A stretch of 64,000 nucleotides of DNA from Octopus vulgaris. Lineage: Eukaryota. The position numbers and the translations under genes are program-made. The number at the start of each line of letters is the position of its first letter. Positions within the stretch are counted from its first letter, which is position 1. The stretch lies in the NCBI GenBank assembly GCA_951406725.2, contig OX597826.1, forward strand, positions 72,354,001 through 72,418,000, written 5' to 3'. Below are positions 1 to 64,000 of this stretch, piece by piece. The notes beneath the pieces were generated by a model. The model saw only the letters and a list, made by a program, of their open reading frames with translations. It had not been told where the DNA came from and did not search any database.

Positions 1-572
1 ATTTTTCAGATCTTATATTGACATATCATAGATAACTATGCAAACTTTTTGATGCTGTTTGAATTCTGTTTCAAGTATATTAAATATCATTAACCTTCCT
101 CCAGGATAAACTAATGTTCTCAAAATATTTTTCTGGGGGTTAAAATTCTCACAAACACAGCTGTATATTCCTTACCAAACTTGCTTTCAGTGTTTAGTTT
201 CACTTTCTTTGCAGTTAGCTTATACACTTCATAACTTGCTTTACAGAAGTTTTTTAATTAATACATTGGCACAGATGTGGCTCTATGGTTAAGATTGCTT
301 TCCAACCGCATGGTTTTGGGTTCGCTATTATTGTAGGCTGACCAAAGGAAAAGCCTTGTGAGTGAATTTGGTAGACTGAAACTTAAAAAAAAAAATTTTT
401 TTTAAACCCTGTTATGTGTATATGTGCGTGAGTGTTTCTTTGTTTTGACATCAAATAGTAGTTGTAAGCAAGGATCACCTTCAAACAAGCAGTGTTGTTC
501 AGTTCCAGTCTTCCATAAAAATGTTTGGCAATAGTAGAAACTCTAACTCATGCAAACATGGAAAAGTAGACA

Positions 573-801
573 TTAACCCTTTTGTTACCGTATTCCTGTT
601 GAGATGCTCTGTGTTTCTTTCAGTTACTTTAAATATAACAAAGAATTTAGTGAAATAACTTAGTTATCATTAAGCTAGTGTTAGGAACATAAACTGTGAC
701 TAAGGTTTGGTGGAAGATTTTAATTCAAATCTTATGAAAACATAACATTTGTATTGCAGAGCCAAAGGTGGATTCAGCTGGGTTGATATCAAAAGGGTTA
801 A
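573..801. mobile_element. piggyBac-like MITE family A (about 225 bp)
   Basis: TTAA-CCCTTT...AAAGGG-TTAA; reverse complement of the copies at 31362 and 38439. Confidence 0.85.
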
Positions 802-3074
802 AATGATGATGATGATGATGGTCTTTTGATGATAGATTACTGTTGCCATAAAGATTATTTTAAAGCTGCTAATCTAAAGGCAGAGTTCCTCTTATTTTTT
901 AATATTCTTTATGTTCAGTCAAATAGTAGTAGCATTCAAAATTGTACTTTATATGCTACAGACCCTTCCAAAACTAGCATTATAAGATTACCAATGAAGA
1001 CAATCAAAATAATACATATTGTCCTATTATAATGAGTAAGTAATAAATATTGCCCTAGCATAATAAGATTACCAACAAAGACAATCATACAATATCAATA
1101 TATGTAATAATACAAACAACAAAACCTCCATAAGCCATGAACCCTTTGACAAGTTAAGCCTTATGAGAATGAAGGATAACTCAGAATAACAAGATATAAA
1201 AGATTCACAGACAACAAGTATGTCAAACATATACTCCCATCATCGGCTGCCTAATGGATGTCACTATGGTTTTGATACCTGGGCAGTACCATTTAATCCA
1301 GTGGTGTCAACAGTGTTAAAAATATTAACACTGCCTGGGAATCAGTTGACAAGTAGCAGGAGTGAAACAGTGTAATGTGTCGATTACATCTACACAAGGG
1401 ATTATTATTACAAATACCAGCATCAAATGTAAACAAATTCTTACAAACACTTTAGCATACAAACTGGCCAGATCAGGCCTCGCACCTGCCCTACAATGTC
1501 ATACTAACAGTAAACAATCATATCATTGAAATCTCATTGCTGTGAGATAATGCATGATTAATTCAAAACAATATGAATAAATGAGCATCATATTTGACAG
1601 AATTATCTGAATGCTAAAGGGTTAAACCTGTAGCTACAAAGTATATCAAATAAAAACAAAGAAATATTTCCCTCCAAAATAACATGGCTATTTCAAAAAC
1701 TATAGACTGTAATCACACCTTTCAGAATAAGGCATACTTTTCATTTACCTCTTTGCAAAAATAATTTGCTGTCCATTTTTATATCAAAGAACTTTTGCCA
1801 GCAACAGTTATTCTTTCATTAAGTATTATCCTTTGCAGAAAGGGTCACTTGCTGTTATGTTCTTAACAATATTGATATAGAATCTGTAAAAAGAATAGAC
1901 AAATGAAGTGGTAAGTACTAAAAATGTTAATTAACTGTAAATAAAGGTGTGACTAATACATCTTGTAAATTCATATGAATTTCAACATTATGGTTAATAT
2001 CGCAAAACAAGCATTACGGTTGACAAAAATTAGTTTATTTACGAGTTGTTGAAATTATATTAAATTACTGCTTTGATCTTAACGATTAAACATTTTATTT
2101 TTTGTTTTGTTTTTCATGTGGGTGTTTTAAAGAACTTTCTTAGCGGACAGTTTCAAATTTTGTCTGCAGGTGATGTTTCTCTATCCTTCTCCATCTCTTT
2201 CATCCCTTCTTGATTTCTAGCTTGGTCTCTACAAGAAGAGTATTTATTTTATCTTTCTGAGTTACTATTTGGCCTTTGATGAACATAAAATATTTTAACC
2301 TAATTTCCACGTGGATTATCCTTCACTGGAATTGAAAGATTGATTTCTTTGGTTAGTTTTCAGAATTTAGAGTCTCTAAAATATTTGTCTAGGTCTCAGT
2401 GATTTTAATTGATTCAATCCATTTGAAATATACTTCAGATCTTTACCAATCATTTATTTATTGTTGAAAGATATTTTATTCCAAATAACTGCAGGTAAAT
2501 TGCAATGTGATACATATATAAAGTTTGTGATTAAAGTACATGATACCTTTGGTGAGTTCAGTTAACTCTTTCCCTGTCTGCAGCTGCTGACATCTTTGTC
2601 TTATGGTTACTGCTATACATAACAGTTTTGCTATTTTCTTTTGTCAGTTGTTATTTCTTTTGTGTTAAACATTTTACAGTCTGCAGCCAATTTTTAATTG
2701 CTCTTATTAATTTAGATTGGTAGAAAGGCAAACAAAATGTCTTGGGGTACTTAGTTCTTTGTTCTGATTTCAAATCCTGTTAAAGTCAGCTTTGCCATTT
2801 CACTTTTCCAAAGTCGATAAAAAATATTTATCAGTTAAGTTGATATAAATGGCTATACCCTCTTGCTAAAATTAATGCTTTTTTATCCAAATTGTTTTAA
2901 ATTTGAAGCCTTGTACATATATAAGAGATATCGTTCATTGTAATGGTTCTAATGCAATGATTTGAGTCCAGAATTTGAACTATAAAGATGGGATTTTATT
3001 CTTCTATCATTTGGAAATTTTGTTGCAGATAATGTATTGCGAGTTGATTTTATCTTAAAAGGGTTAATAAAATA

Positions 3075-3655
3075 TAGCTAGTAATGCACTTGTTAGTCAC
3101 CAACATTACCAGTTACTAATAGTTAGCATTGCCTGTTGATAAAAAAACAAAGACAAGCGTTGCCAGTTGATACTCACTAGTATTGCCATTTGATACTTGC
3201 AAACATTGTCAGTTGATACTTACCAACATTGTTAGTTACACTTGCTGGCTCTGCCAGTTATCTTTACAGCATTGCTGTTTTATACTACTAGCTAGCAATG
3301 CTAGTTGATAGTCACCAACATTGCATTTACTGATAAAAACTAACTAGTTTTGCCAACTAACAACACAAGTTGTTATTACCGGTTGTTGATACTTCTCAGC
3401 ATAACCACTTGATACTTGGCAACACTAGTTGATTGTTTATGACATCTGTTTGATATTTACTAGCATTGCCAGCTGCTATTCTGCACTGTTGATATAAGCT
3501 GGTATTACTAGTTAATAGTTTCTCTCATAACCAATGGAAACTAGTCGGCATTACCAATTACCAGATAAATATTTGCTAGCCTTGCCAGTTGAATATTAGC
3601 CAGCATTGCTTGTTGATGCTCATGAGTGTTGCCAATTGTTACCAGCTTGCAGAGC
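3075..3655. repeat. Degenerate minisatellite, about 23-bp unit (gttgatacttactagcattgcca), roughly 25 copies
   Basis: Recurring cattgccagttgatact at about 23-nt period. Confidence 0.8.
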
Positions 3656-5877
3656 TGTTATTAAAAAATGCTTTGTATAAGATCTTCCTTAACTTTTAAA
3701 ATACAAATTTAATTTCTATGATAATAGTGTAATTATACTGTACTTACAGTCCATTACAGTACTTCAGTTACATTGTCTTATATAGTACTTTAGTTACATG
3801 TTGGTACTTTATATATCATCAACTGTGTCTTGTAAATTAGTTCACTGTTTATTGTAAGGCAGTGAAGGGTGTATATAATCTTGCAGTAATGGACTGAATC
3901 TTGGCCAAATTCCTTGATAAACCACAGTAGACTCAATGGTTAAATAATGAATACACTAGTAGAGAATAATGACATGTAATGTCCAAGTGTATGAATGTAT
4001 TAGTCTCGTTTGTGGGTTATCTGTTTGTAATATGTAAACATTTGTTCAAAATATTTTGTGGCATTTCATCCACTTTTACTTTCTCAGTTCAAAATTCCAC
4101 TGTGGTTGACTTTGCCTTTCATCCTTTTGGTGTCGATGAAATAAGTACCAGTTGAATGCTGGGGTCAATGTAATTGACTTACACCCTGCCCCAGACTTGC
4201 TGGCCTTGTGTCAAAATTTGAAACCATTATGTGTGCATTTGTTATTCTCATAGAATATTGAATTATTTTTCACCTCTGCTTGCTTAGAAAGCAGTTGTTA
4301 TTGTCAAAAGAAGTCACCAAATTGATCTGAGGGTGTTTTTGAATTCTGCCAATAGTCTCCTGGCCACTAGAAGAGAATAGAACTAACAATACACTCCATC
4401 TAATAAATTTTCTTGGTTTGAAATTGAAGGCAAGTGCATACATATGAAATAAGTGAATGCATTAAAATGAATGGAGAGAGACAATGAGATATGAATTATT
4501 TCTGAAGAGGTTTATTTTTGAAGAAATAATCATTTTGTGAATCTTTTTAGTCTTAACAATTTGGAGAATATAATTAAGATTTCTAATGAAAATTGATGTC
4601 TGTTGTCATTGTTTAAAATAACCAACTTGAGGCTCATTAGTCAGAAATCTGTCTGTACAAGCCATATATAATAATATTTCACTAGATTATCATGCAAATC
4701 TGTAGCATAGTGTAAATGGTAAGCTGTTATTAGTATTGAGGTTTCCATTTGAAGTTGCAGTCATTGACTTTGAGGAAGATGTTTGTTGTCTTAACCATCA
4801 ACTCTCCCTAAAACTTTTACACTTCATGCCTTCTTGGCAATGGGTAACCACTCCAGTGAACAAAGTTTTCCTTGAGACATTGATATAGAATCACAATAAA
4901 CTGAATTTCTTTCTGTTTCAGGAAGTAACATCTATATCAGATTTTAAATCAAATTTCCTTCATTAACAGCTCTCTAATTAAAACATGATTTATTCAAACA
5001 TTAATTCATATAAATGATAATGAAGCAACATTAGAGTAATCAAGCGATCTGAAAAAGTCCAGTTATGAAGTTATACTATGGGAATATCAAGTTAGTAGAC
5101 TTGTGTTTGAGGGTTAGTAGACTTGTGTTTGAGGGTGTATTGAGGAGGGTGTAAGGGTTTCAAGTAACATACTTTGAGAATTTCAGCTGTAATGAAATTA
5201 ACCAAACATTAGAAATGAACGATCACAAAGCAACAACAAAAATAGTTCTATGATATATTGTCATAAAATTCACCAAAGACCAGAGTTACCTCTAGTTTTC
5301 ATATTTGCGGTAAAATTAGTCCATGGCTTTACAGATTAGGGATTAGATAAAGAAGGGAGCATGTTTAACCCTTTATGACCTTGTTTCTAGTGAAAAACAC
5401 TCAGTATGTTTCAGTTAATTTTGATAATAGTAGAAAGAATCTGGAAGCATTTTGTAAAATAACAATTTAGCTGTAAGCATGCTGGTGTTTGGAGCCCAAC
5501 TTATCAAAAAGTTCTTGTAGATAATAGTGATGGATGGTTTTAATTTAGATATGAACTCTTGAAAATCATAGAAACACATGCCACTCAGATGGATTGCTAA
5601 GAACAGAGTGATGCCTGTTTCTACAACTAAACTTTTACCAAGTTTTTGATAATGATAATGATAATATTAATAATAATAATTAGTTGTGCCTTTTAGTTTT
5701 GGTTTGTGCCTTATTCTTTGTTTCACAGGAGAATAGCTATCCAAACTAATGTACCCCAGTGCATGTGTGTGGGTATGTGTTCATTTGTTTTTACGCCTGT
5801 CTTTTTATGCCTGCATGAGTTAGATGAATATATTATCGAGGTATTGTTTTATAGCCATATGGTGTTCCTGTTGTTAC

Positions 5878-5880
<3 letters not shown>

Positions 5881-5966
<86 letters not shown>
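5881..5966. repeat. Compound (CT)n(CA)n microsatellite, one of many (TA)n, (CA)n, (GAT)n and (ATT)n tracts
   Basis: Direct reading. Confidence 0.97.
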
Positions 5967-5970
<4 letters not shown>

Positions 5971-6471
5971 TAGTGGTGGTGATGGTAAAAATGGATAAGG
6001 CTGATCTATGTATGATATTGTTTTTAAAATCTTCCGAAGTAAACCTTACAACCTCATTACTCACATGAAAGGCAATTTATAAGTGAAGAATGTTTATGTA
6101 TTTAAAAAGTAACAAAACTTGTCTATTTGATATTTTGACTTCAGAGCCAGAGCCAGTTTCAGCCGGGTTGGTAACAAAAGGGTTAAAAAGTAACAAAACT
6201 TGTCTATTTTATATTTTGAAATTAGTTAATTAGTTGTCTGTTGATAAGGTTGGTAATATGGTTATATTGTCTCATTTTTTGTATTTCTAAAATATTTACA
6301 CTAATGTTGCTGTTGGGTCAGTTCAGCTCTTAATGGGCTGCCCAGCTGTCTATATACTCTGCAGCGTCTTTGGTAATACTAGTGCTTTGCAGTCCACATC
6401 AATTGTCAACAACACTAGTTGCTACTAATAGTACTGCTGCTACTGCTACATTAAATTATTATTATTATCAT

Positions 6472-7030
6472 TGAGTGAGAGAGCAGTGCATGCCATCAAA
6501 GTGACACTGGGGTAAAATATACGAAGCCCAGTATACCCATCATGACTACCCATCTGATAAGGGTACACCATGCACATGCATCACAACCATATGTGTGCGA
6601 CATGATGATCTCATATCAAGATAAACAGCACATGACCTTGTAGGTGGTGCGCAGTTAGAATTTTCTTCTGGTCGAGTAACCCATCCTGCTCAAAAGGTCC
6701 CTGAATAAGGGTTGTTTAAGGATGTTGAACGAACCACCCATGTTTCCAAAGGTGAATTATCCAAACCTCTAAGAATTCTTTCAACACACGGCTATGATGC
6801 TCCCCCACTACTTCTGCTCATGATCAGAGATGCACATATCATCAGCCACCAAGGGACATGCTCAACTGGTTACAGTCATACAACTGACAAGCAAATCTGT
6901 GGTATTGAGCAGAATATTTGCTGTAGCCCATCTTTTATACCAAGACAAAACAATGTACATGATAACACTTCCAATCAGTTAAGATCAGAAGCCATGAGAG
7001 CCACTGCCTGGTACTGCATCAGGGCATTTA
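6472..7030. mobile_element. About 560-bp interspersed element inserted in an (ATT)n microsatellite
   Basis: Sharp compositional block bounded by attattattatcatt and tttattattattatt; class not determined. Confidence 0.55.
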
Positions 7031-7057
7031 TTATTATTATTATTATTATTATTAAGA

Positions 7058-7450
7058 ACGCGGTGAACTGGCAGAATTGTTAGTATGCTAGGTGAAATGC
7101 TTAGCAGCATTTTGTTTGAGCTTTTGGTCTGAGTTCAAATTCTGCCGAGGTCGACTTTGCCTTTCATCCTTTCAGGGTCGATGAAATGAGTACCAGTTAC
7201 ACACTGGGGTTGGTGTAATTGACTAGCCCCCTTCTCCCAAATTTGAGGCCTTGTGCTTCTAAGGCAGGCTGGCAGAACTGTTAGAGCGCTGGGCAAAAGG
7301 CTTCACAACATTTCTTGCAGCTTTACATTATGAGTTCAAATTCCTTTCCGGGTCAGTAAAATAAGTACTAGTTGTACACTGGAGTCAATACCATTAACTG
7401 GTCGGCTTCCCTCCCAATATTTCAGGCCTTGTGCCTATAGTAGAAAGGAT
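7058..7450 (+). mobile_element. Two tandem SINE family 2 copies (more near 4060, 15020, 16615, 20680, 36925, 37690, 41075, 54075 minus, 63380 minus)
   Basis: Recurring gagttcaaat..gactttgcctttcatcc..aagtaccagt core. Confidence 0.8.
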
Positions 7451-7800
7451 TGTTATGAATCCTCTTTATTGTTTTACGGTGTTGTTACATCAAGCTGTGG
7501 AGTAATGTGAAAGAAAATAGATTCATTTTAGGCCATACTGCTTAGAAAGATGATACCAGCAGTTACGGACTTGCAGGGGTCCAATAAGTTGTTGGAGTAT
7601 CTATATTGATAACCTATCAGCTCTTTTATACTGTTAAATTGCAACAGTAAAATTTGGTTCTCTGAGAGTGGCTGTGGTAAGAAGTTTGTTTCCCAACCAC
7701 ATGGACTGTGTGGCACTTTGGCCAAGTGTCTTCTACTGTAGTCTTGGGCTGACTAAAGCTTTCTGTGTGGATTTGAAAGAAGCCCATCATATATATATAT

Positions 7801-8015
7801 GCGGCGAGCTGGCAGAAACGTTAGCACGCCGGGCGAAATGTGTTGCCGTATTTCGTCTGCCGTTATGTTCCGAGTTCAAATTCCGCCAAGGTCGACTTTG
7901 CCTTTCATCCTTCCGGGGTCGATAAATTAAGTACCAGTTACGCACTGGGGTCGATGTAATCGACGTAATCCGTTTGTCTGTCCTTGTTTGTCTCCTCTGT
8001 GGGTAGTAAAGAAAT
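7801..8015 (+). mobile_element. tRNA-derived SINE family 2, young, nested in the TA tract of a family 1 copy
   Basis: gcggcgagctggcagaaacgttagc...gagttcaaattcc...gtcgactttgcctttcatcc; CpGs retained. Confidence 0.85.
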
Positions 8016-8261
8016 ATATATATATATATGTGTGTATGTGTATTGTTGTGTTTGTCCTCACTACCGTTTGACATCAGTGTTGGTTTGTTCACATCCCCAT
8101 GACTTAGTGGTTTGAGTGGGTTGGCAAAAGAGACTAAAATAGAATAAGACTTAAAAAAAAAAATGCAACAAGTACTGGGGCCAATTTGGTCAAGTAAACC
8201 CCTTCAACACAGTGCCCCAGCATGGCCACAATCTTCTGAAATGAATAAAAAATAAAGATAC

Positions 8262-8495
8262 CTATTTCTTTACTACCCACAAGGGGCTAAACACAGAGAG
8301 GACAAACAAGGACGGACATAGGTATTAAGTCGATTATATCGACCCCAGTGCATAACTGGTACTTATTTAATCGACCCCGAAAGGATGAAAGGCAAAGTCG
8401 ACCTCGGCGGAAGTCGAACTCAGAACGTAGCGGCAGATGAAATACTGCTAAGCATTTCGCCCGGCGCGCTAACATTTCCGCCAGCTCACCACCTT
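8262..8495 (-). mobile_element. SINE family 2, young
   Basis: Reverse complement of 7801-8015. Confidence 0.85.
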
Positions 8496-8538
8496 AAAAA
8501 TAAAGATACCGGTTCGGTTCGTCTCTCCTCTGTCTCTC

Positions 8539-8577
<39 letters not shown>

Positions 8578-8808
8578 GATCTCTGCATCCCATTTGTTCT
8601 TTAATAATCATTAAGTAAAATTATTATTGCTGTTTTAAAGCACTTTTATCATTTTGAGATATTGCAAGATTGTTTTTGTTTGCACATTCGAAATGTTTGC
8701 ATTGAATTCTAAGTTATGTCTTTCTCTTTTCGCTTCCACTTGTAGGTTTTTTGTGTTGCTATTATTGCCATAGCTGTTCCTGTGTAAGCAGCAGGATCAT
8801 TGTACAGT

Positions 8809-8898
8809 ATGACAAGTGAAGACAGTCCAATAATGACTGCCCCACCACCTCAGCCACCCCCAGTTTATCCACAGGACAATATGAAAATGTTAGAAACT
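8809..8898 (+). CDS. SMARCA4: Coding exon 1 (exon starts 8746 with 63 nt of 5'UTR): MTSEDSPIMTAPPPQPPPVYPQDNMKMLET
   Basis: ttgtag acceptor ending 8745, in-frame TAA upstream of the ATG, act|gtaagt phase-0 donor that joins AINSMEEKG of the next exon. Confidence 0.85.
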
Positions 8899-8982
8899 GT
8901 AAGTATCTCAACTGCCGAATCTTTCTTTGCTATTTGTTGAAATCAGCAACAACAGAACTTTGATTTACCTTACATATATATA

Positions 8983-9289
8983 GTGGAGGCGCAATGGCCC
9001 AGTGGTTAGGGCAGCGGACTCGCGGTCGTAGGATCGCGGTTTCGATTCCCAGACCGGGCGTTGTGTGTGTTTATTGACTGAAAACACCTAAAAGCTCCAC
9101 GAGGCTCCAGCAGGGGGTGGTGATCCCTGCTGTACTCCTTCACCACTCTTTCTCTCACTCTTTTTTCTGTTGGCCTGCTTGCTTAGCCAGCGGGGTGGCG
9201 TCATTCGAAGGCTAAAACAATGCGAACGCATTGTGACCAGCGATGTGTAGCAACATCTGATGGTCTGGTCGGTCACGTGATCACGTGAT
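8983..9289 (+). mobile_element. tRNA-derived SINE family 3 inserted in (TA)n
   Basis: ggcgcaatggcccagtggttaggg..ggtttcgattccc tRNA-like head; tcacgtga tail. Confidence 0.85.
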
Positions 9290-9298
9290 ATATATATA

Positions 9299-9470
9299 GG
9301 CACAGGCATGGCTGTGTGGTAGGAAGCTCGCTTCTCAGCCACATGGTTCCAGGTTCAGTCCCACTGTGTGGCACCTTGGGCAAATGTCTTCTACTATAAG
9401 CATTGAGCCAACCAAAACCATGTGAGTGGATTTGGTAGACGGAAACTGAAAGAAGCCTGTTGTATATATG
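9299..9470 (+). mobile_element. SINE family 1, 5' half
   Basis: ggcacaggcatggctgtgtggtag...gaaactgaaagaagcc. Confidence 0.8.
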
Positions 9471-9479
9471 GTATAAGTG

Positions 9480-10070
9480 TATAAGTGCTCCGTGACCACA
9501 GTAAAGGCTGTAAGACATGACATGGACAGCTGCGATGGAAACCACAAAGCTATGACCAGCTGCAAGGTGATGGTCTTTGGGTGTGTCTTGAGGTAGAGTG
9601 ATGCCATGCCTCCTTACATCTTTGAACAGGGCGTTAGGCTCAATTCAGATGGCTGTGTGAAGCTGTTGGAGAGGGTTGCTGCTGGAAAGCCATATGTGTA
9701 GCAGCAGGATTTGGCTCCTTGCCATACCTCAGGAAATAGTCAGAAGTGGTTGTCGGAGAATTTCTATGACTTCCCCAGCCCCTAGTGTCTGGCCTCCTAA
9801 TTCCCCTGATTGTAATCCCATGGATTACTGTGGGTGGAGGTGTGTCTGAGAAAGACACCAACCATTCAGCATGCAACACCAAGGCTGAGCTGGTGACCAA
9901 GAGCAAGTGGGGGGTATTTGAAAATCTTCCCTGAGAGACAGTGAGGAATGCATATGCTGGGTTCCAGAGCTGTCTTGAGGCCATGGTGGAAGTGGAAGCT
10001 GGTTTTCTCCCAGCCATTATCTAGTTAATGTTTTTTTGATTTTTAAAATACTTTTATTTTTAGATGAAAT
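9480..10070 (+). mobile_element. Tc1/mariner-superfamily maT (DD37D) transposase fossil
   Basis: VMVFGCV, KPYV*QQDLAPCHTS...WLSENFYDF, frameshift, VWPPNSPDCNPMDY; 37 residues between the 2nd and 3rd Asp. Confidence 0.8.
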
Positions 10071-10073
10071 ATT

Positions 10074-10364
10074 GTGGATTTGGTAGACGGAAACTGAAAG
10101 AAGCCCGTCGTATATATGTATATATATATATATATATGCGTGTGTGTGTTTGTGTGTCTGTTTGTCCCCCTAGCATTGCTTGACAACCGATGCTGGTGTG
10201 TTTATGTCCCCGTTACTTAGCGGTTCGGCAAAAGAGACCGATAAAATAAGTACTGGACTTGCAAAAGAATAAGTCCTGGGGTCGAGTTGCTCGATTAAAG
10301 GCGGTGCTCCAGCATGGCCGCAGTCAAATGACTGAAACAAGTAAAAGAGTAAAGAGTAAAAGAG
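10074..10364 (+). mobile_element. SINE family 1, 3' two-thirds
   Basis: gtggatttggtagacggaaactg...taaaagagt tail. Confidence 0.85.
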
Positions 10365-10625
10365 TATTGTGTTTTCTTTTCCTTTTATGTACAACAAGTG
10401 TGTGTACAGTGGTTCCTGTGTGTAGAGTGGTTCCTGTGTGTACAGTTAAATGTACGATTGGTTCCGTATTAACATAATGTAATGCATAGTCCCTCTCAAC
10501 TGTTGTGCATCTGCATCCAAATGCACTATGAACACACATTGCAGAGGATGTAGCCCTAATGGCAAAATGTGTATGGAACAGATGGCATAAACTGCCTGTT
10601 GTGTTAATCAACCCCCCCCCTCTCG

Positions 10626-10674
<49 letters not shown>

Positions 10675-10677
10675 GAT

Positions 10678-10981
10678 GTGGAGACGCAATGGCCCAGTGG
10701 TTAGGGCAGCGGACTCGCGGTCGTAGGATCGCGGTTTCGATTCCCAGACCAAGTGTTATGAGTGTTTATTGAGCAAAAACACCTAAAGCTCCACGAGGCT
10801 CTGGCAGGGGGTGGTGGCGATTGCTGCTGTACTCTTTCGCCGCAGTTTTCTCTCGCTCTTTCTTCTGTTGGCCTGCTCGCCTAGCCAGCGGGGTGGTGTC
10901 ATTCGAAGGCTAAAACAATGCGAAGCGCATTGTGACCAGCGATGTGTAGCAACATCTGATAGCCTGGTCTGTCACAGTGAT
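10678..10981 (+). mobile_element. SINE family 3 (diverged relatives near 16210-16440 and 51805-52065 minus)
   Basis: Colinear with 8983-9289. Confidence 0.85.
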
Positions 10982-11697
10982 ATATATATATATAATGATA
11001 GTTGTCCACTTGTGACTGAGGAGGGCCATCACTGGCCATTGTCCATGCAGAGTGTCAACAATATCTGTGCATGAGATTATTGCACTTGTGGCCAGCTTAA
11101 CTCGGATTCACTCCTACAGCTTCCATGCTCGCTTTGGTGCCCTCCTACTCATCCTCACTGGCGATTGCACAAACTAAAATTTTAGATCCAATGTCTTGCA
11201 CATCTCACAGATCCTCTCCACTCCATTGGTATGATCCAGAGACACGCCAGGGTGAGATATCCAGTGCCAATAGGGTTGCAGGCTCAGGAATGTGAGAATG
11301 CCATGATCTCAGCACAAGCACTAGATCCCTGAAATGTTCACACACACACACACACATACACATACATATGAAAGAATAATTCAGATTAGATTTTGGTTCT
11401 TTTTCTTAACCTGATTCAACACATAGTTGTTGAATATCAAGAAAGTATATTGAGAATTGCAATCTCCTCTGTGAATTTGTCACTGCTGGGAATATGTCTT
11501 TCTGTTAGGGTGTTGGATCTTTAATGTCACAAGCTGTGGCTGGCTAAGCACCAATTTTCGGAGCCCCTTATACTTTTACTATCATAAAAGTTGAAGTATT
11601 TTAAGAAACTGGTTTTTAGTTTGTAATTTTCTTTGGCTGTTTGAAATATTTGTACTGAATTCTAAATATGCATTTCCCTTTTCTTTGCCACTTGTAG

Positions 11698-11889
11698 GTA
11701 TTTTGTGTTACTATTATTGCCATAGCTGTTCCTGTATTAGTAGCAGGATCATTGTACAGTATGACAAGTGAAGACAGTCCAATAATGACTACCCCACCAC
11801 CTCAGCTACCCCCAGTTTATCCCCAGGACAATGTGCAAATGTTACAAAATTTTAACAGCATTATTAAGACTTTACTTACTAGCTACTAA
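11698..11889 (+). pseudogene. Tandem duplicate of coding exon 1 (acceptor and ATG kept, donor lost)
   Basis: 12 substitutions and no indels over 153 nt versus 8746-8898; reads to TAA 11887-11889. Confidence 0.9.
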
Positions 11890-12654
11890 GTTTGTTGAAA
11901 TAGTAGTTAGTACAAACTTTGTAAGAGATATATTAGTATTTAGTATCTAATACGTTGCACAATTCAACACATGCCAGGTCATTGACTCCTTTTACTGGAG
12001 ATCAATTTATTAGCATTTGGACTGCCCACCTCACCTACATTTTTCCTAGAGACATTGACCTAAGCTGGCTATCAGATACCACTATCACTAGGTTAGAAGA
12101 ACCTTCAAAGATTGTACCTAAGTGCTCTTCTGCTTTTAACTAATTCATTTAAAAGAAAAAGAGAGAATTTATATGCTAATTAGATTCTTATTGTTTTTAA
12201 TGATATTGCAATTGAAAGAATAAATGAGTTTATTGTATATTTTTTACCTGAGGAAGAGGAGGGAAGCTAGCTGTTTTGAAGTATAAATAAAAGATTTAAA
12301 ATATTCAATATCACCCTGCTCAAGATTGCCCCTGGTTCAATGATACAAGCTCCCTGTTTTAAAATATCATTTTAATTTCTGTTCCTAACACTAGCTTAAA
12401 AACGACTGAGTTATTTTACTAAATTTTTCATTATTTTCAAAATAAATTGAAATAAAGATAGTGAGTTTCAGCAGAAATATCATAACAAAAGAGTTAATGA
12501 ATTTGCTATTTATTTTATAGACTGTCCATGTATCTGCAAAGTCGTAAATATATTACAAGGACTTTGTATAGGAGAGTAGTGAGTAATTTTCAGAAATAAA
12601 AGACAATGTTAATCTATGCGAAATTTGAGTGTGTTGCAACCTAATAGACTCTTT

Positions 12655-13206
12655 CATCATTATCATCATCGTTTAACGTCCGTTTTCCGTGCTAGCATGG
12701 ATTGGATGGTTCGACTGGGGTCTGGGAAGCCAGGAGGCTGCACCAGGCTCCAGTCTGATCTGGCAGTGTTTCTACAGCTGGATGCCCTTCCTAACGCCAA
12801 CCACTCCGTGAGTGTAGTGGGTGCGTTTTACGTGCCAGGGGAGGCTGGCAGTGGCCACGATCGGTTGGTGCTTTTTACATGCCACCGGTACAGAAGCCAG
12901 TCGAGGCGACACTGGCATCAGCCACATTTGGATGGTGCTTTTTACGTGCCACCGGCACATGTATCACCAATTTCCATTTGATATCTATTTTGATATTGAT
13001 GTACTTGACTCAATAGGTCTCCTCAAGCACAGCAGGTCATGTTCCACCAGCACAGAAGCCAGTCAAGGCAGCGCTGGCACCGGCCATGTTCGGATGGTGC
13101 TTTTTACGTGCCACCGGCACAGGTATCATAACTACAATTTCCATTTGATATTTATTTTGATGTTGATGTACTTGACGCGATAGGTCTCCTCAAGCACAGC
13201 AGGTCA
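12655..13206 (-). mobile_element. (GAT)n-tailed RTE-type SINE/LINE 3' end with internal GC-rich tandem units
   Basis: Reverse complement of ggcgttaggaagggcatccagctgtagaaac...gacgttaaacgatgatgat; repeated gtgcttttacgtgccaccggcac. Confidence 0.8.
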
Positions 13207-13312
13207 CCCTACAATATGTTATCCTGTCCCCCCCCCAGCTCCTTTGCCCTTCCTGTTGCTCATTTTTCAATATTTGATGTTAATGTCTTATGCTTTGTGT
13301 CTTCTTGTACAG

Positions 13313-13868
13313 GCTATTAATTCAATGGAAGAGAAAGGCATGCAGGATGACCCTCGATACTCTCACCTAGTGATAATTGCAAATCGAACCAAGGGAGTGG
13401 TGAGTGGAGGAGGTAATGGCACTGCAAGTGGTCCTGGATCACAGGGTTCGACAGGCCCTCCTAATATGGGTGGCCCAGGCCAAGGAATGGGTATGAGTGG
13501 ACCGGGCATGACACCCGGAAACAATATGAATGGACCAAATATGAACAACTCAAACAGCAATATGTCGAACCCTAATATGGCCGGACCAAATGGTGGAAAC
13601 ATGAACAGTGGAATGGGGGGTAATCCTTCATCTGGTACCGGTGTAGGTGCTGCTGGATCAGGTAACCCACCCAATGTCTATGCCAATATGCAAGGACCTA
13701 ATTCATGTGGTCCACCTGGGATGAATGGGCCGGCCATGAACAATATGTCCGGACCTAATAATGCTATGGTTGCAAACATGAATTCCAATATGAATGGTCC
13801 ACCCGGACCCCCAAATTCCTCTGGAGCTAATCAGCAAGCTATTGAAACCAGTGAACAAGGACCACAAG
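13313..13868 (+). CDS. SMARCA4: Exon 2: AINSMEEKGMQDDPRYS plus G/N/M/P-rich low-complexity region
   Basis: tacag acceptor, caag|gtaagt donor (phase 1); MEEKG..DDPRY is the Brahma N-terminal motif. Confidence 0.93.
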
Positions 13869-13886
13869 GTAAGTGTTTATTTTTAT

Positions 13887-13931
<45 letters not shown>

Positions 13932-14118
13932 GTTCGCCATGTTGGACCACTGAACTCAACATGTCTTTTTTTTTCATTCTCTCCCTATTTGTTTCCTTTC
14001 TGTTGAAGAGTGTAGGCTTGAATGTAAAAGATTTTTCCATTTTTCCCAACCGTCAAACTAATGCACTTGCTTGTTGTTCCTATACCTGTCTTTGTCTTTG
14101 TTATATATACATATATAT

Positions 14119-14156
<38 letters not shown>

Positions 14157-14159
<3 letters not shown>

Positions 14160-14377
14160 TAAAAGCGGTAAGATAACAAAAGAAAGAAAGAGACCTCAAT
14201 ATTATGTAAATAGAGGAAATTTATCTGTAAAATAATATGTAACAATTATTCGGTAGCCAAGATAAAACTCTGAGTTTCGGATGCCGAGGTGGAAATCCAC
14301 AACACCATCTCGTCGGTTATCTGGCCAGATAACCGAAGAGATGGAGTTTTATCTTGGCTACCGAATAATTGTCACAT

Positions 14378-14384
<7 letters not shown>
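14157..14384. mobile_element. (TA)n-embedded fold-back element with a hammerhead-like motif on the minus strand (14260-14322)
   Basis: Outer arms 14228-14270 and 14344-14384; inner palindrome 14305-14344. Minus strand reads agataa-CCGACGA-stemII-GAAAC tcaga GTT-ttatct. Confidence 0.65.
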
Positions 14385-14414
<30 letters not shown>

Positions 14415-15246
14415 ACATAGTGTAATTCAAGAAACCTGAGTCATAAAATATAAATAACTTTACAGATATTTATTTTAAAGTTTTAATTGTGCTTTTGTTA
14501 TCTTGAAACATAATTGCATATCTTAAAGTCTTTGAGATGCTGTACCACTATTCTTCAGCTACCAAGAAAACTTCTTCTCCAAATTGTTATGTATATGTCA
14601 GTAGCTTATTAAGATGTAGCAATAACAGCTACCTTGATGTGTTTTATATTAGTTGAAATATATATAATGTAGATAACTCTACAGCTATTTATTTGAAAGC
14701 CTTTTTTGTGGAGAGAATAATTGAGTAACTTACAGATCATTTTTTGGGGGACAGTTGTCCCTTGTCAGAGATGTGCCACAGAGAACTTTTAATCTAAATT
14801 ACTCTAGTTTTTGTGTATGTGTATTTTTAAAATTTTCCTTTGATTTTCTTGTTTTATTTAAAAAAAAAATTATTGATGTATTCAGTTGGTGTTTGCAATA
14901 CAATTTAACTAAAAGGTGTTTACATAAAACTAACACAAACTTCTTGCTTGAAAACTTCCTTTAATTAAAGGTAATAACAGGTAGTGAAATTAAACTTGGT
15001 ATTAAAATTACTGGTGCAGGAAGGCACCGAGCTGGCAGAATCGTAAGCATGCTGGGCAAAATGTATAGTGGCATTTCATTCGTTTTTACACTCTGAGTTC
15101 AAATCCTACCTAGATTGACTTTGTCTTTTATCCTTTCGGGGGTCAGTAAAATAAGTACCAGTTGAGCACTGGGGTCGATGTATTTGACTTTACACCCTCC
15201 CCGGAATTAGTGGCCTTGTGCCAAAGTTTGAAACCAAAATTACTAG

Positions 15247-15657
15247 GTGCCAGTATGGCTGTGTGGTAAGAAGTTTGCATTGCAACCACATGGTTCTGGG
15301 TTCAGTCCCACTGCATTGCATCTTCGGCAAATGTCTTCTATTATACGCTTGGGTCAACCAAATTCTCGTGAGTGGATTTGGTAGGCGGAAACTGAAAAAA
15401 GCCTTTAAATGATGACAATGATCACACACACGTGTGTCTTTGTGTTTGCCTCATGCCACTGTGTGAGAACTGGTGTTGGTGTGTTTACATCCCCCTAACT
15501 TACCAGTTCTGCAAAAGTGACTGATGGAATAAGTAGCAGGCTTAAAAAAAATAAAATAAAATAAAGAAAAATAAGTACGGAGCCAATTCAACTAAAATTC
15601 AGCAAGGTGGTGTCCCAGTATGGCCGCAGTCGAATGGCTGAATCATAAGATAAAAGA
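15247..15657 (+). mobile_element. SINE family 1, diverged (others near 268-570, 7666-8260, 29424-29582 minus, 29600-29760)
   Basis: Same head and tail motifs. Confidence 0.75.
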
Positions 15658-15920
15658 AAGTTATACAGAGTTGTTGTCAACTGTTGTGTTCGGTTAGATA
15701 ATATAATTGTAATATAAGGACGTCAGTGGATAGTTGTGTACCTTGATGGATTTACGATTTCTTTTCAGTGACTACAAAACAGTTATAAATCACAAAAGGG
15801 AACAAAAGTAGTACATAATAGTGGTGATATTTACGAAAATGTTTGAAGAAAATTACAAAAATAGTGTGTGTACATTATATATATGTATGTGTGTGTCTGT
15901 GTGTGTGTGTGTATATATAT

Positions 15921-16153
15921 ATTAGAGTAAGTTCTTAAATGTGATACAAGGGGGGGAAAATAGTACTTGAATGCCAGAGGTAGAGTAATATGCTTTATTA
16001 AAAAGCAGCAAAAATATCACAAAAACTGTTACTCAGAGTTTTCCATTCCCGTTCATCAGACAATTTTGTTTAGAAAACTGTCTGATGAATGGGAACGTGA
16101 AACTCTGAGTAACATTTTTTTGTGATATTTTTGCTGCTTTTTAATAAATTGTG

Positions 16154-16160
<7 letters not shown>
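15921..16160. mobile_element. (TA)n-embedded fold-back element with hammerhead motifs on both strands (Penelope-like derivative)
   Basis: About 74-bp inverted arms spanning 15994-16148, about 70-nt unique head, TA runs on both sides. Confidence 0.7.
16074..16119 (+). ncRNA. Minimal type I hammerhead ribozyme motif (Penelope-type)
   Basis: aaaactgt-CTGATGA-atg(ggaa)cgt-GAAA-c tctga g-TA-acattttt. All core nucleotides present; near-palindromic stem III ACTC-T-GAGT. Confidence 0.7.
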
Positions 16161-16197
<37 letters not shown>

Positions 16198-16465
16198 TAT
16201 ATATAAGCTAAGGCACATGGCCTAGCAGTTAGGGTGTTAGGGTGTTGCACTCACAATTGCTAGATTGTGGGTTCCTGAGCAAAACACTTTCGTGTTGCTC
16301 CTGTCCACTCAGCTGTAAATGGATAATCCTGTGACAGAATAGTCTTTCAGTCGAGGGGAATGTTAGCCTAGCTAGTGAGAGTGGATTCATTGGAAAGCTA
16401 AAACAGTGTACAGCACACTGTGGCCAGTAGTGTGTAACAACATCCTGTAGTCTGTGAGATATATT

Positions 16466-16610
16466 GCGTTAGGAAGGGCATCCAGCTGTAGAAACACTGC
16501 CAGATCAGACTGGAGCCTGGTGCAGCCTTCTGGCTTCACAGACCCCAGTTGAACCGTCCAACCCATGCTAGCATGGAAAGCGGATGCTAAATGATGATGA
16601 TGATGATGAT
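16466..16610 (+). mobile_element. (GAT)n-tailed RTE-type repeat
   Basis: Near-identical reverse complement of 12655-12800. Confidence 0.82.
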
Positions 16611-16859
16611 ATACAAGGCGGTGAGCTGGCAGAAATGTTAGCACACTGGGCGAAATGCTTAGTGGTATTTCATCTGTCTTTATGTTCTGAGTTCAAATTC
16701 CTCTGAGGTTGACTTTGCCTTTCCTCCTTTTGGGGTTGATAAATTAAGTACCAGCTGCGTATTGAGGTCGATTTAATTGATTGCCCCCTCCCCCTGCCCT
16801 AAAATTTTGGGCCTTGTGCCTAGAGTAGAAAAGAATATTGTGAGATATACATATATGTA

Positions 16860-18300
16860 TATAGTTTCCATGCTTGCTTTTCCATGTTGGCTTGTATAGA
16901 GGAGGTTTGTTTCAAAGCAGCAGCATCTCCACTCATTGTGGTCCTTTGTGAGTGCAAATATCTTGAGTTCAAACCTCACCACTTCTATGGTCTTCTTCAG
17001 TTTTCTTTCATCGGCTCCTTTCACTTTCATCTTTCGAATTTTTCCACCCAACTATCTCTCTTCATAACTTGTTCACACTTACATAGCCTTCTTTGCTTCA
17101 TGCCTAAAATACCTAAAATACCCAAGGTTTTTTCGCAACTCATTGTGCCCTGTTGTTCATGCATTCTGACTTCACGCATCCAGCAAAGCCCACTTGCTTC
17201 ATTTCTTTCTAGCCTTTACATATCCCTCACATTCTGCACCTAATGTCTTGCTAACACGATATATCACAATTTGTACAGAATTCAGTGTACTCTTCACTCA
17301 GAGAGTTGTTGTTTTGCTCCAAGTGTGTCTTAATCCAGCAGATAATATAGTCAAAGATACTCCTGTCTTGACGCTTTCATCTCATGTGTCTGGGAACATA
17401 TTTTTGTGTCCTTCCTGTTTGAAGATGGTAGGATGTGATTTGAGGGAATTTGGCAGTTATTACTAGCATACTAGTAGACTATGTAAGTGCATAGAGGCTC
17501 TGTTGTGTCCAGAGAAATAACAGCTGCTTCATCAGTTTCCACTTCATTGTTACTGAGGCTGCTCTGTTATCTCAGCACCCACCTACACTGATGAAATCAC
17601 CTTGGTAACAGAAACTACCTACTACTTTTAGCAAGTTTTCTGTGCAATTGTAAGATTTAATGTCTCATTTGCTCTCACTACTTTTGCATCTATTACATTT
17701 TGAAATCCTTCTCTGTCAGATGGCCATGGCTGGAATACTTTTTGATCAAAGGTTTCTTCAATCAGAGCTGACCTGGGACGGACTAAGCAACACCCTCATT
17801 AACTCGCACAAATAATGTATCTTAGCATGTATCTTAGTTCACCAGATAATTTCAGCATCTTGGTGACTCTCCTTCAGGCTTATATTTTCCCTGCCTTAAT
17901 ATCCTCGATGGCCTTTTCCACTGTGTAGCAGCCAACCTCAGTAACTGGATCCACTTAGAATAACCTCTTTTTCCCCCTACACATTCTCATCATCCATTAA
18001 CTGCTTATAACATCATTTCCATGCTTCTTTTTTCTTGGCGCTAGTTGATGAGGATGCACTGTATGCACTTCTCTCTTTGCAACATATGCTGGTGTCTAGC
18101 TGCTCTTTTACCTACTTGATATTGTTCCTTGCTCCCACGTATCTCTTTTGTGATCTCCAGCCTCTTTTCACCATTTCTTCCCATGTCTTACTTGGTCTTC
18201 TCCCACACATCATTTGGCACTTTCTTTTACCTCACTCTCATTCTCCTTGTTCATCTCACGTCCATACCTGCATAGTCTTCTCTCTTGCACACTACAACTC
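16860..18300 (-). mobile_element. Fragmented RTE-clade LINE remnants
   Basis: Minus-strand GRRPSKTWEEMVK (about 18160-18205) and KKTIEVVRFELKIFALTKDHNEWR resemble RTE ORF C-termini. Confidence 0.55.
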
Positions 18301-18510
18301 ACTTTTTACTTTTTTAACTCTTTTACTTGTTTCAGTCATTTGACTGTGGCCATGCTGGAGCACTGCCTTTAGTCGAGCAAACCGACCCCGGAACTTATTC
18401 TTTGTAAGCCCAGTACTTATTCTATCGGTCTCTTTTGCCAAACCACTAAGTGACGGGGACGTAAACACACCAGCATCGGTTGTCAGGCAATGCTAGGGGG
18501 ACAAACACAG

Positions 18511-18565
<55 letters not shown>

Positions 18566-18730
18566 TACGACAGGCTTCTTTCAGTTTCCGTCTACCAAAT
18601 CCACTCACAAAGCATTGGTCAGCCCAGCGCTATTGCAGAAGACACTTGCCCAAGATGCCACGCAGTGGGACTGAACCCTGAACCATGTGGTTGGTTAGCA
18701 AGCTACTTACCACACAGCCACTCCTGCGTC
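18301..18730 (-). mobile_element. SINE family 1
   Basis: Reverse complement of 41640-42051. Confidence 0.88.
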
Positions 18731-20104
18731 TATGCAGAGATCTTTTTTTTTTCTATAATTTTCTAACTAGGAAGATAACATTAGTGGTAGATTATGCAAC
18801 AGATCTGAACTGCATGTCAACTAAGCTGATTCTCTTCCTACTCTGTTGTATATAACTCTGTTTCTTACACAACCAGGTCCTTAAGCTTCTTGCTCTTATA
18901 ACATCTCCTTTGTCCCTGTAGCAGTTTTTACAATACTGTTACACCTGTTGTTAAAAAAAAGACACCTGTGCTCTCTGATTATGAGAGTGACAGGCTAGTA
19001 ACTCTCATAGCCAATCAGGTGTTGTGCTCTGTTGTTCACACACTCTAACATTATGCATTCTACCCCTTTGTATTGTTTGTAATGTGAAGATCTGATGAAT
19101 TCAAGCAAATATCTCTCGAAAAGGCTCTTGCCTTGCTTTCAGTAGGAAGTAACTTGAAATCATTTGATTTAATCAGCTTCTAATTGCATCGCTTCTTGTA
19201 CTTTATGATTCACTATATAGTGATACCGTGTGTATTATACCTAGTCTCATCATCCGATTCAAGTAACCTACACCTCTTGTATTATTTGTAATTGAGATTT
19301 ACAGTGAACCATTTCCATTTGGTGGTGAGGGAGAATTCAGTTTGCCACTTTTTGAAATATGTGGTCACTGGCAATTTTCCTTTTTACTATTGGGTTGTTT
19401 TATTATTTCTTTTTAACTTTGTTTTTAATGTTTTTAATATCCAACATAGCAGCTCATAATTATCCCTGTGGCTCACATGTATGTTAACACGGCTTCTAGT
19501 TTTTCCATAAAAAGTTAGACTGAATCACATCATTCAGGAAAAATGTTTATTTCTGTATCACATTCTACCCACAACCGTATAGCTTTTTCTACTTTGTATA
19601 AAAGTCAGATCTAACAGTAACCCCTGTCTATGTCATATATTTCCATAATTTTTATACCCCAACCTGAAGTGTGAATGTTGGTGGAGCTTTCATAACCTTG
19701 CATATCGTACCTGTACTCAGATATTTCTTTGTATTCCATTTGGTGTAAGTTTCCTTTAGACAATGACCAAGACAGGTGTTATCTGTAACTAACTGACCAA
19801 AGTTATTTCCTTGCATATTACTGTATAACTGATGTTATACAAATGCAAATATTGTTATAATTCCAAAAGCTGGAAACATAGGAGGTCTTTGAAGGGCACT
19901 TGTGCTCCAGTTAATTTAATACTCCTTGCTAGCTTTCAAATGCCCATTATTATAGTTATAGAGAATGAGTATAGCTGATTGATTTTTACTCTTTCAAAAT
20001 TATGGCTGGGTTCAGTTTCTTTGCAGAGTTTGCAAGGAAATTTAAAAAAAAAGATCTATGTTCAATTCTGTTACTTTTATGACCATTATTGTTGCCCAAA
20101 TCTG

Positions 20105-20450
20105 CATCATCATCATCATCATTTAACGTCCGTTCTCCATGCTAGCATGGGTTGGACGGTTCGACCGGGGATCTGGAAAGCCAGAAGGCTGCACCAGGCT
20201 CCAGTCTGATCTGGCAGTGTTTCTACAGCTGGATTCCCTTCCTAACGCCAACCACTCCGTGAGTGTAGTGGGTGCTTTTTACATGCCACCTGCACAGGTG
20301 TCAGGCGAGGCTGGCAACGGCCACGGGCTGATTGGTGCATTTTACGTGCCACCGGCACGGAAGCCAGTCGAGGCAGCACTGGCATTGGCCACGATTTGGA
20401 TGGTGCTTTTTACGTACCACCAGTCCAGGGGTCCTGGCATCTGCCGGGTG
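20105..20450 (-). mobile_element. (GAT)n-tailed RTE-type repeat
   Basis: Same family. Confidence 0.82.
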
Positions 20451-21618
20451 CCAATAAATGTGGAAGAAATAGTGCAAAAAGAAAAAAACTAACAGAACAT
20501 TCAATAAAAGTTATAAAGATAGCAGATGACACAAGGTCAACGTTTAACCTTTTTGCATGCAACACCACATCATTAATGTAGTAATGAGATCCTTGTTGAT
20601 GCTTCCTACTTTATATATATATCTGTGGCCCTTTGTTACCAGCCGGACTACCTAACATTACTTTTATCATGGTGGGCTGGCTGGACCGTTAGCACATGGC
20701 ATGAGATGCTTACAGGGATTTCTTATGGCTTCACATTCTGAGGTTGATTTTGTTTTATGTCCTATTTCCTTTTGGGGTTGATAAAATAACTACCTGTTAA
20801 GCATTAGGGTCAATAAAATCAAGTTAGACCTTACCCCAGATTGTAAAGCTTTTGCCTATTGTTATCATGATCATCATTGAAAATGGATGTTAAAATGCTG
20901 GTTGTGGTGATAGAGGTAGCAACAATGTCAAGTGGTTTGATAACACAGGACCATGGGTAGGTAAGAAAGTAGGAGCAAGAGACGTGGGTTGATAATGACA
21001 AGATTAGTGAGTTTACATGTGTATACGAAAATAATAGAAAGAAGAGGAATAATGAAGATAAAGATAGTCAATTAGAAATTGAACTCACATTGTTAAGATG
21101 ATTGCTCTTTGTGTTATTAGATATTGGACCGTTCGCTCATGAGTCTGGAGTATTTATTCTTGTGTGTGTGTAGCAAATTAGCATTGAATTACGAAAATGA
21201 ATGAAATGAGAAATTAGGAAAGCTTCTAACAATGCAGAAAGTCTAAAAGACCTTTATATTTCAAGCACAAATGCCTACCTTCAAAAGAAACAGTTAAAGA
21301 AATGTCTATTTACATAGATCCTGCTATTTTAGATAGTCCGGTGTTTGAGTCAGTAGCAGCATTGGATTTCTCTGGGAATGTGCAACTCATGTCTTGGTGT
21401 TTGCTTTTCATATAGTCCCTTGTGATAGAGAGGTTGGGAAGTGTGGTTAAGGTGCTGGATCCGTTTGTCACTTTAGACCATTTTGTAGCCATTGTATTGC
21501 ATTCTTGAGTTAAAGTATATTATCTTTACTTTACTCCTTTTACACAAAAAGAATAATATGTAACCATAAGAAATATTTGATGTTTGATAATATATAAATT
21601 TATGTATATGTATTTCAG

Positions 21619-21840
21619 GTAACAATATCCCACCTTCTGGTATGGGAGGCAATCCCAATATGCCAGCACAAGGACCGCCAACTGGACCAAGGACTCAGTT
21701 TTCTGCATCACAGCTTGCACAACTCAGAGCACAAATTATGGCATACAAATTGATAGCTCGCAATCAGAATTTACCTGATAATATACGTTATGCTATTGAA
21801 GGAAAACGCAGTGGTTATGGACCTCCATATCAAAGACCTG
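21619..21840 (+). CDS. SMARCA4: Exon 3: QLQ domain (FSASQLAQLRAQIMAYKLIARNQ)
   Basis: tttcag acceptor, g|gtaagt donor, phase 1-1. Confidence 0.95.
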
Positions 21841-22117
21841 GTAAGTGGTTACCGTTTCATAAACAACTAGGTTTGTTAGTGATTGACTCTAGCTGACTGA
21901 CTTATAATAGTTTGCACACAAGTGTTCAGTGCAGTTAACAAAATGTTTTTTCATTTGGAGACTAGAGTTAACTGTGAGTTTTAGCTGCTGGTCTTCTGCT
22001 AACATCAAAATCATAAGTTCAAGTTACACATCAACCAGTATATTTTACTTGTACATTTTTCTTATGCTTGTCTATCTTGTTGAAAAAAGATACTAACCTT
22101 ATGACAAAGTGGATAGT

Positions 22118-22364
22118 TTAACCTTTAGCATTTAAACCAGCAATATCAAACCCAAATAATCTGTTTTATGTAAAAAAAAAAATTTTTTTAATAAAAAAAA
22201 AAAAACTGGCTGGATCTGGCCTCTCACATCTACTCTACAATGTCATTCTAATAATAAATGATATCATCATTAAAATCTTGAAATTATAAGATAATGCATA
22301 ATTAATTCAAAACAATATGAAAGAATTAGCATTACATTTGATAATCTGAATGCTAAAGGGTTAA
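22118..22364. mobile_element. piggyBac-like MITE family B
   Basis: Same termini and internal gataatgcat.attaattcaaaacaat motif. Confidence 0.8.
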
Positions 22365-23077
22365 TGTTAGGGTGAAAGAACATGTAGCATCCATGAGAAA
22401 GTTGTTCTTTGTGGAAACTCTGACCTATCTCATCACATGTAGAAAACTCTTTAAAACAATTTTAAATTCATCAGCTTGTATTGCTGAGGACACACATTAA
22501 TAAACAAAAACGACAAACAATAATAGTAAATGCGTATTCGGGCTTTTATAATCTGTTAATCCAACTAGAGTTTGGGTTTTTCTGGGAAGACACCTAGTGA
22601 AAAAAAATCCACAGCCTTTTGAGAGGAAAAAAAAAAGTCATTACTTTATGAAAAGTTGGTGATGTGGTCAAGTGTTTAACATGAAGAAGTGAATTACTGC
22701 AAGTAGGACAATGGTGTGGATATTGCAATGAAGTAAAATAAATAGAATTTTGAACTTTTGTTAGCTTTTCCAGTATAAGATCCTTTTAAATATTATCTTT
22801 CTTTGCTATAAGACTAATCTGCTGTAATGCTTATCAGATTCTGATGTGATATATATTTATATGTGACAGTGTTTCTAGATCAAACACTATCATATATCTC
22901 TAACAATGGATCTGTGGAAATTGATCATTCAACCAATTAGTAAAGTGTTGTATGCTTGCTTGATTGGTAAGCGTCCTCAGGGCTAGCAACAAACACTTAT
23001 CAAACGATGAATTAGATAAGCATCAAATCAGCTCATCTCTGTCATGGTGTCACTCCTTGTTTTTTTCTGTATTTCAG

Positions 23078-23351
23078 TTGATCCCCATCAGATGCAACAA
23101 ATGAGGATGAACCAGCCGCAACAGCAACAGCCACCACCGCAAGGCATGGTACCTGCTGCTCAAAACTATCCTCCTCAAATGATGTCAGCTCAGAGCCAAC
23201 CGAATGTTCAAGTTCAACAACGAATGCAACAACAACAGCCGACGTCAATCCAAGCTATTGTATCTCTTCAACAAAGACAGAATCGAGTATCGCCTGTCGG
23301 CAAACCAACAGGGCTGGATCCCATAGAAATTCTGAACGAACGGGAACACCG
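23078..23351 (+). CDS. SMARCA4: Exon 4: Q/P-rich linker to [17 protein letters not shown]
   Basis: tttcag acceptor, cg|gtatct donor, phase 1-2. Confidence 0.93.
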
Positions 23352-24163
23352 GTATCTAGATATGATTTCATTATCAACTTTTTAATTACTATTTGACAAC
23401 CACTTTGGTCTTCCTAACTATATTATTGTACAGGAAGAGTGGCCAATTGGCAAAAATAGTGGTTTTATAGAATTTGGTTCCATTCTGAATTTAAATCCTG
23501 ACTCTGCTTTTCGTTCACCCAAGGTTGAAATTATAAGCACCAGTCATATACTGGTGTCTGTTCAATTGATTCTGCCCTTATCCTACAAATTTGTCGTCTT
23601 GCACTAATTTAAGGATTGCAATCATTGGCAATTTTGTGTTACTGAAAACTGTGTCTTTGGATTCACCTGTAGCACATTCCTATTAGATAAAACCTGTTCA
23701 AGGAACTGACAAACTCTATTGATATTTTATTTTATTATTTCTGTTTTCCAATTAATTATAATCAGAAATATTAAATTTCTAAATGTCTGAAAGAGACATG
23801 AGCGGTAGAAAATGTGTCAAAGCCGACAGGAAGCGTTCAATGCTTCCTAGGGCTAAACAGTGGTGGTGTAATTCCCATACAGGACTGTCACGTTAAGTTG
23901 GCAGTATACAACCACTCCAATTAATTATAAATTAATACAAAAAAGATTTATGGGTGTGTGAATCTTTGGACATCTATCTCAGAGACAAAGCTTGTCACAT
24001 GATATGAGTGATTATTTTAAGAATGTAACTAAAACTTCAACAAGATAGAAGCTGATGAATTTTTAAGGCCTAAACTGTTGTATAAAATGACTAAACCTAT
24101 TTTGGTAAATTTTTTTCTTCAAATAATTCGTTTTTACATTGTTCTGTTTTATTATAATTTCAG

Positions 24164-24290
24164 ATTAGGAGCAAGGATTGCTCAGCGAATCCAAGAACTT
24201 GAGACTTTACCAGCAACGATGCCTGAAGACATGCAAATGAAGGCTATGATTGAACTTAGAGCTCTGAGACTTCTGAATTTCCAAAGACAG
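24164..24290 (+). CDS. SMARCA4: Exon 5: [13 protein letters not shown]...[14 protein letters not shown]
   Basis: ttcag acceptor, cag|gttgag donor, phase 2-0. Confidence 0.95.
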
Positions 24291-25147
24291 GTTGAGTTGT
24301 CTTTCTATCATCTTTTTCTGTTAGGAGTCAGCGTATGATTAGCTGTGTATTGTTCCCTCAAAGCTAATTATGTGTTTTTGTGTAATAAAAACAACAATAA
24401 TTTTTAGTGGTCACAAGGGTTAAACACATAAGATGCAAAATCTGTGAGGATGTATTTATATGTAATATGCAAGTTAGGGGCATGGTGTATTAAAACGGGT
24501 TAAAAAATTTAGTAATACAAAGACAACCCACCCACACAATGATGAGAAGCTGCTACCTAGATAGGATCAGGGTACCTCCTGATTTGAATTGAATCTTCTG
24601 TTCTAGGGCCTATGATCTCACTCATGCGTTATTCATTACCGTTTAATACATTCTGAGGATTTTAGAGCAGCAGTTTCATAAGCTGTTCATGCTTTTGTGA
24701 AAGGTATTTCCAACATAAAATGCATGAAGTAGTTCCTAGTGAAGACTGAACGTGGCCTGTAGACACTGCTTCCACAACCAACCACCACCACCACCATCAC
24801 TACAGTAGCTTGTTAATTGGTCAGGTCATTCGTTATGTAGAATTCTCTGTGGTATTCAGAAATTGGAGGAATTTCTTCATAGTTAGTAGTGGTGAGTGAA
24901 GGGAAAGGACAGAATAAAAGAGATTTTGTTTGCTAATGGAGAATTGAAGGTAGAGACACTTGTCTGCAGTGAGAGAAGGGAGACAGTTTTTGCCTTCTTT
25001 ATATTAATGGGTGACACTTTTCTGGGTTTTGAAGTGTCCTTTTTGTTTTTAATAAAAACACTTGGTCTCGTTATTTAATAAACCACTTTTGAGCATTGGG
25101 ATTTTTGCCCCATGAGTCTAGCAAGAAATTGGGATATGGCAGTTTAT

Positions 25148-25528
25148 GTACACTGTATTAGTTGGACTGGTGTACTCATTTTCATTGTTGATTTCACTAC
25201 GTTTCGGCTGGCTGTTCACTCCAGCCTTCTTCAAGTGTCTTGAGTTGAACTCAGTTGTTGCTTTGGAATTTCGAATCTAATCCTTTATTTGAGCCATGGA
25301 CGTCCACATCTCATTCTATTCCCTGCATTTCCTGACAGTTTTTGCTTCAATTGATTTTCTTGTGAATTATCATTTGTGCCTCGCCTGGGATTGAACACAG
25401 AACCTCTACATGACTGCACTGAATTGACCAATGAAGTGAAAGCAACAATCACTATAAAGATACTAGTCTGACTAATATAAACAGTATACATAATATAAAT
25501 TTCTCATCTCAGAAATATAGAATTGTAT
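25148..25528 (-). mobile_element. Penelope-like remnant with inverted ends and a degenerate hammerhead (25195-25237)
   Basis: Minus strand cac-TTGAAGA-a-ggctgg..ccagcc-GAAAC-GTA-gtg; imperfect terminal inverted repeats; 13-bp flanking direct repeat tatggcagtttat. Confidence 0.6.
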
Positions 25529-25847
25529 TATGGCAGTTTATCTTGTTAATATTTCCATATACAACATCCTGCTTTCCTGAAAGCAATGTATAGCCTATAT
25601 TCTTACATTTGATCATTCTTATTTTAAAACCTGTTGAGTCAGTAACTGTATTACAGCCACCTAATCATCCTCCAGAAAACTACTTTGTGAATTGGTTAAT
25701 TTATTTTAATTATATCTAATGTTGTTAATTCTCTTCTGTTTTTAAAAAAGTTATCTGCATATTTTCAAATGTGTTCCTTGATCTGTTTGTTTATATTTGA
25801 ACATTGCTCATGCAGTTTACTACATTGTCAACCATCTTTCTTTTCAG

Positions 25848-26021
25848 TTAAGACAGGAAGTTGTATCATGTATGCGTAAAGACACCACTCTGGAAACGGC
25901 ACTAAATACAAAAGCTTACAAACGTAGCAAGAGGCAGTCTTTAAGAGAGGCGCGTGTCACTGAAAAATTAGAAAAACAACAGAAAATGGAGCAAGAAAGG
26001 AAGAGACGGCAGAAACACCAG
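25848..26021 (+). CDS. SMARCA4: Exon 6: [20 protein letters not shown]...RRQKHQ
   Basis: 174 nt, phase 0-0, canonical splice sites. Confidence 0.95.
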
Positions 26022-27470
26022 GTCGGTATTTGTTTCTCTATATATATTTTTATGTAAAAATACGAGACTGCTTGGTTCTTTTACCGTTGAAGTATCTGTA
26101 TTTCTTGGCAGTGGGGAAATATGATTTTGGATCACTGTCATCATGTCTGTTTTTCTGTGCATTGTAGTGCCTGTATGCATGTGTGTTTATCTTCAAGCCC
26201 CCATTTTGTAAAGTACATTCTGATGACTTTACTCTGAAGTGATTGAGGTGTCTCATGGCACCCTCTTGCTTATAGAACCATATCACTGCAGACTCTTTTC
26301 CTGCTCGATTTGCTCAATATTAATATTTAAACTCAAATCTCTTGCATTTAACCAGTCCCTCAGCTTGACATTCTCTCCATATCCTGTAATTACTATTAGC
26401 ATCTAGTCTGGCTGTCATATAGAGAAATCTCAGGTTTCTGACAGAGACAGCGATTCTTTAATCTGTTACTAAGATGCCCAAAACCTTTCAACTTCACCTA
26501 TTCATACTTAATTTTACCAGAAAATTTCTTATATTCATAATCTGACAATTTTACTATGAAATATTTATGTTCTCAGAAATTATCTTCTCAGAAATTTTGG
26601 GATGTTTTTTATCAATTTTTTTTAGTACTTATTTTTATAAGGCTTAATTTATTTATTTTTTTGTAAATTATATAAAATCGTATAAGCTTCAGATATTGTA
26701 ATAACAGTTCTGAATTGGAATGTTTTTCGAATGCAGCAAATAAATTAATGTATTCAAGGAAAAACATATTAATTTTAAACTGGATGTTTCAATTTACAAG
26801 TGTGTAAACAATATCAAACAACAGTAGTTAAAACTAAGAGAATGAAATGAAAATTTTTTAATTGGTTCTTTTCAAAAACTTTTAAAACTGAATCCAGTCT
26901 GTCATCACACTGACAGCTATATCCTTTTTATTCCAATTCAAGTGTTCTATATAATAAAGATACAATAAATAAAATAAAAAGGCAGGTAGACTAATCAAAA
27001 TTGAAACATTTTTATCATAAATACAACAATGAGCATTTAGTAAGCTATATAAAATAATATAGGTTAATATCTCATTTGATAATATTATAGTTAAACAAGA
27101 TTTAAGTAGCTTTATATTTCTGAATTTACCTGAGATTAAACAAAAATTCCATAATAGATTTCTGTAAGAACTTTTTATGTTTCAAACTTTCACACCACTT
27201 TAATAATTAAAAAAAAGCTAGTTGTTTTGCAGAACTTGTCTAAATTAACAATTCTTTTAACATTTAATTGTAACATTTGATTAATTATATTTTAGTATAG
27301 TATAGTAATGTAAGGGTTAAACCATATATCATACATTCTCTCTTTTCATCTCTTTACTGTTACTATCACTACATCAGGTACTCATTGATTGTTAGCAAAT
27401 GGACATTTGTTAGAGACAATTAACTATACTAATTAAGTGCTGATATTAATGATTTAAATTATTCTTTCAG

Positions 27471-27644
27471 GAATATTTGAATGCAGTCTTGCAACATGCT
27501 AAAGACTTCAAGGAATTCCATCGCAATATGTCTGTGAAGATTGGCAAGTTGAACAAGGCTGTTATGACTTACCATGCCAACACTGAACGGGAACAAAAGA
27601 AAGAACAAGAAAGAATAGAAAAAGAGCGTATGCGACGCCTTATG
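27471..27644 (+). CDS. SMARCA4: Exon 7: HSA domain ([17 protein letters not shown]...ERMRRLM)
   Basis: 174 nt, phase 0-0, canonical splice sites. Confidence 0.96.
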
Positions 27645-28538
27645 GTAAGTGCCTCCTTCCTTGACTATCTGTACGTGATGAGCCGATGAAGAAGTTCCTA
27701 CTTCAAATCACATCCTAGATTTTTAAAAAGCACCCCTGCTGGCATCACATAAAGGGCACCCATACTAGCACCACGTAAAAGCATCAGTACACTCTGTGAA
27801 CAGGTTGGTGCTAGGAAGGGCATCCATCTGTTCGAAATCATGCCAAAACAGACGACTGGTGCAGCCCTCTAGCTTGCCAGCTCCTGTTGAACTGTTCAGC
27901 CCATGCCAGCATGGAGAATGGATGTTAAATGATGATGATGATGATGATGATGAAATAATGTAATGCTAAATACTCATAGGATCATTTCTCTTCAACAACT
28001 CTGCTCATAAAGTGTGTCCATTGGTTTGATCACAAGGTAAACTTATCCTTAATGGAGTTGTGCTGGAACCCTTCCCAAGAATGCATAAATGATGAAGTGG
28101 ACTTAAAGTCTTGAACCACTCTCTAGCCCTTGTGATTTCAACAGCAGACAAAATATTCATAACTGATTTCTGATCCCCACATCATATGTCTGCCATCATT
28201 GGGTGTATCCAGTTTGTATTTGTGGTGGTTGGAGCCAGCTCAACTCATCCCTGCTGGAAGCTGACACTTTCCTTTGCTTAAGTATTCAAATCAAGTTAAG
28301 ATGATCTTTATCTTAATCATCATCGACAATATTATCAACATTATTCTTATCAACTTTCAAGAACTTGTAAATTTGTTCTGACTGAAAGCCTTAGGCCAGC
28401 TTTGATCCCTCCTTGGAATGGTCTCATTTGGAAAACACAGGGCACCACAGCTTCCTTGAAAATCTTTTTTTTTCTTCCTTTGGTTTATATGATTTCATTG
28501 TGAGTAAGGATTTTAATTCTCCTCTTTTACTGTTTCAG

Positions 28539-28712
28539 GCTGAAGATGAAGAAGGCTACAGGAAACTTATTGATCAGAAGAAAGATAAGCGTTTGGCCTA
28601 TTTACTACAGCAAACTGATGAATACGTGTCTAATCTAACAAAACTTGTTGTACAACATAAGATCGAACAAAAGAAAAATAAAAAGAAGAAGAAGAAAAAG
28701 AAGAAGGCTACT
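28539..28712 (+). CDS. SMARCA4: Exon 8: post-HSA ([29 protein letters not shown]) plus poly-Lys
   Basis: 174 nt, act|gtgagt donor. Confidence 0.95.
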
Positions 28713-30504
28713 GTGAGTACCTTTAAGAAAATGTTAAGACAATGATTTCTATTCACCGCCCATCAATGGTCTTTCCATGTTTCTGTTTTGCTTCGACATC
28801 AGTCTACTTGACTGACAATAAGTACTGCACATTGGCTTTACAGCTGAGTGGTTAGTAGAAGAAATGCTGTGACAGATATTTCTGTGTAACAAGATTGGTA
28901 AACAATACCTCCTGATCTTGCTAGCATGGAAATTATTATTGTGAGCTATAACAGAATATATCATTGTTTTAACGTCCACTTTTTTTTTGTTTGCATGAGT
29001 CAGATGGAATTTGCTGAGGCAGATTTTGTATGGTTGGACGCCCTTCCTGGTGCCTGTTGCCAACCTGCATCTGTTTCCAAGCAAAGTAACATTTCTTCAT
29101 GGCTGAATATCTTCTCATGGTAGATTTTATTTCATTTCATTTCATTTGAGTTTGAGTCCATGCTCAGGCCAAGTCGAAGACTCCACCCTCAGAGTCTGGT
29201 GTGGTTGCCAGGTTGTATTCTCTGTTTAATTTTGACATGTGTAGGAGCGAGTTTGAGTCAGTTTGTGCTCGTTGTGTATATCCTGGGAGATGGGGTTCAT
29301 CTCTAATGGTGCTTAAGTATCTATCCAGCTGCAATGAACAGCACCACTTGTATGCTGGTCACTCTTGTCCACAAATGTCATGTGATGTCAAAAGAAGGTG
29401 ACACAAACTCATACTTGTATACAAGTTTCTTTCTGTCTCCATCTACCTGATCCACTCACATGGCTTTGTTTGGCCCAAGGCTATAGGAGAAGAACATTTT
29501 CCCAGGGTACCATGCAGTGGGACTAATCCTGAAACTGTGCTGTGGAAGGGAACTTCTTATCTCTACAGCCATCCTTGTGCCTATTAACGATTTAGATAGA
29601 CACAGGCGTGGCTGTGTGGTTAAAAAGCTTACTTCCCAACCAAGTGGTCTTGGGTTCAGTCCCAGCATATGATACTTTGGATAAGTGTTTTGCTACTATA
29701 GCCCTAGGCTAACCAAAGCCATGTGAATGGATTTGGTAGGCTGCAACTGAAAGAAAATTGTATACGTGGGTGTGGGTGTGTACCTTGGTTGTAAATGAGC
29801 ATCACTGTCATACAAGCAGTATTGTTTGTTTTTAGTCTTCCATGGAGAAATATGTGTGACCATGGGAAATATTAATGTACTTGGATAAAGATGAGGGTTA
29901 GCAACAGGGAGGGCATCCAGTCATAGAAAATCTACCTCATTAAATTCCATCTGATTCATGTAAGCCTGGAAATGTAGATGTTAAATGATGACAATGTTAT
30001 TCTAAAGACCTTTGATTTATGAAATTTAATTAGGAAAAACCAGTTGAATTGGTATTTTATATAAGTATGCTCAAATTAAATGATGCAATGTCAGCAACTG
30101 TAATGCTCATACTCTACAAATAAGATGAATAGAAGGGGGGAAAAAAGGACTACTTTGATGATTCCTTGACAGAGGACATGACAAAAGTGATGAGTATGGA
30201 AAATTGATGTTAAAATGATGATGATGATGATAATTTATGCAATTTGCTTAATGAGATGCGCAAACTTTTATCTTTTCTTATTTAATTAGTTATTATGAGA
30301 ATGATAGACAGCAGTAGTAAAGATTCATTTTCTACTAATATTTGATAAAAGAATGGAAATATCTATGATATTAATGTGGTTAATGTGCAGTTTCTACAGG
30401 AGCTTTTTTTTTTTTTTTGAGGGGTTGGAGTATTTGATGGAGTGTCAGAAAGGTTCATAGATGCATAAGTTATATGTGGGAATGGCATATAATTGATATG
30501 ATTA

Positions 30505-30780
30505 TGTGGCCGTTGCCAGCCTCTCCTGGCCCCCGTGCTGGTGGCACGTAAAAAGCACCATCCATCCGTGGCCGTTTGCCAGCTCCGTCTAGCACCTGTG
30601 CGGGTGGCATGTAAAAAGCACCCACTACACTCGCAGAGTGGTTGGCGTTAGGAAGGGCATCCGTCTGTAGAAACACTGCCAGATCAGACTGGGCCTGATG
30701 CAGCCTTCTGGCTTCACAGACCCCAGTTGAACCGTCCAACCCATGCTTGCATGGAAAGCGGACGCTAAATGATGATGATG
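30505..30780 (+). mobile_element. (GAT)n-tailed RTE-type repeat (older copies near 27740-27953, 48070-48266, 50120-50245, 61560-61655 minus)
   Basis: Same family. Confidence 0.82.
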
Positions 30781-31086
30781 GAAATGATGGAAACCATTAA
30801 AGCAGTGGTAAAAGAGACACAATATAAATGGTGAATCTGTTGGGTTTTGCTCATTCCTGCATAGCTTTTCCTTTGGTGTAATATAGAATTATCTAGAAGT
30901 TGCCATATGTATCAGCAATGAAATAAATGTAATACATGTTAAACTGGAGGTAATGGATGAGAAAACATAAAACCATAAGTAAGCTATGAAATTGTGTATT
31001 CAAAGCCAGTGTTGCTTTTTGTTTTCAGTGAGTAAACTTGATTTTTGGAAGAATTATTTCAACAATAACTTTTATTTCTTTTTCAG

Positions 31087-31119
31087 GATTCTGATAATCC
31101 TGACAATTTAAAAGAAGCT
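31087..31119 (+). CDS. SMARCA4: Exon 9: 33-nt microexon DSDNPDNLKEA
   Basis: Strong polypyrimidine tract plus tttcag, gct|gtaagt donor, phase 0-0, open frame. Confidence 0.8.
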
Positions 31120-31361
31120 GTAAGTGTGTGGTTTCATTTATTTTTATTTCAAATTGATCATTATTAGCAATTTAGAATAATATAAATCTGTTGTAAATTA
31201 TCATTTACTCTCCATATCATTGAAATCTTTTCATTTTTTTATGCCATCTTTGTGTTATTTCCCAAGTTGTCCAAGCAACAGAGGAATCCAATTATAGAGT
31301 CAAACCAATAGGTGCTTTTATAACTTAATATGTTCCACATACACAAGAAATACAAGCTTTC

Positions 31362-31589
31362 TTAACCCTTTCATGACCAACCTGGCTGAAGCCGGCTCTG
31401 GCTCTGAGCATAAATGTCTTGTTTTCATAAGTTTTGAATTACAATCTTCCACCAAACCTTAGTCACAACTTATGTTCCTAACACTAGCTGAGTGATAACT
31501 AAGTTATTTTACTAAATTCTTTGTTATATTTAAAGTAATTGAAAGAAACACAGAACATCTCAAAATAAATACAGTAACGAAAGGGTTAA
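31362..31589. mobile_element. piggyBac-like MITE family A
   Basis: TTAA TSD and CCC/GGG termini; near-identical to 38439-38665. Confidence 0.88.
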
Positions 31590-32364
31590 ATGTTAGTGTA
31601 TTCACTGTTGAAATTTTTATCATGTATATATAAAAAAAAAGTGACTAGCACTAACTGTTAATGTAAACAAATTACTAATGACTTGTTAACATTAAATTTA
31701 GTTAAGTCATTAACTAAATGCAAGAACATTCAATGAGTAAAAATACTAATGTTAATAGAACAAATATGGCCATTTTGTTGATTTTCTTAAAAAATGACTT
31801 GCCTGGGATAAATGTAAGTCATTAGTAACATTTCATTTGCTTTAGTTAAGGAATACTAGTAACTCTTTTTATATACAAGTGATAAAGTTCCAACAGTTAA
31901 TAATGCTGACAGCTAAGAAAGCTTGTAGTGTTTGATGATTGCTTAATAGACAAAAATGTCAGTGTTCAGTAATCTCCAATCTGTTCCATTGTGGAAGATA
32001 ATGATTCCACATGCTTAACATGAGAGAAAAGGCAGAATTTATCCATTCATCACAATATATTGCTTTTACCTTCACTGTGTGTTCTGGTGAGCTGGCAGTT
32101 AAATTTGTCACTGTTTAAATGCTGAATTGCTACCCTCTGGATTGATTTAAATCCAGATATGTTTATTAGCATTCTAACTGGCTATTCTGTGGTCAGAATG
32201 ATGAGTTAAATTATAGAATTTCTAACATGTGGCCTGCAACAATTGAAAATGTTATTGGATTGGTTTTGAATAAAAAGAAAATTTTATTTTGTTCTGTATT
32301 TACTCATATGGCTTTGTGTGCTTGTATTATACTAATATAATTGTTTTGTGTTACACTTTTATAG

Positions 32365-32495
32365 CTTATAGATGAGACTTCAACAGCCAGTGAAACAAGA
32401 ATTAGTGTTCTTGAAACAAGTACAGGTAAAATATTGTCTGGAGAAGAAGCACCTCTTTCTAGTCAAATTGAAACCTGGTTAGAACAACATCCTGG
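32365..32495 (+). CDS. SMARCA4: Exon 10: BRK domain (LIDETSTASETRISVLETSTGKILSGEEAP...WLEQHPG)
   Basis: atag acceptor, gg|gtaagt donor, phase 0-2. Confidence 0.93.
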
Positions 32496-32613
32496 GTAAG
32501 TGAATCTGTTATTATAATTTGCCTTTGTTGTTGTATTGAGTATTATTGTAGTTGTTGTTTAGCTATAAGCTAACTTTTCCATTTGTTATAACAAAATTTC
32601 TGTTTGTATTCAG

Positions 32614-32677
32614 CTTCGAAGTTGCTCCACGTGAAGAAGGGGAGTCAGATGATGATGATGATGATGATTCAGATGAG
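32614..32677 (+). CDS. SMARCA4: Exon 11: FEVAPREEGESDDDDDDDSDE
   Basis: Phase 2-0, gag|gtaagt donor. Confidence 0.92.
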
Positions 32678-33022
32678 GTAAGTATCTTTTAGTATTGATA
32701 TAAGTCTTACTAAATACTGCAATGTATTTTCACTCAACCCATGCACACTTAAACTTATTTATCTTTCTCTGCATCTCTTGTTAATGAGCTTCTGCACAGT
32801 TTCTGTGTATCTTTGGCAGAAGATATTTGTAAGAAGATACAATGGTATAAAATTTGGCACTGTGTACCCTGCTGAGCCAACTTCTTGACCATACAGTTAT
32901 ATTTGTGCTCTATGTTAGAAATTATTAATTACCTACTGAAAGATAGAGAGAGGGGTAGGGGTCCTTAGGGTTTCATGCTTCTAAAACATGCCTTCATTGA
33001 ATTAACTTTTTGTTTCTTACAG

Positions 33023-33072
33023 GAAGAAGATGATAAGCCAAAACTACCAGGAAATCCAGAGTTACCTCCATC
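33023..33072 (+). CDS. SMARCA4: Exon 12: EEDDKPKLPGNPELPPS
   Basis: tacag acceptor, tc|gtaagt donor; needed to bridge phase 0 to phase 2. Confidence 0.88.
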
Positions 33073-34167
33073 GTAAGTAGAATTTGTTAGGAAGTTTACT
33101 GACACCATCATGTTTTGAGAGACTTGTTAGATTTCTAATAAATCTTGTTTAAGTAAGTTTTAATGTAATATTTCATTCCTCCTTACTTTCTGCACCTGTG
33201 CATGAAACTGTGCAGATTCCTTGAACAGAAACCCCCAAAACATCCAAGGCCCTCCTTGTCACCTTCAACAGTGCATTCATACAATCACTACACACTTTTC
33301 ACTTTTCAAGTAAACAATATTGTACTTGAACAGCACACACACACACACAACTAGGACCCTCAAATTTCCAAAGATTTCTACAGATGCTAGTCCTCAATAT
33401 ATCACTGATATCTCCTAGCAATCTCATATTCTCAACATAGCAAAGACTGGCCTTTTCTGCTCCCAAAACTATTAACTCCCCACAAAAAAATCCTTCACTA
33501 TAGAGAGTATGATTTCCACATGTGGTATGGTTTTGTTGCTACACATGTAGACATCCTACATTGCCTCCAAGACAAAAAAGGGGTATATGTCATACAGAAT
33601 GTATAACACCAATTCCAGCGCTGATACAATTGTCTTTCAGTTTTTTCAATCCCTTCTAGAGAAGCTCCTGTTCTTTGGAACTTGTTGGCTGGTCTCATGT
33701 TTGCACTTTGGTATTCCTGATTGACTCGTTCTCCACTTACCTTCCACACACCATGTCCCCCAATCAAACTGTGCACTAAACTCCTAAACAAAGTCCTTCC
33801 TCTCTTGGACATTGTCTCTCTGGAATATCCTATCTTCTCAGTGTTATTCCTACTGCTGTCAGCATGCAGCTGTTCTAGAAGAACCTAAACATGTCGGTCT
33901 TACCAGTCTTGGAATACTTACAAAAGCTGTGGGTACAGTCCCTTCTTCTTGATCAAGCCAATGAAAAGAAATATATTTATGGGTGACTAAGCAGTGTTTT
34001 CTGTATTGGTGTTAATACTGTTTAACTTTAAGGTCAACTTTAAGTAAATCTATGATCAAAAGCTTGCTAGAGTTGTTGCTAGTTGATGGGAGGTAAAGAT
34101 TTTCTGCAAACAACTCCTGAATTAAATTTTGAAACTTCTATCTTAAATAATTTTAAGGTAATTGCAA

Positions 34168-34378
34168 GCTAATGAGGGAGCATCTACATGGTCTCTCAAC
34201 CTGTTAGAAATAGCAACCAAATCTCCCTCAAACTATGTTCTACTCTTTTAAAAGAAGAGTACATTGTTAATGTCATCTGAGGTGCACTATGCCTGAAGAA
34301 AAATATAGAATGGTCATGACTGGAATGCTTTTGATCATAGATCTACTGGATCAAGACTGACCTGGGGCTAAACAAGAA
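34168..34378 (+). repeat. Old interspersed repeat (copies near 17720-17792, 51030-51215, 51315-51510, 62935-63150)
   Basis: Shared atggtcatggctggaatgcttttgatcataggtct...gctaaacaa. Confidence 0.7.
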
Positions 34379-34531
34379 AATTGCCAGAATAATTCAGTGA
34401 AGAAACTGGATATTAAAAGTTGATTTATTCAATAAGTTTGATAGAATCTTTGTAGTCTAGATTAAGATTAAACAAACTGTGTCTACTAATTCTATGTGAC
34501 TAAACCTCTTGATATTGTTTGTCTATTTCAG

Positions 34532-34655
34532 TACGCAAGATGATGATGAATATCGTAATGATCTTACCAACTACTACACTATTGCTCACAGTGTCCGTGA
34601 AATTATTACCGAGCAAGCATCTATGTTAATTAATGGTAAACTGAAAGAATATCAG
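34532..34655 (+). CDS. SMARCA4: Exon 13: TQDDDEYRNDLTNYYTIAHSV...GKLKEYQ
   Basis: Phase 2-0; Q motif of the SNF2 ATPase. Confidence 0.95.
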
Positions 34656-35382
34656 GTATGATAATTCTAAAAAGAAATTCCTTGATTCTTTTAATTTCTC
34701 CATTGGAAGTTGAGAAAAATTAGTACTATTTGAGTACTGGGTCAATGTAATTAACTTGCACCTCTCTTGAAATTGCTGGCTTTGCCAGAATTTGAAAGCA
34801 ATATATTTATAGTCTTGACTATAAAGTCACAGGGTCAAACTTTGATACAAACATGTAACTCTGCTTGCCTCAATAAAACAAACTGAAGTGAGCAGAGTTT
34901 CACTCTTACTTAATAGTGGAAGGTTTAGCATTATTTAAAGTGCCATGGTAACTTGATAAGAACAGTCTAATTTCTAATTTCATCAATACATAAGCAAACT
35001 TAGGCCATTCTGTTATGATGGTTGAAAATCAAAAATGTCAGAGTTTGATGAAAGTCTCTATCTAGAACCTTTTAATCTTGTTTCATGACCAAGGCTTACT
35101 TCTTATTTTCAATTCTTTTTTAATAATAATATTCTCAACATATATTTGATGGCATTTAAGATGCACCTTTCATCCAAGAAAATGTCTCAAAACCTCACTC
35201 TGGTCCTATATGCAAAGTTGGGCATCCCATAAGTTTTAATGCACTAAAAACTTTTTCTCCCCCTGAGTATGCATTGCTGGATCTGGGGTGTGTCTATCTT
35301 GTATGCTATCAAATATGGTATGTCAATTGATGGAATCAGTTTGTTACATTCTTGAAATGTTCTGCTCTAAACTATTTTTCAG

Positions 35383-35546
35383 GTTAAAGGCTTGGAATGG
35401 TTGGTTTCGTTGTATAATAACAACCTAAATGGTATTTTAGCCGATGAAATGGGTCTTGGCAAAACTATTCAGACCATCGGACTCATTACATATCTTATAG
35501 AGAAAAAGAAAGTTAATGGACCTTTTCTGATCATCGTTCCACTCTC
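35383..35546 (+). CDS. SMARCA4: Exon 14: Walker A ([20 protein letters not shown])
   Basis: Read directly from the sequence; phase 0-2. Confidence 0.97.
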
Positions 35547-36521
35547 GTAAGAACTCATTTTCTCATTGTTGTATTGAAAAACTTTGATAAACTTTATGCA
35601 TTTATGTCAATGTAGTAATGCTTTTACAGACCAAAGTGGTTGATAACATTATGTAATGATCACTAACTATATATAACTATCCTAACTGTAAATACAAAAT
35701 TTTCAGTTAACACCTTCATGGACAAATTGTTGGCAACACTTTGTAATAATCACTGTAAATACTATTCTTGGGTTAACTTGTTTTATAGAACATATAAAAA
35801 AAAACACACATTCTATGAATTTCCTTCAAACTGCAATTGTCTTCATCTTTAATGAAATGTCTCACTTCATAAAATGTTTCATTAATATGTCACAGGTTAT
35901 ATCATGCTGACAATTTCCAAAAAGAATGAAACAGTACTATTCATGATTATCACTGACTAAAAATTTTAAAAGTGTGTAATAAGTAGGAAAAAAAAGTAAT
36001 TAAGTGTTTTCTATGCATTTTTTCTTTATAATTCTATGATTTCAAATTCCTAATCCCAACAAATGTTATGAAGAAAGGATTATTTCTCTTGTAATAACTG
36101 TGACCACTATGGAAAGGCACATGTTATTTATATCATAGTAAAAATGAAAAATGACTGACATTTTGACTCAGCAATTAGTAGGTAATTTTACTACAAATAA
36201 GACTTGGTAATTTGTTTGGTTTAACAAACTGTTGTGTTTTAGAGAGAATATATGTATTTTCTGGTAGATTTGTTACTATCATATTTTTTGGCATACACAT
36301 CAGTGTAGTATATAATGTAAACATGAAGTGTAAATGTTCAAACTTCCTCACTATCTTCCCAAATCCTTCTGCATTCTATGTAGAAGTTTTGGTTCTCGAA
36401 AGTTGTCTTGGTGTATAAGTCCTTTGTAAAAATTGGTCTGAAAAATTTGATTTGTATGCTGGAAAATATGGTGCATAAATATTCTTGTTTGTAAAATCTT
36501 GTATTTGGTTTTATTTGGCAG

Positions 36522-36699
36522 GACATTATCCAATTGGATGTTGGAATTTGACAAGTGGGCCCCTAGTGTTATTAAAGTAGCTTATAAAGGTTCTCCGAAC
36601 ATGCGCCGTACTCTAACACCCCAATTAAAAGCTGGTAAATTCAATTCTCTGTTGACAACTTATGAATATATTATGAAAGATAAAGCAATTTTATCAAAG
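36522..36699 (+). CDS. SMARCA4: Exon 15: [16 protein letters not shown]...[17 protein letters not shown]
   Basis: Phase 2-0. Confidence 0.96.
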
Positions 36700-37288
36700 G
36701 TTGGTGTTTCTCTTTTAGACATTTTACCATATTTTTTATTTGAATTTATGTCTGTTTATTTAACTTGTGTAATGTATTTTTGGTCTTTATCTGTATTGCT
36801 TCAGAGGTATTTTTTAAATTTTTGTCTAACTTGCTGTTTCTATATTTTTATAAATATTTTTCACCAACTTTTATTTGACCACAATTTCTTTTTTCCATTG
36901 TTGTTCTTTGCGGTAAAATAAAGTGGCAGAATTGTTAGCACATTGGCCGAAATGCTCAGTGGCATTTCTTCTGGCCCTTTACATTTAAATGAGGGACTTT
37001 GTCTCTCATCCCTTCAGGGTTGATAATATAAATACCAGTTGAGCACTAAGCCCCCCCCCCCCCCAATCGATGACTTTGTACCAAAATCAGAAACCGTTAT
37101 TTTGCAACAAAATTTTTTAAAAAATCATCATTATTACTTCTGTTGTTAATGATGAAAAATAAAAGTAAGTTCCAGTTAATCCTTTTTAATCTGCTAGCAA
37201 TTAGACTACAACCCTCACAAAACTGAAGTTTTCTTGTTTGTCTATGTATGAACCAATTATTATTGCTAGTATTCATATAATATATATA

Positions 37289-37688
37289 GGCGCAGGAGTG
37301 GCTGTGTGGCAAGTAGCTTGCTTACCAACCACATGGCTCCGGGTTCAGTCCCACTGCGTGGCACCTTGGGCAAGTGTCTTCTACTATAGTCTCGGGCCGA
37401 CCAAAGCCTTGAGAGTGGATTTGGTAGACGGAAACTGTAAAAAGCCCGTCGTATATATGTATGTGTGTATATATATATATGTATGTATGTATGTGTGTGT
37501 CTGTGTTTGTCCCCCCCCAATATCACTTGACAACTGATGCTGGTGTGTTTACGTTTCAGCAAAAAGAAACCGATTTAATAAGTACTAGGTTTACAAAGAA
37601 TAAGTCCTGGGGTTGCTTTGCTCGACTAAAGGTGGTGCTCCAGCATGGCCGCTGTCAAATGACTGAAACAAGTAAAAGAGTAAAGAGT
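37289..37688 (+). mobile_element. SINE family 1
   Basis: Colinear with 41640-42051. Confidence 0.88.
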
Positions 37689-37944
37689 GGTGGATTGGCA
37701 CAGTCATTAGAACATCAGACAAAATACTTGGCAACATTTCTTCTGGCTCTTAATGTTCTAAGTTCAAATAACACTGAGGTTGACATTGACTTTTATCCTT
37801 TTGGAGTTTGTAGAATAAATACCAATTGAATTCCTAGGGACAATGTAATCAGCTTTCCCTCTCCTTAAAATTTATACCAAAATTTGAATCAAGCAACATA
37901 TATATATATATATATATTTATATTTTTTGTTTGTTACTTTGCAG

Positions 37945-38073
37945 ATCCGTTGGAAATACATGATAATTGATGAAGGTCACCGTATGAAAAATCACCACTG
38001 TAAACTAACCCAAATCCTTAATACATATTATAGTGCACCATACAGATTGCTACTAACTGGAACACCTTTACAG
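37945..38073 (+). CDS. SMARCA4: Exon 16: Walker B DEGH and motif [12 protein letters not shown]
   Basis: Phase 0-0, cag|gtgagt donor. Confidence 0.97.
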
Positions 38074-38438
38074 GTGAGTTACTACATTGTTTTCTGCCCC
38101 TCTCAGAAACTTGTTGACATCCTCTCCTCTCTTGTAATTTAATATCCTCCCTGGCATTGATCCTTATTGCTGATAGTTGTTCACCCCTTCACATATTTAA
38201 ACCATTGACCTATGACTTTCACAATACAATGCATAAAAATATAACTTTGATTTTCCCCCTCACTTTGTTTCATTTTCTCCTTCATATCCTCTCTGCATAA
38301 ATTATTATTTTTTTTATTATTAAAATACATCATGTCCAAGTAACATGGGATTTGAAAGCAAGGTACTTAACTACTTGGCTTAGGTTTCACTGTTTTCGAT
38401 CTCCCCACCCCCATAAATTAATTTTAATGTTTTTATTA

Positions 38439-38665
38439 TTAACCCTTTTGTTACTAACCAAGCCGAAACCGGCTCTGGCTCTGTAAAATATCTTGTTTTC
38501 ATAAGTTTTGAATTAAAATCTTCCACCAAACCTTAGTCACAATTTATGTTCCTAACACTAGCTTTAATGATAACTAAGTTATTTTACTAAATTCTTTGTT
38601 ATATTTAAAATTAATTGACAGAAACACAGAGCATCTCGAAATAAATACAGTAACGAAAGGGTTAA
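38439..38665. mobile_element. piggyBac-like MITE family A
   Basis: TTAA TSD and CCC/GGG termini. Confidence 0.88.
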
Positions 38666-38890
38666 CCCTTTAGCATTTAAACTGGCCATATCCGGCCAAA
38701 AGTATTCTGCTTGTTTTATGTTCAAACTGGCCATATCTGGTCTCTCACACCAACCCTACAATATCATCTTAAAAATTAATAGCTACCTCATCAAAATCTC
38801 ATAACTACAAGATAATGCATGATTAGTTCAAAACAATGAGGATAAAAAAACATTAACTTTGGCAGAATAATGTGAACACTAAAGGGTTAA
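38662..38890. mobile_element. piggyBac-like MITE family B
   Basis: ttaaccctttagcatttaaactggcc...ctaaagggttaa. Confidence 0.85.
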
Positions 38891-38946
38891 ACATATTATG
38901 TCCAAGTGATATGAACTGAAGGCAAGGCCCTTAATTCCTTGTCTAA

Positions 38947-39252
<306 letters not shown>

Positions 39253-39658
39253 TGACAAATATTAAATTTGTGTCTTTTTATGGTGTACAAAGTCCAAGTT
39301 TGTTATAGAGAACTAGAGCACAAACAAGAGAATATTTTAGGTTTTTTTCTTTTCTTTTTTGTATTTTAGATGACATGCTCATGCTCACTCATGTGAAACA
39401 TATACATATACATGCAGAAGCACCTTTCAGAAATTCTAGATATTTCCTTTTTAACCAATTTCTAATGAAATTCATTGTGTGGAATTTCTTAAAACAACTG
39501 TTTCATAATCAAGTTGGCATTTGGTATGCAATTGGCAATAGGTTCTTACATAAAAATTCTGAAAGGTTTCAATTTAGATATGATCACTTGAAAGGAGGTG
39601 GTTTTGTATTATGGAACAAAAGACAGCCTCAGGTGGATTGATGTCTAAAAGTTTAAAT

Positions 39659-39867
39659 CGGTGGTTCATGACCATTTGCTGTTTAAAAATGTCCTACTAT
39701 ATTTTTATAATCAAATATTATTAGATATTATATAAAAAAATTATTCAAATATTTTGTGTATTGTAGAAGTATGACCAGTCTAAAAATTGCTGTTAAAATT
39801 TAAATGTTAACAACAAACTGTTATATAGACCTTTAAGGGTCATGTAGACCCTGGTCGAGAGCCACTG
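39659..39867. mobile_element. hAT/Charlie-like MITE
   Basis: Ends cggtggttcatgacc / ggtcgagagccactg; TSD gtttaaat, with the right copy split by a later insertion. Confidence 0.7.
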
Positions 39868-39869
39868 GT

Positions 39870-40096
39870 TTAATCCTTTAGCATTTAAACCGGCCATATC
39901 CAGCCCAAATATACCTGTTTTATGTACAGACAGGTCATATTCAGCCTCTCACACCTACCCAACAGTGTCATACTAAAAATAAAAACAATCACATCATTGA
40001 AGCCTCAACACAAAAAGATAATGCTTGAGTAATTCAAAATACTGTGAATAAATACACATTACATCAGACAAAGTAGTCTGAACGCTAAAGGGTTAA
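39870..40096. mobile_element. piggyBac-like MITE family B
   Basis: ttaatcctttagcatttaaac...gctaaagggttaa. Confidence 0.8.
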
Positions 40097-40104
40097 ATGA
40101 TTGA

Positions 40105-40520
40105 AGGAGGAATTTCAACCGTGTTTCGTGGTCTGCTAGCACAACAGCTCCTTTATAGGATCCAGTTAGCTCAAGACATCATCAGGAGGAACCATGTCCA
40201 GTTTCGGCCCCCACTCCTCTACCGTTTTGACGTGGTGGGGACCCCCTTTCTTCAGCGCTGGTGTTGGGTGCATGTCTTCTTTCTTCTGTTCCCTGGCCTC
40301 TTGGATGTAGCGTCAATGAGTGTCAGTGGGTGACTGACTGACTTGTCAAATTTTTTCCCTTTAAATACCTGCTGCTAGGCTCCAGCAGGCAACCCCAGCA
40401 AGCTGTCACATGACACTGTCTCAACTGACCAATGAAGGCGCATAGTCTTAGCCCACGCATTCTCTAAACGAGACCGTCACCTGTCAATCAGCGAAGCTAA
40501 TTCAGTGTCAGCCTGTCTCA
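40105..40520 (-). mobile_element. Penelope-like pseudo-LTR remnant with two tandem degenerate hammerhead cores
   Basis: GC-richer island; CCAAT-like boxes, then TATTTAAA on minus, then CTGAAGA..GAAAC..GTT and CTGATGA..GAAAC..GTT. Confidence 0.55.
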
Positions 40521-40714
40521 CCTAGTGATGTTATTTTCTGCCGGCATGTTATGACTTTCAAGCCATTTTTGGTCTTTCATCTGAAAAGTTTTACCAGATA
40601 TTATCCAGATTTCTTTGTTATTTAAAAAGTTAAACCTGTTCCTTATTTGTAAAACAAACAGAAAAATGTCTGATAATTGATTTTTGCCATAGTAATCCAC
40701 TATTAACTTTGGGC

Positions 40715-41005
40715 ATGTTGTTATTGAATAGGTCAATAAACTGTATTGCTATTATGTAGGTTTATTGTATAGGATATGTATTGTTATTGAGTATGTGGGT
40801 TAACTGTATAGGACTTGTATTACTTTATGTAAGTTACTTGTATTAGAGTTGTATTGTTAATGAGTGGGTGGGATGGTTAAATGTGTAGGTGATGTATTGT
40901 TATTGAATATGGTAGTTAACTTTATAGGTTTATATTGTTATTGGGTAAGTTAGTCAAATGTATGGGATTTGTGTTATAGAAATTTATTGACATTGAAAGT
41001 TGGGT
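40715..41005. repeat. Degenerate tandem repeat, about 38-42-bp unit (tgtattgttattgagtatgtgggttaactgtatagga)
   Basis: Recurring tgtattgttattg and ttaactgtatagg. Confidence 0.65.
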
Positions 41006-41315
41006 TAATTCATTTTAGGGTTTCGGTTATAGTTACAACTTCCACTTATGAAATTGTTATTATTATTTCCTGCAAGGCGATGAGCTGGTAGAATTGTAAG
41101 TGTGCCAGATAACATTCTGACTTCAAATTCCACTTGGGTCATCCTTTGCCTTTCGTCCTTTTGAAGTTGATGAAATAAGTACCAGTTGAACACTGGGGTT
41201 GATGTAATCGAATAACCTCTTACCCCTAAATTTTGGGTGCCCCAGTCTGTAGTAGAAAGGATCTCTAGTATTCCGTATATGTATATATTAAATTAATGGT
41301 TTTGTTCTGTTCTAG

Positions 41316-41435
<120 letters not shown>

Positions 41436-41639
41436 TAACGATTCATTCTCTCAGTATGCAACTTTTGGGGTTCACGCACCTGCAGGTCTTCTACACCCTC
41501 ACTCCCATCCTGTATTACAATCCCATTTGTTTGTATAATCTAAATGTCTATATCTACTGGTCATGAGGTAATGACAATTAGCACTTTGAAACAATGTTAT
41601 AAGGTGTAGTAGGACCTTTTTTTTTTTGATTAAGAGATA

Positions 41640-42051
41640 GGCGCAGGAGTGGCTGTGTGGTAAGTAGCTTGCTTACCAACCACATGGTTCCGGGTTCAGT
41701 CCCACTGCGTGGCACCTTGGGCAAATGTCTTCTACTATAGCCTCGGGCCGACCAAAGCCTTGTGAATGGATTCGGTAGACGGAAACTGAAAGAAGCCCGT
41801 CGTATATATGTATATATATGTGTGTGTGTGCGTGTATGTTTGTGTGTCTGTATTTGACCCCATAGCATTGCTTGACAACCGATGCTGGTGTGTTTATGTC
41901 CCCGTCACTTAGCGGTTCGGCAAAAGAGACCGATAGAATAAGTACTGGGCTTACAAAGAATAAGTCCCGGGGTCGAGTTGCTCGACTAAAGGCGGTGCTT
42001 CAGCATGGCCGCAGTCAGATGACTGAAACACGTAAAAGAGTAAAAAAGAGT
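41640..42051 (+). mobile_element. tRNA-derived SINE family 1, full length, with central (TA)n(TG)n
   Basis: ggcgcaggagtggctgtgtggtaag (A box)...gggttcagtccc (B box)...gactgaaac plus (taaaagag)n tail; many copies in the window. Confidence 0.88.
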
Positions 42052-42252
42052 ATATAACTCAATTTCACCTGTTCTACCAAATTCAAAAATTGCTTCTGTT
42101 TCTATTTCACAACTAGTTAATACTAGACAGATTCAAAAGTTAGTAATATTTTACTTTTAGAATAGTTAGAAAAGATTTTATTGTTATTTCTATTATGTAT
42201 ATATATATTATGTTATGCTGTTAGTAAAACTTACTGTATTAATCTATTTCAG

Positions 42253-42360
42253 GTTGAATATGTTATTAAATGTGAAATGTCAGCGTTACAACGACTACTT
42301 TACCGTCACATGCAATGTAAAGGAGTTTTGCTGACTGATGGATCAGAAAAAGACAAAAAG
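42253..42360 (+). CDS. SMARCA4: Exon 19: [14 protein letters not shown]...TDGSEKDKK
   Basis: Phase 0-0. Confidence 0.96.
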
Positions 42361-43501
42361 GTAAGAAAGTTGATGAGGGTAATGATGATGATAGCAGTGG
42401 TGGTGGTGGTTGTGGTGGCATTGATGACGAAACTAGAAAGTGGTTATGTGTTGGCAATTAAGAGAGAGAGAGAGAGACTGCTACATGAGTGCTAATATAA
42501 ATACATCATGATCACCAATCTGTGTCTGCTTTTCCATATTGGCATGAGTTGATTGGATCATCAGTCTCAAGGGCTGTAGCTCTCATAAAGAATTGCTCCC
42601 TCCAAGACAGTTTGGACATCACATCTCATATCTTCCAATTTCAATCATGGTTTCTATGGTTTGATGCCTTCCTATCAGTAATTATTTTTCAAAGTATACT
42701 GAATGCATTTTATTGTGGCATCATTTGTTGGAGAAGTTGCCTTTCCACTAAGCAACATAGGAGAGTCCTCTCTAACCTGTTTCGTTTTGGTTATCAACTG
42801 CTTTAAGAATGGATTGGATGCATTTTATTGTGGCACCATCACTCGAGGTTGCCTTGTTTGCAGTAAAGCTAGAGAGTCTTCTCCACCCTACACATATTAG
42901 ATATGTTAGGTGAATAATTGCTGTCTTGTTTCTGCCACTGTGTTCTTACTTTCTTGACCCCATATCAATACCAGAATAAAATACAAGTGAGATGTGGAAA
43001 AGGGAAGTTTGATCAGTGGTATTGTATAAGAGACATTCAAGGTGAGGCTGGGCTATTTAAGTATCCACTGTGGTAGATTCTTCTATAAGAGTATGGAACT
43101 TTTCTCACTGTAAATCTATTTGAAAATCTGGAGATAATTCTGGGCAACCTCTAGTACAGCATACCACAATGGTTTCTGTTCCCTTGGAGCAGTTCAGCAG
43201 GCAGCTAAAATCGCATCTTGTCTCAGGAAATTATTTGTTAGCTATCAAGCTTTCCAATAATATTGTCTAAGAAAGAAAGATATATGAATCTGTATGTGTG
43301 TCTTTGAATAAATCCATCCATACATTTATCTATCTATCTATCTATCTTATAAAACTCAGTTTTATGACTGTGTTGTAACTTCTGTTGATTTAATCTATTT
43401 GTATGGTGACTGCTTTGTTGAGTGTTGGTGTTCATTTTTGTCAGTAATGTGGTTATGTTTTCTTTCTCTAAAATTGGTGTCTTTGTGTATTGTGTATATA
43501 G

Positions 43502-43635
43502 GGTAAAGGGGGTACCAAAGCCCTGATGAATACTATTATGCAGCTGAGAAAGATCTGTAACCATCCATTTATGTTTCAACATATTGAAGAGGCATTTGCC
43601 GATCACTTAGGAATTCAAGGAGGAATAGTAAGCGG
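43502..43635 (+). CDS. SMARCA4: Exon 20: [25 protein letters not shown]
   Basis: tatag acceptor, gg|gtgagt donor, phase 0-2. Confidence 0.95.
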
Positions 43636-44018
43636 GTGAGTATTTCTCTTGTTTCTGATTTTATTTGTAAACAGAAAAAAATGTTTCTGTCTATTTAAAG
43701 AAAAGTAATATCTTCACTTTTATTGGTTGTTAGAGTAAAATGTGGATATTTGTATTAAATGAGAACAAGATACATTTTTTTATTGTCCTTTTAGAGTCAG
43801 ATGTATGGAGTGCTAGCATAGGTTTTACTGTTACTAGTTAGCAGTGTCCCCTGTTTTGTGTTCAAATTGTACTGTGGTGACCTAACTGTATCCCTTGCAC
43901 TCATTTCTAGAAAGTAGAACTCATTTTTTGTTATAATTATTATCATTATGGGCTACTACTGCCCTTCTTTCTCCCATTATTGCCATTTTTGTTATTGTTA
44001 TTGTTATTAATGTTGCAG

Positions 44019-44161
44019 GCCGGAATTATACCGAGTATCTGGAAAGTTTGAATTACTTGATAGAATACTTCCAAAATTGCGTGCCAAAGACCATCGTGTT
44101 CTTCTTTTCTGTCAAATGACGTCCCTCATGAGCATCATGGAAGATTACTTTGTATGCAGAG
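44019..44161 (+). CDS. SMARCA4: Exon 21: [19 protein letters not shown]...VLLFCQMT (motif IV)
   Basis: Phase 2-1. Confidence 0.96.
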
Positions 44162-44444
44162 GTAAGTTTTAATTCAGTATCATCACACTTGCTTCAACAG
44201 TTGCTTATTTCATTTGGCATAAGAAGATTTCATTGAATATCGTATTTTGCTTAACATAAGAACACATCACTCATCATTAGCACATCTCACTCAACACCAG
44301 CACTTCACTGAGTGCTAGCACATGTCACTTGGCAATAAGAATGCTTCTCTCATCTCTAGTACGCATCAATGTCTATCTGCACTTTGCTCATCTCTAGCCA
44401 CCTCTTCTTACTGAGAAAGAATATTTTCATGTGTCTATTTGCAG

Positions 44445-44632
44445 GTTTACGCTATTTACGACTTGATGGAACAACAAAGTCAGAAGACAGAGGCCATCTT
44501 TTGGCTTTATTTAACCAAGAAGAATCTCCTTATTTTATTTTCCTGCTCAGTACTAGAGCAGGTGGTTTAGGTTTGAATTTACAAGCTGCAGACACTGTCA
44601 TTATCTTTGATTCTGACTGGAATCCACATCAA
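44445..44632 (+). CDS. SMARCA4: Exon 22: YLRLDGTTK...[30 protein letters not shown] (motif V)
   Basis: Phase 1-0. Confidence 0.97.
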
Positions 44633-45086
44633 GTAAGTTAACAAAAACTGTTTCATGTTGATGTATCAGTATGTGCTAACTTCCACCGAAAGATAGTCTT
44701 GTCTGTGACTGTTGTGTAAATCTCCATGATTTTCAGTTGATAGAGACGTAAGCGTCACTCAGCTCAGCAAGGTATTATGTTGAAAGGAGACACATGTTAG
44801 ATGCATCATGGTACACTTTCCTTATGGAAAGTGTAGCAGATGAAGCTATGTTCTTTCTGAACAGTCCATAGCCATATCTATCACAGTGATTTAACTCTTC
44901 CTCAATTTAGACATGAAAATATTTCTAAACTCATTGTTTGACCTTTTTTCACCACATGTTGTTCTTTTAGTCTTTTAAAACAAATCCTATATTGACCAAT
45001 GTTATCCATTATGACCTATATTGGTCATAATGGATAACATATATATTGACCTATATTGACCAATGTTATCCATCATGTCATTTCAG

Positions 45087-45320
45087 GATCTGCAAGCTCA
45101 AGATCGTGCGCATCGTATCGGTCAGCAAAACGAAGTGCGAGTGCTTCGTTTGATGACTGTTAATAGTGTTGAAGAACGAATTTTGGCAGCTGCACGTTAC
45201 AAACTTAATGTTGATGAGAAAGTGATCCAAGCTGGTATGTTTGATCAAAAGTCTACTGGAACTGAGCGCCGACAATTCCTACAAGCACTACTTATGCAAG
45301 AGAATGATGAGGAGGAACAG
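45087..45320 (+). CDS. SMARCA4: Exon 23: [13 protein letters not shown] (motif VI)...QENDEEEQ; GC donor, or GT donor after 45344
   Basis: Homology ends at cag|gcaagt; phase 0 fits the next exon. Confidence 0.92.
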
Positions 45321-46343
45321 GCAAGTGAATGCCTTTATCTCAGAGTGAGTCAATCTAGTGTAACGGTTGAGTGGGTTTTTATATTTAGTATTGACTCCCA
45401 AATTATCTGCCACATCCAAGAGGAGACTTGTCTCTTAATTATTCTTCTTTGAATCCAGTCCCGAGTTCAGACCCCTAAAACTTTGTTGGTATTCTGCAGG
45501 CACTATGATTTATGTAGTGAGCCAAAGATAATTTTTAATTAATTGAAATTACTTCAGGGAGAAGAAAAGTGATTGAAGTTAGCGCCAGTTGTGAGCAAGG
45601 GAGAGAAATCCGAGATTTCAATTTATTATAATTTAGACAGAGGCACACAGAGTCGGAAGTGCGTCGACGACTTGAGATTTGTTTCAGTTTTATTAGACCT
45701 CATAAGCATATATCTAGCACACTACTACCTGACTTTAGAATGACTTTGACAGGAAATTTTAAATAACAATACTGGAAAATTTCCCAGACAATTACTATGA
45801 CTTGGATGGTCTGTAATAAAAATAACCTTACACCATTTATTGCTATCTTTTTATCCAACAATGTTGATAGTCAAGTGGAATGGCATCAGTTTATAACCTT
45901 TTTGTGTCCAGAATATTTAACTTCCAATGGCTAAGTTCATTTGGCTATAAATACAAACTGTAGTTAAGAAAGATGTCAGCTCTAAGTAACGGCAGCACTG
46001 TGATTTTGACGAGTGTTTCAGCTGCTACAGAACCAGTTTGGCCCTGATTCAGAAAACTTACAAGCCAAAGGCATTCTAGCCAGGAATACAACATCCAATA
46101 TGTCTTGTTTTCAAAAGGATGGCTGCCCTCTTTCTAGCAGTTTGTAGCTACAAGTTCAACCTCTCCAATGGGTCTGGAGGAGACAAAATGAAATCATCCC
46201 AATGTATAATCTTGCCCAGAATTGGTGTCTGAAGACCAGTTCTTCTTATTATGGGACTCTGCTGTTGATGACATCTAAGCTGTTGAGTCAATAGATGATG
46301 AAACATTTACATTAGTATCCAAATATGTATGTGTGTGTGTGTG

Positions 46344-46421
<78 letters not shown>

Positions 46422-46594
46422 TGTCTTGACTATCTTTGCTTGTGAAAATCACTCATGGGTGGAGTATTTTAGACTTTTGCTATCTTCCTGTCCTGTTCTA
46501 AGATACACCATTTAATGTCTAATAACAATTGCTCCTTTCACATCATCAGTGAGTCAACTACTTAAAAGCATTCATTTCCCTTTCTGTCTTTCAG

Positions 46595-46672
46595 GAAGAA
46601 GATGAAGTACCTGACGATGAGACGGTGAACCAAATGTTGGCTCGAACTGAAGAAGAGTTTGATTTGTATCAG
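46595..46672 (+). CDS. SMARCA4: Exon 24: [26 protein letters not shown]
   Basis: Phase 0-0. Confidence 0.95.
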
Positions 46673-47678
46673 GTCAGTTATTTTTCTTAAATTTCATTTT
46701 GCATTTCAGCGACTAATAGTTACAGATATACTATGAGTGAATCACTGCTTCATTGTACTTACAAACAAAATACTATGAGATTACTATTATTATTTATAAT
46801 TTTTTTTTTGCATGTATGTATGAGCGGACAGTTAATTGGTTGTAACATCAGTGTTTTTATCGTTTACTGTGTTGAAAGATATGTATGTGTGTACTTATAT
46901 ATTCATGTGCACACACGCATGTGTATCTGTGTTTGTTTGCATTTCTTTGGAATCTAAGGTTTTTTGCCTTTGCAGAATGCAAGTCCACCACTAACAAAGT
47001 GACAAGCCTCTTTTGTTAAGGTCAAGACAGCATTTGGGGGTTTGTGTTTGTGTGTGTGTGTGTGTGTAAATAAACTTGCACTCTTGTAATGGGTGTGCAT
47101 ATCTCTTTAATACTCAAGTGTGTGTGTGCGCTTTAGTGTGGAAGCAGTACTCATATCGCAAAAGCAAGACTACAATTAACACACAAACAAGACAAGCATG
47201 TCGCTGATGAAGTGTAACTGAAATAGACAAAATACTAATCTGATCATGTGGAACTCTAATGTTCTAGCAGCCAAATTCTGGTTGTAAAATCTGCTTAAAG
47301 AGAATTTTGGCTGTAAAGTTTACCTAAGCAAAATCTGTTCACTATTAAGAAAAGGGGCCAGTACATAAACCAACATTATTGTATATTCTGAAGATGAGGC
47401 TGAGCAAGTCTGGAAATATTGATAATGTTGGAAAATTTATTGTTTCAAACAAACTGTTAGGGTCTGACTGCACATATGAAAAAAAAAAAAAAAACTCAAT
47501 CAAAATAAATTAAATGTAATCAGTTTTGTTTTCCAATATACCATGCCTAAAAGAAAATCTATTCATCTATTCCCCTATATATATATGTATATATATATAT
47601 ATACAAATATATATAGTAGCCAATATAAATGGTTTTTTCAGTCGTGCTTTGCATCATAACAGACGTTAAACGATGATG

Positions 47679-47732
<54 letters not shown>

Positions 47733-47843
47733 AAGAGCGATTGGGAGAAAATTAACATAAGAGGCACAGGGATAAGTGTTGTGTAGGCAAAAATTAATCA
47801 TTAGTTTTAATATACTCATTGTTTTTGTTGGTTTTTATTGCAG

Positions 47844-47951
47844 AAAATGGACCTTGAAAGGCGAAGACAAGAAGCTAGAGATCCAAAGCGTAAGCCCCGA
47901 TTAATGGAATCTGATGAATTACCTGAATGGTTGAGGAAGGATGAGAAAGAG
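47844..47951 (+). CDS. SMARCA4: Exon 25: SnAC domain ([30 protein letters not shown])
   Basis: Phase 0-0. Confidence 0.95.
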
Positions 47952-48394
47952 GTATGTATTTATAGAAGATATCTAGTTTGGAAGGACTGTACTTAAAAAG
48001 TTACCTAACCAGTGAGTTGTTAGTTAGTTCTTTAGTAGAGTAGTATAATGTAATAAAGTGTAGATAGTACCATCTTAAAAACCATCGGTGATGGTATCAC
48101 ATAAAAACACCCAGTACATTGTAAAATGGTTGGTATTAGGAAAGGCATCCAGCTGTAGAAACCATACCAAATTAGATAGTGGAATCTAGTGTGGCCCCTG
48201 GCCTTGCTGGCTCCTGTCAAACTGTCCAACCCATGCCAGCTTGGAAAATGGATGTTAAATGATGATTATAAAAACCTATGGTAATCATGGCACACTATGT
48301 CAGTGTGGTAATGGAATATCCAGGCAGAGTCACAAGAAAATTAAAACAAAAATGAGTATAAAGTTATGTATTTATGCTATGAGAAAGAACTGGT

Positions 48395-48665
48395 ACTCCA
48401 TCAGTTATGATGATGAGGGTTCCAGTTTATCCAACCAACAGAACAGCATGCTCATGAAGTTAGCATGAATGTGACTGAGCACACCACAGACGCACAATGT
48501 CACAAGGCTGGCACTTTGAATTACAGGTACCACTCGTTTGTGCGAGCTGAGTGGACTGGAGCAATGTGAAATAAAGTGTTTTGCCCAAGGACACAATGCA
48601 TCAGCAAGTATTGAATTCACAAGCTTACAATTGCGATCCGAATGCCACAACCACTAAAGCACACA
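48395..48665 (-). mobile_element. tRNA-headed SINE, further family
   Basis: Minus-strand gctttagtggttgtggcattcggatcgcaatt head and ccttgggcaaaacacttta core. Confidence 0.6.
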
Positions 48666-49442
48666 CATTCACTTATTTGAGGAAGAAATGGATGAGAACT
48701 CGGCAGCATTTCATCCAGTGGTCCTTTATGAAGAAAAAGAAACGAGAAACAAGAAGAGAAATGGTTAAATGGAATTGGTTTTAGTGAAGTAGTATGGTGA
48801 ATGAAATGGAGTGATTAGTCTTGCTTAAACTTAAGATAGGTTTGTGTTCTGTGTACGTTCTGTGGGTCTGTGGCATTTGAAAAGAGGGGAAAAAAACATG
48901 AACTAAAATTTTCTCTCTTCTATACTGATATTCAAGAAAGTTCTAGGGTGTTCCTTTGAGAGAAAAAGTTGGGAAATTGAAACCAGTTGAATTATGTAAA
49001 TGTGGAACTTCATGTAGTAATTAGTTGTGTGTTCAGTTAGTAAAAGGTGCCATCAGAACAGATAATATTTAACCTTTTGATGGGTAGGAACAGATCAATA
49101 TATCTTCTGTAGAACCTACTGGCTGTATATTACTGAGATTGTTATTTTGCCCTTGTTCAGCAATAATCGTCCCAGGTCTATGAAGTTAGATATTGTAGTA
49201 GTCACCATTCTCTATAATAAGAGAATCATCTATTGTGTCCATTTAGTATCTAAAACAGGTCGGGTTGCAAAATAGATGTTCTTATTATCTCTTAGCTGTA
49301 TGCGATATTATTGTATTATGTTTCAGAAATGTAGCTCTGCAAGCTGTCTTTTCACTGGAAGTAAAAGAAAACCGTAAGGAATCTGTATGATCAAATAAGA
49401 AAGGAGTCTTGTAGATTATCCATGGTTATCTTTCTATTTCAG

Positions 49443-49553
49443 GTCGAACGTTTAACCTATGAAGAAGAAGAAGACAAAATATTTGGGCGTGGCTCCCGCT
49501 CAAGAAAAGAAGTAGATTACTCAGACTCTCTCACAGATGGCCAGTGGCTAAGA
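49443..49553 (+). CDS. SMARCA4: Exon 26: SnAC ([37 protein letters not shown])
   Basis: Phase 0-0. Confidence 0.95.
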
Positions 49554-50693
49554 GTAAGTATTTTGTCTTGCTTGTAAACAGAAAACCTTCTGAGCAAGAC
49601 ACTTAGACTTCCCTGCCTCATTGAGGGACTTTAGTTATACAAGAAGTCAACACAGTCTCATTAAATGTTTGTTTCAATTCACCTTTGTAGGTTTTCTTTA
49701 TTTAATGATAAACTTCTTTGAATCAATATTTTAAAATGACTGGATATTGAAGATGTAAGGAGAAAATGGTTAGATAAGATACATAGTGAGAATAAGTATT
49801 TGAAAATGATTATTTTGAAAAAAAAGCAAGTTTAAATGAGACTGAAGTAGTTTGATTTGTTAACAAAACATTCCTGTATCCACCTTGACTAGTGAAGATG
49901 TAAAATTCCAAAACTTAACAGTTGTTCTAACAAAGCAGTTTACAATGTTGTGTTTATGTTAAGATCAGCTGAGTTGTGTTTGTGTTCAGGTCAGTCAAGC
50001 CATGTCTGTTCAGATGGACCGTTGTTGATCTTCAAATAGTTTAAGAAGCAACTTGTCTGTACAAGATTATTTCAGTATGTAATGACTTGATGTGAAGTTA
50101 ATTCATCCTTATCTGCATCAGGCTCCAGTTGTCTGTAGAAACCATGCCAAAGCAGATGACGAACCTGGTGCAGCCCTCTAGCTTGTCAGTTCCTGTCAAA
50201 CCATCCAACCCATGCCAGCAAGGAAAATGGTTGTTAAATGATTATGATCTGCTGTTGGATTTTGTGATTTGCTACTGTGTGGCTCTGAACCTCCCCACAT
50301 CAATAGTAAAACCCTAAGTAAACAGTATGATGTCACTTGGCAAAGTCAACCTCGGCAGAATTTGAATTCAGAATGTAGAGACAGACAAAATGTCACTGAG
50401 CACAGATGTGCCATTTCCTTGTATTTAATGAAACTGTTGTCATTGTTTTTGACGACACGAGCACACTAGTAGATTTCATGATGATGGTTATAAGTAGTTA
50501 TGATTTTTGTATTTTTTTTCTTTCTTTTAACAATTTCACATGAGCTTAAGATAGAAATAAATCATTGCTTTGAAATCCATCAATATATATATATATCCAA
50601 TGTGTTTATTATATACCTGGGTGAGAAGAATGGTTATTATAAAGCTGTTCAGTTGTGTGTTTCTTAATCTGACATAATCTTTTAATCTTTAAG

Positions 50694-50923
50694 GCTATTG
50701 AAGATGGCAATCTTGAGGAAGTGGAAGAGAAGAAAAAGGCAAAGAAAGCGAAAAAGCGAAAATACGTTGATGATGATGATTCAAATTCTGCCTCAACCCC
50801 ACAAAACAAGAAAGAAAAGAAGCGACGTGGGCGACCACCCCTTGAGAAACAACCTCCAAATCCTCCAAAATTAACTAAAATGATGAAGAAATTACTGGAT
50901 GTTGTACTTAGCTATAGAGACAG
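50694..50923 (+). CDS. SMARCA4: Exon 27: AIEDGNLEE..., AT-hook KKRRGRPP, start of bromodomain
   Basis: tttaag acceptor, ag|gttcgt donor, phase 0-2. Confidence 0.93.
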
Positions 50924-52402
50924 GTTCGTTTTGAAATATTGTATTGTCAGTCTGTTTGATTTGTTACTGTAGATGTATTATATACACTCTAGTATACATC
51001 TGTTGTTGTAATATACACTTTTGTGTTAGCTGTCATGTGCATGAGCCAATGTGGAAACCTCTTGGATTATCATATCCCTTCAAATCACACCCTTGCTGTC
51101 TTAAAACAGGACAGACACATTGGACAATGTAGCCCTAAAATGTAAAAGAAAGGTGGGATGGTCAAGGCTGGAATGCATTTAATCATAGGTCTGCTTGACC
51201 TTGAGCTAAACAATAGCCACTACTCATCCAGCACAGCTCCACTCGAGCTGTGACCCTCCACAATTAACATTACTGTTTCAGGAAATACCAATTCTGCCAT
51301 CAACAACCTGTGACTCAGTGGTCACTTGATCTGGTGAAAAAACCAGCCAGATCTCTTTTCACTCACACTGTACCATTGTAAATAAAGGGCACTTCAGATA
51401 ACGTAGTCCTTGATGCTTCTAAAAAATGGAACGGTCATGTCGGAAATACTTTCATCATCATCATCATCATCATCATCTTTGATTATAGATTTACTTGATC
51501 AGCTAAACAACTTGGGAAGTACACCTGTTCTAGATGTAGTATAGATTGTTTCATTGTCCCATCTCTGTTTCAAAAATTGATGAGTCTGTATATCTGTTGT
51601 TCTTCTACTACTGTGTATTTACCTAACTCTTGATTATAAATATTACATCTACGGTCAGTGGTGAAAATTAGTAAAACATCCAGTTGTCAGACATTATTTG
51701 GAATTGTTTCCTTTACTAACTAATAATTGTAGCTATAATGTAGTTCAGAGATTCATCCTTGTTCCGGACATTTAATAAGCAATTACTAGATTATTTAAAT
51801 AACATGATCATGTGACTGACCAGTCTGTCAGATGGTGTTATAGATCACTGGTCACAATGCGCTTTGCATCATTTTAGCCTTCAATTGATGCTACTCCATT
51901 GGCTAGGCGAGCATCTAACTTTCCCCACTGATGATCGAAACGGGAACTGGAGCAATGTGAAATGAAGTCTTTTGCTCAAGAACGCAACACACCACCTGGT
52001 CAAGGAATCGAACTACTGATCTAGCAATCATGAATGCAGTAGACTAACCCCTAGGCCATGTGCCTTTGACTAAATAAAGTAATTTAAGTAATTTGGCAAG
52101 GGGAAGTTGAAGATATTTCTCTAAATATTTTATTGTTGACTATTTAGAATAAAAAGATTAACAGCATTGATAGGCTGAAATGAAGGAAGCTGTTGTTACA
52201 AAGGAATCTCACAACTGAATACTCTGTCATGAGTTCATATTTTATCACAGGTGTTTTGCTGTATATCTTGACCATTTAATTATTCTATTTGTGGAGAAGA
52301 AAAAACACCAGGTCTCCTACAGTAATCTTACCTGTTCATGCTACTGAATACCCAAACTAATCTGTATGGTTTGTGAAAGGCCCACTTACCTCCACCCCTA
52401 TA

Positions 52403-52434
<32 letters not shown>

Positions 52435-52563
52435 TTTAAAAATTGCATAATTTGCAATAATGAGGGTGTCTGTAAGTGTTGTTACTGTTTCAATGATCTG
52501 ACTTATATGTTTACTGTTGTATGTAGATTAATATAATTTTTTATATATGTATTTACTTTCTAG

Positions 52564-52669
52564 TGATGGTCGAGTCCTTAGTGAAGTCTTTATTAGTTTG
52601 CCATCACGTAAAGAATTACCAGAATACTATGAAATCATTAAAAAGCCAGTTGATTTTAGAAAAATTAAG
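52564..52669 (+). CDS. SMARCA4: Exon 28: bromodomain ZA loop ([35 protein letters not shown])
   Basis: Phase 2-0. Confidence 0.96.
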
Positions 52670-52824
52670 GTAGGTCTACCTGTGTTTGTCTATTTTACAT
52701 CATATTGTATTGTTACTGTTGTGTTATTGTTTATTAACTACTGCTTTAGTATTTAGTAACCATCCATCAGAGCAGATAGGAAATTGTGTACTGAAGACTG
52801 TTTTCCAACATTCAGGAATTTATA

Positions 52825-53132
52825 CATAGTTGCTTTGAAGGGTGTATAGGTATTAGGTATTTCATCTGCTGCTATGTTCTGAGTTCAAATTCTGCTGAGG
52901 TCGACTTTGCCTTTCATCCTTTTGAGGTCGATTAAATAAGTACCAGTCACGCACTGGGTTCGATATAATTGACTTAATCTGTTTGTCTGTTATATTGACC
53001 CAGTGCGTGACTGGTACTTATTTAATTGACCTCTAAAGGATGAAAGGCAGAGTCGACCTCAGCGAAATTTGAACTCAGAACATAGCAGCAGGCGAAATAC
53101 CTAATACCTATACACCCTTCAAAGCAACTATG
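52825..53132. repeat. Long fold-back inverted repeat (about 144-bp arms, about 21-nt loop), mostly SINE family 2 sequence
   Basis: catagttgctttgaagggtgtataggtattagg... / ...cctaatacctatacacccttcaaagcaactatg; about 9 differences by hand. Confidence 0.92.
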
Positions 53133-53222
53133 GATCTGTGTCCATTTAGCAACTATGTTTTTCTGAATTTGGCACCTTAGCCAAGGGTTTTCTATCATAG
53201 CCTCAGGTTGATTAGCACCTTT

Positions 53223-53413
53223 CTAACCCTTTTAATACCAATCTGGTTGAGACAGACCCTGGCTCTGTGATACAAGTTTCCTTTTGTAAAGGGATACAAT
53301 TAAAACCTTTCCATCAAAATTTCCTATTAATTATAATCCAAACACTTAACGACAAATTTATTTTACTCAGTTATTTCCAAAACTGATCTAAGCAGAGGTA
53401 GCAAAAGGGTTAA
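53223..53413. mobile_element. piggyBac-like MITE family A, diverged (other remnants near 5366, 6140-6186, 12310-12496)
   Basis: ctaacccttt...aaaagggttaa with the internal ggctctg and attttact motifs. Confidence 0.65.
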
Positions 53414-54457
53414 ACAATCTTTTATTGCTACAAACGATGCTTGAGTCTGGTGGATGGGTGTGTGATTGTATAATAGTGATTGTATAATAGTGCATCAAGC
53501 AAAAATATTTTTACAATATATTCACAATATATTTATGAATATATTGTGCTGTGTATATATGTCTGGGTTATGTTTCTTGCACCCAGGTTATGCTTTGATG
53601 AAATACATTCCAGGCAAAATACTTAGAGCCAATGTATTCGACAAAAATCCTTAAAAATAATACCCGTGGATGGCCGCAATCCAATGACTGAAACCAGTAG
53701 AATATGGTTCTTTTGTTTCCTCTCTGACCCTTTGAAGTGATAGGCTGTCTATACTTGTTGTAGAGGCATGTGGCTTAATGGTTAGGGAGTTGGACTCATG
53801 ATCTCCAACCAACTCTAGTTTTGTAACATAGTATGTTTGCAGTTTTTAACCCATATCTGGCCTAAATACTTAACCTGTTTTAAAAATATACTATCATATC
53901 ATCAAAATTTCGAAGCTATGAGATAATGCATGATTAATTCAAAACAATGTGAATAAATAAACGAAACATTTGACAGAGTAATTTGAATGCTAAAGTTTTA
54001 ACTGGGTGTTTTTATTTACACGTCTTTCAAATTTGCTGCTAATGACTCTAACGAACTTTGCAATAAATGGCATATTGGTTTCAAATTTTGGCACAAGGCC
54101 AGCAGTTTCAGGGCTGTGGATAAGTCAATTACATCAACCCTCAGTACTCGACTGGTACTTATTTTATCAACTCCGAAAGAATGAAAGGCAAAGTCGATCT
54201 CATTGGCATTTGAACTTAGAATGTCAGATTGGAAGAAATTCTGCTAAGCATTTTGTCTGGGCATAGTAACAATTCTGCCAGCTGGCCACCTTCTGCAGAC
54301 CATACAATTAGGTTATTAACATGTTATTTATTACTAGTAAATGACATATTAGCCTAACTGTATGGTCTGCAGTAGACTCCATTATATTGCGTAAATTGAA
54401 TTACTTCAAAATGCATTAATATTATTATATGTATATAAATGTTGTCTCTTCTTGCAG

Positions 54458-54559
54458 GCTAGAATCAGAGACCACAAATATCGAAGTCTCGATGATTTGG
54501 AACGGGATGTAATGTTATTATGTAAGAATGCACAAACATTTAATGTAGAAGGTTCTCTG
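54458..54559 (+). CDS. SMARCA4: Exon 29: bromodomain ([34 protein letters not shown])
   Basis: Phase 0-0; conserved acetyl-lysine-binding Asn. Confidence 0.96.
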
Positions 54560-54927
54560 GTATGTATTGATTACAATTCTATTATCATCATCATCATCAT
54601 CATCATTGGCATTATCATCTGTTCATTTCTCATGTTTGCACAAGTTGGATGGTCTTCTCCATTACATCAGTTCTTCTCTTTCGTCATCTGCTTTGTGAGG
54701 TTCAGCATTTCGGGACCAGCTTCCACTATTTCTTTCTCTTATGCTGACTCTTCTACTTGGATCATTTAGTGTTTCTTAACCAAATTGTCATCCTTCATTT
54801 CATACAACAATTGATTATGTGTGGCTGAGAGAAAGTGTGTGTGTGTGTGTGTGTTCACTGCTTTATTATTTGTGTCTTTGTTGATGTTGAGTTAATAAAG
54901 AGGAATAGTGACATAGATTTTAATACA

Positions 54928-55155
54928 TTAACCCTTTAGTGTTTAAACTGGCCATGTCTGGCCAAAATATTCCACTTGTATTATCTTCAAACTGGTCAGA
55001 TCTGGTTTTTCATGGCTACCTTAGAGTGTCATTTTAAAAATAAACAATCACATCATTGAAATCTCAAAGTCATGAAATGATGCAGGATTAATTAAAAATA
55101 TTGTTAATACAGAAGCTTTACATTTGACAAAATAATCTGAATGCTAAGGGGTTAA
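54928..55155. mobile_element. piggyBac-like MITE family B (partial copies also at 1450-1625 and 53850-54001)
   Basis: ttaaccctttagtgtttaaactggcc...gctaaggggttaa. Confidence 0.8.
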
Positions 55156-55642
55156 TATTGAATTTGTTGGCCCAAAGAAGAGTTTTCTGTGAAATGTTTT
55201 GCTGGAGTAACTTAAAGGTTTTACTGGCTATCAGTTTTTATATTATATATGGTCTGTATAAAATGGGCTGTTCAACATTTGTATATATATTATAAATGTT
55301 ATACATGCTTATATTTTAATCTAAAGTTGTTTCAAGTGTGTATATTAATTTAATTCTAGCTTGATTAACTTTAGCACAAATCAGTAAATGTTATGTTTAT
55401 TGATTTCTATTTTGGAACGAGCATTGTTGGCTTAGATTAGAATATCAGAGCTATTTGTCAGTTAGGGACCAAATTAGATTCAAACCCTGTGCTCAGTGAT
55501 CCACTGGCATTCGGAACGAAGCCTTGAGTTTTGTTATACGTTTATATGGACTGATGTTGGATATACAATGCATGCATGTAATATGTTATTGCATATGTCT
55601 TTCTTGTAATGTGAATTAAAGCCGTTGCTCTGTTTGTTTCAG

Positions 55643-55823
55643 ATCTACGAGGATTCTATTGTGCTACAATCCGTATTTACTAATGCCAGAGAACGATTAG
55701 AAAAAGATGGCTACCTGCCATCATCTGATGACAGCTTCAGTGATGACGATGATGCTGGAAATCCTGATAGTGATGATGATCAAGATGACGATGATGACGA
55801 AGAGGAAGAAGAAGAAACACCTA
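55643..55823 (+). CDS. SMARCA4: Exon 30: IYEDSIVLQSVFTNARERLE plus acidic tract
   Basis: Phase 0-1, a|gtatgt donor. Confidence 0.94.
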
Positions 55824-55961
55824 GTATGTTTCATAATTTTCATGGTTTGAACTAAGATTGTTGTGTTAGATTACCGTTTTCTTGTGCATGTGGCATTGAA
55901 CATGCTCACCTCCGTTTCCAAGGATACTGCCTTGTAAATTTGCAATATATTGACTCTAAAC

Positions 55962-56294
55962 CAGGGCTGGGCCAACCTGAGGCGCGCAGGTTGCATGTGG
56001 CCTGCAGACTTTTATCTTGCAGCCCACTTGATACTTTCTCGAAATAGGTTTATTTAAACAAACATTTAAAAAATTTTATCAAAAATTAAAGATTGTAATG
56101 AAAAGTAAAAAAAGAAAGATTCTATTGCTGTTGCAACAATAATATTTTGTGTTGAATCAAAGATCATTCATTCCTTATTGTAATAACAGCGTGAGAAAGC
56201 AAAATGCTTTCAGTTCTGTCAGTATACAAGCGGCCCTCAAAAAACTTTCTGTGATTAAAGTGGCCCGCAATGTAATTCAAATTGGCCAGGCCTG
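55962..56294. mobile_element. hAT (Charlie/Buster-like) MITE
   Basis: TIRs cagggctgggccaa / ttggccaggcctg; perfect 8-bp TSD ctctaaac at 55954-55961 and 56295-56302. Confidence 0.88.
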
Positions 56295-56407
56295 CTCTAA
56301 ACACATTAATTAGCTTACAATTTGCCTCATCTCGTTAAGCTGTTTGGACCTGAAATATACACAGTTATCTTTCTTTGAAGAAAATCCTAAATATGTGTAA
56401 CTCTCTC

Positions 56408-56449
<42 letters not shown>

Positions 56450-57347
56450 TAGTTATATTCCAAGAATTTATACACTTTCAAAAGAATTTGGGATATAAAG
56501 CTATAAATAATAGCATGTAGATATTGGGTTGAAAAACCCTTTCAAATGGATAGCAGTTGTGTGTGTGTGTGTGTTTTTTTTTAATCCAAAAGGATTTTTT
56601 TCAACCCTCTATTTACATGACATTCTACAAATATGTTTTAGAAAATCTAAGATAAATTTAATGTCGTTAGCCTAGAATCTGCAACACAGAAACAAAACAA
56701 ATGTAAATATTTTCTTGTTAGTTTCCTCACACACGCAGCAATAAAGGAAATTATACTGTCAGGCAGCTTAGCTGCTCATTACAGGTGAGGTACTTCTGAT
56801 TCCTTTGCATACGAGGGGAACTGAGTAGCAAATTGTTGTGGCAGATGCCCCCAGGTGAGAAGCGGGCTAGTCCACTACTAATAAATAGTAGACTGACACA
56901 GTCACTGAGGTACGCTGTTCGGGCCAGTCCCACTGAGACAGCAAAATACGTCATCGTAATGCGGAACATAACACAAATGTTATTGAAATCAAGCACAAAT
57001 TTGGAAGTAGGTGAAATGGATAATCTAATTTGCATATTATACCTTTGTCAAAGGTGTGATTATTCAATAAATGACTATTTTATGCACAAACAGTATGTAT
57101 TAGAAAATTTAAGATTTACGTACCAGGATAGAAAACGGACATTAAATAATGATGATGATGTAGTTAGCCTACAATATATGGTTGATGATGGGGTTACGTA
57201 GGTACACATAGATAATCATCCCATCTCTCTTTCATTCACTCCATCTGTAAAATTTGCTATACGTTATTGTTTGACATTATATGTATGAAAAAATATAACT
57301 GTATTTGTCTTGTGTTTGATAAATGTATATTTGACTTTTCTTTGCAG

Positions 57348-57418
57348 GTCAGACTGTGAAAGTAAAAATTAAATTAAATAAAGATGCATCTAGTTCAGCA
57401 AAGAAGGCTTGTAAAGAG
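57348..57418 (+). CDS. SMARCA4: Exon 31: SQTVKVKIKLNKDASSSAKKACKE
   Basis: Phase 1-0; VKVKIKL motif typical of the BRG1/BRM C-terminus. Confidence 0.92.
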
Positions 57419-58706
57419 GTAAGTTCTGACAGCTGGACATTGTCTTCCTTGTCATGTAATTCTGGAGCAGGTTTCAGAATTATGAGTCATCTTTCAGATA
57501 CTGACAAAAGGAGTTCTGTGACAGCTCACCATATTGGGAAATGAGAAACTGGAACAGCAATTACACCATTAAATTGAGCAGGGTCTTTAAAAGATCAAAA
57601 CTTTAAAAAATGCAGGCTTTGTTCCATGGAAAGAACACATCTTGTCTAAATCAAATAACTTAGAGACCTGTCTAAATTTCAGGAAGGAGGTTTTCACCAA
57701 GTGTTGCACATAGATAAGTTCATCCTGTCCAATTGTTTAAACCTTAGCAGTACTGTGCTCCACCGTGTGTGCGTACACCTCTCAACACCCCTATATAGTC
57801 ACTCTGACCTTCTTCCTGTCTATCTAACTATATAACTAAATCCTTCAAACAGTCCATAAAACTAAATCTAACATTCTTCGCTTAACTATACATACAACAG
57901 GATCCAAATGTAGACACTACCACAAGGAATCCATACAACCATTCTGAGGAACTATAATTAAATATCTACCAAAATCTTTTGATACTTCTAAATACTAAAG
58001 CTAGTTTCCAGTAAAAACATTTTACGGCCAAAGTAATTCTTGACGGTCCTAAGGACAACCTAATTTTCTGTAAATTGGAGTTTATACTTCATTGCTAAAA
58101 TATTTTCTCATGCTTTCTTACAAATTGTCTTTTGTCATGTTCTTTGATATTTTCCAACAGCCTGATGTTTGAATAAGGTGATTATATTTTGTTTTATCCC
58201 ACTGAAGTAAAATATTTTGTTTGAACATGAAACTTGAGTTGCTGCAAGGAATCCATTAAATTGTTTAATATCAAGAATATTTACTAAAAAAAATTAAAGA
58301 TTCTAATTGCTGAACCTTATCAGCAAATGAACAGAACAGCATATCTGTTTATGGATATATCTGTGTGTGTGTGTGTGTGTGTGTGTTGCATTTGTATATG
58401 TATGTGCATATGTGTGTGTATTCATGTCTCCTTGTCTTGGGATAGTGCAATAGTTGTAACAAACCTCACCATCATACAATCTGTGATGTTCCTTTGCAAT
58501 CATCTTTGCAAAAATGCCTGACCACTGTGCTGTTTGTGTTCAAAGTACAAGGTGATATATTACCTTGCTTGGAAACAGATGAAGGTTTACAGCAGAAAAG
58601 GCATCTGGCCTTAGAAAAAAAGTCTCAACAAATATCATCTGCTCATGCAAGCATAGAAAAGTAGATGTTAAAACAATGGTGGTGTCAATGGTGATGATAC
58701 ATAGAT

Positions 58707-58739
<33 letters not shown>

Positions 58740-60290
58740 ATATATGGCTTGGGCTTGGTCGTGTGAGTAATAAGTTTTCTTTGCAACCATAGGAGTGCTA
58801 TATTTATGAGGAAATGTAGAAGAATAGAAATGACAGAAAAATAAATTTAAAAATCTCAACAATAAAGATAATAGTAAGTGTACAAGCGTAAGATCCAGCC
58901 AGTGCAATTGTGCGAGTCTAGTGATGGAGGAATTTTCTAGTTTGATCTAATAAAATCACCTGTTGAAAACCTCTTTTATCAGAGTCCCCTGAGTTTTTTG
59001 ATTAAGCAGAATATTTGTTCTTTACATTGTGCAAATCCTGTATTTTCTCAGTCTGTTTATGTATGGCTCCCATTTTTCAAGGACCTTCTACTTGAAAAAG
59101 CTGTAGTTAATATTCTGGTCTCTTAGTTTCAAGATATGGTTGGTTAGTGCTGTGGAATTTCTAATGTTGATGTGTCTGAAGGATGATCCATTGTTGTAAT
59201 ATCTTTGTTTGAATTTGCCCTCAACCATGTCTATGTAATTGTTTTTCTTGATTGCCTGATTTGGCATTGTTCAGTTTACTTCAACTTCATACACTCTCAA
59301 CTTTATACTGCACGCCTGATCTCAAGGCCAAGGATCTGCATTTGTGCTCACACAAACCATATTGTCTTGTTTAATATGGTTACTTGAGATGGGTGCTGTC
59401 ATGGAAACCACAATTGTACATAATTTTCACAGAACACTCATTGAAAGTTTTTCTGTACCCAGGAATATTTAGGAGATGCTTATCTTGAAAGACCAGGAAT
59501 TTTTTATGTACATTAGTCTTTACATTTAGTGAAAAAGAGAGTACAAGCTATATATTTTTCTCTGTCGATTCCTGGATTGTGTAGGATGTATGAAATTTTG
59601 TTTTTCTCTGTCACAGCCATGTTGTAGAAATCACATCCTACCAAAAATTTCGTTAGAAGATGATAGGCTAGAGATTATCCTAATTGTATTAGATATGAGG
59701 TTTCTAAGCACAATGGAGATTGAGTGTCATGATTATTTATTTATGAATCCAAGGTCTTTGTAAATATCTGATTTTAGGTCTAGTGATGTGTCTAAAATGT
59801 CATCATCAGTTAAATTATTAGCGGCAGTAATTTATAAGTCCTATGTTGTTGAAAATATTTTTGAAATTCTTTTTTGAGTTCCTAAAAATATTTAATGTGC
59901 GGCCATTGCAGTTGTGTGACATGGCTAATCCATTGTTTCAGTACACACTCACTTAGCTTTTCACTTCATTCACAGGCACCTAGTAACATACAGGAACATT
60001 TTGCTGCTGTAAGTATTTTGTTCTCTGCTTTTCCACATCAATTGGCTTTCTTCTTTTCAGGCTTGAGACTTACTTAAAATATTTACACACTTGTAGCCAC
60101 AACTTGATAACTATAACAAGTCAAAGGTGTACATACACACGTAACCATCACACATATGTGTAGAGATATGTACAGAACATATTTACTCTCTCCTAGTAAA
60201 TAAGATGTGTACACTGGCCTTGCAACATCCACTCTTAGCATTTTTCTTCAGCTTTCAGTATTTGTTATATGTTCTTTACATTGTACATTA

Positions 60291-61141
60291 TACAAGGGGA
60301 TACCCAAAAGAAACCAGAATTTCATGATATTATTTTATTCACAAAGTTTTACTTGTTTACACTTTTATCGCCTTCAAAGTATTCTCCATTTGAAGCAATG
60401 CATTGGTCCAAACACATTTTCCACTGTTCAAAGCAGTCTTGGAACTCTTACTAAGTGATGCCTTTTAACACCGCTTCCACATCTGAAAATTCCATAGCAC
60501 CAGCTCTCGTCACCAGTAATAACCTTTGAAAAAAGGTCCAGATCAATTTCTAGCTGTTCTTTCAGTTCACGACACGCAATCAGTCATGACTGCTTTTGAT
60601 CTTCTGTGAGAAAGTGAGGCACAAATTTTGCTGCAACTCTTTCTTTGCAATTCCTCACTCAAAATTTGTTAGCACAAGCCCCAGGGCACGTCAGTCATAT
60701 CAACAAGTTCATCAATTGTTCGGTGACTGTCTCCCAAGATCATTTCATGAATTTTCCTGATGTTTCCATTCATTCAGAAAGTCGACAGACACCCTGAACA
60801 AGGTTGGTCTTCAAGCAATGAGTGATCATTCTTAAAGCATGCATATTTGTAAGCTGTCAGAAGCAGGACAACTGTTTCAACAAGTTTTCCCCAACAAAAA
60901 AAACAGAATTTCACAGAAGCATGCTGTTCCTTTGTTTCAACCGTTGCAAACATCGACAAACGGGGGAGAAGCCCTGCATAACAAAGACGCACTATGTGGC
61001 AGTAGGACTACACTTGATGCTGCCAGTTGGCATATTGATGCCTGAGGGTCGCATCAAGTGGCTCCTAGTGGCGGAAGCCCGAACCACAACAGGCCTGTCC
61101 CGCAGAGAATGTTTCTGGTTACTTTTAGGTACCCCCTTGTA
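60291..61141 (-). mobile_element. Internally deleted, degenerate mariner transposon
   Basis: TIRs tacaaggggatacccaaaagaaaccagaa / ttctggttacttttaggtacccccttgta with TA ends. Minus-strand remnants KEQHASVKFCF, LEDQPCSG, RVAAKFVPH, VITGDESW, WDQCIASNGEYFE. Confidence 0.9.
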
Positions 61142-62422
61142 CATTACATTATATGTTGCTCATCAATGGCCATTTGTCATGCAATCTAGGAGTTGTGAGG
61201 GATGTATTATTGCCATTTTGACTGCCAGCATTCCCCGTTGTAACACAGTCTAACGACGAAATGAACTTGTGCCAAATTCAGGGAATTAGCCATAATCAAT
61301 CATCTTGAGAAATACTTTGTTTCCTGGTGATCCAGTTTCCAACCGATTCTGCAGGTAAACTTTGGTCAGCTGTTACCTGAAAGGTAATTGGTGATGATGT
61401 AAAACAAAGCTAAATGCATTCCTGACAACAAGGCTTTTTGTTTTTGATATCACATGGTGTCTGGCAGTTGTAGAAAATGGATGTAGCTGAAACAACAGGA
61501 AAGGCTACACCACTGCTGTAAGCAGAGGAACTATCCTTTGTGTGTGTGTGTGTATATATCGTTGTCGTCATCATTTAACATCCGTATTCCACGCTGGCAT
61601 GGGTTGGATGGTTTGACAGAGGCTGGCTTGGCAGAAAACTGCACCAGGCTTCACTTGTCTCTTTCACCAGTGATTCTGAAAGAATCGCCGAAAAGAAAAG
61701 TGCCATGGACATCTCTTTGTGATGAGAATGTTGTCATACTGCAAGCCATGTGTCCAACTCATTGGTGCAATTAGAAGAGCATCAGCACTGACATTTTGGA
61801 ACTGGGTTTGTACCCTCCAAGCACACACATGCATGAACAGAGAGAGAGAGAGAGAGAGTGTATGTAAAATAATTTTCTTGGACATATTGGTGCTGACATA
61901 TTCATTTTTGCTGAAAAACTACTCTTGACTCATTTTGCATTGTGAAATGTTCTTCATTTATATTTGTTATACCATGTTTTTGTTTGTTGTGATTCACTTG
62001 AACATTTGCCTTAGAGTTGTACTCCAGTTGAAATATTATAGAATGTTATTCAAAACTATATCTCTCACTTCATCTCATCTTCCATTAAACATCCCTAACC
62101 AGCTTCCACATATCTCTTCTAATACAGTGGAGTGGACAACTAACACTCTTTATTCATCAATAATCTACAAATATTAACACATTTACTAACATAGATACAT
62201 ACATTTCATGAATAAATCTTTCTTAATGTTTAAGTTCGTCCATATCAAAACATTTAGAAATCAACCTAGTGTAAGAAAGATAAGACTTCAAATGAATTTA
62301 GCAAAACAAATGCTATAATTTCCTGGAATTACTGAGGTTTATGGAATGGTTAGTTCTTGGTGCTGTCAATGTGAAGCAGACATGAGACGAAATGTCATTT
62401 GATACAATTTATTTCTATTTAG

Positions 62423-62545
62423 GCCCAAGAAATAAAACCTCGGAAAAGAAAAATGCGAGCGGCCAAAAATCGTCCTGTTATCAGTGATGATGAAGACACA
62501 GAAGGTAGTGTTGGTGTTAGTGTTTCCTGTGGTGAAATGAACTGA
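62423..62545 (+). CDS. SMARCA4: Exon 32: AQEIKPRKRKMRAAKNRPVISDDEDTEG...; 3' end uncertain (stop at 62545, or donor after 62504 or 62515)
   Basis: tttag acceptor, phase 0; RPVISDDED resembles the BRG1 KPVVSDDD tail. Confidence 0.8.
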   Translation, partial: AQEIKPRKRKMRAAKNRPVISDDEDTEGSVGVSVSCGEMN

Positions 62546-64000
62546 AAGTTATTTGTACTCAGGGACAGCCCTGGGACTTGAGGTTAGTACCACTCTTCTC
62601 TGGTGCAGACTGAACTGTAAAGAAAGGCATGGTGATTGTTGTTGTAGTGGCTCTCAGTAGAAATTACAAGCTGTTTCTAACTCAAGAAATGGTAGAAATA
62701 AGGTTTTCTTGCATAGAATATACAAAGCTGTTGGCAGTATTTGACTGCTACTGATTCCATCAACTGAGAACCCAAAGAGATGCATACTGCTGGATTTTGT
62801 CTAATACTCCATCTATAAATATAAAAATAATATTTCCTAACTTAAAGACAAGGCCTCAAAATTTACAGAAGATACTTGATTATATCAACCAAGCAGTTAA
62901 CTGATGCTGATTTTATCTAAGCTGGTAGGGTCAAGCCAATGAGGGAGCCTCAGAGTGCATGATCAACCTTTGAGAAATAGCAGCGAATATGCCCTCCAGA
63001 TCACATGCTGTTCTTATTTGGGAAAAGAAAAGAAGCATTGAATAATGTAGGTCCTATTACACACCCCTTAAAAAGCTGAGATGGTCATGGCTGGAATGCC
63101 TTTGATCATAGGTCTGTTCAATCAAGGCCTGAACTAGAGCAAAATGACAACCCTGAAAGCAGCATGAAAGGTAAAAATCAAACCTGTTGGGATTTGAACT
63201 CAACACGCAAAAGGGGTTTACCTAAAAACATACAATGCATTCAGTTTGATGTTCTACTGATTCTGTCAATCTACTGCTCTTCTTTCTCCTCTTCCTCCTC
63301 CTTCTCCTCCTCCTCCTACTGCCACCACCTCTACTACTACTTCTACTACCACTACTAGTCTTACTACTACTAATAATGATCCTTTGTAGAAGAGGCATAA
63401 GACCTGATATTTTGGGGGACAGAGGCTAGTTGGTTTCATTGACCCCCCCTAGGACTTGATTGGTACTATAATTTATTGACTTCGAAAGGATGAAAAGCAA
63501 AGTTGACCTCAACAGTATTTGAACTCAGAATGCAAAGAGCGGCAAGAAATGCGGCTAAGCTATTTGTCCAATATGCTCACTATTCTGCCAGCTTGCTACG
63601 TAAATGATAATAACAATAACAACAATAATAATAATAATATGCATCTACTTAAATATTCTGATGATCAATTTTTAATTGTATTTGTATTTGGTTTTCATTT
63701 CTATGATACTAATTAGTTGAATGTAACGAAGTCACTGATGATAAGCTCAAATTTTTGTAACAACAGTTGTTTTCAGCTTTTGGGAAAGGAAACAAATGTT
63801 TCCCTTGCCAAAAGCCTGTTTAAGTCAATCTAGAATGAACTGGATATAGTTTAGTAGTTAACAATAAAATGGTAATCCTGCATTATAATTAACATTTTAG
63901 CTAATTAAATTGTGGTTTCAGGAATGTAAAATCATTGTAGCTATTTATTTATTAATTAACCAATACTGAGAAAGAATAAAACTTATTTCATTAATAAGAA

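Follow-up and report, generated by a model that had tools for sequence, protein, structure and literature searches.

Comparison of two homologous exons of the Brahma gene of Octopus vulgaris suggests that the downstream one, which has no donor site, is probably the retired original start exon of the gene, and that the upstream one, now the first coding exon, drifted and then took over this role after the donor of the original had been deleted. Both exons lie in the window, that is, the whole analyzed stretch of 64,000 nucleotides, and the coordinates of the main features are collected in Table 1.

The host gene is an orthologue of Brahma/SMARCA2-4 (SNF2L2) with 33 coding exons and 1621 amino acids. 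Protein P0001, named from both O. vulgaris and O. sinensis, spans positions 8809 to 62545 in 33 exons and has QLQ, HSA, BRK, SNF2, Helicase_C, SnAC and bromodomain matches above the Pfam cut-offs; the combination of QLQ, HSA, BRK, the SNF2 ATPase, SnAC and the bromodomain in one chain places it in the Brahma/SMARCA2-4 family. The first and second coding exons together encode a motif matching residues 57–96 of human BRG1 (E=7e-6), while the second exon had no match when compared with PDB sequences. The octopus motif is homologous, judged by the sequence match only, to the N-terminal motif of SMARCA4/BRG1 (PDB chains 6lth_I and 9wbz_A), from which it differs in that four derived octopus residues sit in the variable middle of the motif.

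Table 1. Features of the duplicated start exon of octopus Brahma and its surroundings
Feature	Position	Strand	Remarks
Host gene, Brahma/SMARCA2-4 (SNF2L2)	8746..62545	+	P0001 mapped letter for letter; 33 exons, GT-AG introns
Upstream member of duplicated segment	8674..8985	+	firm 8674-8896; weak to 8985 and back to ~8622
Working first coding exon	8746..8898	+	63 nt UTR, ATG at 8809, 30 codons, donor at 8899
Derived codons V25M, Q26K, Q29E, N30T	8881..8898	+	outgroups P0009 and P0013 agree against P0001
Downstream member of duplicated segment	11627..11938	+	firm 11627-11848; weak to 11938 and back to ~11571
Intact acceptor of the copy	11678..11697	+	score 9.8, versus 10.2 in the working exon
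Donor-less exon copy	11698..11850	+	ancestral VQMLQN kept; derived A11T, P16L; in runs X19 and X20
Open frame, 63 codons	11698..11889	+	21 former UTR, 30 copied, 12 former intron; 42 aa from its own ATG
Donor deletion site, ~8 nt	11850..11851	+	anchored alignment of downstream flanks
AATAAA, not conserved	12219..12224	+	GATAAA in X2, X19 and X20 (3/3 runs covering)
AATAAA at edge of high-copy repeat	12286..12291	+	read from the window sequence
Second coding exon	13313..13868	+	supplies the remainder of the conserved N-terminal motif

Aligned within the window, the working exon (8746–8898) and the copy (11698–11850) have no gaps and differ at 12 of 153 positions: five differences fall among the 63 positions of the 5'UTR portion and the other seven in the 30 codons, where six are non-synonymous. 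The copy retains the acceptor and, at 11761, the ATG, and the TAA at 8785 in the UTR of the working exon is TTA at 11737 in the copy. The two members of this tandem pair are homologous and belong to the same gene, in which the duplicated segments are spaced 2.95 kb apart; they are the only copies in their own genome (both of two candidates scored), and the 40 kb upstream of the window contain no third exon copy and no recognizable first exon or promoter. Homology is firm between 8674–8896 and 11627–11848 (87%) and weak farther out, back to about 8622/11571 and forward to about 8985/11938: the far-upstream extension scores 7 (shuffle mean, 12), and the downstream extension scores 20.5 (300 shuffles; mean 6, maximum 29). 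The exon, with 12 differences in 153 positions, is truly better conserved than the firm flank, with 16 in 71 (Fisher p=0.004). A search for a longer tandem unit gave an upstream homology score of 34, at shuffle level (mean 32, maximum 44), and one downstream score of 41, above the maximum of 38 in 30 shuffles, which was set aside as its places are incompatible with a tandem unit.

The DNA between the copies (8971–10992) is mostly high-copy repeat, because of which the distance between the copies may originally have been much smaller. Related elements at 8971–9298 and 10661–10992 are 87% alike. A head-to-tail pair of a 162-nt repeat-derived unit (87%) is found at 12882–13206 and ends about 100 nt before the acceptor of the exon at 13313.

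Splice sites were scored with a matrix derived from Brahma itself (31 donors and 32 acceptors). The score of the copy's acceptor is reached by only 0.3% of 3006 decoy AG sites. The donor of the copy was lost not by substitutions, but because about 8 nt were deleted, beginning right where the exon ends. GT sites farther downstream score 1.8 (11920), 4.8 (11977) and 5.5 (11905), above one, three and four of the 31 real donors, respectively. A candidate donor at 11832, inside the copy, was rejected with a score of -3.4, lower than that of any of the 31 real donors. Across the exon end, the contigs of runs X19 and X20 contain a total of six and two gap letters, and no restoration of the donor shows up among the differences listed; both runs carry 11768 G>C, the T3 allele of the O. 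sinensis protein P0006. A preliminary description of this DNA had listed a copy with 12 substitutions and no indels, more decayed flanking introns, a retained acceptor and ATG, the change of TAA to TTA and the disappearance of the gtaagt donor, all of which is borne out, the cause of the last being refined to the deletion. It had also considered that the copy might be an assembly artefact, which is not the case, since the copy is present in two further DNA-type runs, X19 and X20.

Twenty four runs were listed by words of 11600–12330, and four of them (X1, X2, X19 and X20) were examined, all as contigs, which lose rare variants and in which repeats swamp the tables of joints and loose ends, hiding rare joints. 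None of the 24 runs is RNA on record and none has half of the words, and the list was taken as no evidence on expression. The RNA label of X1 and X2 is a guess of the tool; however, spliced contigs join 8898 to 13313 in both spliced runs, at depths of 187 (X1) and 124 (X2), and this joint across a 4.4-kb GT-AG intron means that both contain transcripts. The copy is skipped in these two spliced transcript sets. In the same runs no contig lies on 11698–11850, and low-depth contigs cover 11902–12132 (depth 3) and 12118–12346 (depth 2.4); as words of this very region had served to pick the runs, no conclusion was drawn from the cover or from the hole around the copy.

Outgroup proteins were used to determine which copy is ancestral. 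The protein cluster has 17 members, and the N-termini of the 15 listed members were compared; polarity was assigned to amino acid differences only, the UTR, synonymous and TAA/TTA differences having none. Six of the 15 proteins, all named O. vulgaris or O. sinensis, begin with the upstream exon and have MKMLET at residues 25–30; seven proteins (six from O. bimaculoides and one from Argonauta) have A11, P16 and VQMLQN, and an eighth (O. bimaculoides) protein starts at MLQN. P0006 (XP_036364322.1, the O. sinensis isoform annotated as X2) is the one among five listed O. sinensis-named proteins that begins with the sequence of the copy. The first 30 residues of O. bimaculoides and Argonauta are identical to each other, and these outgroups share A11 and P16 with the upstream exon and VQMLQN with the copy; V25 and Q29 also occur in the bivalve Brahma P0017. 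Hence, of the six amino acid differences between the copies, four are changes of the working exon and two are changes of the copy. The preliminary description had listed the predominance of non-synonymous changes (six of seven) as a caveat; taken as decay of the copy, this has the wrong polarity for four of the six.

Nine changes specific to O. vulgaris and O. sinensis were found across the 1621 residues, four of them in the 30 residues of this exon (Fisher p=1e-5), where they fall inside a span of six codons (p=0.009). The copy, on the other hand, has two non-synonymous changes, whereas 8–10 are predicted from half of the flank divergence (p=0.004–0.013). Taken together, the four changes in the working exon and the mere two in the copy suggest that the copy spent most of its history under constraint, the working exon being free to change. 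Some of the four changes in the working exon may have been tolerated or selected instead of arising by drift, as its M25 is the residue of human BRG1.

In the course of events that we propose, a short exon-bearing segment was first duplicated within Brahma, giving the present pair 2.95 kb apart. During most of the time since then, the downstream copy would have been constrained and the upstream one dispensable, as suggested by residues 25–30, which are outgroup-like in the former and changed at four positions in the latter. A later gene conversion, for which the case is weaker, may have equalized the first ~135 nt, leaving the last 18 nt with a flank-like divergence. The deletion of the downstream donor would then have left an exon that is no longer defined, with 8898 being spliced to 13313 and MKMLET becoming fixed in the Brahma of O. 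vulgaris and O. sinensis. Since then the copy would have been decaying (A11T, P16L and, in some genomes, S3T). Its open frame, TTA and acceptor presumably survive because little time has passed since the donor was lost: at a drift of 4–6%, AG and ATG survive with a probability of 0.73–0.82 and the open frame with 0.66–0.76.

The divergence between the copies is 5/63 in the UTR, 1/18 at synonymous and 6/72 at non-synonymous sites, all below the 16/71 of the flank, and this similarity of the three classes would fit conversion better than selection at the protein level. Nucleotides 1–135 differ at 8 of 135 positions and the last 18 nt at 4 of 18. A conversion tract does not reach significance from the DNA differences alone, either by the clustering of four of the 12 differences in some 18-nt window (p=0.64) or by the longest identical run of 49 nt (p=0.10), and the synonymous value of 1/18 taken alone is not significantly lower than that of the flank (p=0.06–0.18).

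The age of the duplication can be roughly placed at 23–55 million years, from a corrected flank divergence of 27% and assuming that the difference of 1.2–2.9% between runs X19 and X20 and the window stands for a split of 2.5 million years. According to the accessible text of 10.1101/2023.05.16.540928, O. vulgaris and O. sinensis split 2.5 million years ago and O. bimaculoides 34 million years ago. The duplication would thus have occurred around the O. bimaculoides split, and a decayed relic of the upstream copy is predicted in that species.

Joining donor 8898 to acceptor 11698 gives, as had been claimed from the start, an open frame, which has 93 codons and ends at the TAA at 11887–11889. It contains a hydrophobic stretch with a Kyte-Doolittle value of 2.59 over 19 residues, which, by hydropathy only, is long enough for a membrane span. 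Among 15,564 overlapping non-coding windows without a stop, 0.42% are at least as hydrophobic as its 21 residues, as are 0.59% of 4,877 T-matched windows and 1.6% and 0.17% of open dinucleotide and mononucleotide shuffles, respectively. The earlier caveat that T-rich DNA yields such peptides by chance is therefore too strong, the stretch being rarer than it allows (0.4–0.6% of windows and 1.6% of dinucleotide shuffles). However, the parent UTR, when read in this frame, has the same residue at 18 of the 21 positions and is interrupted by a stop; the hydrophobic property was thus inherited, predates the copy and is uninformative on selection in the copy. A stop-removing change among the five UTR differences has a 22% chance. 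The 63-aa frame had no match among proteins of 34–111 aa, among 1.84 billion representatives, in Pfam, or by identity, and conservation as a protein was thus not observed in these databases.

One observation speaks against a plain relic and would be easier to explain with two live exons: in P0006 the copy is followed directly by the next exon, and the junction between them is the ancestral one. The two copies would then be alternative first coding exons providing two Brahma N-termini, still so in O. sinensis, the downstream donor having been lost only in some genomes, and the upstream exon would have diverged under relaxed or positive selection. Runs X1 and X2 take the upstream exon, while the annotated O. 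sinensis isoform begins with the copy; P0006 has T3, T11, L16 and VQMLQN of the copy and is identical to P0001 in the rest; both acceptors are equally strong; and N-terminal substitution by duplicated exons is, in the accessible text of PMC9741552, a known and enriched class. On the other hand, X19 and X20 share the T3 allele, and yet a GT donor is not seen among the differences listed, and the copy is used in just one of the five listed O. sinensis-named proteins. Moreover, P0006 may be a model over a non-consensus junction, based for example on reads from octopuses with the ancestral sequence; the NCBI pipeline admits such junctions. On balance, two alternative start exons seem unlikely. The option of an alternative first coding exon in the preliminary description accordingly retains some support from the O. 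sinensis isoform with its ancestral junction, but not in the form proposed there, as the donor at 11832 is too weak. A switch of start exons still in progress, with O. sinensis making both N-termini and the copy acting in the present genome as an attenuating terminal exon that yields the 93-aa peptide in some tissues, is very unlikely. Another possibility is past co-inclusion of both exons in a Brahma longer by 51 residues until the donor was deleted, where the N-terminus would have come from the upstream copy and the half-helix from the downstream one, each copy shedding the part it did not need. The complementary distribution of the changes (codons 25–30 upstream; 3, 11 and 16 downstream) would agree with this, as would the frame-preserving length of 153 nt and the TTA where the parent has TAA, and conversion would be unnecessary. 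However, the protein would have had a strongly hydrophobic linker, the stretch described above, near the N-terminus of a nuclear protein, and an N-terminal hydrophobic stretch, like a signal anchor, is likely to misdirect a protein to membranes. As the linker is in none of the 15 listed proteins, and the complementary order of four and two changes arises by chance in 1 in 15 cases, we consider co-inclusion very improbable.

Two further readings give the donor-less copy a present role. As an attenuator, its acceptor would capture some of the transcripts spliced from 8898 and so tune the dose of Brahma, either by intronic polyadenylation or by a downstream cryptic donor and a premature stop followed by degradation. 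The acceptor is as strong as that of the parent, and the cryptic donors at 11905, 11920 and 11977 leave the stop 16, 31 and 88 nt upstream of the junction, but these donors are weak. The contigs, from which rare forms are dropped, show skipping, and minor use of the copy may be hidden. Both AATAAA hexamers described earlier are indeed in the window, and the one at 12286 remains a possible signal, but the one at 12219 is GATAAA in X2, X19 and X20, and neither a conserved poly(A) signal nor a conserved donor with a premature stop, as expected of a poison exon, was seen; besides, at least two hexamers are found in 9% of 402-nt windows of this sequence, and the X2 contig at 12118–12346 extends 55 nt beyond the second hexamer, like pre-mRNA or DNA. 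Pseudogenic exons have been proposed as a source of regulatory transcripts (PMC2718932, accessible text). That the donor-less octopus copy now acts as an attenuator is distinctly unlikely. Still less probable, indeed extremely so, is that the read-through product is a functional 93-aa membrane microprotein. Its frame is open and is unbroken by any listed difference in X19 or X20, and the stretch is more hydrophobic than T-rich chance suggests; but at 1–3% divergence a frame is expected to stay open by chance, a nearly identical stretch with a stop is already present in the parent UTR, the 63-aa part matches no known protein in the searches made, and its 12 C-terminal residues are former intron. 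The headline of the preliminary description, a terminal exon encoding such a microprotein, thus finds no support, given the 8898–13313 joint in two of two runs, the first hexamer lost in three of three and the inheritance of the stretch from the UTR; the locus gives no evidence of a new microprotein.

Among known systems, tandem duplicated exon substitution likewise involves homologous tandem coding exons in one gene, each of which can in principle supply the same region, and 40 of the 236 human events are N-terminal (PMC9741552). In the accessible text of that study, both exons of the known pairs remain spliceable and the events are mostly ancient, whereas the octopus pair is seen only in vulgaris/sinensis proteins, one of its members being donor-less here, and its alternative use is represented by one RefSeq model of the sister species. 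By analogy, the locus would correspond to such a pair in its final stage, and it falls outside the class in this genome, as both exons of the pair would need a working acceptor and a working donor and the copy has no donor in the window. Pseudogenic exons (Morais and Harrison 2009, PMC2718932) are, in the part of that report available, likewise decaying exon duplicates near the 5' half of the parent gene, in which non-synonymous and neutral sites change alike; between the octopus copies the counts are 6/72 non-synonymous and 1/18 synonymous, and just two non-synonymous changes are on the branch of the copy. They are defined there by a frameshift or a premature stop, while 11698–11850 contains neither and is disabled by the loss of the donor; in addition, the donor-less octopus copy is the one with the ancestral residues. 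Duplicated exons of Dscam (PMC3236188) are likewise gained and lost between related species, but, as far as the accessible text goes, they form arrays of many mutually exclusive exons with no gene conversion found there, whereas there is just one pair in the octopus gene, and conversion is weakly indicated. A literature search, which covered neither subscription papers nor supplements, found nothing on this locus, on exon takeover or on cephalopod exon duplication. The locus is a real exon turnover of an ordinary class, unusual in its direction, and not a new kind of element.

If the proposed swap of roles is true, a spare exon drifted and then replaced the original, and a very slowly changing protein acquired a burst of changes, none of them selected for, in a conserved motif, which would account for four of the nine changes setting vulgaris/sinensis Brahma apart; such bursts could mimic positive selection. 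The swap predicts a decayed upstream copy in O. bimaculoides, and the RefSeq isoform XP_036364322.1 would represent an annotation artefact or else a genuine alternative N-terminus.

Several other features of the gene were observed. The spliced contigs of runs X1 and X2 both start at 8747, one base inside the predicted acceptor; the X1 contig terminates at this point, as would be expected of a branch (unspliced RNA or alternative upstream exons), and the X2 contig has 69 extra letters beyond 8747 that are absent from the window. In the ATG frame, the 5'UTR at 8746–8808 has a codon-like periodicity and gives a hydrophobic reading, which breaks off 21 nt short of the ATG; it may represent the end of an upstream ORF, given an in-frame ATG in an upstream exon, or a decayed triplet repeat. 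Both copies have an internal acceptor-like site just before codon 23 (8875 and 11827), the use of which could explain the O. bimaculoides isoform P0012, starting at MLQN.

The introns of Brahma contain self-complementary stretches at 52822–53135 (90%), 15994–16148 (88%) and 29417–29765 (69%), which are probably miniature inverted-repeat elements and could form double-stranded RNA in the pre-mRNA. Short coding exons are found at 31087–31119 (33 nt), 46595–46672 (78 nt), 57348–57418 (71 nt) and 59976–60008 (33 nt). The listed Brahma isoforms have 1569–1630 aa, with the length differences partly near residues 1236–1241 and 1575–1588, which suggests alternative splicing there.

Follow-up and report, generated by a model that had tools for sequence, protein, structure and literature searches.

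The element at positions 14,157 to 14,384 of the window (the 64,000-nucleotide stretch of Octopus vulgaris DNA analyzed here) is best explained as two 3′ ends of a Hydra-clade Penelope-like element (PLE), joined head to head within a (TA)n microsatellite. We place the probability of the entire explanation at roughly 0.85: the structure likely arose in one abortive insertion and is likely inert now, the slip that shortened one arm was blind to the host gene, and the hammerhead motif with its U4C core was inherited. Truncated PLE insertions number in the thousands, and this intronic one is of little consequence alone. The tail, the inversion, the (TA)n target and the hammerhead layout are all known already for Hydra PLEs; what is new is the family.

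The fold-back and its parent family

The features relevant to this explanation are as follows.

14,102 to 14,156, no strand: left (TA)n target microsatellite with CA interruptions (from the sequence)
14,157 to 14,324, minus strand: tail-bearing pLTR arm, assigned as a Hydra PLE 3′ end, with the 3′ terminus of the element at 14,157 (by alignment to an ORF-bearing unit)
14,157 to 14,227, minus strand: unmirrored head of 71 nt, equated with the PLE tail (by palindrome mapping)
14,260 to 14,322, minus strand: type I hammerhead motif in the Hydra layout with a U4C core, predicted to cut at 14,266/14,265 (by motif)
14,322 to 14,327, no strand: self-complementary TGGCCA at the inversion junction (from the sequence; the exact 20-nt centre occurs at 68 genomic places)
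14,325 to 14,384, plus strand: inverted, tail-less pLTR arm that keeps CCGAAGA (14,333 to 14,339) and has a 35-nt deletion at 14,343/14,344
14,385 to 14,411, no strand: right (TA)n target microsatellite (from the sequence)
13,869 to 21,590, plus strand: intronic stretch of a Brahma/SMARCA2-4-like gene with a GT donor at 13,869, bounds approximate and small exons possible within it (from flanking exons)
15,921 to 16,156, no strand: two pLTRs of a second Hydra family in fold-back arrangement, with a full core on the plus strand at 16,082 and G12 lost in the minus arm

The original prediction described the element as (TA)n, a head of about 70 nt, a palindrome and (TA)n again. Palindrome mapping bears this out, placing the centre between 14,324 and 14,325 after 71 bases that have no mirror. 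The head is 71 nt here rather than the approximately 62 nt typical of the family because the other arm ends earlier. The fold-back is not a chance arrangement, since its folding energy (14,157 to 14,384) is −80.9 kcal/mol (z −13, equaled by 0 of 200 shuffles) and since the element has thousands of genomic copies, compared to none for a reversed control pattern. The minus-strand reading proposed for 14,322 to 14,260 is exact: agataa / CCGACGA / gatg..gtgg-attt-ccac..catc-c / GAAAC / tcaga / GTT / ttatct. Likewise, the plus arm retains agataa-CCGAAGA-gatg, and its 35-nt deletion takes away GAAAC as well as most of stem II.

Plus-strand exons between 21.6 and 54.8 kb encode QLQ, HSA, SNF2, Helicase_C and Bromodomain domains, and positions 13,184 to 55,852 (plus) carry a Brahma/SMARCA2-4-like gene whose long Gly/Asn/Pro/Met-rich exon ends at 13,868. 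Pfam returned no hit in this upstream exon, which presumably resembles a Brahma N-terminus. Because the host gene lies on the plus strand, the deleted arm is the sense arm.

A DNA search of the octopus's own genome (2.8 Gb) yielded 1,036 candidates. A pattern search of the same genome yielded 3,209 exact matches to the hammerhead start with non-palindromic upstream DNA, many of which are tandems or inverted pairs 0.7 to 3.5 kb apart. Eighteen such stretches were inspected, and these contain tandem 2.58-kb units, inverted pairs and open frames of up to 717 codons. Specifically, the tandem unit is 2,580 bp long and carries a single ORF of 708 amino acids from its first Met; the 717-codon open frame stops approximately 200 bp upstream of the hammerhead, just before the pLTR. 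The long arm of the window element aligns to the 3′ end of one ORF-bearing unit (L091) with 156 identities, 9 mismatches and 5 gap positions. An association with Penelope ORFs, which had been proposed as a check, is therefore present in the form of an element 3′ end that is continuous with 2.58-kb ORF-bearing units. The young, ORF-intact subfamily has a mean pairwise difference of 2.6%, and the parent unit was found as contigs in 20 of 24 sequencing-run rows, with no RNA run listed among those that contain it. At G000:C1:57208000-57224000 (L091/L092), at least six 2.58-kb units with several ORFs open are arranged in two opposed blocks, which is likely a recent insertion.

The parent protein (P0001) carries the motifs RWK (46), DKT (123), YKDD, CxCx5C (566), CxxC (669) and CxH (700), and a motif search revealed no CCHH-type pattern in it. 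We assign the parent to Hydra because this set corresponds to the features given for that clade in section 11 of PMC8557442, namely RWK, DKT in place of DKG, CxCx5C, CxxC, CxH and no CCHH. By eye, P0001 also follows Hydra-1_Obim closely, with long identical blocks (protein in the supplement of PMC8557442). Judged from these motifs and the comparison by eye, the parent is a Hydra-clade Penelope-like retrotransposon. In Pfam, GIY-YIG scored below the cut-off (E 0.014) in one of two copies, and no RT family matched the parent protein or the protein of the second family. A motif-like IIY...YVG is present at position 585 of P0001. A PDB sequence search with P0001 returned nothing relevant.

The neighboring element at 15,921 had been described as unrelated in sequence except for GAAACTC-w-GAGT, and indeed the sole local alignment between the two is 11 to 12 nt at this string. 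The shared string is, by its sequence, the usual Hydra stem III and a hallmark of the clade; the stem III of Penelope-3_HM is identical (actc a gagt t; PMC8557442). The arm of the 15,921 element is approximately 81% identical to the pLTR of a second family, which has 3.36-kb tandem units, a 727-codon ORF, a 3′ region of about 1 kb and at least 4,000 hammerhead matches. Its protein is 45% identical to that of the first family and has the same motifs. This ORF link comes from loci L362, L363, L366, L409 and L410, the ORF remnant in L331 being insufficient alone. Young copies of the second family are seen in L409 (G000:C1:64214000-64223000) and L410, and the unit is slightly above the "<3 kb" described for Hydra. 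A further CTGATGA...GAAAC string is present at window position 17,588 (plus) in the same host gene, and one at 28,540 is coding sequence.

Two elements of one design therefore represent two Hydra families. The proposals that the elements are PLE-derived, target (TA)n and carry a hammerhead-type motif all stand, but the suggestion that they define a new class of non-coding fold-back retroelements is not supported, as both are truncated inverted insertions of coding Hydra PLE families.

The deleted arm and the origin of the inversion

The exact 20-nt centre of the window element is found at 68 genomic places, compared to 3,222 matches to the arm. Fifty of these 68 places were examined, and exclusion of L188 as a duplicate of L187 leaves 49 same-centre loci. 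Internal deletions of at least 8 nt affect 10 tail-bearing arms and 9 short arms at these loci, with one locus affected in both (hand count). The 35-nt deletion in the window locus (L241) joins two 5-mers that match at four of five letters. L244 (short arm) and L245 (tail-bearing arm) have each lost 35 nt in this same register, with a shift of 2 nt. The family form has no such deletion, which rules out that it is a feature of the family consensus. Deletions are present in 19 of 98 arms of perfect palindromes versus 4 of 51 non-palindromic arms of similar divergence (Fisher p 0.09), and an effect of the palindrome on deletion rate is suggested. These are hand counts, used in preference to an automated count (21/98 versus 5/51) that took in the truncations L182, L195, L222 and L288 and left out L226.

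The original prediction attributed loss of the sense-strand core to selection against cutting of the host pre-mRNA. According to this alternative, the element has the same PLE origin, but its sense arm lost the 35 nt because cleavage of the Brahma-like transcript was selected against. Indeed, the deleted arm is on the strand of the host gene, the deletion removes GAAAC, and deletions occur at 18 of the 49 same-centre loci yet in both arms at only one. Moreover, tandem retrozymes are reported in a preprint to be depleted in Xenopus introns (10.64898/2026.07.22.740005). We nevertheless regard this explanation as improbable. Selection on the sense copy should create an excess of loci with one arm intact, and 22 are observed versus 24 expected. 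The core is intact in both arms, one arm or neither arm at 17, 22 and 10 of the 49 loci, respectively (strict pattern), versus 16, 24 and 9 if the arms are independent, as computed from 56 intact arms among 98. Similarly, the single double deletion compares with 1.8 expected by chance. An even division of deletions between the two types of arm would also arise under selection if insertions are randomly oriented.

Other observations also disfavor selection. Whichever strand is transcribed, the ribozyme arm comes after its complement in the RNA, and folding computations predict that it is buried: the hammerhead fold lies 95.8 kcal/mol above the hairpin for an intact palindrome, on both strands, and 31.9 kcal/mol above it for the minus strand of the window element. 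The same slip is present on the tail-bearing arm of L245, and the core is U4C and belongs to the short-stem-III type, for which poor cleavage, and cleavage as dimers, has been reported (PMC4209133). Finally, the neighboring element, which resides in the same host gene and orientation, has its complete CUGAUGA core on the sense strand, the damaged one being antisense. The case against selection thus comes from the independent behavior of the arms, the hairpin computation and the neighboring element.

A second alternative holds that the element is a distinct, non-autonomous, retrozyme-like fold-back that is transcribed as a hairpin and mobilized in this form by Hydra proteins. The centre common to 68 places could be read in this manner, as could the agreement between arms at four subfamily-diagnostic sites (26/27, 25/27, 30/31 and 32/34, versus approximately 16 expected). 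However, the 49 same-centre loci are spread over seven subfamily haplotypes for which long copies are present as well, and the 6-bp palindrome of the centre occurs naturally in the parent. Seven haplotypes with concordant arms therefore indicate that the centre formed repeatedly, at the self-complementary 6-mer of the parent. Among the loci examined, no tandem non-coding monomers of the window sequence were present.

The range of inversion junctions likewise counts against a discrete hairpin unit. The sample comprised 83 of the first 100 tail matches (the other 17 belonged to long loci already in the set); 18 of these 83 consist of the tail alone within another repeat, and their exclusion leaves 65 insertions. 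By hand count, 42 of these 65 have an inverted second piece, the junctions range continuously over unit positions 822 to 2517 and extend up to 1.7 kb inward, and 33 of the 42 inverted pieces end 62 to 81 nt short of the tail end. Tail ends adjoin (TA)n at 56 of the 65 sampled insertions and at 34 of 40 same-centre copies. On this evidence, we judge a separately mobilized fold-back to be very unlikely. The 18 tail-only pieces (e.g. L072, L075 and L131) are 70 nt long and occupy a fixed position in another multi-copy repeat; they are spread by this host repeat, and the tail count of 4,144 is inflated by about one-fifth.

A DNA-transposon MITE, which might be imagined for a short, non-coding element with inverted repeats and TA flanks, can be dismissed given that the ends are not mutual inverses (the tail is on one side only), that lengths vary continuously, and that one arm shares 92% identity with the 3′ end of a retroelement unit that carries an ORF.

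We therefore favor a head-to-head insertion of PLE 3′ ends, which could proceed as follows. The GIY-YIG/RT protein of the parent would nick both strands of (TA)n, and the pLTR RNA would serve as template for two cDNAs, the first primed at the tail end and the second at another start approximately 62 nt upstream. Both cDNAs would stop early and join by microhomology at TGGCCA, which immediately precedes the hammerhead. The missing 35 nt may then reflect a slip between the two near-identical 5-mers, either at insertion or afterwards, irrespective of the host gene. The hammerhead motif would be inherited from the parent pLTR, with U4C having become fixed in the subfamilies that made the window copy. 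This core is predicted to be weak or inactive, and within the fold-back a long hairpin would sequester it on both strands.

Several precedents exist for such events. A tail with an inverted, 5′-truncated layout has been described for PLEs (PMC8557442, Fig. 2 legend; PMC3846280), as have opposite-strand pairs of minimal hammerheads 100 to 700 bp apart that derive from truncated copies (PMC4209133). With Poseidon PAc in vitro, RT starts at two sites spaced by the tail and both strands are extended, and insertion is not impaired by hammerhead mutations (PMC11167929). Alternatively, snap-back self-priming (PMC3846280) may have produced the inversion. The concordance of the arms fits snap-back self-priming or later arm-to-arm conversion equally as well as two-primer synthesis. 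At least three insertions (L247, L248 and the adjacent pieces of L249 and L250) have the rare CUGA in each of their arms, as expected if one template served both arms. Short re-copied pieces are present at the junctions of L247 and L249.

The hammerhead motif and its C4 core

The hammerhead components of the minus arm are CCGACGA (14,316 to 14,310), GAAAC (14,278 to 14,274) and a palindromic stem III (14,275 to 14,267). In the usual hammerhead numbering, C3, G5, A6, G8, A9, G12, A13, A14, A15.1-U16.1 and H17 are present, and U4 is replaced by C in both arms. An Rfam scan of positions 10,000 to 20,000 gave no hammerhead among 49 hits at E≤10, and for this reason the ribozyme assignment relies on the motif and on published PLE layouts. 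Among the copies, which are very alike, 93.7% of cells in the stems are paired and 0 pairs are changed on both sides, which is not above shuffles.

The presence of CCGA in both arms had been taken to mean that this variant is older than the fold-back. This proved correct, as CCGA is the family state: it is present in 98 of the first 100 matches listed of the 3,222 for the first family, and also in the ORF-intact tandem units of the young subfamily. The complete family form is CCGAAGA, and the C at position 7 of the window minus arm (CCGACGA) is private to that copy. In contrast, CUGA is found in only 74 of the 3,222 exact first-family matches. In a sister subfamily that diverges by approximately 18%, 29 of 31 arms carry CUGA and not one carries CCGA (the arms being the best hits of a CUGA query); this subfamily looks older than the young CCGA subfamily. 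Because this sister carries CUGA and every Hydra row of File S2 in PMC8557442 has ctga, C4 is likely derived. Simple CpG decay could account for CUGA in the 74 scattered matches, but was rejected as its source in the sister subfamily, in which CCGA is found in 0 of 31 arms while other CpGs persist.

Both states are also found in the second family. By hand count, one subfamily has 68 CCGA, 20 CUGA, 11 CCAA and 1 CUAA among the first 100 of 603 matches, where the CUGA, CCAA and CUAA minority has a pattern as from CpG decay. A homogeneous open-ORF subfamily has CUGA in 96 of the first 100 of at least 4,000 matches (hand count). Since both families exhibit both states, position 4 seems free to flip, with copy numbers in the thousands.

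According to PMC3088659, U4C considerably reduces activity in vitro, and metazoan PLE hammerheads cleave weakly and in dimeric form (PMC4209133). From its sequence, we predict that the hammerhead of the window family cuts weakly or not at all. Position 4 may have flipped independently in the two families, with thousands of copies of each state: from CUGA to CCGA in the youngest ORF-intact subfamily of the first, and from CCGA to CUGA in the second. If so, then either cleavage is dispensable in vivo and the fold is kept for protein binding or RT positioning, or the PLE protein rescues a weak core. We offer this only tentatively and at somewhat less than even odds, as a modest but testable lead. 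Hammerhead function in EN+ PLEs has been called unclear (PMC8557442), and a recently amplified, open-ORF family with a core change reported to lower cleavage bears on this question. A naturally matched U4/C4 pair, if true, could settle the role of PLE hammerheads.

Searches restricted to CUGANGA would miss such motifs. Our literature search, which covered sources other than PMC5785218 (PLE variants that cleave as dimers, where a U4C variant may be described), found no report of U4C for PLEs and turned up PMC3088659 and one unrelated listing; the consulted passages of PMC13282606 mention neither Hydra nor a hammerhead. A T-to-C change at CTGA is an A-to-G change on the opposite strand, and ADAR editing of fold-back RNA is thus a possible source. 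Against this source, the other subfamily differences show no A-to-G-type bias by eye.

Comparison with known systems

The nearest relative of the window family is Hydra-1_Obim. Like other members of the Hydra clade, the window family has a unit of less than 3 kb and a single ORF with RWK, DKT, CxCx5C, CxxC and CxH that lacks CCHH, and it shares the (TA)n target as well as a hammerhead close to the 3′ end, in which additional bases lie next to stem II and stem III is palindromic (PMC8557442). It is nonetheless a separate family from Hydra-1_Obim, with a different pLTR and hammerhead sequence. Unlike the Hydra rows of File S2, which have ctga, its abundant subfamilies have ccga; the family also has a longer, bulged stem II. 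A canonical CUGANGA hammerhead in the pLTR has been reported for Hydra elements but is not what defines the clade.

The layout resembles that of inverted PLE insertions described previously, including those of Adineta Penelope, with head-to-head pLTRs, a tail at one end, a palindrome at the junction and microhomology deletions (PMC8557442; PMC3846280; PMC4209133). In the window family, however, the tail is approximately 62 nt rather than 30 to 40 nt, and only the pLTR is left in the window element. The tail-spaced RT starts and both-strand priming of Poseidon PAc from the green anole would give this layout (PMC11167929). PAc belongs to another clade, and its hammerhead overlaps the start of the ORF, whereas that of the window family is in the 3′ UTR.

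Similarly, animal non-LTR retrozymes are non-coding, carry type I hammerheads and are related to PLEs (10.64898/2026.07.22.740005). Retrozymes are tandem monomers, whereas the window element is an inverted stub that in other copies is contiguous with a coding element. The tandem units that we observe are the 2.58-kb coding units, and the short copies are inverted stubs. Finally, a natural viroid hammerhead carries the same U4C core change, which is said still to permit infectivity (PMC3088659). In the viroid this is a rare variant, whereas in the window family it is the majority state among thousands of genomic copies.
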